Counted from the first letter of the stretch, positions 1 through 64,000 are shown. The stretch is DNA of 64,000 nucleotides from Xylographa opegraphella (GCA_022813865.1 JALDZX010000033.1:1-64000); one strand, 5' to 3'. Notes: a model not told the origin generated them from the letters alone. A program made the numbers and translations.

Positions 1-98
1 AAATCGCTCACCTATAGCTGTGGTTCTAGGCCTGCTTTTCTGGTGAGATAACGAGCCGTAACAACGACTATCATGATTTCGCTTTGAATATTTTTTTA

Positions 99-188
99 GG
101 GTTAATAAATTTAATTTCATATTTTTCACATTGAACAATAATATTTCAAATGAATACTTATTTAATTTATATCAAATTTAATTAACCC
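99..188. repeat. AT-rich imperfect inverted repeat (MITE-like hairpin)
   Basis: Left arm GGGTTAATAAATTT (99-112) pairs with right arm AAATTTAATTAACCC (174-188) with one bulge. An inner pair CATTGAA/TTCAAATG is also present. The segment is far more AT-rich than the rest of the window. Confidence 0.4.
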
Positions 189-243
189 GCTTACGCTCAA
201 GGATATCAATCGTACTTTAAGAATAATTATACCCAGTCGAGCG

Positions 244-1890
244 TTATATCCATGTTCTCATTGACTGTCCACCTGGACCTCTTACCCGTGTAGTTTGACC
301 ACGATTTCTGCTGCCGCTTCGGCTTCGGCTTCGGCTACTTCTCCGTCTTTCTCCATCGCTCCTGCTCCGTCCTCCTGTAAGTTTTTCGCCAGTCTCACTA
401 CCCCCTTTGCCATGGCTTCTTAGCCACGATAGAGTGACAACCGCAATATATATCAAGAACACTACGCCAGCAATGACCCCATACGCTATTTCCCCTTTGA
501 CCGTGTTGCCTGATAACTGTAAACCCAAGCCACCATTGATGGCTCCAAGGATCAGAAGAGCTCGACCCCACCAAACATGAGCGTGCGCCCACAGGGTTTT
601 TCGCTGGGTTTTACGGTAAATGAAATGGTGTATAAGTCCGAGGAATGGTTGTAGAAACAAGCCGGAAATAACAGTGAGCCCGATGATCGGATGGGTGACG
701 TTCAACTAAGATAAGTAGATCAGCCTTTGCAACAGGAAGGAAAGTCAACCTCAAAGCTTGTGATATGTGTCGCCTAAAAGAATATGATTCACGTACCTCT
801 TGCTCCGTGACCGAAAGCCAGACTCCAATACCCATGCCCGCGATCGCGAATGCATATGCAAACAGCTGTAGTGAGGCGTGGATCCAAACTGTAGCTTTGA
901 CAGAAAGAAATCGGACAGTCAGTGCACCAAAGGGAAAGAAAATCCTGGAAGTATTAGCGGGTGCGGACAGAATGCAAGTGGAAGACATTACAAAAATGCA
1001 AGTGACATGATGATGCCGTGTGCCATCACTCTTATATGTTTAGTCTGTTTACTGCCATCATCACCATCGCCGCCATCACCAGAGCCACCGCTGAAACTCC
1101 CTCCATCTCCACCATCACCTCCGGACGAGCTGGACGGACTCCCGGTTGGGGAGCTTCCAGCAGAAGCAGTGGTGGTAACACCGTTGCTTGCGGCATTACT
1201 GACGAAAGGATTCAGAGAATTACCTCCAGCAGCTTTTGTCAAATCGAAGTTGAAGCTATTCATGGCGTCATGCTGTTGTAGATTTGCCGATGGAGAATTG
1301 GACGCGATGACCGACCCGCTTTTTACTGCCCAGATCCACGATGAAGAGGCATCCGAAAAACTCATGGAACCGCCGTTCCAAGACGCGCAGCTAGTGCCTG
1401 GGATAGAGCATCAGCAACTGCGTCTCCGATATTCGACAGGACTAAACCAGCGTGCTCTCACATCGTATGTTGGCCGTCATCACACCATTCGCGATTCCAG
1501 ACCCCTCCAATAAGGAGACTTGAGCTGCACTATTGAAGTCTGGTTGAAAGTTGCCGGCTCCGAGACGGGGAGACAAGGTGATGTTGTGTCCATCCGAGTT
1601 GCTATAGATGATGAACATGTTGGACCCTCTCATCTGGCCGCCCTGTCCAAGTCCGACCCATTGCATCGACGACGGTGCCTGTATCTGAATGAAAAAATCC
1701 CCACTTCCGCTGGAAGCACTGGCGGAAGGAACATTAACGCTGTAATGGACACCCGGTTGTGCGGTGTAGTTCTGCACTTGGGCACAGGCCAACCCTGCTA
1801 TTGAAATGTGAGCAAGCTGGATTCCACTGTGCCGTTTGTCCACAGCCTACCCAGTCCACATGCCAGACCTGCTGACAAGAAAAGCCTCAT
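244..1890 (-). CDS. DOMON (CDH-like cytochrome) domain plus cytochrome b561 transmembrane protein
   Basis: Spliced signal peptide MRLFLSAGLACGL|AGLACAQ (ATG at 1890). DOMON motifs WVGLGQGGQMRGSNMF, SPRLG, WIWA and QHD. A Gly/Ser/Asp linker follows, then b561-type His helices AHGIIMSLAF, WIHASLQ, HPIIG and HVWWGR. Several GT-AG introns. Confidence 0.85.
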
Positions 1891-3071
1891 TTTCAGAATT
1901 TACAGTCGGAGGAACGAAGACGAGGGATTCTCGAGTCGGTTCGATAAAGCAATGACGGCCAGGCAAGGTGAAGGGAATCCGTGAACCTTTTTGGGGAGTC
2001 CGCGTGGCCTTCGCTGAAGTGCGACGTTGGAGCTTTGGAAGGATAGGGGAAGGAAACGGCGACTCAAAAGCGGATGGAGATAAAGAAAGGACAGCTGGAA
2101 GTTGCGTCACAACTCGACCGCCGAACAGGGTGTTTCATTAGAGTGCAGGGCCAATGAAGCTGTCAAGCTCCGGCTCATTTGCCTTCTTGTTGACGTCTTG
2201 GCCGGACGCCCTCCAAGCCCCAGTCACCGAAGCTAAGGCCAAACCGTGCAGGACACCTTCTTTTGCGCTACAGTCGAGTCGCATCATCGAACGCCTTTTC
2301 ACCTGCTGTGGTGGGAATCAGAGCGTGGGAATCGGAGTGTGGCCATCTCACGTCGGGTGCGCACGAATCAGATGTGCAGGCAACTCCGACGGTATCGCAC
2401 ACATTCCCAGAATGCAACGATGTATCTGCAGCTTCGGCCACCGCCAGCACGACGAGGTCTCCGTCACTAGATAGAACTATCTAATGACGAAACAGCTGCG
2501 AATCATACGCCGGTGGTCAAACGTCCAGATTCGGTCGATATCAACGGCTGCCGGTAGTGCGAACTGGTGAGATCATGATGCGCCATTTGGCCCAGATCAG
2601 GAGCTGATCTTCCAGCTAATGTACAAAGCAGTAATCCCAGATCTTAGCGGCCGCAATCCTCGTTCAACCATCACAAGGTAAAGATACCTTAATCTACGCG
2701 TGTAAAACACTACTATCTCTGTGGTGTTGAATCACACCAAATCTACAGCTGCCAAGTGCGCTACAACTCGTAAATACTCCCCAGCGTCCAACCGGTCGGC
2801 TTGGAAGGTTCCAACGCGGCAATGATCCTCGCCAAGCTTAGGTAGGAAGTGCCTTTTCTCGGAGTGTGAGGTCACAGCTAATAAGTACTTCTAATTCGCC
2901 GACTGAATATTGTTCAAGCACATGTGGTGAATTGGGCGAGGGGGGGGCTCTGAGACTCGTACTTGAAGCTAGAGTACCTACTCCGCACCCAGCCCACAGC
3001 AGGTACCTTAGGTTACCCGTCCGTGCACTCTCCCCTCCACCTGATCCAAACAATGCACGACTCCCAAGTTT

Positions 3072-5148
3072 CTATGGCCCGTCATGCTTCTCCGTTTTCT
3101 CAAGGATGGTTCGGATCATCTCGTTGCCTACCCGTGTTGCTTCGGGGAAGCGCGGCGCGAAGTATGCTTGGACTTGTTCGAAGCGATCTTGGTACGAGGA
3201 AAAGTCCCCGAACGACACACAATCCGACCAGCCCTAATACTCAGATCCAGTATGGGTTAGCGGACACGAAGCATATATGAAACGTGCATCTAGGATAAGC
3301 AGATGGAACGGTTTCGAGTCCACAGGGCGGATGATATGCCTGTAACATAGAGTGTCGTGCATGCTACTGGAGAATTTGATTTGCAATGCAGGCAAATGCT
3401 AGAATGGAAGGCAGATGGCCACGTAGAGCGACCAACAAATTGAGAGAACAGCGAAGCAGCGCATACAACGCCGAAATGGACAGATACTCACACGTGCAGC
3501 GAACGTAAATTCCAAATCATCAGAGCGAAACGTGTCGTCCTCGATAGCTGTAGTAATGACTTCCTCAAGTAACAACGGTTTGCGGAAGAGATACTCCGTT
3601 ACGCCTAGCATAAGCCGGAACAACTGACAAAAGTGTAAGCGTCTGCTATCTAGCACTGTGTTGAACGTCCAGCCGGTCTGTAGTACGTGAATTGGGAAAA
3701 CCGCACTCACCGGCGTAGAGCAAATCATATGGTCATAGGGCACGATCCCCAGCTGCCACCAACAGTCGACCATGGCCAGCAAGCTGAGGTGATTGTTGGG
3801 TTGTTTCTGAGAAGGCACCTTGCCAAGAGAGAACCTGTCCAGCACTTCGTCTCGGAGCAGGAGCTCTTCGTGTTGTCTTTCGGCTTTGAACACCGCTGCC
3901 CCTGCCGTCTTGATGCGATGAGTGAGCTCCTCGCGGTGCCCTCCGAGCATGAGTTTGAACAATTCTGTTACCGACTGAGCATATTGTCGAATTTGCTGCT
4001 TCGCTGAAGGATTTAAAATCGCTAAACCGGCGTAGACGTGCCACTTGTTGGAATAAATGCGCAGCGTAACGTTGATCTTCACATTCTCAATACCACCGAC
4101 ATAACGATTGATCTCCCATGGAAATTGATTGTTTGCTTCCCATGCGGTTCCCATACTCAGAAAGGCGGCATGAGTGACTGCCTGTGTATCGGCGGTGATA
4201 CTATCGTGCTGCTCGGCAGTAAGATGGACATGCTTGGAACCGAAACACGATAGAATCTGCTCTACCAGATCCTGGCTTTTCTGTGAAGCGCGGTGCCGGA
4301 TGACGACGAGAGGTTGGCCACGAGGATCAACGTTCGGACCGTGTAGAGAATGACAAGAGACTATCTCAACATCTGACGGCAGATGCTTCTCGAAGGCAGC
4401 AATCTCGGGGGCCTTGCATGAGGTTTGACCTCCAACAATCGCACCTTGCTTCGTTGCTAACGTCGTCAGACCTGACCCATCTGAAGGTTGTAGGGCACTT
4501 ACAAGGTCCGTACTGGGCAACGACTTTATCAATGGCTTCGGCTTCTACGCTATAGATGATGTAGTCGCTCGATCTTGAGACCAGATGACCATTGGGATAT
4601 ATTGTTACATTGGCCTATCGAGCCTTAGCTACTTGCGTAATTACATATATTTGAACAGTGATACCAGCGGGGCGAACTGCTCCCTCAACGAGTCATACTT
4701 GTCAGGTCTATCACAGGCGTTGACTCTAATTGTCTCTCATGTCAACACGTCCTTTCGAGGGATTATAACTATACTGACACAGTCAGTTTCAACTTTCAAG
4801 ACTTTCATGCAGGAGGTTGGTCAGAGAAAGCGAGGTTCAGACAAGAAAAATTAAGGTAGCTGAGATTTTACATCAGTGACGACGTGCTCGCGCACCAAGA
4901 CTCCAAAATGGAGCAAGATGTGCGAACAGATCATGCTCGAGCCAAATGCACTCAAGTTCATCACAAACGGGTGAGACAGTATAGCAGCAAGGAAGTGCAG
5001 TACTTACAAATCTCCGCGGTCGGGTTTTTACTGTCCGGGTCGGATCAGATCAAGGGATGAATTACCTCCATCCAGCCTCACTGAGCCTTCTCGTATACAT
5101 CTTGCCCATATCCCCCATCCCAATGATCCCAACCGAGATGTGTTCCAT
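3072..5148 (-). CDS. TYR1: prephenate dehydrogenase (NADP+)
   Basis: Exon 1 MEHISVGIIGMGDMGKMY carries the Rossmann motif. Internal motifs VGGQTSCKAPEI, SCHSLHGP, HDSITADTQAVTH and RIYSNKWHVYAGLAILN. Last exon reads GWSDCVSFGDF...RFPEATRVGNEMI with stop at 3072-3074. The start codon is the least certain part. Confidence 0.93.
4833..4969 (-). ncRNA. snR13: intronic box C/D snoRNA, snR13 / U15 (SNORD15) family
   Basis: C box GTGATGA (4964-4958). Guide GCATTTGGCT, complementary to LSU rRNA AGCCAAAUGC, followed by an atypical D' (TCGA/CGAG). C'-like TGATGT. Second element GCTACCTTAA, complementary to rRNA UUAAGGUAGC. D box CTGA (4840-4837). This matches my recollection of yeast snR13 (UGAUGAA..UGAGUGCAUUUGGCUCGAG...GCUACCUU...UCUGA). 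Confidence 0.85.
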
Positions 5149-5298
5149 TTTCCACTCAGATGCGGCTCCGTGTGACAAGGACTTAACCTCCTGAAATCAA
5201 TGGTCGCGCTTCTACCTCAGGAAGGAGAACAGGTATTGCCGCAGCAGGTGTGGGTACATATCGAAGGAAAGGACCTTCATGAGTCGTCACCGTCTTGA

Positions 5299-5305
5299 TG
5301 AGTCA
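5299..5305. promoter_or_regulatory. Gcn4/CpcA-type element TGAGTCA upstream of TYR1
   Basis: Exact TGA(C/G)TCA match about 150 bp upstream of the TYR1 ATG. A second copy lies at 5748-5754 in the same divergent promoter. Confidence 0.4.
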
Positions 5306-5825
5306 GAGCACTAAGTAAGCTGAGTACTCCTGCGCAGCAGCAAGGTTAAAGAGCGGTGGTCGAAGAATGAAGCTGATGCAGCTGTGAATTTTCTGTGATC
5401 TCGGTTCGTGCCGCCATCAGTTTCTAGTCCCTGTCCGGCTTAGTGAGAGCGTTGTTGAAGGCTAATTCTAGCTTGGTTAGAGAAGGATTGACGACAATCG
5501 CCAAAGTCACGGAGTACGGGAGTAGTGCCCTCGGCCAGCCTCTTTGATTGTCTCCGCCTCCGCATGATACCATTCGCAACCAACCACACCCGCTGCTGAT
5601 CGATTCGCGGAGCCGTCACTGAACCCTTCGTGCGTATGGAATTCTGTACGATCTGCTGCAACCATTCCTCGTCGCTCGGAGCACCTATCTGGTGAAGCTT
5701 GTTGCTTATTCCTATCCAAAGGATTCCATAGCAACAATACCGCTGGGTGAGTCAATTGTCCTCGGTTGTTGCACATAAATGCCAGTTGAATTGGCTAACT
5801 CTTAAGCTCAGACAGCCCTGTACAC

Positions 5826-7301
5826 ATGGACGTGCTCTCTGAACAGCCACTTCCCAGAACTCCAACTCCAATCGCGAAGGTTATGGAACACATTGAGGGA
5901 CACATATCGAATGCGCCATACTATTCTCCACCTTCGAACCTTGCTGGAGACATGACACCACCGCCCTCGACACAGCCATTGAAAGCCATATACAAGACTT
6001 CATCTCATTTACTGCCAAAGGCTACAGAGAATACTTTCGCTTCGCCGCCGGCAACTTTCAAGTCCATGTCTCAATCGCATCAAGCCTCGAAATCTGGTAA
6101 TCTACCATCCTTAGACCAGATTCGCGACCTTCCAGAAGGGCAGCTCCGCGAGCTGGTATCTGAACTGCTCCCCGCTGTTAGTGAGGCTCGCATGGCTGCT
6201 GCGCATGCAAAGCTCCAACACAGCTTGTTGAGTATCGAGATTGCAGAACTCGCGCAAAGAGCAGCTGTAGAGCATGAGATCATGAGGCGGGAGCTAGAGG
6301 TACTGCAGGCGTCCAGTCCCATGCTTCAGAGTCGCACCGCTTTCACTACGAATACTCCTACCCAGGCTCAGATGCAAAGTGCCTTCGAAGCCGCTACCAA
6401 GCACAATCGCATCCTGGAGACGGACAATGCTTTGTTGAATCGCAGGCTGAAGCAAGCCAAGAGAGTAATCAAGCACCTCGATGCAAAGAACGTTCGGGTA
6501 GAGGAAGCGAACGAGTTCCTCAAACAGCGCATCAGGCAAAACCGCGAACACATTGATGCCATGCGCTTATCTGGAACGATCTCTCTTGACAATAACCCGC
6601 AATCCGCGTACGATGTCTCAGCACAACGGAACCAGTCCACCAATCCGGATGCAACTGCTCGCAATGGGAGTCAAGATCCATTCCATACATTGTTGTTCGC
6701 TGGTCAGGTCTTGAGTGGGGAAACCACCAGTGTTCCTTCAACGCCGACTCATCCTCGGGCAATGAAGACACTTCATGGTCATACACGCGGTGCACACTCG
6801 CTATCTTCTTTACCAATGACGCCGATTCGCTCAAGACCGATGACGGCAGATGAAACCATAAGCACACCATCAAATCAACTCGTCCCTTCCTACCACATCA
6901 GTGTTTCCGCCCCAAACACGCAGTTTGTCTCGTATGCCGATGCAAGCCGTCGTAGCGATCGCGACAGTACAATTTCAGCGTCAGACCAGGACGAGGCATA
7001 TACCGATGAAGATGTGCCAGCATCCCAAGCAAGTCAGGCAGCAACGAATATGCTTCTACAAAAACCAGGCACTTCTTCCGACAAGGTCTCGAGGCAGTCG
7101 GTCGCTGAAGATCGTGGTAGCAGCCAGAGTAAGATATCAGGGAAAATCTCCAAGCCAGGCTATGACGTGCTGAAATCTGGGAAGAAGCGTCCCGTTGTTA
7201 ACGAGCTAGTGGGCCAACCTAACAGTAAGAAGGCTAAGTTGCTAGCAACTGTCGAACAAACGGGATTAGGTATTGCAGTCTGGCCAAGTCCTGGCACTTG
7301 A
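5826..7301 (+). CDS. fungal hypothetical protein with central coiled coil and Ser/Pro/Thr-rich flanks
   Basis: Uninterrupted 491-aa ORF. Heptad-rich segment EARMAAAHAKLQHSLL...LKQRIRQNREH and basic NLS-like C-terminal patches. Confidence 0.8.
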   Translation: MDVLSEQPLPRTPTPIAKVMEHIEGHISNAPYYSPPSNLAGDMTPPPSTQPLKAIYKTSSHLLPKATENTFASPPATFKSMSQSHQASKSGNLPSLDQIRDLPEGQLRELVSELLPAVSEARMAAAHAKLQHSLLSIEIAELAQRAAVEHEIMRRELEVLQASSPMLQSRTAFTTNTPTQAQMQSAFEAATKHNRILETDNALLNRRLKQAKRVIKHLDAKNVRVEEANEFLKQRIRQNREHIDAMRLSGTISLDNNPQSAYDVSAQRNQSTNPDATARNGSQDPFHTLLFAGQVLSGETTSVPSTPTHPRAMKTLHGHTRGAHSLSSLPMTPIRSRPMTADETISTPSNQLVPSYHISVSAPNTQFVSYADASRRSDRDSTISASDQDEAYTDEDVPASQASQAATNMLLQKPGTSSDKVSRQSVAEDRGSSQSKISGKISKPGYDVLKSGKKRPVVNELVGQPNSKKAKLLATVEQTGLGIAVWPSPGT

Positions 7302-7713
7302 TCTTCAAATGTCTCGTTTTTTAATAGCCCAGTGGGTATACTGCAGCTTGCGAGAGCGTACACTGCTGTTGTGTCTCGTCCTGGATGGATTTTCGTGAGG
7401 TATTTGAGGTTCGAATCTCTTGAGTTAAGAGAAATACCTTTTCAAGGAGATGAGCTATGATTTGCTGATATTCACGGCATTTCTAGCCGGGGTTGATGTT
7501 TGCATGATGATGAACAGGTGATTTTGGAGAGATGTTGCTCCACAGTCTAGTGGCACGTCCATAGGATGGAGTATTCGTAGCATTTGCTTCTTGTACATAA
7601 TTGCTGGTTAAGCTGCACCAATTAGAGGCCACGAATGCCATACTTTGCAATTACTCCTGATTCCTAAGTATTAAAATATCGGAGATCCGAGCTACGCTTT
7701 AGATGGCCTAGCG

Positions 7714-7720
7714 TAGGGCT
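7714..7720. promoter_or_regulatory. possible ribosomal-protein promoter motif (TAGGGCT / AGCCCTA)
   Basis: Lies about 100 bp upstream of the RPL13 ATG. It resembles the GCCCTA/IFHL-type element I recall from filamentous-fungal RP promoters. The motif is short, so support is weak. Confidence 0.25.
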
Positions 7721-7817
7721 GCCTTCCGCACATTCCAGCTAAGCGAATCTCGCGATACAACATCGAGTAAGACAACTTTTCCGACCTTCAACTCCAACTT
7801 GATCGCCATTCGCCACC

Positions 7818-8774
7818 ATGGTAGGTTATTTCCTCTGCTTGGAAGTGCTCATAGCTTGTAATCAAGGAAGGCGATAGCCTAATGGTCGAGACATTGGCTG
7901 ACTCTCATGTCTACTACAGACGATCAAGCACAATCAGCAGATCCAGCACAATCGTGGGTCCTCAATGCTCCCGGCACCAAAAACCATACTTACGCACGAC
8001 AGATTTCCGGAAAGATTGGCAGCGTCGCGTGCGATGTCATTTCGACCAGGTATTCAACCTCTGCCACTGGAGTGCGCCCAAGGGCTCACTGAGGTTTCTT
8101 CACGAGCCACCATACTGACATTCGACATCATAGCCGGGTCGCAAACTTCGCCGTCGTACTGCCCGTCTCACTAAAGCTGCCGCGGTTGCCCCTAGACCAG
8201 TGGACAAGCTTCGGCCTGTTGTGCGATGCCCTTCAATTAAGTATAACCGACGTGTCCGGGCGGGGCGTGGTTTCTCTCTTGCCGAGCTAAAGGTACTAAT
8301 TAAATTATCAATATTCTTTATAGAGGGAACTACTAACTGGAGCTTCTCAATATGCAGGAAGCTGGTATCCCAAAGAAATATGCCCCAACCATAGGCATCT
8401 CCGTTGACCCTCGCCGTGCTAACCTTTCCACCGAATCCCTCGTCCTTAATGTTGAACGCCTAAAGGCCTACCAAGCACGTCTCATTATCTTCCCCCGCCG
8501 TGTTGGACAGCACAAGAAGACCGACTCGTCGAAGGAAGAGGTTAATGCTCATAAGGAAGAAGGCAAGGTTACGCGAAAGACTCACTCAGTCCTTCCTATC
8601 GTCAACGAGGCAAGGGAGAAGGCGATTGGAGAGATCAAGAAGAGCGAGATGGGTGAGGGTGAAAGTGCCGCATACCGAAAGCTTAGGGACGCTCGGAGTG
8701 AGGCGCGGTTGGTGGGTGTCAGAGAGAAGAGGGCTAAGGCCAAGGACGACGAAGCTACGGCTGCGAAGAAGTAG
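7818..8774 (+). CDS. RPL13: 60S ribosomal protein L13 (eL13)
   Basis: Spliced product [32 protein letters not shown]...[32 protein letters not shown]...[10 protein letters not shown]. Four introns. Confidence 0.97.
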
Positions 8775-9520
8775 AGATCTGATGTATTGTCATCACATGG
8801 CTTTATCCATTTGACGATGTTGCTTAGCGTAGTCCAATCAGGGCTATAACATCGACAAGAAGGCTTGAATCACGGAATTGAAAGGATCTGTTGTCCGTGT
8901 GCTGTCTTCAGTCTATTCAGGTGTATTCTGAATGTTCCAGTGAGCACAGCTCTACCTCAATCACCATTACTGCAGACATCGTTCAGGGGCCCAGACGACA
9001 TTTGGCTTAAATTTCTCGCCACCATTTTTGCTCCTCGGAGGCAACTGCCCTCGTATATCTGCGGCTATCATTAGGACCCTTTCTTCAAGCGTTCATGTCT
9101 CGATTCTAAAGTTTGCTGCAGCACCTACCGTACGGTCTACCATCGTCTGACGACCATTCGCCTAGCATTTTATTTTCAAAGCTGGGAAATCTGGATGAAG
9201 TCACGTGAACTTATGCATTCGAGCACACCGTAGTTTGGCATTTGTCATATTTTTGGTATGCACTGTTGTCAAAATCCATTCAGTATACATTCTGTTGTAC
9301 CTAGGTAAACCTATGCAGTTGCCCACGCGTATGAAAAACATCGAGGGGCAAATTAATGGTTCTCTTAGTGACACAACAGAGACTATTGGCATGACTTCGA
9401 GTGTGCCATTCGATCTACATATAGCAACATCTGCCATCAAAGTCAACCTCGACTTATGAGTTCTGGCTGCTTGCCATGCCCTTTGAACAGCTGGATGCTC
9501 GCGTCGATCTCTGTTTGCCG

Positions 9521-10744
9521 CTATACGATAAAGACGTTGGCCAGTTTCATCATTTCGGCTACAGCATCCTCCATCGACTTCCCCGCTTCAGTCTTATCTC
9601 TCTCGGTCAGCTTTGCGCATATCGTGCTATCCTTGCCCCGTGGTGGCAGTTGTGCAGCGCGTTTGCCGAATTTCTTTCCCAGCCGTCCTTCCCGGACGAG
9701 GTAGTCTCTGTGGTCAATGAGGTCTTTCTCAATACAGCCCAGAAGACTGTTCTCGTTCTCTTGTAGACTCGCTCGCGATAGTCCTAGAAACGCGCTGAAG
9801 TGTTTGAAACCCTCTTTCTTCAGCCACTTATTTGACGATTCGTTGAGTATAGTCGCAAATTCCTTATTGTGGTAGAAGACCGCGGCTTCGAGCCCCAAGA
9901 ACAAAACCGTCCCTTGAATATCTTTATCGTGTCGCACATTTTTGTCGAGCTCCCCTCGAAAATCCGTTTGGCTTGATCCCAAACGGACGTACCGCCATAA
10001 CATAATCCACACGCCAGGAGAAGAAATCATCCCAGGGGACAAGCGCTTCGTAATATCCATATTGAGCGCTCGTTGTGTCTAATGCGTAGGCTTGACCGCA
10101 TGGCAGCGTAATCTTCAAGAGATCGTGCTGATAGGTGCGAGAGTCGTTGACTTCAGATCCTAGAGGGCAGACGACCACCGTTTAACGTCGATAATTCTTT
10201 CCCTTGACGGAATATTCTTCCAGTCGCGCAGAATAACCCTACTCAGATTGGTCAGCTGAAAGCTCCGGGACCTTTTGAGATATTCGTTGAACACACTCTT
10301 TAGAGTCAGACTGATGAACTCGTGTATCCAGCCTAAAAACTCACTGCATGTCAGATGAGTCAGTATCGCCTGGCGGTCGAGTTCCGTCTTTACCAATGAT
10401 TTGGGAAATGGGATGAAGATATCGTCTCGAGCATAGCGACCCTTGGTCAAGAGCAACAGCCCGTTCTTCTCTTCGACCCTGATGAACAGCTTGTCAAAAA
10501 TGACTTCGCGGTAGATGAAGAAAGCCTTCTGGATTGTGTCTGAAGCTCGGTAGAGCGAGCGGCGCGTATTAGAAGCCCTGCAAAAGGGTTTATGAGCAAG
10601 CCAGTCAGCGACTTGACACTCCTTCGAGCAGTAGTGAACTGTTACAAGTCCCGGTGTGACAGCGTATGTCGGAGAAGCCTTGCAGCCGGTACATACCCTA
10701 CCTGCGGAGCTCTTGCAGCGAGCACACAACCCACTCTGCACCAT
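9521..10744 (-). pseudogene. MYND zinc-finger domain gene with premature stop and frameshift
   Basis: N-terminal CxxC..CxxC..YCSKECQVADWLAHKPFC. The downstream protein-like frame (HDLLKITL..YALDTTSAQYG..VPW) is preceded by an in-frame TAA at 10184-10182. It then shifts frame at the GGG run at 9980-9978 (RPFG to SSQTDFRGE). Confidence 0.65.
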
Positions 10745-11767
10745 AGCCACGCTTAGAGCAATGGTGGCCGAGGATCAAGGTTTGTTGTTATTTGACAATT
10801 ATATGACTAAAATAAATCGCCTGGATGTGGAAGTGGTGCTGTCAATCAGAAACCAGTTGACATGAAGCTGGAATGAAGCTAAAAACACAAGCTTGTGGAG
10901 AATGAACCAGATAGTAATGCATGCTGGACTTTAGCGAATCCAGGCAAATTATCTTATGTATTTCACAGCAACACTAACAAGAATCGAATCTATGGACAAC
11001 ATTGACGATGGAATGCGGGTAGAATTCAAGGGTCACCGCGACTTCGAAGCGTAGCAGTCGAAAGGGTTTCATGTCTATTAAACTGCAATATATATCAGGG
11101 CTTTAGCATTGCATAGATAAAACAAGTTTCCCTGGCGGCTGACTTCGCAGACCACATGGGATCTCCATCATGCTTCGGAGTGGTTGCCAACGGCCGCAGG
11201 CAGGAAAATCATCATGGTCAAAGTTTAAGGGTACTTGTCGAAGGTTTCACTGCAGGACTTCAATGTACTTATAGACCCTACAACAAAAATGATGTACAGT
11301 AGGATCACCGGCAACCCCGGCTGTGCATGTCGAATAATGACGAAAGTACTATGAAGGAGCTCAACTTGGGCAGGTTTATCACCAAAGAATTTCAAGTTAC
11401 ATAAATTCGCTACAGCACTGTTTCGAGGTCTTGCTAGAGCCAAGACCAAAGAACGTCCCTGCTTGAACGATTAAATCATGTAGCCGAATTCGTAAGGCTG
11501 CTGTAAGCTCTTACTCTAACCAGAGGACACGGGGCAAGGCTACGAGGAACCTCATCGGTAAGACTCATCGAATATATTGCATCCGAACCCAGATGCGATA
11601 TCTACTCGGGCAAAGATAACCATCGTATATGCTGAATGGGTACGCGACATTCTGATGATCTTCCCCTTGACGCCAAATCAGACCCATGGACTACTCAAGG
11701 TTCTGCGTGTAGTCACCAGCTTCAGTCGTTCAATATGATTTCTGTGTAGAACTGGCACTTGGCCATA

Positions 11768-12651
11768 CTATCCTTTTTCCTTCTCCACATCTCCCTTGAC
11801 AGCCTGATCTTCCCTCTTCGGTCTTTCCCCAAATATGCCGGTCCCGACTCTGACCTCGTCGCTGCCCATCCGTACGGCGGTCTCGTAGTCTGCACTCATG
11901 CCCATACTTAGTTCCAAGGGATCCCCTCCTATCTTCTCCTGCACTTCGTCTCTCACCTCCCGTAATTTCACGAAGTCCCCATTCTCCCCGCCCTCTTGGC
12001 TTCTCGCTATTGCTCCAATGGTCATTAAACCGGCGAGCTTCAAGTGCGGCGTCTTCTCTCTGATGTGTCGGCACAGCTTCAGGGTTTCGTCACCTGGCTC
12101 AGCCCCACTCTTTGCCTCCTCCCCCGATGTGTTCACCTGCACGAACACCCTCAGGCCCCCATCCTTCTGCAGCTCTTTCCCCTCCTCCCGCTCGCATAAC
12201 TCCCGCCGGCCTTTCTCTAGTTGGTCGGCCTTCTTGGTCGTGTCCACACTCTCGACGCACCAGAGATTCGGGATTTCAGCTAATGGGCGGCATTTGTTGG
12301 TTTGGAGGGCGCCAATGAAGTGCCAGCGTATGCTGGAAGGAAGCACAGAGGCTTTGTGCTGCAGTTCTTGCAAGTAATTCTCTCCGAAGTGGAAGTGCGG
12401 ATCCGGTGCGGTATGTAGGGCAAGGACGTCGGACGAGGGTTTGAGCTTGGAGACGGCAATCAGGCGAACCTGGTGGTTGACAGAGGTCAATTAGATTGTG
12501 ATAGGCCATTTCGGGAGGGATTGGAATAATATACTTCGCGGGGTGTCTTATTCGCTGCTTTTATTGAGCGAGTGACTAGGGAGATATTATCAATTAACTG
12601 TTTCGCTCGTTGTGGGTTGATATGCATTTCGTCTTCGAGGGTAGACGCCAT
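11768..12651 (-). CDS. pyridoxal phosphate homeostasis protein (YggS/PROSC family)
   Basis: Motifs VRLIAVSKLKP, FGENYLQEL, WHFIGALQTNK, VQVNTSGEEAKSG, GLMTIG, LSMGMSADY and VRVGTGIFG. One intron; exon 1 begins MASTLEDEMHINPQRA. Confidence 0.95.
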
Positions 12652-13219
12652 TGGGGCATGTACGTGATTTAGGGTTAGGCTAGATAGTCAGATAGTATGG
12701 ACATCGAGCCCATGGTTCAAGCAGCATGCATGATCAAGCAAGGTGTAACGTCATTACTGAAATTCACCGGCAAATCTCATGAAGCGGTAAGAATCACTAT
12801 CGGGTTTCAAAATTGGCTTACATGAAGCTCAAGCACGAACTAAGATTAAGGTCTTCAAGTTTTCCGGTCTTAGAGACTTTTCAGTCCGAGACGAGCCCGA
12901 GGGCCAGTCTGGAGTCTATTAGAGGTAAAGCTTTGGGATCAACTTACAAAGGGATCAGCTTAATACGTTGTCAGAGTGACTGAACTTGCGATCCTGATTA
13001 CGTTGTGAGCATAGATCTAGAGAAAATAGTTGTGAAATTTCTAGTATTATGGTCCCATTCCTTGTACATGAAAGGTTTCCCACAGTGTCTCGTACCATAT
13101 GCCTGCACACTGGCAAGCTTCATTTTCTTTCATTTCTGCTTGCTCTCTTCACATTAGACTCTGGCCTTACCGCCTCCTTCGGTTTCCCTATCGCCGCTGG
13201 TCTTTCATTGTCGAATTCC

Positions 13220-16200
13220 TCAGTCTTCATCCACAGGCTCTTCAGCTTTGTCCGTTGACTCGTCCCAATCGTCATCCTCATCAGGAAACTCGTCATCTCT
13301 ATCAGGCCTTGTGACCGGCGATCTTGGTATCCTTAACCCGGCGGCGGCTCCGTCTCGTCCGCCCCGTTGCATGGAACTCCCTTTGGATAGATGATCCCGT
13401 GGATTACCGGCACGTTCCTGAGCACGCCTCGAGAGATCGTTTTCATTGAGGCCACCCCAAACGACCTGCAAATATTTGTCAAAGTCCTTGGAGGCTTTGG
13501 CGACCAGCTCGAAATGGGACGCTTTCAGGTGTGGTTTCTCTTCTACATTGTACTTTTCCTTGATTTTGAATGCATCGTATTCGGCTAGGGCCACCGCAGT
13601 CTGGAAAGCATTCCGAATCTGCCGGCCATTCCAAACGACCTTTTCCTCCTCTAACTCTGCGAAATGGGCCAGAGCGAACTTGAAAATCTCCTTTTTGTCG
13701 ACAATGATGTCCTTTTTATTTTTCATCACATTTTTGATATGCCAAGTCCAGATTTCCCGGGTAGCATCGCGGTCGAGAGATGGATAGTAAAGGCTCATGT
13801 GAATTCGTGATTTGAATGCGGGATCAAGCGTGCCAATTCGGTTGGTGGTAAGGAATAAAATTCCAGAATAGTACTCGAGAACTCGTAAAAACACACTGAC
13901 GATACTGTTCCGCTGTAAATCAGTCTTGTTACGGCGCTGGAGGAAAACGTCCGCCTCATCTAAGAGTAGAACACAGCCCCACTTGTGGGCCAATTGAAAG
14001 GTTGACCTCAGCTTTGTGTCAACGTCATCGGCTGTCTCGCCAATATCACCTATTCTATACGTAAGCAGGCTTTACTCATACTGGTGCAGAATCGCATCCG
14101 CCAGCATTGGATAACTAAGCTCGGTGTCTGAGAAATAAGGAGGAGATTGGCCGGACATACTACAAGTGATAGGAAATAGAGGTCGGTGCGTGTGTGCAGC
14201 AATACTCTCCGCAGTCGAAGTTTTGCCGACACCAGGAGCACCATGTAGCAAGACGATCAAGCCTTTCCCCTTTCCGGGAATCAGGTCAAACTGTGTCTGG
14301 CCTTCGGGTTCCTTTTCATTTGATGTGGTACCCCGTGAATGATTTCTGACCATTGCCAGCAAGGTGTCCTTATGGCCATTGGGCAGACACAATGCATCAA
14401 GTCCAGCTCCAGAGTCGAGTGGTTGCACCTCGGCCACTTTGTCGATATCTAATAGGGCCCAATTACGATCACGTAGAACGAATCCAATCACCCTGACTGG
14501 AAAGAGCATGAAGTCTATTTGTTGGTTAATTGGCGTGGCCCAAAATACCATTGAAGTACATACCTTCATCGGTCAGGTTGTCCGCATTCATGAATCGGAC
14601 CAGAATTTCCTCCTGTTCGGAAATTAGATCCAGAGCATGACCAGTATCGAGTTCATTGTCGTGATGAATGAAGTCGTTATCACAACAACCAGGAAGGGTA
14701 CAAGGATCTCGACGGGGGTATCGAGGATCAAACCAGGCAGATTCCTCTCGGGTCTCACGTGAATCCGGATCAATTGGTTTCTTAACGCCCAGTGGTATAC
14801 TCCATTGTTCTCTGTTCTGCTGCAAACCCAAGTTGAAATCAATAATGACCTCGGAGTCGATCTGCAGGAGCGGAAAGATCATTAGTCTAGTATATATGCA
14901 GCTTCACGAAGAATATTGATAACGTACCTCGTCGCCAGTACCAATACATCGTCCTTTATACTGCATGTGCATTACTTTGGAAAGCTTGACGAAACGTTTT
15001 CCACGTTCAATGAGTTCTTGTTTTGTTGGTATTGGTTTACCGGCTATTGAGGGTACCCGTCCATTCACATCTCGGAACCTGTGGGGAAACACCGTCAGGC
15101 TAGTGATTAGCACTTCTCCTTCATACCATGGAATTGAGAAAATCTGTTGGGACGGCCCGTAGTCGAAGCCATCATAGTCGAAGGAGAAACATTGCACGAC
15201 AAAATCACTCCCTTTCTTCGTAGGAGTTAAATATTGGACTTCATTGTCGTCATAATATGGATCACTTGGTCGAGGAGGTGCACCATATCGATCTCGGTCC
15301 CTCGATCTTTCTCTTCTCCTGACTACTATATCATCGTCTAGTCCCGAGTTTAAGTACCGCCGACCTCCAGTGAAATGTAGAATACGATATACCTGAGCCC
15401 CAAATTGGTTTGTGCATACCTCGTCGCCGTGGCAAAATAGTAGCCAAAGGTCAACAAAAGCGATGGTCTTCAGAGTCCCCTCCTTGACCTGGCGCCGCAG
15501 TTCGAAGAGGCCTTTGAGGTCAAAATCTAAAAGTTCAATCAGAAGCTGAAGATGAGCCAACGCTTCCTTTGACATAGTGACGTCTTCCCCTGCCGTAACG
15601 GGGGTCTTTTCTCCTTCGATATTGATGAATGGGGTAGGCCCCGGACTTGCATTGTTCGATTTCCACTTCGCTTCTAAGTCTTTGGTGTATGCCCTGATCT
15701 TGATTTCAAACTCTACAAATAGTTTGAACGGACGAAGGAAAACCACTGGAGGTGGTATATCAAGACCTTCGGATGAGCGAATCGGTGGATGTGCCGACAC
15801 TCTTCGTCTTCTCCGAACCTCTCTTTCTGGCTTATAGGCAGCAAACTTCCGTCCGATATCTTCTCAAGTGTCTTTAGAAGAGGAATGGAGCGTATCCGTA
15901 CTCGGTCTGGGACTCTGGCTAGCAGATCCGGCTCGTTCGCCGAGCTCCATTGATTATCTGGTGGTTCTGCTAACGCGACCGACGGGTGGCGGCTCCTGGC
16001 TCGCCGCGTATTGCTCGACCCTGTAGGCACGCCAGTACAGACTTCGATTGCATGCAAAGGGGTAAGAGGAAGATCTGCAACGGGATGTTTACTACTGACG
16101 CTTGAGTTTTGATCATCGAACGCTGTTGGCTGTGGTGGTCTGAAGGTCGCCAGCGGCATCCGTACAATTTCAGAAACTAGTTTGTGTGGGTCTACCACAG

Positions 16201-16864
16201 CGGCGTCAGAAAAAGAAGAATGGCGTGTTCTCATATAAATTGGGGAGAACGGTCGAAACATCTCTTCAACCTCCTCTGCCTCATTTTCAAGTCCTTTTTG
16301 AGAATTTTGCTGTCCCTGCAGCTTAGCCATGGCTGTCTCCAAAGATGCCAGGGGGTCTTCAACAAGCCTGATGTACGACTGGTGCTGCAAAACTCTCTTA
16401 TTCGCATTTCTGAGCCGCTGCTTCAATGGTGGAAGATTTCTCACGGCCCGCCGACTAGCATCCCTATTATGTCGCTCGATGTCGCTCATAATGTCGAGGG
16501 AATCTTCATCACTACTGATATCGCGATCTCTGGTGTCCCCCGTTTCGTGAATCTCCTCTCTATCGGTATTGTTCATGCTCAAGGGGCAACTTCCATGACT
16601 CCCTTCCCCGGAATCGCTTTCTCTGTCTCGGAGAACTCCCTCTGTCATTGCAATCGCAGGTTGTTGATTGCCGTAGTCCCCATCAGGATTGCCGGCATCT
16701 GGAGATGTATGGCTTTCGTTAACACGTGAGGGTAGATCAACCGTTTCCTCTACCCTCTGACCGAGAACAGGTCTAGGATCATCGTCGGAAGCTCCACGGT
16801 TCATGGTTGAGAGTTGAGAAGAATACCCAGAGGTCGGGAGCTGGTTAATAGTAGCGGTAGCCAT
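13220..16864 (-). CDS. large fungal AAA+ ATPase (long N-terminal extension, DUF7025-like region, C-terminal AAA domain); apparent frameshift, possibly a pseudogene
   Basis: Walker A GKGKGLIVLLHGAPGVGKTSTAE, Walker B VLLLDEADVFL, and motifs RNSIVSVFLRVLEYYSGILFLTTNR, AFKSRIH and WNGRQIRNAFQTA. Three clear introns. The frame changes between RVRIRSIPLLKTLEKI and VVFLRPFKLFV (15745-15863). Confidence 0.85.
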
Positions 16865-17543
16865 CTTGCTGCAGAGGCAGTATGCCGCTGAAAAACAAGT
16901 ATATGCACGAATGCATTTGACATAAAAGAAATCCTGTGCTGCCGGTAGTCTAAGAACGCCAGTCCTCACTACAAAAGATGACCGAATTCCAATGCGGTAA
17001 AGTCAAGTCCTTCAGGACGTGAAAGGGGGAGGACAAGGAATCATTCCAAACATTTGACTCCGCGGCCCTCACTGCGCCCAACTTAGTGAATCTTATAGTT
17101 CCCAGTCTAACTAGTGATCTGCAGCTCAGCCATTTCCGTGCAAATCGGTTAATGTTTGTGGTTGGGGTGCGAAGGGGAGCCAATGAGAGCTTTCGCCCGG
17201 AACCGACCTTGACCGAAATGCTAACTATCTTAAGATAAGACGGTTGTGACCCTTGTCATCAGCCTCATCACCTCCAACGTGGGTACTCCCGTAAGAAGGC
17301 GAGGAAGGTGACAATTGGACAGTAACTTAGGTAGACTTTCCCGACGGAGTAACGTACACTCGAATGAGCAATCAATGATGCGGAGCATCCTGTCGTTTGT
17401 CCGACCGAGCGCTTTCGCAATTCGTAGGATCTATCCAAACCTAAGTGTGCTTTCCCATATCACACAAACCACCAACCCTTTTCGAGAATCGCAAGAAATG
17501 TTTCCCTGAGCTCTCTCTGCCATGGTCGTGGATATCGGGGACC

Positions 17544-19768
17544 ATGGCAGTCTCTCCACCAACCACTGCGAGCGCCCAACAATCGTTAAATGTTCCTGCC
17601 GACTTTGTGCAAAATCGTCTGGACGCAAGTTACCACCCAGCCTTTGCAGACCATAACGCTCATTTCATTATGGATCTTGGCCGTTTTGGCGGAAACGACG
17701 ACGAAAAGGCTTTGGCAGAGCTGAAGCTGTGGGAAGGGGCTGACGTGGAAAAGGAACAGCTCTATCAAGCGATAGAGAAGTACGAGCGCAAATGTAAACC
17801 GAAGCATCAGACCTGTAGAACAATCGCGGAGATTCGAACTGCTCAACATACATGGGGTGACATTCTTGGAGAGGCTGACAGGGCCGCGAAGCAGCACGAA
17901 GATAAGGGGATTGTGATCAAGTACATGAGAAAACTACGTGATTGTGCCCCTTCTTTCGAAGATTGGACAACCTTATTACCACAGGGAGATTATTCTGGCG
18001 TCGTGAGGCAAGTCGAATCGAGGAGGCTTAGTGTAGGTGATCACTGACCATTGTAGCCTGGGCTTTATCATGGTCTTAAAGGTGAGTCGTGCAGCTTTGT
18101 CCCCATCTTGGCACCAATTATCCTAAGGTTATTGAAGGCTGCCGCGAGGATGAGCGAGGTTCATTCGATATTATATGAAGTCATGGGCAGCATTCCGGAG
18201 TATATAAGTAATGCTGAGCGCTACAAGAGTATATACAAATCGACACGGAATGTCAAGCTGGTGAAGAAAACAGCATTGCTTTATTCGTCAATTGTTGTCG
18301 CACTGGTGGAGGTGTTTGCGTACCTGGGAGAACGCTCCGTTGGTATTATTCTGTGAATGATAAACTTCCGCAGTACGCTCATTTACGTCTTTTCAGTGTC
18401 ACCAGTCAAAGCATTTCTCCTCGGTCAAAAATACCAGAAAAGGTTGGAGGAGAAGCTGAAGGCTGTCCTAGCCGCTACAGAGGCAGTGAAAAGCGAAGCA
18501 ACCATTTGCCTTCACGAAGTGAATGCGGAAGGATTGGTGAGAACAATTGCTAATGAAGACCAACGTAAATAATGCCCGACACTATGCATCCTCGCGGCTG
18601 ATATGAACCAACAGGACGTCAGGACTACGCAGAAGCACAAGCACAAAATAGACAAGCGGACCAGATGCTATACCAAAAACTCGAGAGTGTCGACGAGAAA
18701 ATCAACTACTTGAGCAATGCCTTGGACGCTGCTTACAGACAGCTTCGCAGTAGTCAGTTTCTGAATCCATTGACTAACATGCCACAAAGTCAGGGGTATG
18801 TCCAAGGGGACAACATCTCTCGATCCACAAGTCCAATGGCTGCTGCTAAACGCGCAGGTATGGAGATCGCCCGAGCTATTTGTCTTTGGTAGCTAACAAT
18901 TGGCACAGCTTTGTCACCAAAACAAATTCTTAAGAGTCTCGACTTTCGTAGAGGCGACGCCCATAACGATTTGATTGATCGACTACAACTTGGCTATTCC
19001 ATGCCACTGAGCCAGCAAGGAAGAGCCGTCGACTTGATCCGCTCTGACAACCTGAAGGACTGGTTGAAAATAATGGCTTCGGACGTTCTATTAGTCCACG
19101 GTGGTAGTGCGGATGAGGACACGGAGGAGCCTCTGTCCTTTGTTTCTGCTAAGATAATCACCACACTCCAGGATCTTGACCCCGTCATCACCATTCACTA
19201 CTTCTGTGGCTTGCACCGAGATCAAAGATCTAAAATTGGGACCGGAGGGGATGCCCAAACCATGATGAGCAGCCTGCTTGGTCAGCTTTTGATACAAGAC
19301 AAATACGAATTTGCCTTGGATTTCGTTACGTCGCATGATCTCACTATGCTTAAAATTGACGATCTGAAAACTCTTTGTGTCATAGTCGGATCACTCATCA
19401 AGCAACTGCCTCCGGCTTCCGCTCTCTTCTGCGTTCTCGACGGCATTTTCGCTTTCGAGGATTCTACTCGAAGCGACGATTTGATCAAGGCGCTGCGATA
19501 CCTTGTACGTCTAAGCCACAAATCAAAAGACGTATCCTTCAAACTGCTTTTAACGTGCGCTGGAGACTGCCAGTTCTGGCGGCAGTATGAAATCACCGAA
19601 GGGCAGGCTCTACTTATGGACGAGGAGCTCGTTAACGACGAGGGTCATGGATACAATGACGAGCTATTCAATGACGATTTGGCGCCCGCTTTGGTCGAGC
19701 ACGACAATGACTACGACGAATCACAAGATCCAAAAATCATACTGGACGAATATCCGGAAGACTTTTGA
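17544..19768 (+). CDS. NACHT/STAND-like protein with helical N-terminal domain and degenerate P-loop
   Basis: Six exons join in frame, including a GC-AG intron at 18008-18056. NACHT-like order of motifs: LKDWL..SDVLLVHG (no GKT/S), ITIHYFC, MMSSLLGQLL, Walker B-like LFCVLDGIFAFE, FKLLLT. Acidic tail and no C-terminal repeats. Confidence 0.7.
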
Positions 19769-20414
19769 TCAATTATGCTTTTAGCGGGGACGTTCACCTC
19801 CGATTTCTCTCAAATCGCTCTCAGGCATGGCATTTTCTAAGATTGTAAGTAGCACGGGCGGTTCGACCGCGATATCCCCATGGTCTTGAGGTCTTCTTTT
19901 CCACATTTGGGAGACCTGATTCGCCTCGGTTGTTATACGTCGTTTCTATGCTTGCACTTGGTGGTCCTGAAGCCCAGATGCAGGCGCCTCGTTGGTCTCG
20001 TCAGCCAGTCAAAGCCCACTTGCAAAGTTCGCTTGCTTAAGTTTTAGTGGTGGCCCTTTTTGAGAGATCCTCACTCGTCGCTCACCGCTTCAGCAGCGCC
20101 TAAAGATGACGATGTGAGCAAACAGGAGACAACATGAGTATGTCTCAGGAGCTCGCCAATATGCCATTTGGCTTCGTAGTTTTCACGTCCAAGCATTACG
20201 TCTTCTCTAGATGGTTTTCGCGGCCTACAGTAGTGAGGTTGATCAATGAGTAAATTTCTATCGACCAATTTTTGCCGGGATTTCGTATCTTAAACGACCA
20301 CTCGCAATCCACATAACTATCCATTAATAACTCACTGTTCCGTCATCAACTTGTGCTGCTCAGGTCATTCGACATTCGTTCGACATTTGTTCGCGTGTAG
20401 TAGTGAGGGACTTG

Positions 20415-21797
20415 CTACACACCTACCACCATACCCCCTTGTAGCAACACCAACACGAGAAATAGAAATTTCCATACCTCATTCGCCACTTTCAGTCTCG
20501 ACCCAAAATTAGCAGTCGTCGCTCCAGCTGGGTTGTATCCCTCTAATCCGGAAGTGGCGGAAGCAGTGGTAGAAGATGTAGGACATGGCACATCTTTCTC
20601 GAGGTCGCTGTTGAAGCACAGAGCTGACTCGGTTACCGAGGAAATCGGGTTGACAATGAGACCTGGTGCAGTAGAGGTCGAAGTAATACCAGGGACGTAG
20701 CCAGTGGTTGACGTGGTTGATGCCACAGTAAACGACGAATTCGAGATTCCGGTTGAAGTCGCGATTGACGGCGGAGCTGAAGGCAACATAACCACCGCCC
20801 AACTCGTTATAGCAGCAACACCTGGCTCAGATGTCTCGTTTGCGGACAGACTGGGCATTGCGTAGTTGAGATAACCAGACTTCACCGGAATAAGCGTCAA
20901 GGTTTCATATTTCACAGATGTAGTTGTTATTGTCATGTGAGTGGTGCTGGACTTTGTACTCAAAACATCACTTGTGGTAGGCCCGAGTGTAACAGAATCG
21001 AGAAAAGAACTTGAAGCATAGCAAGCTCGACCCCCAGCGGAAAAGGCTCCACATACGGGGAGACTAGAAGGGCAGCATTGCGGAGGCGAACCGGACTGCG
21101 CCATACAACTAGAACTGTGAGTGTCCAAGCATGATGGTGAGCCCGAGCAAGTAGTATGCAAAGGGCAGCAGCCTGGGCTTGCGTTTAACGTCAGGACGCA
21201 AGACGTGGACTAAAGAGGCGGATCAGTCACCGATCACTGATGGAATTGAGACAAGGAGATGCGCGAAGGGCAATTGGCAGTAGTAGCGAATCAGTGTCAG
21301 TTTACAGAAAGTACTGACCGATGGACAACAAGCACCACCACAACACGTCTCGTTGGCTTCGCAGTACGTATTGCCACAGCAAGTTGAATTTCCGGATATA
21401 CAGTATGGCGCGACATTGGTCGAGACTGGCATGCAGCAAGAATCTTTTTCGTTGTTACGAGTCAGTGTTGTCCTGCCAAACAAGAAAAGCTGTCGCTGTT
21501 ATGGACTGGATTACAGTCATCACTGATGAAGGACTTACCGGATGGATCAAAACATTCACAGATCATGTCACGAGCGCCGAAATCGAACTTACTCCGGGGA
21601 ACAACCCACGCGTAATCGGCCGTAACGTTGCGAACATAAGGAGCCAGGGTTTCATTGTAGATGATAGAAGTGTTTGAGAAAGGCCCAGAGCTAGAATTCA
21701 TCCTCGGAGTGCTCCGATGGGCGTGAGCGAGATTCGCAAGGACAAAGATAATAATAAACATTAAGTTGAGCATGTTGACATCAGAGGTCTTGAGCAT
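20415..21797 (-). CDS. secreted Cys-rich, Ser/Thr-rich, probably GPI-anchored cell-surface protein
   Basis: Signal-like MFIIIFVLANLAHA. After removing two introns (the first is 21444-21538) there is a domain with repeated CC pairs (SCCMP, TCCGN, TCCGGACCPS, GCCP, QCCP). A Ser/Thr stalk and hydrophobic C-terminus FLFLVLVLLQGGMVVGV follow. Confidence 0.75.
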
Positions 21798-22307
21798 GAC
21801 AACAAAAGCTCGCTGTGAATGTCGTTGGGACCAAGCTGATGTGCAACAAATTTGGATAATATGGGACTTGGTGAAAGTGACACTGCTGAAGAAGAGACGA
21901 GAGCGACTGACTGATAGAGCAAGCAGTTAAAGAAAGACAAAAGTGGTTGTGAATCTCAATTGAGAACTTGGAGAAGTTTTTTTGATTTCGTATAGCCGGG
22001 AGAGAAATAGTTTCCGTGTGGATGATGGTCCGTTGATAACACAAAGCGAGTTATAAGATGGTTTAGATTATAGCTTGACAGTGTCAATAGCACAATATTT
22101 CGATAACACATCTTTGTTACACGGTTGATCTCATGTCGGACATCAATACCAATCTCGTCAAATCATCCTCGATGCCCTCCCCACATCTAACTTCAATTTC
22201 AGCTACTTTCTTCTCATCGGGCCTATTAATACTGTTCTTTCTGGTGTTCATTGACTATGAAACCTCGATTTATCCTCCACTAGTCGGATAAGGTAACGCA
22301 TCACAGG

Positions 22308-22354
22308 GACGGATCTTCGAATGACGAATCTTCGAGTGACGAATCTTCGAGTGA
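22308..22354 (+). repeat. 15-bp tandem repeat, about 3 copies (GACGAATCTTCGAGT)
   Basis: gacggatcttcgaat gacgaatcttcgagt gacgaatcttcgagt ga, read directly from the sequence. Confidence 0.85.
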
Positions 22355-23509
22355 TTGCACTCTACACCGCTGAACAAAAAGCGTATACAAAATAGGTTTG
22401 AGGTCCTGCAGGAAGAGCTCCTTCAGACTATTCTCGCTCATCTTTGATCAATCATGTTCAGGCATGAAATGGAACGCAACGCTTACAGCATTGTCAGCTT
22501 CACCACGAACTCTAGAGCGAGCCTGATCGCAGCAACACTGGGCGGAGTCAGGTCGTGGCAGTACCACTCGCATTCACGGACACAGCACATATGCTCAATC
22601 ACTGCCTGATACATTGGCAGACTGCGTGATTCAAGCTCAACCAGCATAGATAAACGAGAAACATTTTGAGATCGGCACGGAGTGAATGTGGATATGAAAA
22701 GGGGGAAGTTGACGGGTAACGCGATATCAATAAAATTCTCTGCGTCAATATCCCATTATTGTACTACCTAGTCCGTTATACAGCAATCCGTCTAGTATTC
22801 GATAGACTGCACCGCTGTAAGCATAAGCCATAAAATAAGTCGCTGTTTCGGAGTCGAGACCACGTCGTAGGGCTGTCCAGTGTCTCATAAAGCGTCTGAG
22901 CCGGCACGAAAAAGACAACAGAACGATATGTGTGGTAATTCCGATGCATCATAGGCCCATAGTGGACCGAAGAACAATTGGAAGATGACGCTGCAAAATA
23001 AGAGGAGCATGTATGGTATCACACAACGAGGCGGTGTCAGAACTTCCAGTGGTGTGAAGCGGCGATCCGGAAGCGAGGATCTCCGAGAAGGCTGCATCTA
23101 CTTCGTACGCTGCATTCGGGCCTGTTGCATGGCGCGCCATTTAACGCCTTCGTCCATGTCATCGGTCATCAGTTGCTGGTGCATACCTTAGTACCGTACG
23201 GCAAAACCGCCACTTCTCATCCCTCCACCACTCCACTACGAAGTACCTACCTTATGGTACAACGAAGTACTAACCGACCTTGGAACTGGCCGCACTAAGG
23301 TGAACTAGATATCCTACTCCGTAAGCTCTCCGACTTCATGCGCACTCGCGGATGACCCTCAGCCTCCACATAACCACCACGCTCCGAATCTGGATCCCTT
23401 GCCATCTTCGTGAGAGGATCCATATGAATTGCCTGTCGCGGCCTCGTTCCTCAGAATCAACACTTATCCTGCGCATTCTCCGAACCTCGCGACGGTGATC
23501 GTCAAAGTC

Positions 23510-25303
23510 ATGGCTTCCACTCTGATCTGGTACTCGCTCGCAACAGCACTGGCCATACTATCATCTCTCTCCCTATCTTGCGCTCAGATAGTTAGTCCTT
23601 CAAATGGATCATTACCGGTTGATCCGAACTCGCCGCAACTTGTCTTGAATTCGAAGACAAACGGCATGCAGACCATGTATGATATCGACCCACTCACCCC
23701 ACAGGCAGGATTGGGGAATACCGTGGCTGTCTTACAGGTATTTCAACCGGGGCTGCACCGTAAGGCCCCGTAAGGCCCCGTGTTTGGCTAACCTTCCTCC
23801 AGAACATCAAAATCACTGGTAATCTCGTCCTCATCAATTCCACGAATGTCAACAGTCTGGAGCAAGGCCAGCTTGCGTATATCAGTTGCGATCCCTATAT
23901 GTATCCTGGAAACATCAACTCGGCACAAACCGTGCAGATGGCAGCTTCCAAACTGGAGTCCCAGAACTGTAATGTCCAGGAAACCTGCAACGGAGGAGCT
24001 ATAATACTGTACAGCACCACATCGACCTTTTGCACATTCTCACAGGGTGACTTCGCATACACATCCATGTATACAATCACCAACTCAAGCGTCTCAAGCA
24101 ACCTAATCAGCGCCCTTACCGCGCAAGGTCCCGCGGGTGCTCAGACCACCATCCTCTTGGATCCGTCCTCCCTCAACAATAGTACGGCTCAGCAGCCGAC
24201 TTTGGGCCAGTCTCCAACCACTGCAGTTGCGATGATAATTTTGTACAGCATCACGGGTATCATCACCGCTCTCTTTCTCACGATCATCTTTACCGGGGCT
24301 ATTCGAGCACATCGTCACCCCGAGAGGTACGGCCCAAGGAATTTAGTTGGAAGACCCAGGCAGACTAGAGCCAAAGGTATTGCCAGAGCCATGCTGGAGG
24401 CATTACCGATTGTAAAATTTGGAGAGCAGGATTCTGATGCGAATAAGAATGTTCCAAGTGAGCGAGATGTCGAGCTCGCTCAGACAGCACATCACGGGGC
24501 GGCGACAATCCCCGCTACTGCTTCAGGGGACGAAAGAGACAACCCTGAAATTGAAGCACCCAAGAAAGAAGAAGGTGAGATGCGTGGCGATACAGTCAAG
24601 ACTGAGGCAGCTCAAGGTCATGTAGCTGGAAATGGCGAGGAGAAATCCGAAACTGGCTTGACCTGTTCTGTATGCACGGATGAATTCATCAAGGGTCAGA
24701 ATGTTCGAGTGCTTCCATGCAATCACCAATTCCATCCAGAGTGCATTGATCCTTGGCTGCTTAATGTTTCGGGCACGTGTCCACTATGGTATGTCCGCAT
24801 TGGAAATTTAGCACCATCCAGTCCAGGATGCTAACGTCTTTTACAGTCGTGTCGATCTTCGGCCTACCACTTCGCCTCTGGGCGAGCTTGATAGCGGTCA
24901 AGAGTTGTCACCCAATCCTTATCTGGCCGAAAACCCAGAAGTGATCAATGGCGAAGTGCCCTGGCTTGCGACCGATTTGGCCGGCAGTAGTCCTGAAGTT
25001 ACTGCCGCGAATCGTCGAAGTAATGGCCTGTCTCTATATGTCAATCATACGCTGAACCTTCGTCGTATGCGAAATGCCACTCCCGAAGAGAGACTGGATG
25101 CCTTGAGACGGATTCGTACCGTCAATCGAGCAAACGACGCCAATGCTGAGGGGAGCGATCGAGCAAGGACTCGGGTTGGTTCAAGATTGAGCCGCTTACT
25201 AGGCGGTCCCCAGGTAGATACAACAGATACCGTCGGGGCAGAAGTGGGCAATGCTCCATCTGCTCCTGCTTCTAGCGTATTAAGATACCGTCCGTTACCA
25301 TGA
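23510..25303 (+). CDS. transmembrane RING-H2 E3 ubiquitin ligase (signal peptide, lumenal PA-like region, TM, RING)
   Basis: N-terminal signal peptide, TM AVAMIILYSITGIITALFLTIIFTGAIRAHRHPERYGPR, and RING-H2 CSVCTDEF..RVLPCNHQFHPECIDPWL..TCPL|CRVDL. Two introns. Confidence 0.9.
23758..23781 (+). repeat. 10-bp tandem duplication in intron 1 of the RING gene
   Basis: ccgtaaggcc ccgtaaggcc ccgt, read directly from the sequence. Confidence 0.7.
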
Positions 25304-25974
25304 TCGACCACGTTAACGGCATTTATGGGCATTTACGGGGATTACTTCTCGGTACGACTACGACGCAGCGATGTTCTTCATGTCATTTGTGTACAGATAA
25401 GCGCAGGTGTTATAAGGGGGCTGGACTGGTTGGTCACAGGTGCTGGTACTTCTATTGCAGAGCTTCGTATTATGGTGGGTCATAAGCACGAATATACTGA
25501 GATATCACGCGCGTACAATCGTGACGATGTATAAAACTCGATCTGTTGCTTCAGAACCAATGATTGTGCGTTATGAGGCAGAAGTTGTATCCAAGGTATA
25601 CAGGGTGGGTACCTAGTGTAAGATACGTACGGACAGGGAAATTAATGATCAACGAGACCCTGCCCAGCCCGCTAGCTTTATCTGGCGCCGGAAACCCGGG
25701 CAGTCAGGTTCTTTGTGGCCAAGACCCATAGCTACTTCGTAATTCTAGTTAGCGGACAAATTTATTGAGATCTTTTGTCGCGGCAACATTTTGCGATTCT
25801 GATTCAGTGATAAAACCACGCAGGTAATTGAGCATCAATAGTAACCAATCCCAGGGATCATCCAGAAGTGGTGCTTGACTTCGATTCTACGTTTCACCCA
25901 GATCTCGCCAGCTTCCTCTGGTTTTTTTGCAGAACACTTTCCTGGCGATGTGCGAAAGAGATTACTAAAAAGAG

Positions 25975-28900
25975 ATGAAAAGAGCGCTGGTTTGCACAAC
26001 CTACAATTCCGTCAAGCTGGCCGTATGAACACCACTAATGTCATGGTTTCCAGGCCCTTCGAGTGCGAGCTATGCCAGCAACAATCAGTCGTCTTGAGGA
26101 CAGCCTCATACCGGAGTGGAGGAGGGGTGACAGAGGACAACAAAAGGCTTATTCTACCAGTCAGGACTCTGCTTTACCGAATCGGAATGATCTCCCGCCC
26201 AGACTGATAGGTGACACTTCTCTTGGAAAGCAGCAAAATGGGAATGCTTTTCAAAAGAATCATTCTCGGTCACCCATGAATCCCCAGATCAACTCTTACC
26301 AAGGACCCGCCCATCAACAGCAAGATCGCGTTGATTCCACTTCCCGGTCGCCTTGGCAGCGGCAAAGACCAGTGAATAACGTGATGGCATCCGGAAAACG
26401 TAAAGCCGGCTTAGCGGCGAGGACACCATCTGCCCGTCGAAGAAGAATGGATTACAGCAACACAGAAGCCTCTCATAACCTTCCAGACGTGGAACATTTA
26501 CGTCACACGATGGATCTCCCTACCAAAAGCGAATATCCCAGTCTTCCTGACGGCCTTCTTGATTCTCCGAAGTCCGTGTTACACAATGCCACCCAGGGCC
26601 TGATGAAACTCCATTCGACATTCTCCGTCGCAGGCGCATCACATTTTGAGTGCCAGGTGTCCTGTACGATCGCTGGCACAGACACTCTTGAAGTGTTCGG
26701 GGCGGGCGTTAATAAAGTATAGTCTGCTCAATACTTGGGACGTACGGACTTGCTGACTTCAATTAGAAATCTGCAGAGCAAGCCGCATATATCTATCTGC
26801 TGGCTAAGCTTCACAAAGATGGTGTATTGAAGGGATGGTTTGGAGTCAGCCATGAACAGGAGATCGATAAGGAGACTTTGAAAGAGGAACGAGATGCTAA
26901 GCTCGATATATATAACTATGCGGCCAGATATGGTTGTGTACCACAGATAAGCATGAAGAAATTGTCCGTTGCTCCCCCAAGGTTACGAAGGCGGCACCAA
27001 AAGAGTTCTAAAAAGGCTGTGGAGGTTACTGTGGAATTGCCTGAGCAGAGTATCAAAGTATCAAGTCTAGGGCAAAATCTAGTCACTGCCGAAATTGCTG
27101 CCGCTATCAAATTCAAGCAAGAGGCAGAGAAATACCATGCTCAGCAAGGGACTGATTCACTTGTGATCAAAGACTTCACCGCTCTCAACGTGGACAACGC
27201 GCGTAGCTTCTTCGAATTCTACAAGATCATTGATCCGGGGGTCAAGATTGATGTGGCAACTATTATGCGCGACGAATATAAATCTTTTGGCGGATCCTCT
27301 ATCGAGGCAACTGTTCTCCTAGACGACAAGGCTATTGGTGAGCCGGTACTTATGAGCACCAAAAAGAAAGCAGAAGACCTAGCCTACCTCACGGCGGCTA
27401 TCGAGTTGACGAAAAAGGATTCAACAATATTGCCTCGATTCTTCAAAGCACTTCGCTCTGGCAACGGAGAGATTTTACGACCCGTGAAGCCGATGGATAT
27501 GTCTGTTGACGATGACTGCATACTGCTGATGCGAGATACGTTGCTGAATGCCCGTCGACTTGGACTGACTGATGAACAAGAGGATCTTCAGTCAGACGCA
27601 GAAGCAACGGAGACAAGAAAAGGTCGGTTTCGTAGGCTGCTCGGTCTTGTTGAAGTTGAACAACGCTCGATACAGCTCGAGAGGTCCTATAGGGAGTACC
27701 TCCAAAACCCGGAATTGAAAGAACTTCGAAGGAAGCGAGAAGAATTGCCTATGAATCAGTTCCGTGCAAAGGTTCTGGATATAGTGAGTAACAATACTTA
27801 TAGCATTATCATCGGTGCAACAGGAAGCGGAAAAACTACCCAAGTCCCACAAATAATCCTAGAACAAGCGATTCAAGACCATCAAGCAGCAAAGTGTAAC
27901 ATAATATGTACTCAACCTCGCAGGATAGCGGCAACTTCTGTTGCAAGACGTGTTGCCGAGGAGCGTGCAGAGAAACTTCAACAAACTGTGGGGTATCATG
28001 TACGATTCGATGCCAAGTTACCTCAAGTCGGTGGTAGCATGACTTACTGTACGACGGGCATTCTCCTGCAGCAATTACAGCATTCTCCAGACGAAGTACT
28101 TGACAGTACTTCTCATTTGATTGTTGATGAGGTCCACGAGCGAGACATGCAAATCGACTTCCTTCTTATCATCTTGAAGAAAGTTATGACGCGACGTATC
28201 CGGGATGGGAAGCCAACGCCGAAGGTAGTCCTTATGAGCGCGACCATGGACGCCGATCTCTTTGCATCTTACTTCGAGAACACTAACCTTCAAGGCTTAA
28301 CCTCTGGATGTCCCACGCTGAGCGTGCCTGGGAGAACATTCCCAGTGAAGGAGCAGCATCTTGAGCACATACTTGCAACGCTTGACAAGGAGTACGGATC
28401 TTCCAAGCTTCAAGCGATGTATTCCGATGTAGCCACAAGAGATTACTTTGAAGTAGAAAAGAATCATGCCAAGGAGAACCCTTTAAAGGCAAGTGGCAGT
28501 GTCGATGTAGATCTGGTAGACGAAGGGGAGTCTATCATCGATTGGAAACGAGCTCGCGTCATATCTTCTGATGGCGAGGTCGTGGTGTCCAACGAGCGAG
28601 ATGATGGTCTGGTACCAGTTGGACTAGTTGCTACCATCATCGCGCACATTGCTCGAAGCACTGAGGAGGGAGCGATTCTGGTATTTCTCCCTGGTCTAGA
28701 AGAAATGGTAAAAGTGGACGACCTCTTGCGTAACGGCGGCTTGCTTGGGATCGACTTTCGAGATGAGTCCAAGTATAAGATGTATATGTTGCACTCATCA
28801 ATCGCCGCCGGACAGAATGAGGTCTTTGATAAAGTTCCTGCGAGATGCCGAAAAATTATCCTGGGCACCAACATAGCTGAAACGTCTATCACGATTCCAG

Positions 28901-30342
28901 ATGTCCAATATGTAGTCGATACAGGGAAATTACGAGAAAAACAGTATGATCAATTGAGACGAATCACCAAGCTTCAGTGTACGTGGATAAGCAAGTCCAA
29001 CTCCAAGCAACGAGCGGGCCGGGCAGGGAGAGTACAGAATGGGCACTATTACGCTCTATTTTCCAAACAGCGATACGAATCCATGAGGGCCATCGGTCTA
29101 CCAGAGCTCCTACGAGCAGATCTTCAGGAGACTTGTTTGGATATCAAAGCCCAAGCGTTCAGAACTCCGATCCGGGAATTTCTTGCCGAGGCTATCGAAC
29201 CACCGGCACCGTCAGCCGTAAATTCTGCAGTTCTAAACTTGCAGGCTCTTGATGCTTTGACTGATGATGAAAAGCTCACTCCGCTGGGAAGGCTTCTGGC
29301 CTCATTACCAGTTCATCCAGCACTCGGTAAGATGATTGTCCTCGGTGTGATATTCCGGTGTCTCGATCCGATGCTTCTACTTGGTGCTGCCGCAGAAGAG
29401 AGGAATCTCTTTCTCAATCCCCTAGGCCGTCGGACTGAAGCCGCAGCTGCAAAAGAATCCTTTGTTCAGGGTTCAGGAAGCGATCACGTGGCCTTATTGA
29501 ATGCATTTCGAGAAATGCGCCAGATTCGAGATTCTACCGGCCCAAGTGCTCTTTGGGATTACGCAAATCGCAACTATCTTCACCAGGGAGCTTTCAGGTC
29601 AATCGACAGCACTGCAAAACAGATCGAAGAGATTCTTGTCGATGCCAAGCTTATCCCTTACACGCCTCCACACGCGCGGCGCAACTATGAGTACGGCGAT
29701 CCCGTGCTCAACGAGAATTCCTCGAAAACTCATGTCATCAAGGCACTTGCGCTCGCTGGTTTACATCCTAATCTCGCCGTCGCAGCAGGTGGTCGTGTGC
29801 TACGCACACGTGGGGAGAAGGCAACTATCCTTCACCCATCCTCCGTGAACGTCAGCAAGAGCGATAGAGAAGGCCTCAGATACGGTGCTCTCCTGTTCTA
29901 CAGTACCATGGCGAAGTCCAATGACGGCCGCTCCTTGTTTCTGAGGGACACCTCGGAGTCCACGCCCTTGATAGTCACCCTCTTCGGTGGCCGCTTACAG
30001 AACCCTCGTAATAGTAATCGCATCCTTGAAGTAGATGAGTGGCTGTCGTTTTATGTCAAGAGCGACGACCGTCGGGCTGTCAAGACGATTATTGAATTCC
30101 GCAAAGCGCTAGAGCGACTGTTGACTGGCGCATTTGGAGATTTATCGAGTAAGCGCTTCTTAGCTGAGGATCCAGTGAGGCAATGTTTTGCTGAGGGCTT
30201 AGTGGAGGTGCTCGGAAGAGACATCAGGTTAGGGGAGAAGACCATGGGGCAGGGGTGGGGCAGAAGGCCGCAAGAATCCAGTGCTAGATTTGAGAGGAGC
30301 CCTATGAGTGGCGGGTCGAGGTGGGCGAATGGGAGAATATAG
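25975..30342 (+). CDS. DEAH/RHA-family ATP-dependent RNA helicase (DHX30/DHX36/DHX57-like)
   Basis: Motifs GATGSGKTTQVPQ, CTQPRRIAA, DEVH, MSAT, LVFLPG, TNIAETSITI and QRAGRAGR, followed by HA2/OB-fold-like regions. N-terminal dsRBD-like segment (PKSVLHN...GAGVNK|KSAEQAAY). The start at 25975 (MKRAL|ALRVRA) is inferred. Confidence 0.92.
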
Positions 30343-30644
30343 GAAATAGTACGAGTATGGCGGACAGGCGTGCATATAGATGGAGTTCTTGGCAAGACTC
30401 TGCAGCAGCACTGTCGGCTATACAACTGTCAAAAGCATGTAATATTCAAAGAATGGAGGTAGCCTATAGGTACTGGCTGGTGGGATACCTTAATCCTCTC
30501 TTCTTTAACAGCTACACAGCTTCGTATCGATCTTCCAACTCGTATGTACAAAAGTTAATGCTGCGATTCAATTCATCGGAGCAGTAGTGCTCTAAGCTTT
30601 ATACCATTGTCTACCATCTGTTTCCAATTCGCCGTGATTCCGCC

Positions 30645-32816
30645 TTAAAAGTTTGGTGAGAGCAGGTCATATCTGACGCATCGTTCAACCTAAAAGGCGT
30701 CAGTAGGAGCTCTCACATTTCTCCTTTTGTAAAGCAAGGTACAAGGGGTTACCCACATCCTCTACTGATGCTCTCAATATACCTCTCGCCTCTAAGCCAA
30801 CCCACACCTTCAGCATCGAAAAGTCTCCCTCCCTCACGCTTTGTAGCAGCGATCGTCCACCTCCCTGGGCGCCAAGCTGCCGCAATATCGGCAGGGCGCT
30901 TTTGAACAAGTCTAAATCCGGATCCAAGTTCCGGCCGATGCCTTCGAGCAGCAGAATGCTAATAACCACATTCACGAAGTCGCCTTCCATCCTGACATGG
31001 TGCTGTCGTACCATACCCAACACCTCGTTGAGCACATCGCCGATCTTGATATTTCCAAGCGCGAAAGTTTTGCTCTTGACACCGAGAACGAGATGCTGCA
31101 TCTTGAGCGCGAAGTGCTCCGCGTCGATCACAGCATCAGGCTGCCGGCAGCGATCAACCATTAGGTGTCCGGCGCGGTAGCCATCAAATTCGGCAATCGC
31201 ACGGAAAAGGTCGAGGAAGTTAGTGCGGTTCGTGGCATTGAGGGCAGTGACGAGCCCAGTATCAATGAAGATGAGCTGCGGGCGATAGCCCTCACTGTCG
31301 AGGTCTTCGAGTGCGGCACGCCATGCAGCCGGGTGGTGTCTGTGCGGACTGAGCTTCAGCAGAACTTGTTCCGTCACATCGGTGGCGTGGCTGGGTTCTG
31401 AAGACTGCTTGTGCCGCCCAAACGCCAGAGAGAGTTGCTCCGGCTTGTAGAAGCGCACCATGATATTACCGGGATGGAGATCCGCGTGGACAAAATTGTC
31501 GATTAAGAGCATGTGAAGGAAAGCGTCGAGGCCTTCGTCGGCGATTGCTTGCTGGAAAGGCCCGCCTCCATCTTCGAGGAAGGCGTCGAAGGGAATGCCA
31601 GAAGCAAACTCTTCGACGAGTACTTCACGGGTGGTATATTCAGTGTATGGATAGGGAAAAGAGGCTGTGGAACGGTCTTTAAAATTCTTGCGAAACATAG
31701 TCAAATTAGCAGCTTCGATGCGCAGGTCGAGCTGCAAGCGCATCATTTCGCCAAATTGAGCTACTTCGTCAGGGAGCGAAAGCCATTCGATCGTTGGGAT
31801 GGAGTTGAGTACTCTGGCAAAAAATCCCATGATTCGAAGATCGCGGCGAACCACTCGTTCCACGGTGGGGTGAAGGACTTTGATGGCAACATAGGAGGAA
31901 GGCACACGCGAAGGGGTGCTTTTCACGAGGACGTCGACATTTTTACGTACTCGCTGGCGAAGATTAGGAGATTTGTCGTCAATGTCTGGATCCCCAAGGG
32001 CCACGAGATCCGGCTTCAACTTCGCTTTGTAAACTTGAGCAATGGCTCCTACCCCAAGAGGTTTTTCATGAAACTCTTCAAAGATATCTCCGAACGGTCT
32101 GCCGTTAAAAGCCTTCACGATAGTCTTTATCGTAGCATCAAGAGAGTGTGCAGGAGCATTTGAATGGAGAGAGGACATGATAGCGCACATCTCTGTAGGG
32201 AAGATATCTGACCGCGATGCCGCCCATTGCCCGAGCTGAAGAGGACGATTAGCTTACGCCGACTCCTGTTCCCCGATACTTGACATACTTTGATAAATGC
32301 AGGTCCAGCTCGTTCCATCGATCGTACCAAGAATCCGTACCACCATAACGTCCCTCCTCGCTCATTGTCGCGATCTTTGTGCCGCCGCCCAAGCCAGATT
32401 GATGGCACCGTGAGAAAGACTGGCACAAAGATGAACACAAGATGCAGAAATCGGAACCCCGTGGCAAGTGGCTCGTAGATGTATTGGTCTACTACAAACA
32501 CAAATTCCTGCCATAAACGCCCTAGCCCATGCACGCTGTCCGGTATCGTCTTCTTCAACTCCTCCCTCGAAGCCTCCAGCATATGCTCTTCCCCCGTCTT
32601 GCCATCATCGCTGTCTTCCTCGTTCAACTTGATAAATGCGGCAGGTGTCAGAGCGCTCAGAAGGATGGGGGTTGCTATCGTCGGTCTTCGGAACCAATTC
32701 TTTTGTGTGCTTCGAAAAGTACTGAACGAAAGACGATGAGAGCGTATAAGGGATTGGCGAACATACTGGGAACCTTGGCGGCTGCAGGAACGGGCAAGCA
32801 GCCAGACCGTTCTCAT
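30645..32816 (-). CDS. mitochondrial ABC1/UbiB-family atypical kinase (ADCK2 / yeast Ypl109c-like)
   Basis: Arg/Ser-rich presequence. Motifs GPAFIK|LGQWAASRSD, PLGVGAIAQVY, VAIKVLHP, QLDLRIEA, HADLHPGN and IDTGLV. The last exon is VERCVRYDLLSPNF*. Confidence 0.92.
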
Positions 32817-33108
32817 CTTATGCTTACAGTCCTGCAGTTCGAGATCATGGCAGCAGTGCGTAAACTGGTGATCTGTTTACATTAGTTTCTTTCCCTTGTG
32901 ATGTAGTTGCGGCGTAATTTGGGATCCGCCGACGTCATGCCTGGATGCGGAAGCGGCCGAGTCGTCAAACAATTTCGTAGAGTCCGAAGCACCGCATCAG
33001 CACAGTCCACAAATCATACTCAACCTCACCCGTGATCGAGCTTCTCCCGTTCTTAAAAATAACTCATTCTATCTCATCCCAGATTCGAACAGCGACTATA
33101 GCACTTCC

Positions 33109-34152
33109 ATGGGTTGGTTCTGGGCAGAGCAGGCAGCCGCCTGGGTCGCCCCCCATCCATTTCCTAGCTCAAACGCCTCTCCTCCAGTAAGTGAGCGTGT
33201 TACCTATCTACGGGGTCATAACTCACCATATCCATAGTCGGGCTGTCCTATGCATACTTCTACGACCCCCGCTTCTTCGCTTTCACAACCAAAATCATCA
33301 CCGTTTCCTACCAGCGGTTCATGTCCAGTCAAAGCATCAAACAAGCCCATGGCTACAGACGGGCCTGAGTCCTCCACGTTATCTAGACTAAACCCATTGA
33401 ACTATATGCCTTCAAATCTCTCTCAGACTCGTTCGGCGAATCAGACCATTCACCTTCCGGTTGAGCGAGAGATTTCTTCGATACCAAGAGGGGATGCCGA
33501 ATCCAATTGGGAATACCCATCCCCTCAACAGATGTACAATGCCATGTTACGGAAAGGCTACGATGATACACCTCAGGACGCGGTAGAGTCTATGGTCGCT
33601 GTACACAACTTTCTCAACGAAGGCGCATGGGCGGAAATCGTTGAATGGGAGCGGAGATTTAGTAGGGGTCTTGGTTATGGCTGGCAGGCCTGCCGACAAG
33701 GCGAAGAAGGCTCGGTGACCGGAGCAGGAATGATAGCCAGCAAATATGAAGTGCCTCAACCGAGATTGTTACGATTTGAAGGAAGACCAAGTGACATCAC
33801 GCCCAAGGCGAGGATCCTACAGATGCTAGGTCAAATCTACCCTTCGAAATTCGGGTAAGCGACCTTGGTTCAGCTGTTCGTGCCATATACTAATGCAAGT
33901 AGTGGTGAGCCGCCTTTTGATCGGCATGATTGGTATGTGCAGAGACAGATTGCTCCGGGTCTGCCACGCGAGGTTCGATATGTCATCGACTATTATTCAG
34001 GTCCTCCAGAACCTACAGGAGAGCCAGTGTTCTATCTTGACGTTAGGCCCGCAGTGGACCGACCAACAGCAGCAGCCGAAAGGTTGATGCGATGGGGCGG
34101 TGATGTGTGGTATAGGGCAAGCGGCGCATCAGCTCGACAGCAGGCATCATGA
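33109..34152 (+). CDS. CYC3: cytochrome c heme lyase (holocytochrome c synthase)
   Basis: N-terminus MGWFWA, heme-regulatory motifs CPMH and CPV, then [33 protein letters not shown] and RYVIDYY. Two introns. Confidence 0.93.
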
Positions 34153-35068
34153 TAATCAGCGGCATAATGTATTGGAGTAAGGTGTACATTCATGCTGCTT
34201 TGCTACATTGGGTTTCTCCAACCTTTTCTCCACTGGGCTTCGTATTCGGTGTTATTAAATGCTTCATCGGCCGATCTACGGGTGGAGGTCTCTATAATCT
34301 AATACGTCGATTTACATGATCAAACATGCATTGATAGTAACTTTTATCTTTCTATTCAACCTCGCCACTCCCGTTCTTAAAATTGAATGCTACTGCTTCT
34401 ATCACAATATCACTTTTCGAGATACACACACGTTCATCCGACTTCTCAGCTAAGTTGTTGGGGCCGGAATTTGACTCCATAAACGGCATTCATATTCAGC
34501 TCATATAGAGTACTGAATCCTTGGTACAGATGGCGATGCATGGAAAGCATAATATATTCAATCAAAAATCTAGCAGCACATAAACCAATTCATCATCATT
34601 AGATCCAATATTTGACATGTTGATAACCCGAGAACGCTCCTCTACCACCTGCCTCTCCTTTGGTAGACCTCGTCTTTCATAAGGGGCGTAAAATGGATTG
34701 GCTGCAGTTTTCCAGGCTCTCTCTATCACTACAGCCACTGAACTCATACACCAAAACCAAGTCGTTCAAAAATAGAGAATTGTGTCCACAAGGGCGTCGC
34801 GGCAATACGTAAATACGTTGTAAGTGAATTGCGATTGGACCCTGAAAGATGCCTTGTACATTGTATGTGTAGCAGCATGACCGCCAACGGGCCTGATAAT
34901 AGATAGGCCAGCGAATTGCAATGCTTTCTCTCGCATTGGGATTTCTAGGACTAAAATGTCCTACCTACGACTTCAATTTGTGACTCAATTGGGCAGTTGG
35001 CAATCGCCTAGGACATCCGACTTTCTATATTATTGTAATCGTAAATAGCTTTCTCTGCATATCCACTG

Positions 35069-37118
35069 ATGGAGGGTTCACCTTCCAAGCGGAGAAGGCT
35101 GTCACCCATCACTTCGACCATCGCCCCAGCCACAGGTGACGCGTCCGACTATCAATCGCAGCCGACTCATGATTATGAAGCTCTACCACGAACGCCACGT
35201 CAAGCGTCATTCTTATCACCAACCAAAGCTAGCCTCGCTCAACATAGTCCAAGCCTGTTACCGCGACCGAAGTCGGCGGGAGATGTTGTTCAGGCAGAGA
35301 ATGTAAGCAAGGCGGTATACAGGCAGCATGGGGAGAAACCTCGTCGATACTCGAGCGGACTCAATCCGGTCGCACTGCGTTCTATAACTCCATTGACGAG
35401 TCCGACTGAGTTGGCAGGGCATCAATGGGCACCTACAGTCTCCCTTCAAAGAAAATCTATACCCCTAGCCAGAGGAACATCTGTTGCACCAAAGCCGAGA
35501 CCACGAACACCACGTCGTGTATCGTCGTCGTCACCAATATCTCACGCTCCAGCCATCCTAGCATCACCGCCTAGACCAGTGCAAGAATTAGAAGCAGAGT
35601 TGGAGGACACTGTTGGCCAACAGCATGAATCTGAAGTTCACCCAAACACGACACGTCCACTACCAAATAATCCAGCACCAAGACCATTGGATCACATTGG
35701 AATAGAAAAGGATTATGAAGAGCCTGAACTGCCTCTAACGCCCACGCAACTAGGACTCGAAGTCCCTCCTGAGCCACCTAAAGGACTCCTTTACAGTAGC
35801 CCAAGCCGTCGATCAAGTAGGAGGAATGGTAGCAGTATCAAATCATCGCCGCTTAAGCCTACCGATACGCCACTTAGGGTCTGTCCCCGTAGTCTGCTTG
35901 GTAAGAAGCGTGCTGCTACGGACGATCCAACAAATGTTAGGCCAAAAGCCGTAGATGCTCCGGACGATGCTGAGACGGTTGCAAAGAAACAGATTCGGGA
36001 CGAGCTCCTTCTTCAATATCAGGAGTTGAATGACGATGTGGCGGAAATGGAGAGAGCAGCCCGTCAAGCGGATGTTGGAGGCCTGGTACAACCTGACAAG
36101 CTGATGTAAGTTCTGCTTCAGATTACTGGTGTTTCGTATGCTAATCTATTACAGTTCCATCATCACTTCTTCTAATTCAAGCCGTCAGCGTGCCCTGATA
36201 CACGAGAAGAATGTTTCGATATCATCCCGCGTTGCGCAATTCATGCCTTTCTCGAAACCACTAGTATCACGCAAACAACCAGATCCTACCTCCTCGTTAC
36301 CTATACCCTCACATAATCCTCTTCAACTTGAGGACCCTTTACCTCATCTACAGGTATTCACGTCATTGACCATAGACTCGGTTAGCTCCATTGTCCCATC
36401 GTCTGAGAGTAGTCAGCCATGGCTACAACATCACGACATTACATTCACCTCTACTGAGAATCTTCTCCGTATAGGGCTACATTTGAGTGTGAACCCGGCA
36501 GATCAATCTGTCAATTCTCTTACTGTAGATTCGGTGTCTTCATGGGCCAAATCTGAGCTTGGTGATTGGTTAAATGATCAGGCGTCTTCGGGCGATTTAC
36601 CTATAATTGGGTGGGCTTGTGGAAAGTATTGGGAAGTTGCTCTCCTGAGGGCGCGATGCTGGAAACGTTGTTACCAGCGGTTTCGAGGCTTGATTTGTGC
36701 TACCTTAGAATCTAATAGCGACGAAATCTACGTTGGCAACGATACAGCAGGCCCAACACGCAAACCTAGCCAGGGTGACGGAGATGAAGCTTACCTTGAC
36801 GGATCAGAAGATAGGGAGGATTTGCAACCAAATCTGGGTATGTCTGACTCTGATGTCCGTTCCAGGCTCGGCCAGCAATCCATCCTCTTCTCAGCATTCA
36901 GTGTTTCATTTCTAGTTACCTGGCGAATAAATTTCAACTGGACCGGTGAGGTGGAGAGTTTCGTGTCTGCCTGCACGTCGTTTCCTAAGGCCTGGCAGAA
37001 CGCAGATGAAAGAGCTTCACTTGGGAACATAAGTAAAGTTTTTGATCGGCTAGTCCAGGATAGAGGTGTCTTCGAGGCTGCAAGAATTATTGTGGGATTA
37101 CTATACGAACAAAACTGA
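35069..37118 (+). CDS. hypothetical nuclear protein; C-terminus resembles kinetochore subunit CENP-P/Ctf19
   Basis: Two ORFs joined by one intron (GTAAGT...CTAAT...CAG). NLS-like PSKRRR, an SP/TP-rich disordered N-half, a short coiled coil, and a folded C-terminal half ending VTWRINFNWTGEV..FP..D..VFDRLV..GVFEAARIIVGLL. Confidence 0.7.
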
Positions 37119-37710
37119 AGCTGAGAAACCCCAAACGTACCAATATGGTACGTGCCAATTGCGATGGTGGAACATTAGAAGATTGAGGTAGAAAGGGTTA
37201 TTAGCGGAGATGCGATATTAAGATCTTGGGGGGAGTGCCATGTGGGACAGTTCCCGGCGAAACAATCAGTGACAAGATTATGATCCGCTTTTGGTATCTA
37301 CAGTGTTGCTCGTGGGTTAGCGATTCTACTTACAGTTCTCTCATTTGCTCAAACAGGATGTGAAGACCTTTAAATCGAGAAGTTTTGGCAGCGCGGCTTA
37401 TGAAGAGAAACTTCGACTAGGATACTGCAAGCGAATCGTCCGAGGCGTAGCGAAATTCCTGCAGATATAACCCGATTGCAATAATGTCTCGGAGGAATCA
37501 TAAATATCGAAGAACGACTCTCGTATATTTAGGGGATGAAATGTGCTGAGATGTACTTTGTCTTTCTGAGTTAGAAGATCAATACCACCACAATAGGCCC
37601 AGTAGCATAATCCATATCCTACGCGGTCTTCTGCTTCTTCGGACTTGGCTATGAAACCCGTAATCGATAGATCCGTATGACAATACTACATACAGTGTTT
37701 GTATCCGCTC

Positions 37711-38799
37711 CTACCCAGCTCCTGCTTTTCCGGTCAGACTCCCACTGCCACGACTGGAGAAAATCCCCATGATCCCAAATCCCACGTAGAATAGCATCAG
37801 CGGATAGGCAACCAGCGGCCTCATACTCCTCATCCTGCCGACTGCACAAAACATTCCACTGCTGCTATACGTGCACCATGCCACCGCCATGCTCGTCAAG
37901 ATATAGCCCACCGCAGTATCCATGGGTAACGCAACGCCCAACAGACTGATCAGTACAAGCGGCAATAAGCAATATCCAAGGACGCTTGTGCTACGAAAAA
38001 ATGTAAGTGTGCTCATCGCCTCTGGCTGCTCGTGCATGCTGTGCGAACTCATGCCCATGGACATGCCTGGGGAGGTCATGGACGGGTGAGCGGTGTCGAG
38101 AAGGGGGTTGGACATGAGCGAAAAGATTGTGTGCAAGGAAACGGCGCCCACGAGGGCAAGGCCGTAGATGTAGCCGAAGTGGACCTTGCCGCTGAAGAGG
38201 AGAAAGAAGCCGAAGAGGAGGAAGAAGAGGATGGGACCAAAGAGGTCGGAGTCGTCCATGATGTGTTGGTCAATACGCGCGAAGGGATTCAGGACTGTGA
38301 GAGTCTATGGCTTGGAAGTCAGTCTAGTCCACCACATGAAGATGGAACGGGCGCAATGACAGCTGCCAAAAGCCATGTCGCGAACTAGGAACCAAAGCAT
38401 TCTGGCCCATTGGCTTTGAGGTAATGATACTGCCACTCGTACCTTGACCTTGATATGCCCAAAATTCACACCAAGCTCTTCCAGCAGCGGTGGCTCCCCA
38501 TCGTAGCCTTCAGTCCCGAAAGCTGCCAGCCATCCAGTCCTCAAGCCCCCCTGTTCTCCCATTCTTCCTGTCACCCCTTGTCCACCAGGCCCGAAATTTG
38601 CAGAGGACATGAAGCCGGTCGGGGTGCCATAGCTGGGATACGCGGGGCCAGGCTGCTGCAGTGGGTTCCCACCGCCATAAGGAGAGGTGTAACGTGCCTG
38701 GGCTGGATCGGAAACCGGCGCGCCGTATGTTGAAGGGTAGAACTGGAGGTTTTGCGCGGCATAGGCTGGTTGCTGGGGTTGTTGGTAGAATTGGGCCAT
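37711..38799 (-). CDS. YIP1: Yip1-family ER-Golgi transport membrane protein
   Basis: Motifs EPPLLEELGVNFGHIK, MDDSDLFGP, GKVHFGYIYG, SVLGYCLLPLV and LVAYPLMLFY. One intron. Confidence 0.95.
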
Positions 38800-39208
38800 T
38801 GCGGCCTGCAACGTATGGTTGTGGATCAGTCAACCTTTAGTCGTTATTCCGTGAACCTGGGGTAGTCGTGATCGATAGCTCTATAATTGGCAAAGCTTCC
38901 GTAGACCAGGTCATCAAGTTGAAACGGGCACCGTGCTACAGTTTTTCGCCAAAGTTTTGGCGGCGCAAGAAGGTGAGACGTGGTTCAAATAATAGGCACC
39001 TTCAGTTTACACCGCAAATATGCCCTACTAGCGATCCACTATGATCCAAGATGGTTCGAAGTGCGTACTGACCAGTGACCGACCGACACATGAGCTGTCT
39101 ACTGGTCTATCGAAAGTTTCTCCATTATTCATTGATCTGGGTATCTAGAGAGAACACATACATTCCCACCACTGAACACCGGTATATGCTTGTGCAGGCC
39201 TCTCATCA

Positions 39209-40148
39209 TCAAGTGTTCCCACCCAGTAGTCTAGCCAACAGCACGTACCCAATCACGACCAAACCGCCAACCATTAACTTGTTTCGTCTTATCCAGCTCT
39301 GCCCGGCATCTCTAGCAGCCTGACCACCCTCAACCACGGCGCCCAGGCCAGCAGCACTTCCACCTAGCCTTCTTCTTAAAGCTACTGTTTCAGGCGAGCA
39401 AACACTTGAAGCAGGAGCATTGGGATCGGGGACTGCGTTCCCGGTAACAGGGTCAATCCGATTCGCCTTCATCCACTTCCAGTTCTCTTCGTCCAGTTCG
39501 GGCCACTCTGCCTTGAATTTGACGCCACCATCACCTGCCTTTATAGCCCCGATACCCTTGGCTGTAGCTGTGACTCCAGGTACAGATCGAGAACTGGTTC
39601 CACCACCTGTCGAATTCCACCAATGTGTTCTGCCAGCCGCCCATTTGCGTTCAGCTTCGGTGGCATGAACACTGCCCGTAGTCATCTCGTCGCTTGTCAT
39701 GAATGACATGAGTCCAATCAGAATCGTCGAGACTTCCCATGCTGGATTGAATGACTTTGGATGGAAGTCTGAAATGCTCAGACAAAGGCGAGTTGAAGGC
39801 TGAAATCGTCCAGAAGGGGTGTGCATGCGGATCGCTGGTGGCGCAAAGGGGTATTCCGGAGGAAACATCAAGGTACCCCAATATTGGCCACCTTCATATG
39901 GTGTTTTGGGGGGTCCAGTTAGAATATAATGCCATCTGTCAACAACGTGAGTCAAGGGGACGAGAGCAGAAGAAGCAGCGCATACGTACTCTAAGATATT
40001 TGATTCTGAAGGATGGGCAACAATATAGGGAGGCGGGTTCTGTTGAATGGTCTGGTACTCCCGAGTGAGCTAGAAAGCGGTCAGTCAATCGTGCTGTCGA
40101 ACTGAGAGGGTAAACCTGTACCCGCTTGTTCGCTGCCCTGGTCGCCAT
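39209..40148 (-). CDS. UBC6: ER tail-anchored ubiquitin-conjugating enzyme E2
   Basis: MATRAANKR|LTREY..., then WHYILTGPPKTPYEGGQYWG, active site RLCLSISDFHP, and a C-terminal TM anchor. Confidence 0.96.
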
Positions 40149-40420
40149 TCAAGCACAATTCAGAGTTGACAACGCACCCCAGAGAGCATGAGACTACCCC
40201 GCTAAATATACAAGTTGAGGATTTATGATCACAAGCGGTTGCTCATCCCTCAGAGGTTGTGCTTTGTGATGGAACACGATGACAAGATGGGATGGTGCTA
40301 TTCGACCATTATTCTTCGCGTAAGGCTGAATCCTGCTTAGCCTTAAGCTAGCCCAGCTCGCATACGCCCAGAGCCAAAGCTTCTAGAGCCTCGCATGCGC
40401 GATTTGAGAATGAACTTCAG

Positions 40421-42159
40421 ATGGCCGAGCCATTGGATACCGAGGATCATGTAAGTTCTTTCAACTCATCTTTGTATAGCTGATGGGACATATAAACATT
40501 GGCTGAAAGTACTCGGGGCGCAGATATTCGAAACCCTTCAAAAACAAGTAGATCCTAAGCTCTCAGCGGCCAAATCCCAAGCTGCCCAGGAAAGGGAGCG
40601 TGAGTACTATGAAAAGGCACAGCGGAGATTTGGAGATCTGGTTCGTTCCATGATATACTGTTCCTCCCGTCTTACCCAGCGCTTTGCTAAGCTCAAGTAT
40701 AGGTAGGCACCAATTCGACCTTGCCATGTACTATATCTTCAATTCGCCTGCTCAACGCAAACAACACGCGAAAAGGCTTTCTTGCGAGGATATTCGATCC
40801 CATACTTAGCGCCAATCAAGACAGACCCTATACACTCGCCGAAGCTATTCGGGAGGTTTCAATTGGGGCCGACAAACTGCACAAGTTTGGTGATTTATCC
40901 TCGGTTATGCTTGATCTGCTGCCGCAGTACTAATCTCGCGTTCAGATATATTTCATGAACCTATCTCGATATTTCTGGACAAGCCTTCCCAGACTGATCC
41001 ATCTACGACAGCATCTGACCTCGATGTATACCTCTCCGTAAAAGAAAAGTCGAGGATTCTTTTGAAAACTGGCACAGATGTTGGCAATGCCGAGGGATCA
41101 GCATATGGCACCTTATTGCTAAGAAATGTCTTCGGGGGAGCAGAGACTTTCAACGTCAATGCTTCTCTAGGTACAAGGACAAGGTCCGCCTACCAAGCAA
41201 CTTTCGAAACACCGATCCTCAGCAATCCCGATCTGAGGGTCGAAGTCGGGGGCCTGGCAAGTTCTACGGACAAGAGCTGGGCTAGTCATGAAGAAGTTTT
41301 AAAGGGTGGATGGGCAAAGCTGAGGTGGATCGCAAATAGCGGACATAAGCATGAATTCGGATACAATGGAATTTGGCGGCAAATTACAGGACTGGCCAGC
41401 AACGCGTCACCCACTGTTCGTGCTGACGCCGGCGATACTGTCAAGAGTAGCATATCATATACATGGATCACCGATCGTCGAAACAATCCGTTGTTACCCT
41501 CCCGAGGCTACTATGCCAAAACACTATCCGAAATCGCAGGTTGGGGCCCACTGCAGGGTGACGTTGCTTTCTGGAAATCCGAGGTAGAGACCCAAGCGGC
41601 CCTTTCGGTCCCGATACCAGGAGTCGAGGGTGACAGCGGAGTATCCTTCACTACTGGTATACGTGCAGGCGTACTCTACCCTCTGGCTCCGGCCTCGGAA
41701 CGCAAAGCTGAAGCCTCGCACCTGAACGATCGTTTCCAGCTCGGAGGCCCGACAGATGTTCGCGGCTTCCGGCTTGCAGGTTTAGGTCCAAGAGATGGCA
41801 CCGATGCCGTGGGTGGGGACGTCTATGCTGCCGGGAGTGCGAATCTCCTTTTCCCGGTGCCCGGAGTTGGAGCTGAGCGGCCATTCCGGATACAGGCCTT
41901 CCTCAACGGCGGACGGCTGCTTGCTCTCAAGCATTCCGGCAGAGACGGCAGCAAAGACGCAAGTACGACGCAGCAGAGCGTGTGTTCCACGATAGCGGAA
42001 CTGGGAAGCGGCCTTCCGAGTATGGCTGCCGGGGTTGGACTTGTATATGCGCACCCGGTGGCGCGGTTCGAGCTAAATTTCTCGTTACCACTGGTATTGA
42101 GGAAAGGGGAAGATGCTAGGAAAGGTCTTCAGTTCGGAATTGGCATCAACTTGCTGTAG
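40421..42159 (+). CDS. SAM50: mitochondrial outer-membrane beta-barrel assembly protein Sam50/Tob55 (Omp85 family)
   Basis: Motifs RNVFGGAET, DRFQLGGPTDVRGF and ARFELNFSLPL, with C-terminal beta-signal GLQFGIGINLL. Three introns in the 5' part. Confidence 0.95.
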
Positions 42160-42463
42160 CCGCGACGTCATCCATGCCTTCTGTATATGGGCGTTTGACA
42201 ACGTAGCCGAGCTCCGGGTGCCGTTGTGAATAACAGGGTCGAGGTATTGCTCCCGGCTTCGCCTTAAGCAGATATGGAGCATTAGAAATCAAAGGGTTGA
42301 ATACACTTCTGAGGTCCACACAAAATCATAATTTATGCCGGAGAAGCAAAACTTAGCATAGTTAGATCAGGAATATGGTTCTCGGTGGCCGACACAAAGG
42401 AACGTATATCTTTTAAGTAACGACTTCTATCCGTGATATCTAAGCAGCCAGGCAATGTTCCAA

Positions 42464-44770
42464 TCAACGGGAAGTCTCGGCTCTCGTCGGTGCCCAATTC
42501 CTTAACCAGCGCCTCGCATTGCCAAGGTCTCCACCTTCCGCTTCCAAAGCAGCCATACACCATGGCAGGTCATAACCGCCAACCGCCTGCCCCTCACTCT
42601 CGTCCTCAACCGCTATCATATCAGCCAGCACCCGTCGTTTTTGACTTGCCTCATCGGTGCAAAAGTGTAGTGGGTGGCTGCCGTCGTTCATAAGATGCTC
42701 CAAGGTAGGCTTGATCAAGCCCATGGCCTCCTTGGAAGTTACAGGTTCTCCTGGCCTTTCCGAGCCCAAATATCTCCGGCCTGTCTTGCAGTATTCATTC
42801 CGGCACCAGTCCTTGCCACACCCAGTCAGTAATTGCGTGAGGTATCGTCTCTCCACGCGCCGCCTTAGCGCTTTGCCTTCAGGATCATAGGCGTTGTTGT
42901 AAAGCGGGCCATAGCATGTATCACATAGTCCGATGTCATTTCCACTGGCCTTGGGTCTTCGAATTTCACCATTAGGCCCGATTCCGTCCAGTGTACGACC
43001 GCAATTGATATTTCTACATATCCTAGGAGTGATCCGAGATAGGCGCTCCAGATCGTGATGCCTGAGATGGGTCGACATATCTCGAAGACGAATGATCTTG
43101 CCGCACATATGGCATTCGGTTGTCCTCGCTCCATCAACTAGTTCGTGTGGCGTAAGCCCTGAGAATATAACTTCAGGATCGGTGACGCTTGGATCGTCGG
43201 GACCCTGCTGTGGCACCAATAAGTGGCAGAACTGACACAGTATCAATTTGCCTGAACAGGTCGTCGTGCGGTGATGTGCAAGCTCTGAAACGTTCCTGGC
43301 CTCAAAGCCACAATTTGTACAGACATTCGTGACGTGAAATAAATTATCATGCTTGCTATGCAGCTCGGAGGTGTTGCCATGTGCGTCATCCTGAGGACAG
43401 TGCCAGTGGTTTTTCCATTCGGGTGACGACTTCTTGAAAACTTCTTGGCAGTTAGAGCATAGGATGTTATTCCGATAACAGAACGAATCATGTAATATCA
43501 TGGTTCTTTTAGGAACCCACTGTAAGCAATTTTTGCACTGACTTTCTTCCGCGGACGACGGTCTGTACTCTTGCCCTGAATTGGCATTGTTTTCGGAACT
43601 ATCAGCTACTGATATGTGAAGAGAATATGGCAAAGGAAGCTGTTTATTTGATTGTGGTTCCAAATCTATGTCCTTGGACTGGTAGCCCCGTACTGAAATC
43701 CAAAGAGCCTCGGCTCCTTCAATCCCAGCATTGCTGTGTTGGATTCGTATCCGCTTTGTTGGTCTTCCAGACATATCGCCAAATATATGGGTGTCGTCCC
43801 TCGGTCTTACACGCTGCTTAGCCGAATATGGACTAACGAACAAGTCGACCATACCATCTGACTCGCCACCTAGGAGTTCGACTTCTATTGCTTTGGATCG
43901 ATCCCACTCTTGCACAGTATAGTCCACATACTCGTCCGGCAGTACCTGACCTTGCTCTTCCTTGTCCACCGAAATGTGGCCGCCGGGTGAGCTTCCATGT
44001 CCGGTGCCGGGACCACGCTGAGTTTTTTCCAAACGTCTCTTCAGGGTCTCCCTTGCCTGTTCTTCATTGAGGGCCTCGATGTCCACCTCAAGGTCTGTGT
44101 CGACTATGCAAATGCCGTCACCCTCGGGCACCACTTTGTCTATGAGAAATCTATACTCGCCCTTGCCGCTCGGGATACCGAAGATCTCGCCCTTGGTCAA
44201 CGTCGTAAACGTGTCGCGCATGTGGCGTTCGAGAAGTGCTTTCCAGTCTTCTGGGTCATAGCCAGACTCAAGAGGCCGAAGACGCACAAAGGTACCCTTG
44301 GGCAGCTGCTGGACGTGAACCGTCAGCCGTGGGGTACCGGCACCTTCCTCAATAGCCACAGACTCGACGTCATCCTGCTTGAGTCCGAGGGACTGCCGTA
44401 GAAATTGACTCAGTTCGATGTGATCCTCCTCGGCTGAGAACTCTCGAACCCCGGCATAAACAATATTGCCATTCTGGGGGTTGACTATACGGAATGTTAG
44501 AGGCTGTGGAAGCTGCTGACGAACTTCGTATGATTGAAGTCGTGCCTGACGCTCGGCAGCATAGGAGTGAGGATTGAAAGGATCGAAGGCGTCGGTATGG
44601 AGATTTGGGTGAGTCTCCGATGGTACAGTGACTGTTGCGGCAGACAGAAGTTGTTCTAGTGCAGAAGGGGGTAAGATTATCTTGTCGCCTTGAAGCTTTC
44701 GTGTAGAAGTCGAGGGCGATATTTGCAGTTGGGTTGACCATCGTAATGGCGGGACTGCTGTCGTACTCAT
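42464..44770 (-). CDS. UFD1-domain protein with TRAF-type zinc fingers and UBA-like C-terminus
   Basis: 768-aa ORF. UFD1-like motifs GDKIILPPSALEQL, YAGVREFSAEE, LPKGTFVRLRPL and VDTDLEVDIE. Repeated CxxC..H..C fingers, YLTQLLTGCGKDWCRNEYC, and AALEAEGGDLGNARRWL. Confidence 0.88.
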   Translation of the reverse strand: MSTTAVPPLRWSTQLQISPSTSTRKLQGDKIILPPSALEQLLSAATVTVPSETHPNLHTDAFDPFNPHSYAAERQARLQSYEVRQQLPQPLTFRIVNPQNGNIVYAGVREFSAEEDHIELSQFLRQSLGLKQDDVESVAIEEGAGTPRLTVHVQQLPKGTFVRLRPLESGYDPEDWKALLERHMRDTFTTLTKGEIFGIPSGKGEYRFLIDKVVPEGDGICIVDTDLEVDIEALNEEQARETLKRRLEKTQRGPGTGHGSSPGGHISVDKEEQGQVLPDEYVDYTVQEWDRSKAIEVELLGGESDGMVDLFVSPYSAKQRVRPRDDTHIFGDMSGRPTKRIRIQHSNAGIEGAEALWISVRGYQSKDIDLEPQSNKQLPLPYSLHISVADSSENNANSGQEYRPSSAEESQCKNCLQWVPKRTMILHDSFCYRNNILCSNCQEVFKKSSPEWKNHWHCPQDDAHGNTSELHSKHDNLFHVTNVCTNCGFEARNVSELAHHRTTTCSGKLILCQFCHLLVPQQGPDDPSVTDPEVIFSGLTPHELVDGARTTECHMCGKIIRLRDMSTHLRHHDLERLSRITPRICRNINCGRTLDGIGPNGEIRRPKASGNDIGLCDTCYGPLYNNAYDPEGKALRRRVERRYLTQLLTGCGKDWCRNEYCKTGRRYLGSERPGEPVTSKEAMGLIKPTLEHLMNDGSHPLHFCTDEASQKRRVLADMIAVEDESEGQAVGGYDLPWCMAALEAEGGDLGNARRWLRNWAPTRAETSR

Positions 44771-45269
44771 GGTGGATGGGGTGCTTGGCTGCTTGGAATT
44801 ACAAACAGTAGTTCATAGTATCCAGGCCACGGAGGACCTAGACACATATCAAATAGTGATTCATTGGGGATACTCATATTTCATTTGACTAATCTGAGAT
44901 ATCTATTGATTTCCATCTCCATCGAGGCCTTATCGATTACGGAGTAGACACGACAAATGAGCTAAGACGCTTCAAAGCGACGAGCTAACCCAGCCAGGGG
45001 CAGACGGCAAATAGACGCCATGGCCCCTAACTTTTAGGGGGGTAAGAGCTCGAGCGCGCCTAACAGCACGCTGTATCGCCCCGGACCAGTCCCTTGAAGC
45101 GTCCCTAGCACTCTGGTTGGATTACTGTGTATTATGTTATCTGCATGTTCGCCTCGAAATCGGGCGAGGACGGCGAATCTCAACCTCAACAAGCGCTACA
45201 AGAGATAATTGGATTCGTCTGAGATCGCTTCTATCAGGGACTGTAGACTATATTGAATAGGCACTTCCA

Positions 45270-46616
45270 ATGGGAGCCACAGAAATCGTACTACCGCCAC
45301 TCTTGGAGCTCCTGAACAACTCGCTTGTCCTTCACCAAATATGCCCATATATACCAATATCGGGACTGCTGAACCTTGCTGCGACGTCTAGATCTTTTCA
45401 TAGTTTCATATTTGGGATTCCGAATGTATTTCGATATCTCGACTTGTCTACCACTAAGGGTGGTGCTGTTGATTTTGCCCCGATTGATCCGGGTGGCGAG
45501 GTATGGAGGAGTGAGCGGATGGATGAAGCAGTAACCGAGGAAGATTTCTTCGCTGGACCTTCACGCGGAATATTTTCTACACTTCGGAGACGAGGAGTAC
45601 TTCAAGATGTCCAGACACTGATTCTTGATGGCCTATCAGTACCGTCGGAGGTAGTGAGAGAAATTATCTGCGATCCCTCTTTCAATGTTCGCATTCTATC
45701 GATTAAGGGGGTTAAAAATCTCAACGAGCGGAGACTGAAGCAAGTTTTGAAGGATATTTGTCGCCCTGACCGGCCAAAAGGTACTCCTAAGCTCAAGGGG
45801 CTATATTTCTTTGGTCCCGAACGCCGCAAAACAGGCGACTCACCGTTATTTTCACAACCTGCTGTGGTTCCTTCGCTCTCCTCTCAGGGCGTCACGACTT
45901 CCGTTGGCGCCCAGCTCGGAACGCAGTGGAACCAGAGATCGCAACATGCCTTGTCTTGCGTCGTGGGACCTGGTGCAGATCCGTGGTACCGACCTTCGGG
46001 CGTCTTGAGCTTTGCCGATCATGTAGCAGAATGGGCTGATGTTTTTTCGGTCTGTCGTGGTATCATAGCCTTCGACGGAATTCTTTGCAGAGGGCCGAGA
46101 CATGACACCTTGAGCTCAAAGGGAGATTTAAAGGGGGGCGCCGAGAAATTACTGGCAAGAGCTGGGCTTATGGCACCAGCGAGTGCTACCGTAGTACTTG
46201 GACCTGGTGGGTGTCAAGCATGCCACTCAGCGCCTGAAGGACTTGCCATACCGGGTGAAGTCCCAACGGACTACTTGCCACTTCTGGAACCACCCCCTCG
46301 TCATACCAGCTCTCTTCAGGTCGCTCGAAAAGTTTCTTGCGATATATCGCCGTCCGGAACGTTACCACTATTGGCAAGATGTAAAGCTTGCCTGGTCGAT
46401 CGATGGTGTGAAGGGTGCAACAAATTCTGGTGCGAGGGCTGCTATCAGACAAGTGAGACAAGTACATATACCCAAATGCAAAAAGTTGAGGCAATCGAGA
46501 ACAGCGAGGGGCCGGGGTTACGCATGGGCATAAAGGTACATCTTGGCCTCTGCATTGAAGACTGTCTTGTTGGGGAGATGTACAATGGTGCTGGAAGTGG
46601 CGGAATGTGGGGCTAG
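45270..46616 (+). CDS. F-box-like protein with Cys-rich C-terminal domain
   Basis: 448-aa ORF. N-terminal LLELLNNSLVLHQICPYIPISGLLNLAATSRSF is F-box-like, VQTLILDGL is LRR-like, and the C-terminus has CxxC..RWCxxCxKFWCxxC. Confidence 0.75.
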   Translation: MGATEIVLPPLLELLNNSLVLHQICPYIPISGLLNLAATSRSFHSFIFGIPNVFRYLDLSTTKGGAVDFAPIDPGGEVWRSERMDEAVTEEDFFAGPSRGIFSTLRRRGVLQDVQTLILDGLSVPSEVVREIICDPSFNVRILSIKGVKNLNERRLKQVLKDICRPDRPKGTPKLKGLYFFGPERRKTGDSPLFSQPAVVPSLSSQGVTTSVGAQLGTQWNQRSQHALSCVVGPGADPWYRPSGVLSFADHVAEWADVFSVCRGIIAFDGILCRGPRHDTLSSKGDLKGGAEKLLARAGLMAPASATVVLGPGGCQACHSAPEGLAIPGEVPTDYLPLLEPPPRHTSSLQVARKVSCDISPSGTLPLLARCKACLVDRWCEGCNKFWCEGCYQTSETSTYTQMQKVEAIENSEGPGLRMGIKVHLGLCIEDCLVGEMYNGAGSGGMWG

Positions 46617-47767
46617 AGTCTTTCTTCTGCTGCAATGGACACAGAGCAGTATCTCAGGCTTCTTTTCACAACTTGTGCGCTTATCTGCTTGTTCCTCGTA
46701 TATCGCTGATACCTCGTTCTTAGCGAGAATGTTTCGAATGTGGTCGTTTGGTGAGTCCCAAGAACGAAAACTCTGAGAGAATATTTTCCGCTGAAGACTG
46801 TAGTGTGAAAACTGCAATTTGTCACATCAACGAAACTGTCGATTGTGCGGAGGTGGGTACTGTATTGACCACAACGAAGGCTCAACGGCAGCGTCTGTAA
46901 GTAGATATCTCTGCACGCAATTGTTGATATCTTGTACTGATAGTGATTAGTGTGAGTGGTGCCAGTATGGGCGAAGAACACGGGAGCTTTATTGAACATA
47001 TCCATCCATATGTGATTATTATGGCTGGAATTGCTTCAAAAAAATCCCAAATGAGCGGAATTCCTGAACAGATAAACATGCAACCCATCACTGCCCAATG
47101 TGATGTAGACTCTTTCTGAAGCTCATAGTCTTGCAAGGACTTCCATACTACGGATGTTCCAAGCTTGGAAAGCGTTGTGCCTGATTTTGGGTGCACGCGT
47201 GAGAAGTGCTACTGACCGCCATCACATGTCATGGCCCCTCTACCTCAGCTCGGCCAGTGCGTTCATCTCATTCGAGGATACTCTACCACTTTCAACAGCG
47301 TTTCTCAGTTGTTCTCCATGTGAGATTGCTGCCTAGGTACCATATTCTGGGTTGCACTATCAACCTTTATTTATAAATGTCTAGAGATGCCTGCGTAATG
47401 GTTCTGGAGAGGCTATGGACGTTTCCAGAAGGTGCTTGCGATCAAGTTATTTATCCTACTTTATCGCTTCCAGGTCTTAGGCTGGGTTCCAGAGTCTCTA
47501 CAGTAAATCGGGGATTGGCCACTCTCGCTGGAGCGCTGGTAAAATGATTGGCATGGAAGCTCGTACAAAGAGACCAGGCTGCAAAACTAAACAATACAAG
47601 CGTTACTTGGTCAAGGCGAGAGCATGATAGGCTTCGAATTCAGCTGTGATTCTTATTGCAAAATACGCTTGCGAGGTCGGATGCCCCTATAAAAACATTC
47701 GTATCGACTTGAAATGGCACTAATCAAACCATTGGCTTGTGTGCCTCATGGAATCTTGGTAAGCATT

Positions 47768-48763
47768 CTACTTAGCATACTGCCCAATACTCTCTTTCGT
47801 ACCTCCCACGTCCGTTAGCTGCTTGCTCAAACTCTCCTCCATACTCTCCAGCTTCCTTCCCAGCAGCTTCTCCAATAATGGATCCACAACATCCAATTCT
47901 CCTTTGTCGATGGCGGGATACGTCGTGTACCATTTTTCCATAAACTCCCTCGTCTCCGCGTCCTCCTTCTTCCCCGTCTTTATCTCCACCATAGCATCCA
48001 ACCACTTCTCTCTCCCGAGCTCTTCCACTTCGACCGCCTCCTCTCCCTGCCACCCCATGATCCCACTGATCATCTCCGCTACGCCTTTCAAACTCACCGC
48101 AGCCCCTCCGCTCAGCAAAACAGTTCGATCCACAAACTCCTCCTTCCGCAGCAGTATCTTCGCCGTCCCCTCCCCCAACTCATCTCTCACCACCCAGGCC
48201 ACGCCCCTATCCGCTCCCTCTGGCACTCTAGCCACCTTCCGCTCTCCTTTACCCATCGCTTTCCCCGGATCAAAGAATCCCAAGTACAGTGCCCAACTTT
48301 CACAGTAAATCCCCTCCCGAATAATTGTATAGTGCAGCCCTTCCCGGCCTGCACAAGTGCGCATCAAATATTCCTCCGTCTCGATGTGCGCCTGCATCAC
48401 GGCCGCTTGGCTGTCGCCCGCGAAGGCGAGGGACGTGTACACTATGTGCGTGACGCCGGCCCGGACAGCAGCGTCAATTGCGTTTTTGTGGGCTGTGACG
48501 CGGAGGGCGTGGGCGATGGACGGGTAGGAGACGAGGAGAAGAGTGGCGGCGTCGGCGAAGGCGGAGGGAAGAGTTTGGGGCTTGAGAAAGTCGCCATGGC
48601 GGGCTTCGATCCCGGCCGCCGATGAAGATGGCGAAGGGTTCTGAGTAGAGATTACTATTGAGGAGGGAGGGACCGAGAGAGTGTGGAGGAGGTGGTGCAG
48701 GACACGGGAGCCGAGGCCGCCCGTGGCACCTGTGAGGCATATCTTGGAGTTTGATGTTGACAT
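47768..48763 (-). CDS. NmrA-like / atypical SDR NAD(P)-binding protein
   Basis: Motifs ICLTGATGGLGS, AIDAAVRAGVTHIVYTSL, HIETEEYL and IIREGIYCESW. Intronless. Confidence 0.9.
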   Translation of the reverse strand: MSTSNSKICLTGATGGLGSRVLHHLLHTLSVPPSSIVISTQNPSPSSSAAGIEARHGDFLKPQTLPSAFADAATLLLVSYPSIAHALRVTAHKNAIDAAVRAGVTHIVYTSLAFAGDSQAAVMQAHIETEEYLMRTCAGREGLHYTIIREGIYCESWALYLGFFDPGKAMGKGERKVARVPEGADRGVAWVVRDELGEGTAKILLRKEEFVDRTVLLSGGAAVSLKGVAEMISGIMGWQGEEAVEVEELGREKWLDAMVEIKTGKKEDAETREFMEKWYTTYPAIDKGELDVVDPLLEKLLGRKLESMEESLSKQLTDVGGTKESIGQYAK

Positions 48764-49448
48764 CCTGAGATTGAGCTGTAAATATATTTCCAGGAGGCAC
48801 AATGTGCCCGAAGGCTCGTGAGATAATGGTTACATGGCTGGCGGAAAACGGTAGGTCCGATCGGCATAGTCTCGGTATGAGGTCAGGTTCGCTAAGGGCT
48901 TGAACCCTCCTGGAGATGGGAACGCTCGGCTCAGCAACATTCCAGAGCTCGGATGTCAAATAGGCTTATTGACGGCTCTAATAACTTCTCTCCTAGGCTC
49001 AAACGCCAATGCTTACAGCTTATCACGAGAGCACAGTCACATTGCGCATTCTTTCTGTCTTAGGGTCTGCATAGGCGGCGAACGTGCTTTACGATCCGCT
49101 GAACCCCGACTCCGATTCCATGCCCGAAATGGTGGAGTTTTGAAAGATTTTGCAGAGTAAAGACATAGGCTTCGTCCGAGAAGTGGAACACGACAAACTC
49201 ATAACTATCAAGTTCAGGTAATTCTCTAGCCGCAGTGAACGCTAGGCTGCCCAACTACATATGAACCCCTGTATTGACGCTACAAACATCCCAAGTGGAA
49301 TTACCTCGAGTTGATCATTAGCCTGCTCAACAAAGTCGGTCGAGGCAGAGCATTGTACGCTTCAGCTGAACGAGTTTGGTTCTACCTTATCATCTATCCT
49401 AGATTTGTACAGCTTACACAACCCCCTTTCTTCAAAAATAATAATCGC

Positions 49449-50641
49449 CTATTCTACTGCTTGTAAACTCTTGACTGTATCAACAATTGACTTCCTCAAG
49501 CTCATGAAATTCAATCCCAGAACCTCCTTAACTCTGCTGTTGTCATACGAGAAAGGTACCCCTTCTTCGGGGTAGTCGCCTGGCTTTAGCGCATCACCAG
49601 TTGGCATCTTTGATCTAAGTTCGGGGAAATTTTCGGTGATAATTTCCGCAATCTCCTTGTTGCTGAACTGGCCGGCGGTGACAAAGAAACGTTTGTTGGC
49701 AGCTTCTGCTTTTTCCGCAGCTAATACGTGTGCTAGGGCGATGTCTCTGACGTCCACCCACAAGAAAACTCCCGAAGGTGGGAGCTTGTCTTTCGAAGCA
49801 CCAGTCATGATATCTCTGATCCTCTGGTTGGACGTGTTGACTGCGTCCAGAGAGTTCAGATAGTGCACGACGGGGCCATAAACCAGAGGTGGATTGCACT
49901 AGAGAATGATATATCAGTACGACGTCTGCATTGATGTCATGAATAGCATACGGTGGCTATTGTGAAGTTCGGCTTCTCCTTCTCCAAAAAGTCCCAAGCA
50001 GCCTTCTCGGCGAATGTCTTACTCGCTCGATACCCGTTCATCGGGTTCTGTATGGCTTCTTCTTCCGTGATAGGGTTCCAGTCCTTTTCACTATACACGT
50101 GACCCTTTGGTGCGTTTGGATCAACCATGGCTGCAAACGAAGACGTGATTACCACACGCTTTACTGTGGGTGCACTTTTCTTGATAGCCTTCAGAACACC
50201 AGTGGTACCGAAGATAGCTGGGTCCAGAAGGTCTTTCTTGGTGTCTGTGACGTTGAAGTGGAAGGGACTTGCAGTGTGTATAACAGTCTCGAAGGAAGGC
50301 TCGGAGATTACAGCCTTTTCAAACGCTTCCAAGACCGGTCAGCGATTCGTCTTCCCGTCATCGTCGCCACATAGAAGCGGGAGCAGCTTACCATCGGGCT
50401 GGGCAATGTCCTCGACGATAGCGAAGTCAAGTTTATCCTTGCCATACTTAGGGTGTGCCTCCTTAATCTTGTCGGCTTTTGCTTGGGACCGGACTGTGGT
50501 CACCACTGAGTGGCCACGCTCAAGCAGAACGTCTAGTACATGAGCGGCGATGAATCCGCTTCCGCCTGCAATGGGTCAACAATTACGAAGAAACGAATAG
50601 TTAATTGAGTATTCCTTACCAGTGAGAAGAACTCGTGTCAT
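49449..50641 (-). CDS. NADPH-dependent ketoreductase / methylglyoxal reductase (Gre2-like extended SDR)
   Basis: MTRVLLTG|GSGFIAAH, VIHTASPF, VVITSSFAA, catalytic YRASK, NPPLVYGP and WVDVRDIALAH. Three introns. Confidence 0.92.
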
Positions 50642-51932
50642 ATTGAGAGAAATATTAGAGATATCAATTACTGTATTTGCGTCCTAACGGATTGAATACG
50701 AGTATGGATGACGGCTATTTAAACAAAATCATACACGCACTTTGATTCCATTGGTGTGACGAAGTTTCAATGACCAATTGACGTCATTCGGCAGTTGCGT
50801 CTTATCGCGATTAGGGCTCCGATGTTTACAAAGCACCTAAACGTCACAGCACGAAATCTCACGTTCGGAACTATGAGCGAAGGATAATCTAACGACTCGA
50901 AAGATGGATATGGAGACCACCCCTTCTTCATATTTTTTTGATTGGCTAAACAGTCTCCTTCCCTATGGAATATGTCCGAAGTGTGGTTCATATATCGAGA
51001 TGGTAACACCAACCTGAAGATTGGTACAATTCCAATCTATTCCGGACTGATGTTTCATCGGTCTAATACTGTCTGACATTCTTCAGAGGTACAGCCGTCC
51101 CCGTATCAACATGCTCAGATGGTAGTGATAGTCCAAGACGCCGTAGAAGGGACAACGGTCCTCAAAGTGACGTATGGACGAATTACCACGAGCCACCATG
51201 GAGCCATGTTCCTCTCCAGGCTCATGCCTAAAGCACTGGCGTGATGAGAAAGATGGTCCGAGCAACCACACCGGCGCGTTAGCTGTGCGAAGCACACCCG
51301 ACGATTACAGTGCAGTCGCAAAAGCGATATCGGCACAACGACTGCCGGCCCCGAGTGCCTTCTGTTCAAACTCTGAGAGAAGACCCTGAGTTATGGGTTC
51401 AGATAGTTCAGTGCCCATTGCTCGCAGTAATACCCCAGAGCCTCAACCTAAAATGCTAAGATCCAGTTGTCAGCTGTTAACGCCAAACTAGCAACGTTTG
51501 TAAACATTGAACTCCCAGCCTCATCAAGCACCAGTAATAAGTTGAAGGCAGCAACTCATCGTTGCAGATATTCACAAAAAAACACAGAGAGATCTTGTAC
51601 ATAATTTCATGTAAGATGGGAGATGCCTTCGCGGTCATCATCATGCAACACTAATGGCACAAGTTTCAATCTTCGCCGCCTGTCTCGTAGCTACGATATG
51701 AAGCAAATGGGTATCGTCCGAGACTCCGACCCTGTAAGCTGTGTCGTAAGCCTGCGCCACAAAAACTCGAGAATACAAAGGAAAAACATCCAGGTTTCCT
51801 GTCTACCATGAAATACACCTTCATTCCACATTTCAAACGGCATCAAACAGGTCGTCCACGAATCTTTGATCCGGGCTGACTCGCTAAGTTGCCTGCCGTA
51901 AACATAATACCGTCCTGATGATATCAAAAGAA

Positions 51933-54900
51933 CTAATCAATCATGATAGCGTCCGCTTGCGACGTGCCGCCAATGTTGTTACTTGCCGTGTGTTCAGCCT
52001 GTTTTGTGGTCTTGCCGCCCGCTTTATGCTTCGACACCTCCCTTATAAATGTGATGCCATCGTGTCGGTCTGTCAATTCCTTGCTAGCGACTGGACTAGG
52101 CTGTTTAGAAACCTCCGCGGCGTCCAGATATTGCTTTTGGAACAAGAATGGTCGGCGTTCTGCCACCCAGTTCATGGTCCTTTTCGGTGCCCGAGACGTG
52201 AAGCTCGATTCGTCAATATGTGATTGCTCTGCGCGCTGAGATGCAGCATTCTTACTGACATCATTGCTACTAGCCACAGGAAGAACATTTGGGAGTATGG
52301 TATTGTTGCGTACTAATTTCTGAGACGAGGGAAGCGGCCCTGACACATCCTTCGCAGATTTATCCAGTCTTGCAAGCTGCTTTCGCAATCGCAATATCAA
52401 TTCACTTGCTTCCCTTCTTGCTGCTTTGAGTTCCTTGTCACTTTTGAAAGTCTGATAATCTCCTTGAATCTGCGCTTCAATTCTTAAAGGATTGGTTAAG
52501 TGCCCATATGCTCTCGTAGCGTCTTGGAGCATTGCTGTCAACTTAGACTTGGTAGTGGAATTTGGGTCCATATGCGCGCGAGTTTTCGTAGTCAAAGCCG
52601 GTTTTCGATGCGCCTTCTTTGGACCAGGCTCCATACGACCACGCGAGCTGAATACTACTGTGCCTTGTTCTGTCCCTGGCTTCTTGGGAATCGAAATCGG
52701 ATTTGAAGCTTCAGAGTTCTGAATTGGTGACCCGACTACTGATTGATGCTCCGGTCGTACTTCACCATTCGTGATCTGGACAAGTTCTCCACGACCCTGA
52801 CTTTTTGAGTGGCTGCCTCTGAGAAACTCAGAGTGGGCCACATGCAAAGAAAATGGAGTACTTACGCATCTTCAGGGCCCAGGTTTCCTTGCTGGTGCCC
52901 GTATAGGTTTCGAAGACGAGCTCGCTGCCATAAGAACGTATTGTAATTTCCCCCCAGCATCCAGTCTAAAAGACTTGCACGATTGGTATTCTCCATTGCA
53001 TCAAGTATCTCAGCGCGGGCACGAGAGAATCGGGCAAATATCAGCATCACATTTCTTGAACCCCCAGAGATGTCGTTTCCCTTCTGATTTGGATCCATAA
53101 TTGCAAGACGGTCCGGCTTCAGTGGCTTGTGGGAATTCCAGGTGCGCTAGTTGACAGAGATTATTACTCTCCTTAAACGACTATACCACAAAATATGACA
53201 TACCTTGTCGAAATATCCTGGGGGCTCCATGCGGATGCCAGTCCTGGCAATTTCAAATTGATTGCCGTACAAATCTAGGAACTCAAGAAGGATCTCCCCT
53301 AAATTTTGCTCTGGAACAATCTCTCCCGTTTGTACTCGAGGCATGTTTTGTAGTAAGCTGACAACAAGACATGTAACAGAAAACCCTCCAAGACCCCCAT
53401 TCGCAACTTCGTTGAGGCCTCTCATAAGTAAGAACTGCTTTATGGTGGTGACAATTATCGGCATGGCAGGATATAACGCTTTCCACAGTCTGAATGTGTT
53501 ATTAGCCACGAGACCGGTGTCGTTTTCGAAGGACATATCGATTTTCAGCTGTGTGATGTGATCCACAAACTTTATCAGCGGAACCTTTGCACTACCTACT
53601 ATCTCCACAGACCACGGCTCGGCGATACCATTCTTCTCAAGATAGTCGGCTAACTTCCGCATTTGGTTATTCGTCTGACATACGTTTGGACGGCCATGAT
53701 CCCTGAAGTCTTTCGAAAGCACCACTAAATCCATATCGGCCGTAGGAAGATATAAGCCAGCTGCAAACGAGCCAAAACTATGTAATTCTAGGTCGGCCCT
53801 CCAGCTTCGAATAGCATTTTGTAGCCTTTCTAGAAGTTCCCGACGAACAACTTGCTCGTGCTCCTGCGGTTTCACAAACTCATAAAAGTCGATTACTTCT
53901 TTGTGAAGTCTGAATCAAATTAGATGGTTCTGTTCCTTTTATTGCATATGACTCACCTGAAGCCCGAAAGTCTGGTCATTCGATGATCACGTACGACCCA
54001 AGGTATTGGGTTCGACGGCTTCGGGGACACCCATTCGTCGAGGACATGTCCGTTCGTGAACCGACTGATTCCTTTTTTCCGTTTCGGCGCACGAAGTGGC
54101 TCTGTCTCTAAAATCTCAACAGAACGCTTGCGTTTCGAATTGCCCTCTAAGACTTCTGCGGCAGTACCGGGAGTGTTGCCATTCAAACCGAAAGCCTTAC
54201 TCGGTGGTGGGCCGAGAGCATCAGAAGATAAGGTCTGTCCATATGTACCTGGTGCGTGGGTATGAAAGGTGCTGTACAGTGGCTGATGGAATGCAGATGA
54301 CTTGGCCGTAGAATGTACTGTCACATCTCTAACATCAGAGAGTGAACTCCCCACATTGCTATTCCGATCGAGGTCCTTGACTGTGTCCTCCTCAGCTCCA
54401 AAGGAGATGAAGTCGTCATTTGTCGCCACTTGGCTGTGCATGTTTGAGGTTTTCTCTACTGCGACCCGAGCTTTTCGAATGAATTTTATGACATCTTTCT
54501 TCTTACGTTGAGATTCGTCTGGTGGAGGAAGCGCCGTATAGTATTCAGGATTTGACCATTTCGGTGGGATTGAATCAGCTATCTTCGTTGTCTCTGGTAC
54601 ATCGTCGATATCAAGCTTCCCATCGCATGTCATCTTGGTTATCTCATTCCCCTCTTCTTCCACTGCTGCATTCCCATGATTTGCCAATGTGGGGTTGAGA
54701 GTAGGTTCGTATTCATCTTGATCGGACTCATCCATAGCCTCTTCTACGCTATCAGACATATCATCGACATCAAGAAAACGATTCTCGGCACGCTCATGAT
54801 CATTCATACCAATCATACGCTCCGGCGTACTACCGTCACGCTGGAGTTGCAGTAACGGGCGATCAGCCGTGGCATAATGTTTGTTGCCTCGGCCTCGGAA

Positions 54901-55230
54901 TGGGCGACGATTATCGCGTTGACCACGGTCAACTGCATATTGCTGATTTCCGTTTCTCTGCGGTGCTCTGCGGTTCGGTCTCCTCCGTAGGCCGCTATTA
55001 TCCTGGCCTGCAGGTGATGGTCGATAAGTGTCGGCTTCTCGAGGATATTGAGGTGCAGATATGTTCGGAGTAAACGAGAAACTCTGTGGATGAGATGCAC
55101 TTATATCGTGCGATTGACCATAACCACCAAACTGATAGGCGCCTGTCGGAGGCGGTGGATCATGAGGAAGTGGAGGCATTTCTTGGGGAGGGGGAGGCGG
55201 TGGGTAATCATAAGAACTTTGCTGCAACAT
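51933..55230 (-). CDS. non-canonical poly(A) polymerase of the TRAMP complex (Trf4/Trf5/Cid14-like)
   Basis: Motifs LHKEVIDFYEFVKP, FGSFAAGLYLPTADMDLV, AKVPLIKF, IDMSF, GLNEVANGGLGGFS and IMDPNQKGNDISGGS. Low-complexity termini. The 3' exon boundary is uncertain. Confidence 0.9.
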
Positions 55231-55923
55231 TTTGAAAATCTACAGACACGAAGCAACGTTAGCAAGATGGTCTTTGTGTTTGGATCCTGTGGTGATAAAG
55301 AGACAGGAAGTTTTACCTACGTTGCTTCCAATCGCGAGTAGTGGTTCACGGGAGGGGAGCACAGCAAGAGAATGCGCCAAGTGTGGAGGATTTGATGTCA
55401 ACGGCTGTCCGAGCGCGAGAATTGCATTACTACCCTCTGTGTTCTCCCAGCGATGATCTCGCCATATGCATGGTGGCACGTTCACACTCGTGAATGACGA
55501 TGTCGAAATTTTGTTGATGCGATATCTAGAGAGCTAGAGTAGAATAAGGGAAAGTGTAAGCGCGGTCTCCAATCTGCGCGCGCTAAGTTAGTTAGGACTA
55601 GTCTAGGTAGTTTAGAGATGTTTGGCAGAGCCCAGAAGGTGTTACCTTTAGGGATCTCTGTCGTAGCCAATAATTCTTGTTAGAGAGGCAGTCCATAAAC
55701 TTGACGACACTTTAGGACATTCGGCCGGTCATGTTCCACTAATTAACCATGACTTAAGATTGAGCTCTCCCTATGGCTTTCCATGAACACTAGGTAGGAT
55801 CCACGTAAATCGGTCGCGCTCATTATGGCACTGCTGTACTTCTTGTGACGCACCCGGAGGAATGCACAATACAATAGTTACTTTGACTTCATAGCTGGCG
55901 TGAATAAGCGTAAGATAAGGTAT

Positions 55924-57027
55924 TTATCCCTTGCTCAAGCCATCGACCGCCTTACTGTGTGCCCAGTCCTTTAGACCTGCAGCCAGCTTCTCTATCAATG
56001 GTTTGTTTTGGGCGAGCTCCTGAAAGCTCACACGCCCCGTCCACCACTCCAACCACTCTTCCGCTCGTGCTCCGCTTCTGGCGTTGAGCAAGCCGACACT
56101 AACATCCACAAGGTCTGGTCTTTCATCGCAGTGCCAGAAGACAACAGCGCCGCACTTTCCACAGAACTCCCTATACGCCCCTTTCGAGATCGTGTAGCGC
56201 TTGAGCGTGGGCAGATCGAAGTCCATGGGATCTCCATTGGTCTTTTGGATATTGACTTTAGGGACGAATGCCCAACACTGGATATCGTAGCCAGAACCCC
56301 GTCTGCAAGAATTGCAAGCACATGTCCCTGCAAGATACTTTGTTCCGCCCCCACGAATCCACCATTTCACATCGGCCGAGTTATCGCAAGCATTCTCGAA
56401 GTAAGGCATCAGCAAATCAGGCCAAGGGGAATGCAGCATCGACGACCTCGGACCAGGTCGGGTGATGTTGAACTGGACACCCTTACAATGGCAGGAACAG
56501 TAGAGTACATCGCCCGCAGTTGTATCACTGGTTGCTGGTTTTTGCACTCCGTATGTCTTGCCAGGCTCGAGGGATCCACTTGGATCCTGACGGTACATTT
56601 CCCACGCTGGAAGGTCCAGAAGCCAATCTCTCGAGCCTCCATCCTTAGTAGAGACCACAAACATATGCTCTTTGAGCTCAACGATTCCATTTGTAGCATC
56701 TAGAGCACCCGAGCAAAGACTAAGTTGTGTCGAAACCGGAGCCAGCTCGTAGATTGATGTGCCACATATTCCACAGGAGCACATCACTAAGTCATTCGCA
56801 TTTTTATACGACAGTACTTTGCCTGTTATTTTCAAGTCTTTCGTACCTTCCGGTAGATCAACAATAGACGTACAGAGCTCGCCAGAGACAGAACGGCAGC
56901 TGGAACAATGGCATAAAGCTAGTCCTAATGGTAGAGAAGATTCAGGAACCTTCACGGACAATGTAACCTGGTGACAGGCACATGATGAAGTGATAGTCGA
57001 GAGAGGACTATGTAATATTGATGCCAT
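55924..57027 (-). CDS. tandem GFA/CENP-V (Mss4-like) domain protein
   Basis: Two repeats of the CxC...C(H/A)CxSCR...(F)CxxCG pattern (SCAC/CHCSSCR/CGICG and SCHC/CACNSCR/FCGKCG). Confidence 0.88.
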   Translation of the reverse strand: MASILHSPLSTITSSCACHQVTLSVKVPESSLPLGLALCHCSSCRSVSGELCTSIVDLPEGTKDLKITGKVLSYKNANDLVMCSCGICGTSIYELAPVSTQLSLCSGALDATNGIVELKEHMFVVSTKDGGSRDWLLDLPAWEMYRQDPSGSLEPGKTYGVQKPATSDTTAGDVLYCSCHCKGVQFNITRPGPRSSMLHSPWPDLLMPYFENACDNSADVKWWIRGGGTKYLAGTCACNSCRRGSGYDIQCWAFVPKVNIQKTNGDPMDFDLPTLKRYTISKGAYREFCGKCGAVVFWHCDERPDLVDVSVGLLNARSGARAEEWLEWWTGRVSFQELAQNKPLIEKLAAGLKDWAHSKAVDGLSKG

Positions 57028-57226
57028 TTACTCCGCTCCAAATGTAGGTTTCGTATCCTTGACGGAAATATGTAGCCAGCCCCAAGTCTGGCTTCATCCT
57101 GACTTGGATGAGTAATTGCGTACTTTCTATACTCTTGACCTCCGTGCATCTCACGACACAAGGTCACCATCTACTATTCCATATCCTTTCCAGATACTTG
57201 TCAATCGTGTACATCGTTGTCCGACG

Positions 57227-58549
57227 ATGGAGCCGGGTTTAGTTGCAGGTTTGTATGCTGCTGAGACGGCTATCGAAGGCACCGTTGCAGCAGCTTTCAC
57301 TATAGCTCGATCGACCATGCCCCTCAAAGCCAGTTTCCATCGTGTCTCAATCAGCAACTCTTTACCGCGTTCGTCCCATAGTCTCTCGATCATCAAAGGA
57401 CGAGCATACATCTTCGGTGGCGAAATTGAACCGCGAAAGCCAGTTGATACCAATGTTGATATCTACACACTGCCATCGTCCACCGTGACTGAAGCAGATT
57501 ACAGATGTGTGGCAGCTAAATCGCACGATGGTGAAGAAGAAGTTCCTGCACCTCGTGTAGGACATACTGCGGTTGCAATTGCTGACCGCATCTATGTGTT
57601 TGGTGGCCGGGGCGGCACAGATATGAAGCCTCTCGAGGAAGAAGGCAGAGTCTGGGTCTTCGATACTCAATCGAACACATGGAGTTATCTGAATCCGCTT
57701 CCAGGCAATCCATATCCCGAAGCACGGTCGTATCATGCAGCAGCGGCGTGTATACATCCGCTGCCTAGTACGACAGATCATACGATGAATGCAGTTGGAT
57801 CCCCTGACGACGAAGCTCACGGCACTATATTCATCCACGGCGGCTGTCCAGCATCTGGCCGTCTTGCTGATGTCTGGGCTTTCGACGTGGCAGCCCGAAC
57901 ATGGATGCGCTACGCGGATGCACCTGGGCCTGCTCGCGGAGGTCCATGCCTGACATTTACACAGAATCGATTGTACAGATTTGGTGGGTTCGATGGGAAA
58001 GACGAGATTGGTGGGCAAATTGATTACCTTGAGGTTGCTGTCAATACTTTCAATGATAAGGGTGGTCAAGGAGAGTTGTCTGTGTTTGCCGCATCCAAAT
58101 GGGAGACCGTTTCATTCCCAGAAGATATGCCGTTTCCGGGAAATCGCAGCGTTGCAGGCTTGCACCCCGTCACTACCGGTCAAGGACGGCATTACCTTCT
58201 GCTGTTCTTAGGAGAACGAGACCCAAGCTCGAAGGGCCATGAAGGAGCTGGCATGTTCTGGGGCGATGTGTGGTCATTTCAGCTACGTCCGGAAGGCATG
58301 ACGGCTGCAAGCTTTAAAGATGCAACACGAATGGTTTTCGGCGCAAAAACTGCCGAAGATACCTGGGCACAAGTAGAAATACCAGAAGCAACCATGTCTG
58401 AAGGACAGAAACATGGCCCGGGAGAGTTGGGATGGTTTGCAAGCGCACAAAACGACGACTTGGATTCTAACAGTGTTGTCTTCCATGGCGGGATCAATGG
58501 TAATAATGAGCGCTTGGGAGACTGCTGGATTCTGACTGTTGATGCTTGA
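57227..58549 (+). CDS. Kelch-repeat beta-propeller protein
   Basis: Repeated Kelch blades: PRSSHSL..AYIFGGE, PRVGHTA..IYVFGGR, ARSYHAA..IFIHGG, LYRFGGFDG and VFHGG. Confidence 0.9.
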   Translation: MEPGLVAGLYAAETAIEGTVAAAFTIARSTMPLKASFHRVSISNSLPRSSHSLSIIKGRAYIFGGEIEPRKPVDTNVDIYTLPSSTVTEADYRCVAAKSHDGEEEVPAPRVGHTAVAIADRIYVFGGRGGTDMKPLEEEGRVWVFDTQSNTWSYLNPLPGNPYPEARSYHAAAACIHPLPSTTDHTMNAVGSPDDEAHGTIFIHGGCPASGRLADVWAFDVAARTWMRYADAPGPARGGPCLTFTQNRLYRFGGFDGKDEIGGQIDYLEVAVNTFNDKGGQGELSVFAASKWETVSFPEDMPFPGNRSVAGLHPVTTGQGRHYLLLFLGERDPSSKGHEGAGMFWGDVWSFQLRPEGMTAASFKDATRMVFGAKTAEDTWAQVEIPEATMSEGQKHGPGELGWFASAQNDDLDSNSVVFHGGINGNNERLGDCWILTVDA

Positions 58550-58944
58550 AATGAAAGGCTTTCTTACCCTGGTCTGTGGTAAATGCATAGGAACATTGGC
58601 ATATTTCACGTGCGAACTAAGCCGATAATGCTCCTATTTGTTACGTTCATTATTTGGGAGACGTCACAGCTCATTTGGGCTAGAAGAAGGTATTCCCCAG
58701 TCAAAAGCAGGAGCAATCGACCGGCAGTCCCATAGAAGTTAGCTTTGCGGCCGAGTCAACTCCATATGTCCAGTCTTCATGAGGCACTGTGATACGCATC
58801 CAATAATTCCTATGCAACTTCCTTGACGTCTAACATATTTTTAGCTGTGGCCTCGGCTGGTCCGCCCACATGTGCTGTTTTTTGTGTGTTTGGGCCCAGT
58901 GTTGCCTTTCGCGGAGGACGAATTGAAAGAAATACCTACCTGAT

Positions 58945-61371
58945 ATGCTCGCTGGACTACCAATGGCGCCACATGCTCTATTCGACGTAACTTCTGTGCT
59001 CAAGCAAAGCAACGACGGCAGATCAGATCATCGTCCATCTCCAACGCCATTGCTCAATTCGTCCCTGCCGTTGAATGGACCATCATCATCTCGATCGTCC
59101 CACCACAGCGTTACCAGCCACGGTAGCAGCCGAAGCTCTCTTTACTTGAGTCCACCCGTGACTGACTCGGAAACCGAAGATGCACCCTACAAACCGAAAG
59201 CTGATGATAACAATAGCCTCAACATGCATGTGAAATGGAAGAGAAGAAAGAAAGCCATGCATCACCGCAAAGACCAACCGGCTGCACTTGAACACGCGGA
59301 TCAGCCCTTCGAACAGCTGGCATTCGCCATAAATAACCCTCGTCGAAGCTCAGCGATAAGATCCTCCAGGTCATACAGTAGTCTCAGTGATACTTCAGGC
59401 TGCTACGGGCCTATGGAAATTGGTCAGAATACCACACCGAACGTAACCGTCCGCTCGAACTCTGAAAATTGTGGCAAGACCGACAATTTTATATCTATTG
59501 ACAAGCTGAATGGTAGGTTATTAACGAATGCTCATGAGCGAAACACAGATAATTCTCAAGAGCGTCGTACAGTGAGAACAGAGCGGTTGCGCCCTGGCAC
59601 AGCATCTGACTCGATAAGGCGCTGGAGTATTGTCGCGGACGGCGTGATCCTAAGTCCCTCAGCAGCAACAGCCTGTGCTGCAGACGTGAATGGGAACAAT
59701 TCGTTCCCATGGGCTCATGTAACTGTCGACGACTCTGCTAGGAAAAAGGATAAAAACACAATGGCCTCAGTTGTGGACAATGACGCTTATTGGAAGAATA
59801 ACAGCAGGCATATCAGCACGAGTGCTTTCACTGCGGAAACACCAGCGACAATTACCTTGAGGAAAGCAAGCAATGTTTATCATCACGAAAATTCCAGACG
59901 TCTATCTCAGAGCGAAAAGGTACGCCGATCTAAGCGGCGTACAGTGAAAGATGGTAAGCCAATGGGCTTCCTTCCGGGCGAACGCCCAGCTCGCGCCCCT
60001 CAGGCAGACAGTACGATAGCCTCGACTCACGATAATGAACAAAATGAAGTGTTCGCTGTGTCGCTAGTTTCTCCGAGATCTTGTACGCTACTTTCAACGT
60101 CGACCAGCTCTTCTGACCAACTCACGCTGCGCAGACGGACAGTCGCAGCGGACCCAGCTTTAACCTTTGCAGAAGTTCACACAACGCCGGAGGTTTTCTC
60201 TCGCGGTAGATCTTCTCGTAAGCATTCGCAGCTGGCGATTGACACCATGCGTAGATCAAGCACAGTCATGATATGGTCCGGAAGCAGCATACATGAGATC
60301 ATCTGGGACAAAGACGACTCTCCCAGCAGCTCCAGTAGTAGGCGAAGCTTATCTCAGATGGGAAGTGGAAGCAGTTCGGAAAGAAGGTCCCCTGACGGGA
60401 GTCCTCGGAAGACCAGCATGGATCACAATCGCTTTCAGAATCTTGACTTTTCGAAGCCAGCTTCCAGAGATGCAGAAGTCAGCACCAATCCCAGCGGAGC
60501 CAAGGAATTCCAAGAAGTAGCCGATCGATCATGGACTCGTGAAGAGCCAGCTGGAAATCCAGAGGACGTGATCGAAAGGACAGCAATTGAGGAGGGTCTA
60601 CATAACGAGACGCTTTCCTGTACGGCATCAAAACGGGATGGGCGGTGGTCCAAATCCTGGAGAGCGAACATCAGCAACTCCATGCAAGGTGTAGAGTCAT
60701 TCCCACCATTGCTTGAACGAGGTTCAACATATGAATGGCGGAAATTTCCACCTGTGGACATTGACGACCCAGCTGCTGGCCAAAACGTTCAGTCAGCATC
60801 AAAGACGAGCATCATAGGCAACACCAACCCAGGAACCACCAACGAGGTCCAAGAAAGACAAACATCCCCTTCATCAAGCAAACCAAGCAGTACCGCACAC
60901 CACGGAACCTGGACCCACGGCCACCTCGGCACCGCTCTCGGCACCAGCAGCCACCACCGCCGTCCATCCATCGGCCCCCACCAACAAGGGCCCTACAGCT
61001 CCCTCATCGACCTCTCCAAGTCCGTCTCCCGCCGCGCCTCGCAAATCACGCACAGCCTGTCCGACAAGGCCATTGACTGGGCAGCCGACCACCACGCGCC
61101 TCCTCCCCACCGACGCACAAGTAAAAGCAAAAGCGCAGACTCCCTCTCCGATGCCTTGGTGCCCGACAACAAGGAATCATCTACGCGGAGCATTCTCCAG
61201 GCCTCACACGCTGCGCAGCGCCTCGTGCCAGCGTGGCACAAGAGCAATGGCGGGCTGTGGATCAACACGGCGAGCGCACGGCCTGAATCACGGGCGCTGC
61301 GCGCCGCGGGGCTGTCGGAGGTTGCGGAAGATGAGGTCGAGGATGGGGCGGAGAGGGAGCTTGGCACATAG
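58945..61371 (+). CDS. Ser/Arg-rich low-complexity hypothetical protein
   Basis: 808-aa uninterrupted ORF, mostly disordered-looking, with short motif-like islands (SIHEIIWDKDD, GVESFPPL). Confidence 0.75.
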   Translation: MLAGLPMAPHALFDVTSVLKQSNDGRSDHRPSPTPLLNSSLPLNGPSSSRSSHHSVTSHGSSRSSLYLSPPVTDSETEDAPYKPKADDNNSLNMHVKWKRRKKAMHHRKDQPAALEHADQPFEQLAFAINNPRRSSAIRSSRSYSSLSDTSGCYGPMEIGQNTTPNVTVRSNSENCGKTDNFISIDKLNGRLLTNAHERNTDNSQERRTVRTERLRPGTASDSIRRWSIVADGVILSPSAATACAADVNGNNSFPWAHVTVDDSARKKDKNTMASVVDNDAYWKNNSRHISTSAFTAETPATITLRKASNVYHHENSRRLSQSEKVRRSKRRTVKDGKPMGFLPGERPARAPQADSTIASTHDNEQNEVFAVSLVSPRSCTLLSTSTSSSDQLTLRRRTVAADPALTFAEVHTTPEVFSRGRSSRKHSQLAIDTMRRSSTVMIWSGSSIHEIIWDKDDSPSSSSSRRSLSQMGSGSSSERRSPDGSPRKTSMDHNRFQNLDFSKPASRDAEVSTNPSGAKEFQEVADRSWTREEPAGNPEDVIERTAIEEGLHNETLSCTASKRDGRWSKSWRANISNSMQGVESFPPLLERGSTYEWRKFPPVDIDDPAAGQNVQSASKTSIIGNTNPGTTNEVQERQTSPSSSKPSSTAHHGTWTHGHLGTALGTSSHHRRPSIGPHQQGPYSSLIDLSKSVSRRASQITHSLSDKAIDWAADHHAPPPHRRTSKSKSADSLSDALVPDNKESSTRSILQASHAAQRLVPAWHKSNGGLWINTASARPESRALRAAGLSEVAEDEVEDGAERELGT

Positions 61372-61956
61372 ACGTGGTTAAGGGGACTTGTAGATATTCG
61401 CTGGGAAGCGCGGCCGGTTAGAGATGGGCAAACGCTTCGCTGTGACTAGGGGCGTGTGTTCTATCGTAGTATTCCTAGAGGCTGGCAACGACTGACACCA
61501 GTTGTATCTCTCGACCTGTGACGTGGCATGATTGAGACGGTTGTGAGTGGCCGATTATGGGCTCTCGGGTGAAGCTCGGTTCAGAATCTGAGAGCTTCGT
61601 GGTGTACTCTAGCGTAACCCTAATCTCTCGGAGAGTGACGTACGGATGCTGATCCACTGATCGGCCCGATACTATCAATTTATCCGGATGGCTGGGACTA
61701 GCACTGACGGCGGAGCACCCGGGTGGTGGCGTAGCCTTGATAGCGGCTCGGCTCGTTGGCAGCTACCACATTTGGACGTCCTCCGTCATTACGAGCGGAT
61801 ATTGCTTTCTATAATCTACATCTGGGCGAGCGGCCAGGTGAATAACCATTTTTCTAATAGTTACCATATTTCATTTATACATTATACTGGATAGCTATGA
61901 TGCTATCTTATCCAAGGTGTTTTGCGATGTATGTTGTTTTTACTTCCAACTTTTGA

Positions 61957-64000
61957 TCACGAGGCGAACTCAATCGCCCGCCTTTTCTCTGGCGCGGTTG
62001 TCCCCGTGTAGTTTCCACTCTGTGTCGTGAAGTCGCCAACTTGAGTCAGGCTTGAGATTCTGCCAAGCAAGAACTCCAACATCCTGTAGCCCGCGCCTGG
62101 TGTGTACTGGGGTACTTCTGCACGGCAAATCAGCATTGGGAGAGGGGACTGGCGTATTTTTAAAAAAGCTTACCATGTCCGGCGAGATTTACGGTGCAAA
62201 ATGTGAACCCTCTCTCGGTGTGCGTCGTGCCCTGAATACCTGCTCCGGCATCGTTGTTGAACGGAATGAGCGCCGCATCCCCCTCATCCACTTCGTTCGC
62301 ATCTTCACTGAGCTGGGGATGATAAGGCACGTAAAAAGGATCACCGGGTGCGGTCTGGAAACCTTGCTTGCCATTCCACGTCATGTTTTGGATGGTGGCC
62401 AGCGAGCCATTGGCGAAGAGTAAGAAGTCCTTGAGCCCGTGGCCCATAAGGACATTATTGGTCCGCTCAATTACACTAGGGAGAGGTCCAAGACCACTTG
62501 GGACCGATTGATCACCCTTGGGGAAGAGATTCGGGCCGCCGCCGCAGATTGAGAAATCTGTTGGAGGTGCGTGGATGACCCTTAAAACAGAGCTTGTAGT
62601 CAGCATTGAGCCTTGAAGATTATCATGAGTGCATCCACCAGTCTTCATCAGTGTACAATGGGTTTTATGCTCCGAAGTGTGACTCAAGCCTCAATGGCTG
62701 TAGCACTCAAAGAGGTAGTCTTAAGAGTTAACTCACTTTTGAACGTCGCTGCGGTTGAAGTAATTATTGGGCCCGCCAGCGTAGGATGGGAATCCTATTC
62801 CACTTTAGATAAACGTTTTCGTTAGAGCTTTGAGAGATATACCTAGCTCATCCCATAAGTACGGACAGAAGTCCAAAATGTGGTAAACATTATAACAAGG
62901 ATTCACGTAGGCTGCAGCAGTAGTGAAGTCATCGAAGACGTCGCACCCGTTTCCGAATGCTTGCGGAGCGGTAGGTAGCTTTCCCTTTGGGGGGAAAATG
63001 AGAGCGTCCTCCATGAACTTGGTGAATCCACAGGAGTCGGCCTTTTGGTTGAGAAATGCCAAGTACGTCGCATTGAGATTGAGAATGTTGTTGGCTTGGT
63101 TGACGGCCATCATAGCCGGAGCTACAAGTTTTATTAGCACCGTTTTGGGATCATCGACCACTTCAATAGCCAAGGAGCTCACCTTCCAGCATCGTCTCGT
63201 CGTAGTTGACGCTAGGGTCATTGATTTGGATCCCCTTGACATTGTAGTACTCGGTATTTTTGGCATCAAGCATAGCGCTCGCTATGTAGGGAATCTATCC
63301 ATGGGGTTAGCTCGATTCCGAATCAGTCAGATGGTTGCCGGATCGTGGCTCACGTATTGACCCGCATAGCTCTCGCCAGTAAGATAAACATCTCGACCAT
63401 TGAGTGAAAAGGTTTCCATGAAGTTCTTCCAGAACCCCATGAAGTCTTTCGCAACATCTTCCTCGTTGTTGACGGTGATGTTGCCGGGCGAGAAGCCTGT
63501 TGATACTGGCTGATCGATATAGATCTAAGCAAGTCAGCTTGGTCTACGGGTTTAGAGTCGTAAGATCATGCCATATTGGTGAGGTTCGTCCAGGAATATG
63601 GCGATTTCACTGGGCGAAAAGTACCAGACTGCCATTGGAAGGGGCCGTTTTCCTGGAAAAGACCGTCTAAAGATGAACAGCCGGGCCCACCATTAAGCCA
63701 GATGGTGATCTCGTTCGATGCTGCCGGATTCTCCGAAGGGAAGAACCAAAACCACAATCTATTATGGTTGTTCGCGTTTGAGTCAATCGACAGCGTTCCG
63801 GCATATGATTCACCAATGTCGAAGTTGACCTCAGGCAGGGCACTCCCGTTGACCGCGAATGCTTGATCGGTCTTAGTAGGCTTGGTCCACAAAAGAGTAG
63901 CAGCAGAGTACTTACAAGCTGTCTTGCTCGTGAGGTAGACGGAGTCCTTCACCATCCGAGGGGCTGTGCTTGTGTGGATAACCTGCTGCTTCTTCGGGGC
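61957..64000 (-). CDS. serine carboxypeptidase, family S10 (5' end outside window)
   Basis: Motifs [21 protein letters not shown], catalytic [20 protein letters not shown] and VNLAGH|EVPQY. Many introns. The frame is open to the window end and the stop is at 61957-61959. Confidence 0.93.

Follow-up and report, generated by a model that had tools for sequence, protein, structure and literature searches.

A head-to-head pair of genes for a AAA ATPase and a P-loop-less NACHT-like protein in Xylographa opegraphella

Fungal NLRs, as set out in the available parts of two reports (Dyrka 2014, PMC4986451; Wojciechowski 2022, PMC9815663), combine a Goodbye-like/DUF7708 N-terminal domain with an NPHP3_N-type NACHT domain and ANK, WD40 or TPR repeats. 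A gene of the lichen fungus Xylographa opegraphella, here called gene 2, encodes a protein with the same N-domain family and fold, and its distribution is likewise limited to Ascomycota; unlike these NLRs, it lacks the Walker A motif, the Walker B acidic pair, the winged-helix/helical arm and the repeats. In other words, of the tripartite NLR layout an N-terminal effector-type domain is found by way of relatives (the link to Goodbye being weak), and C-terminal repeats are absent. The P-loop variants described in the available portion of Dyrka 2014 (PMC4986451) are changes of a single residue, not replacements of the whole loop.

Beside gene 2, in the opposite orientation, lies a gene for a AAA ATPase (gene 1), and several described systems invite comparison with such a pair. 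In bacterial CBASS TRIP13/Pch2-HORMA and in IetA-IetS, a classic AAA ATPase is encoded beside a non-enzymatic adaptor that it would remodel, an arrangement to which the present one may be analogous. Gene 1 differs from TRIP13/Pch2 and IetA in having a DUF7025 N-region and in lacking an aromatic pore loop, and unlike the HORMA or IetS partners, the gene-2 product is neither a HORMA protein nor a protease; the PADLOC models that the AAA domain of gene 1 matches (IetA, E=1.2e-14; TRIP13, E=6.4e-11) are matched through the generic AAA core only. Some members of paired plant NLRs have degenerate P-loops. Sensor and helper NLRs of plants, in the accessible part of one account (PMC12258605), are likewise encoded head-to-head and divergently over a short spacer, with one partner unable to switch alone; unlike in those pairs, gene 2 is accompanied by a AAA ATPase of the classic clade instead of a second NLR, and neither protein has a sensor domain. 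The fungal het-S/nwd2, HELLP/PNT1 and gasdermin/protease clusters, going by the available text of a review of cell-death clusters (PMC12881547), also link an NLR-related gene tightly to a partner, and share with gene 2 a helical N-domain related to HeLo/MLKL-type domains; unlike them, the pair described here has no amyloid motif, protease or gasdermin. The term "AAA" appears 0 times in that same portion of the review (PMC12881547), and no prior description of a DUF7025-AAA gene paired with a P-loop-less NACHT-like gene was found in the literature searched. DUF7708-NACHT NLR-like systems are known; a P-loop-less protein paired with a AAA ATPase gene is a new form among them.

The locus and its P-loop-less NACHT-like product

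The stretch of X. opegraphella DNA analysed, 64 kb in length and referred to as the window, had been described in a first-pass annotation as holding two divergently transcribed P-loop-fold genes about 680 bp apart between unrelated genes, and this description holds (Table 1). Because an ATG stands at 16864 but the orthologues of gene 1 begin at the Met at 16804, the gap from start to start is 679 or 739 bp. Rfam, tRNA and repeat searches of this spacer returned no features. The neighbours are unrelated and of housekeeping type, Ala_racemase_N at 11771-12490 in the window annotation and, farther out, ribosomal L13e, a DEAH helicase and others; the rest of the window is also of housekeeping type, without further NLR or HET genes.

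Table 1. Positions of the features of the gene pair in the window
Feature	Position	Strand	Description or basis
Gene 1 (MMC26_004912)	13220..16864	-	DUF7025-AAA-AAA_lid_13 ATPase; ORFs, splice model, Pfam, orthologue tblastn
Frame disruption 2, gene 1	13123..13222	-	premature TGA at 13222-13220; tblastn (assembly sequence)
Walker B, gene 1, VLLLDEADVF (LLLDEAD core)	13943..13972	-	motif located in spliced product
Pore-loop-1 position, gene 1, ITC-intron-SDIGETADD	14024..14170	-	phmmer alignment to 5vc7_A
Walker A, gene 1, GAPGVGKTS	14216..14242	-	motif located in spliced product
Frame disruption 1, gene 1	15846..15901	-	1-nt deletion within GACGG-AAG (15846-15850)
Divergent intergenic region, common to both genes	16865..17543		679 bp; 739 bp with gene 1 start at 16804
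Gene 2 (MMC26_004913, P0001, 654 aa)	17544..19768	+	six exons
DUF7708/Goodbye-like helical N-domain	17985..18515	+	P0001 residues ~148-271; DUF7708 at aligned place in orthologue P0175
P-loop-less NACHT (NPHP3_N-type) nucleotide-binding-fold core	19043..19558	+	Pfam, AF2, fold matches
LLVHGGSADEDTEE, strand beta-1 and loop in place of Walker A	19088..19129	+	alignment, AF2 model
Walker B remnant LFCVLDGIFAFED	19424..19462	+	Asp kept, D/E pair at +3/+4 lost, family-conserved Glu at +6
Acidic C-terminal tail, low confidence	19601..19765	+	AF2 secondary structure, pLDDT

Gene 2 is intact, with an open reading frame and correct splicing: its exons (17544-18007, 18057-18081, 18138-18342, 18397-18564, 18615-18857 and 18909-19768, intron 1 being GC-AG) give exactly the public protein P0001. 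The claims made earlier for this protein, namely a NACHT-like scaffold with Walker A replaced, a helical N-terminal domain and no sensor repeats, are all borne out. The motifs HYFCGLH, SLLGQLL, LFCVLDG and FKLLLT were located; after strand beta-1, the expected GxxxxGK[ST] is missing and the site reads HGGSADEDTEEP. The Walker B pattern hhhhD[GAS]hDE gives way to LFCVLDGIFAF, and the sensor-1 Arg after strand beta-4 (TSR-like) is absent from LLLTCAGDC. P0001 itself falls below the DUF7708 threshold, and the N-domain is recognized through P0175, a full-length orthologue with 43% identity and DUF7708 at the aligned place; a Pfam search of P0001 returned no ANK, WD40 or TPR repeats and no further domains. 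The NPHP3_N match lies in the last exon (E=1.9e-5); taken alone, this exon scores 25.3 bits, the cut-off being 24.8, and the complete protein scores 21.5 bits.

What fold does such a protein adopt? In the AF2 model (pLDDT 89.2, pTM 0.87), VIA-align found ORC4 (7tjf_D, Z 12.7, rmsd 3.9, 180 aligned), Avs3 (8dgc_A, Z 12.6, 3.6, 195), ZAR1 (6j5t_G, Z 12.0, 3.5, 165), CED-4 (Z 10.6) and Apaf-1 (Z 10.2), and the top Foldseek matches were ORC/Cdc6, plus MalT. As modelled, the gene-2 product is thus an AAA+/STAND-type alpha/beta P-loop NTPase core without a P-loop, in agreement with the structural similarity that had been proposed. There is no helical/winged-helix arm in the model; the ~70 residues that follow strand beta-4 form a short strand and a single helix and then run out in a disordered, acidic tail, where the protein ends.

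The family of gene 2 is a large one within Pezizomycotina, with 1304 cluster representatives at E<=1e-3 and 475 at E<=1e-10. Its members carry a helical N-domain of DUF7708 (Goodbye-like) type and a linker that is also helical; of an NPHP3_N-type NACHT they have just the alpha/beta core, and they have neither winged-helix arm nor repeat sensor. A canonical GxxxxGK[ST] stands at the Walker A site in 0/149 aligned relatives; 2/150 carry the motif somewhere, but elsewhere in the protein, and family-wide [NH]G[NG]-x7-SP-x-S stands in place of the loop. The acidic pair of Walker B has been lost in 150/153 (an acidic residue at +3/+4 remains in only three of the 153), and the sensor-1 Arg, present within five residues in 53/153, is usually absent. 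Judged from these alignments, Walker A loss is a defining trait of a large family and not a peculiarity of the X. opegraphella locus. Other residues are near-invariant (C99 in 145/152, H102 in 139/151, Q125 in 148/152, the Walker B Asp D177 in 147/151, E183 in 140/151 and K211 in 138/144), a pattern that is, at the sequence level, one of purifying selection and not of decay. Among 48 long relatives, DUF7708 was found in 28 and NPHP3_N in 37, and any other Pfam family, repeat families included, in none (E<=1e-3); in another count DUF7708 was present in 31/39 family members and Goodbye, weakly, in 3/39 (best E=0.012). Atlas look-alikes of the N-domain are Goodbye clusters (score 0.90).

Outside the family, the nearest look-alikes are canonical DUF7708 + NPHP3_N + NACHT clusters (Atlas ranks 17 and 19). 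Their existence, together with the strong conservation of the N-domain and fold strands in the P-loop-less family, favours a reading in which gene 2 serves canonical DUF7708-NACHT NLRs as a decoy, regulator or helper: having no switch or sensor of its own, it would join or block NLR oligomers via the N-domain or nucleotide-binding fold that it shares with them, with the AAA neighbour uninvolved. The tested fungal NLRs PLP-1 and NWD2 require their P-loop, according to the available part of PMC12881547, and therefore a P-loop-less relative would be unlikely to signal alone. However, this reading leaves the recurrent AAA neighbour unexplained, and no canonical NLR is present in the 64-kb window or in the Cenococcum-type contig considered below; we regard it as unlikely.

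The AAA ATPase gene and its frame disruptions

Gene 1 probably starts at the Met at 16804, in frame with the upstream ATG and identified by tblastn, and has canonical GT-AG introns at 14927-14862, 14563-14515 and 14160-14050 (minus strand). Its Pfam domains are, in this order, DUF7025 (E=2e-18), AAA and AAA_lid_13 (E=3.9e-21); it matches VAT (E=1.9e-15) and Cdc48. The ATPase motifs (GAPGVGKTS, LLLDEAD, TTNR and KSRIH) are almost invariant in the family alignment and comprise the classic-clade features: Walker A, Walker B DExx, sensor-1 Asn and the Arg finger of the second region of homology. By these motifs, the product of gene 1 is predicted to be an ATPase of the classic clade (VAT/Cdc48-like), with one AAA domain and a DUF7025 N-region. 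The aromatic pore loop 1 (K-[YWF]-x-G) is absent; in the phmmer alignment to 5vc7_A, the VAT residues KWVGE lie opposite GETAD, one residue being deleted. The lack of this aromatic residue, which threading unfoldases and remodellers have, counts against the joint action of the two proteins discussed below.

The statement that gene 1 has intact AAA motifs stands for the motifs, Walker A and Walker B being present, but not for the gene itself, which in tblastn comparisons with its orthologues appears to carry two frame disruptions (~15846-15850 and ~13222), four orthologues supporting the first and two the second. At the first, where orthologues read ...LEKIS(D/E)GKF... (P0004 compared with P0005, P0009, P0010 and P0013), the tblastn frame passes from -1 to -3 at 15842-15848. 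The public gene model masks this disruption by excising 15846-15901 as a 56-nt GT..AG "intron", through which VRIRSIPLLKTLEKISDG is lost, including a family-invariant Leu; the surrounding region, 15400-16300, is identical in an independent contig of run X1 at a depth of ~167. Past the second, a C-terminal tail of 33 aa, conserved among the orthologues, can still be read in another frame at 13221-13123 (tblastn frame -2; P0005 73% over 33 aa, P0009 67%). Since gene 1 is frameshifted twice and gene 2 is intact, the pair is not obligate and gene 2 is not strictly dependent on this neighbour.

The two disruptions could also suggest that the whole locus is a decaying relic, in which gene 2 is a dead, truncated, P-loop-less NLR remnant beside a dying ATPase gene. 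Lineage-unique substitutions in gene 1, 78 in X. opegraphella against 45 in X. pallens (chi2 8.85), point the same way; however, gene 2 shows a similar ratio (29 against 19), so that the excess may be a lineage effect. The open frame and correct splicing of gene 2, and motifs and near-invariant residues common to hundreds of diverged relatives, also speak against a relic, which we consider very improbable.

Recurrence of the pairing and what the proteins may do

Within Xylographa, the locus tags of the pair follow one another directly in X. pallens (008240/008241) and almost directly in X. trunciseda (002089/002091); at 71-88% identity, this is genus-level synteny and uninformative. Of greater weight is a contig of Cenococcum geophilum type (Dothideomycetes; L002), where the head-to-head pair recurs with a gene-2 copy from a paralogous branch of that family. 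Its AAA gene (6339..2842, minus strand, E=3e-119) has the same three Pfam domains as gene 1, its gene-2 homologue starts at 8711 on the plus strand, 2371 bp separate the two starts, and the proteins cluster at >=90% identity with C. geophilum OCK93376/OCK93378 and XTI87774/XTI87773. RIP-like sequence flanks this pair on both sides, and the pair with its spacer is a non-RIP island. In a third context, contig L003, the 10 kb to each side of the gene-2 homologue contain neither a AAA gene nor a remnant of one; contig L001 was too short to be counted. The proposed recurrence of adjacency and orientation is therefore seen in L002 and not in L003, that is, in 1/2 informative independent contexts outside Xylographa. 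That there are only two such contexts, one without the AAA gene, weighs against the joint reading given below.

Among the other features that the first-pass annotation proposed to examine, the AAA tree does not follow the gene-2 tree, and no third partner is common to the window and L002, in which the flanks of the window have no counterpart. In a tree of 159 gene-2 domains, the Xylographa and L002 copies fall in opposite halves. The clade on the Cenococcum side (support 0.87-0.98) also contains a sequence that clusters with Lignoscripta atroalba, a fungus placed in one family with Xylographa, which makes the Xylographa and L002 copies out-paralogues. In the AAA tree of 11 sequences, the Cenococcum-type AAA does not come out as the sister of the gene-1 orthologues, so that the pair is not shown to have been duplicated together. 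No fusion of the two families occurs among the 21 gene-1 and 48 gene-2 matches examined.

Might the two genes then be neighbours that function independently? Pezizomycotina commonly have both families; on this view, the Xylographa adjacency would be ordinary synteny within the genus, and the Cenococcum pair would have arisen by chance or be an old neighbourhood retained neutrally. The missing AAA gene in L003, the broken gene 1 beside an intact gene 2, the housekeeping character of the window without other NLR or HET genes, and the discordant AAA tree all agree with independence. Yet both families turn up again head-to-head in a different class, there with a gene-2 copy of a paralogous branch; no flanking genes are common to the two loci; and, by a rough estimate from a few dozen copies among ~10^4 genes, the chance that any one locus has a neighbour of this kind lies well below 1%. 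We hold independence to be possible, if somewhat doubtful; the gene pair is real and probably non-random, and its presence in a distant fungus hints that the two families work together.

We favour, with a probability of roughly 0.45, a joint reading in which the gene-2 scaffold and the AAA ATPase form a conserved but dispensable unit, the ATPase acting in trans. The gene-2 protein, descended from DUF7708-NACHT NLRs, would be incapable of acting as a nucleotide switch and would serve as a nucleotide-independent scaffold or adaptor; the two genes would be transcribed as a two-gene unit from a common divergent promoter, and the ATPase would provide the ATP-dependent step that the P-loop-less domain lost, by which the scaffold would be assembled, released or reset. 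Of this unit, the ATPase half would be in decay in X. opegraphella. The immune or allorecognition role and the remodelling of one protein by the other that the first-pass annotation put forward are, for this unit, conjectural.

A bolder form of this joint reading, which we think improbable, is a "split NLR": old Pezizomycotina DUF7708-NACHT receptors would have given up P-loop, lid and sensor, and this P-loop-less lineage would have handed the nucleotide step to a dedicated, divergently transcribed DUF7025-AAA partner, the pair then being duplicated and retained as a unit across classes. If true, the split NLR would be a two-gene cell-death or immune switch lost stepwise by species, with X. 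opegraphella caught losing the ATPase half.

The P-loop-less NACHT family

The second gene of the pair, MMC26_004913, lies beside MMC26_004912 in Xylographa opegraphella, a lichen-forming Lecanoromycete by taxonomy look-up (both product names come from protein searches). Its 285-aa last exon matches Pfam NPHP3_N just over threshold, and an exhaustive HMMER search for its family returned 1304 cluster representatives at E<=1e-3, of which 475 pass E<=1e-10 and 9 pass E<=1e-30. Named members belong to the Lecanoromycetes, Dothideomycetes, Eurotiomycetes, Leotiomycetes and Pezizomycetes. The homologous-protein search is insensitive for this family, giving 3 and 8 matches and overlooking the 43%-identical Loxospora orthologue P0175, so absence from its lists is no evidence of missing orthologues.

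What has become of the nucleotide-binding site? In an alignment of the best 150 relatives plus three named ones, 149 sequences cover the Walker A site, and GxxxxGK[ST] occurs there in none of them. A GK[ST] tripeptide lies near the site in three relatives (P0157 reads GxxxxxGKT, one residue too long), and two relatives carry GxxxxGK[ST] somewhere, but at an unrelated position. The Walker B D/E pair is missing in 150 of 153 relatives; a sensor-1-like Arg is found in 53 of the 153, with none in gene 2 of the window. The family consensus is W-L-x-S-xx-S-xx-LL-[VI]-[NH]-G-N-x7-S-P-L-S-F...FFCGxH...SLxxQLL...FC[IV]IDG[IV]SxYE...FKLLxT, in which Cys99, His102, Gln125, Asp177, Glu183 and Lys211 are near-invariant (285-aa exon-6 numbering; window about 19205-19545). 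These residues sit at C-terminal strand ends, i.e. the place where nucleotide would have bound, and might together bind a new ligand or a metal; more narrowly, Cys99, His102, Asp177 and Glu183 could make up a metal or catalytic site newly arisen in the former nucleotide pocket. Cys99 may, however, just be a carry-over from the NPHP3_N consensus.

The AF2 model of the core, computed from a 56-sequence alignment (pLDDT 89.2, pTM 0.87), runs strand, short loop, helix, strand, helices, strand, helix, strand, and the chain stops soon after strand 4. VIA-align Z scores were 12.7 for ORC4, 12.6 for Avs3, 12.0 for ZAR1, 10.6 for CED-4, 10.2 for Apaf-1 and 9.6 for MalT, and Foldseek ranked ORC/Cdc6 first; no PDB sequence matched the profile of alignment A1 under E=0.4. 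As modelled, the domain is an AAA+/STAND-type nucleotide-binding fold stripped of P-loop, catalytic acids, lid/winged helix and repeats. The first-pass annotation had described the second protein as having a P-loop/STAND-type fold without Walker A and as lacking sensor repeats, and both descriptions hold up: the model matches ORC4, Avs3 and ZAR1, the Walker A motif is absent from its site in the aligned relatives, and the 48 relatives of at least 430 aa contain DUF7708 (28) and NPHP3_N (37) and no further Pfam family, repeat families included, at E<=1e-3. The gene-2 protein P0001 does not itself score high enough for DUF7708; P0175, to which it aligns over the full length at 43% identity, carries this domain at the equivalent position. 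Goodbye matches are weak (3 of 39 family members, best E=0.012), and the look-alikes of P0001 residues 95-300 in Atlas are Goodbye clusters at a score of 0.90, which we take as a lead only.

In the literature, single-residue non-canonical P-loops are described for fungal NLRs (Dyrka 2014, PMC4986451), Goodbye-like domains have a four-helix core in common with HeLo/MLKL domains and a function that is still open (Wojciechowski 2022, PMC9815663), Sordariales have clustered NLRs as well as 13 NLR pairs in head-to-head arrangement (PMC12258605), and PLP-1 and NWD2, the fungal NLRs tested so far, depend on their P-loops (2025 review PMC12881547). That review gives a list of the two-gene clusters known so far, and "AAA" does not occur in it. 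Our full-text literature search found no paper on DUF7025, DUF7708, PF22942, PF23232, PF24809, "AAA lid 13" or the locus tags. Unlike PLP-1 and NWD2, the gene-2 family is NLR-derived but has no P-loop, catalytic acids, lid or sensor. The loss of all four in a large, strongly conserved family implies that it operates by a principle other than that of the P-loop-dependent NLRs.

The ATPase gene and its reading frame

The partner gene, MMC26_004912, has DUF7025 (E=2e-18), AAA and AAA_lid_13 (E=3.9e-21) in Pfam, and the nearest solved structures to its AAA core are VAT, Cdc48 and p97 (E=1.9e-15). It has Walker A and Walker B motifs, the sensor-1 Asn and an Arg finger, all of which hardly vary across its family; there is no aromatic pore loop 1, GETAD being aligned to KWVGE of VAT. 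The gene matches the PADLOC models IetA and TRIP13 through the generic AAA core only. An N-terminal coiled-coil-like motif, KR.LQ...Y..L.EDR.ASLE (residues about 125-165 of the orthologue P0005; about 6006-5880, minus strand, in metagenome contig L002), is common to both gene-2-adjoining AAA proteins, that of Xylographa and that of the Cenococcum-type contig, and to some others (P0020, P0023). It does not occur in the Aspergillus members of alignment A5, and it may mark an AAA subfamily.

The "intact AAA motifs" claimed for this gene are indeed there as motifs; the gene itself, however, has two frame disruptions. Orthologues in X. pallens, X. trunciseda, Circinaria calcarea and Lambiella insularis read ...RIRSxxLLKTLEKI(S/T)(D/E)GKF... 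uninterrupted; in the window, tblastn passes from frame -1 to frame -3 at 15842-15848, where one nucleotide of GACGG-AAG is deleted. An "intron" covers this point in the public model (see table), and the annotated 1100-aa protein is probably a gene-caller artefact. An independent contig from the sole run with the locus, at a depth of about 167, shows no difference from the window over 15400-16300; the assembly was probably made from this run. The match rules out an assembly slip at the first break, which may nonetheless reflect strain variation. The second disruption is read from the assembly sequence only. The remaining long ORFs of the window have no interruptions, so the assembly is not generally indel-prone. 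In relative-rate tests, gene 1 has 78 lineage-unique changes in X. opegraphella versus 45 (chi2 8.85, significant) and gene 2 has 29 versus 19; because the gene-2 ratio is similar, the rate excess of gene 1 is ambiguous and no demonstration of relaxed constraint. A public gene model that conceals a frameshift with an invented intron is relevant to counts of intact genes in lichen genomes.

Recurrence of the pair

Does the pair occur elsewhere? Locus tags are adjacent in X. pallens (008240/008241) and near-adjacent in X. trunciseda (002089/002091), which at 71-88% identity is plain synteny, and the match lists of the two genes have common contigs in the three Xylographa species only. A metagenome scan with the 4-sequence alignment A3 gave three loci, L001, L002 and L003; genome contigs searched with A3 and with A5, and viral contigs searched with A3, yielded no relatives. 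L001 (2.7 kb) is too short to inform on pairing. L003 (20.6 kb), whose gene-2 homologue is enclosed on both sides by AT-rich, strongly RIP-like sequence, has neither an AAA gene nor a remnant of one by tblastn at E<=1. In L002 (12.1 kb) a DUF7025-AAA-AAA_lid_13 gene and a gene-2 homologue start 2371 bp apart with no convincing ORF between them. By exact look-up, the L002 proteins share 90% clusters with OCK93376.1/OCK93378.1 of Cenococcum geophilum, a Dothideomycete by taxonomy look-up, and the same clusters contain the consecutive XTI87774.1/XTI87773.1 of a second Cenococcum geophilum assembly. By tblastx, none of the genes that flank the pair in the window matches L002, whose own flanks are short (2.8 and 1.2 kb). 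The recurrent head-to-head adjacency that the first-pass annotation had put forward as a check was thus found in one of two informative loci, the Cenococcum-type L002, but not in L003.

The flanks with RIP-like indices (TpA/ApT 1.4-1.7) are 1-8800 and 10800-20627 in L003 and 1-2800 and 10950-12113 in L002. The gene-2 homologues of both contigs are themselves not RIP-like, and the L002 pair with its spacer forms one non-RIP island.

In a FastTree of 159 gene-2 domain sequences (rows with <170 aligned residues left out), a Xylographa-Loxospora clade (10 leaves, support 0.99) and a Cenococcum-Penicillium-L003 clade (8 leaves, 0.95) occupy opposite halves. A sequence that shares a cluster with Lignoscripta atroalba, a member of the same family as Xylographa, falls on the Cenococcum side (support 0.87-0.98). 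Together, these placements indicate that the gene-2 copies paired in Xylographa and in the Cenococcum-type contig are out-paralogues. The AAA tree (11 sequences) is poorly resolved; in it the AAA of the Cenococcum-type contig does not group with the gene-1 orthologues, and it therefore gives no support to a joint duplication of the two genes.

Since the window pair was chosen for being a pair, the tests are L002 and L003 alone, and the outcome is one in two. We estimate that a few dozen DUF7025-AAA copies among about 10^4 genes would by chance place a head-to-head neighbour at well under 1% of loci; one positive trial of two, from a different class and a different paralogue lineage, thus speaks for a link between the gene-2 family and a DUF7025-AAA gene that is not random. 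That link is dispensable, because L003 has no AAA gene and the window has a broken ATPase gene beside an intact gene 2. The same two observations speak for a plausible, somewhat less favoured reading in which gene 1 and gene 2 are independent neighbours; the recurrence of the pair in L002 speaks against it. We give a probability of about 0.45 to a functional two-gene unit, in which the AAA ATPase would act on the P-loop-less gene-2 scaffold and supply an energy-dependent step in trans. If so, the pair would represent a new architecture for NLR-like signalling and a concrete two-gene system open to experiment. Compatible with either reading, gene 2 is possibly a decoy or helper of canonical DUF7708-NACHT NLRs.

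Gene models and neighbouring genes

Coordinates of gene-model features in the window and of the paired genes in metagenome contig L002
Feature	Position	Strand	Description
Gene 2 exons	17544-18007, 18057-18081, 18138-18342, 18397-18564, 18615-18857, 18909-19768	+	six exons; exact match to public 654-aa P0001
Gene 2 intron 1	18008-18056	+	GC-AG type (GCAAGT...TAG), 49 nt; followed by 25-nt mini-exon
Gene 1 introns	14927-14862, 14563-14515, 14160-14050	-	canonical
Gene 1 public-model "intron"	15846-15901	-	56 nt, GT..AAG (AAG acceptor); spans 1-nt deletion; removes 19 conserved residues, including a family-invariant Leu
Gene 1 frame disruption 2	about 13222, tail to 13123	-	creates stop; conserved 33-residue tail of orthologues readable in another frame
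L002 AAA gene	6339..2842	-	1166 aa, DUF7025-AAA-AAA_lid_13; 31% identity to P0004 (public gene-1 protein) over 1053 columns, E=3e-119
L002 gene-2 homologue	starts 8711	+	P-loop-less

Gene-1 orthologues start at the Met at 16804, and an in-frame ATG lies 20 codons further upstream at 16864 (tblastn), so the start-to-start gap is 679-739 bp; the close head-to-head spacing claimed earlier (16864 / 17544) is confirmed within that range. The neighbours are unrelated, as had been proposed: the remainder of the 64-kb window is of housekeeping type (ribosomal L13e, an Ala_racemase_N protein, DEAH helicase, ABC1 kinase, haem lyase, Yip1, UBC, an Omp85 protein and others), with no further NLR, HET or AAA genes. 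No repeats, tandem repeats, tRNAs or Rfam matches were found around the pair. The X. pallens gene-2 model P0002 seems to be without the 25-nt mini-exon (...DYSGAAAARM...), and this skipping is probably an annotation error there.

Downstream of gene 2, a 264-aa Ser/Thr-rich ORF and Cys-rich ORFs (e.g. ...CCGNTYCEANETCCGGACCP...) at 20418-21926 on the minus strand, all without a Pfam match, may belong to a secreted or cell-wall protein gene. A 782-aa ORF at 42467-44812, also on the minus strand, combines UFD1 N-subdomains, DUF7590, XAF1/TRAFD1-type zinc fingers and an AZUL domain, a UFD1-like architecture of unusual look.
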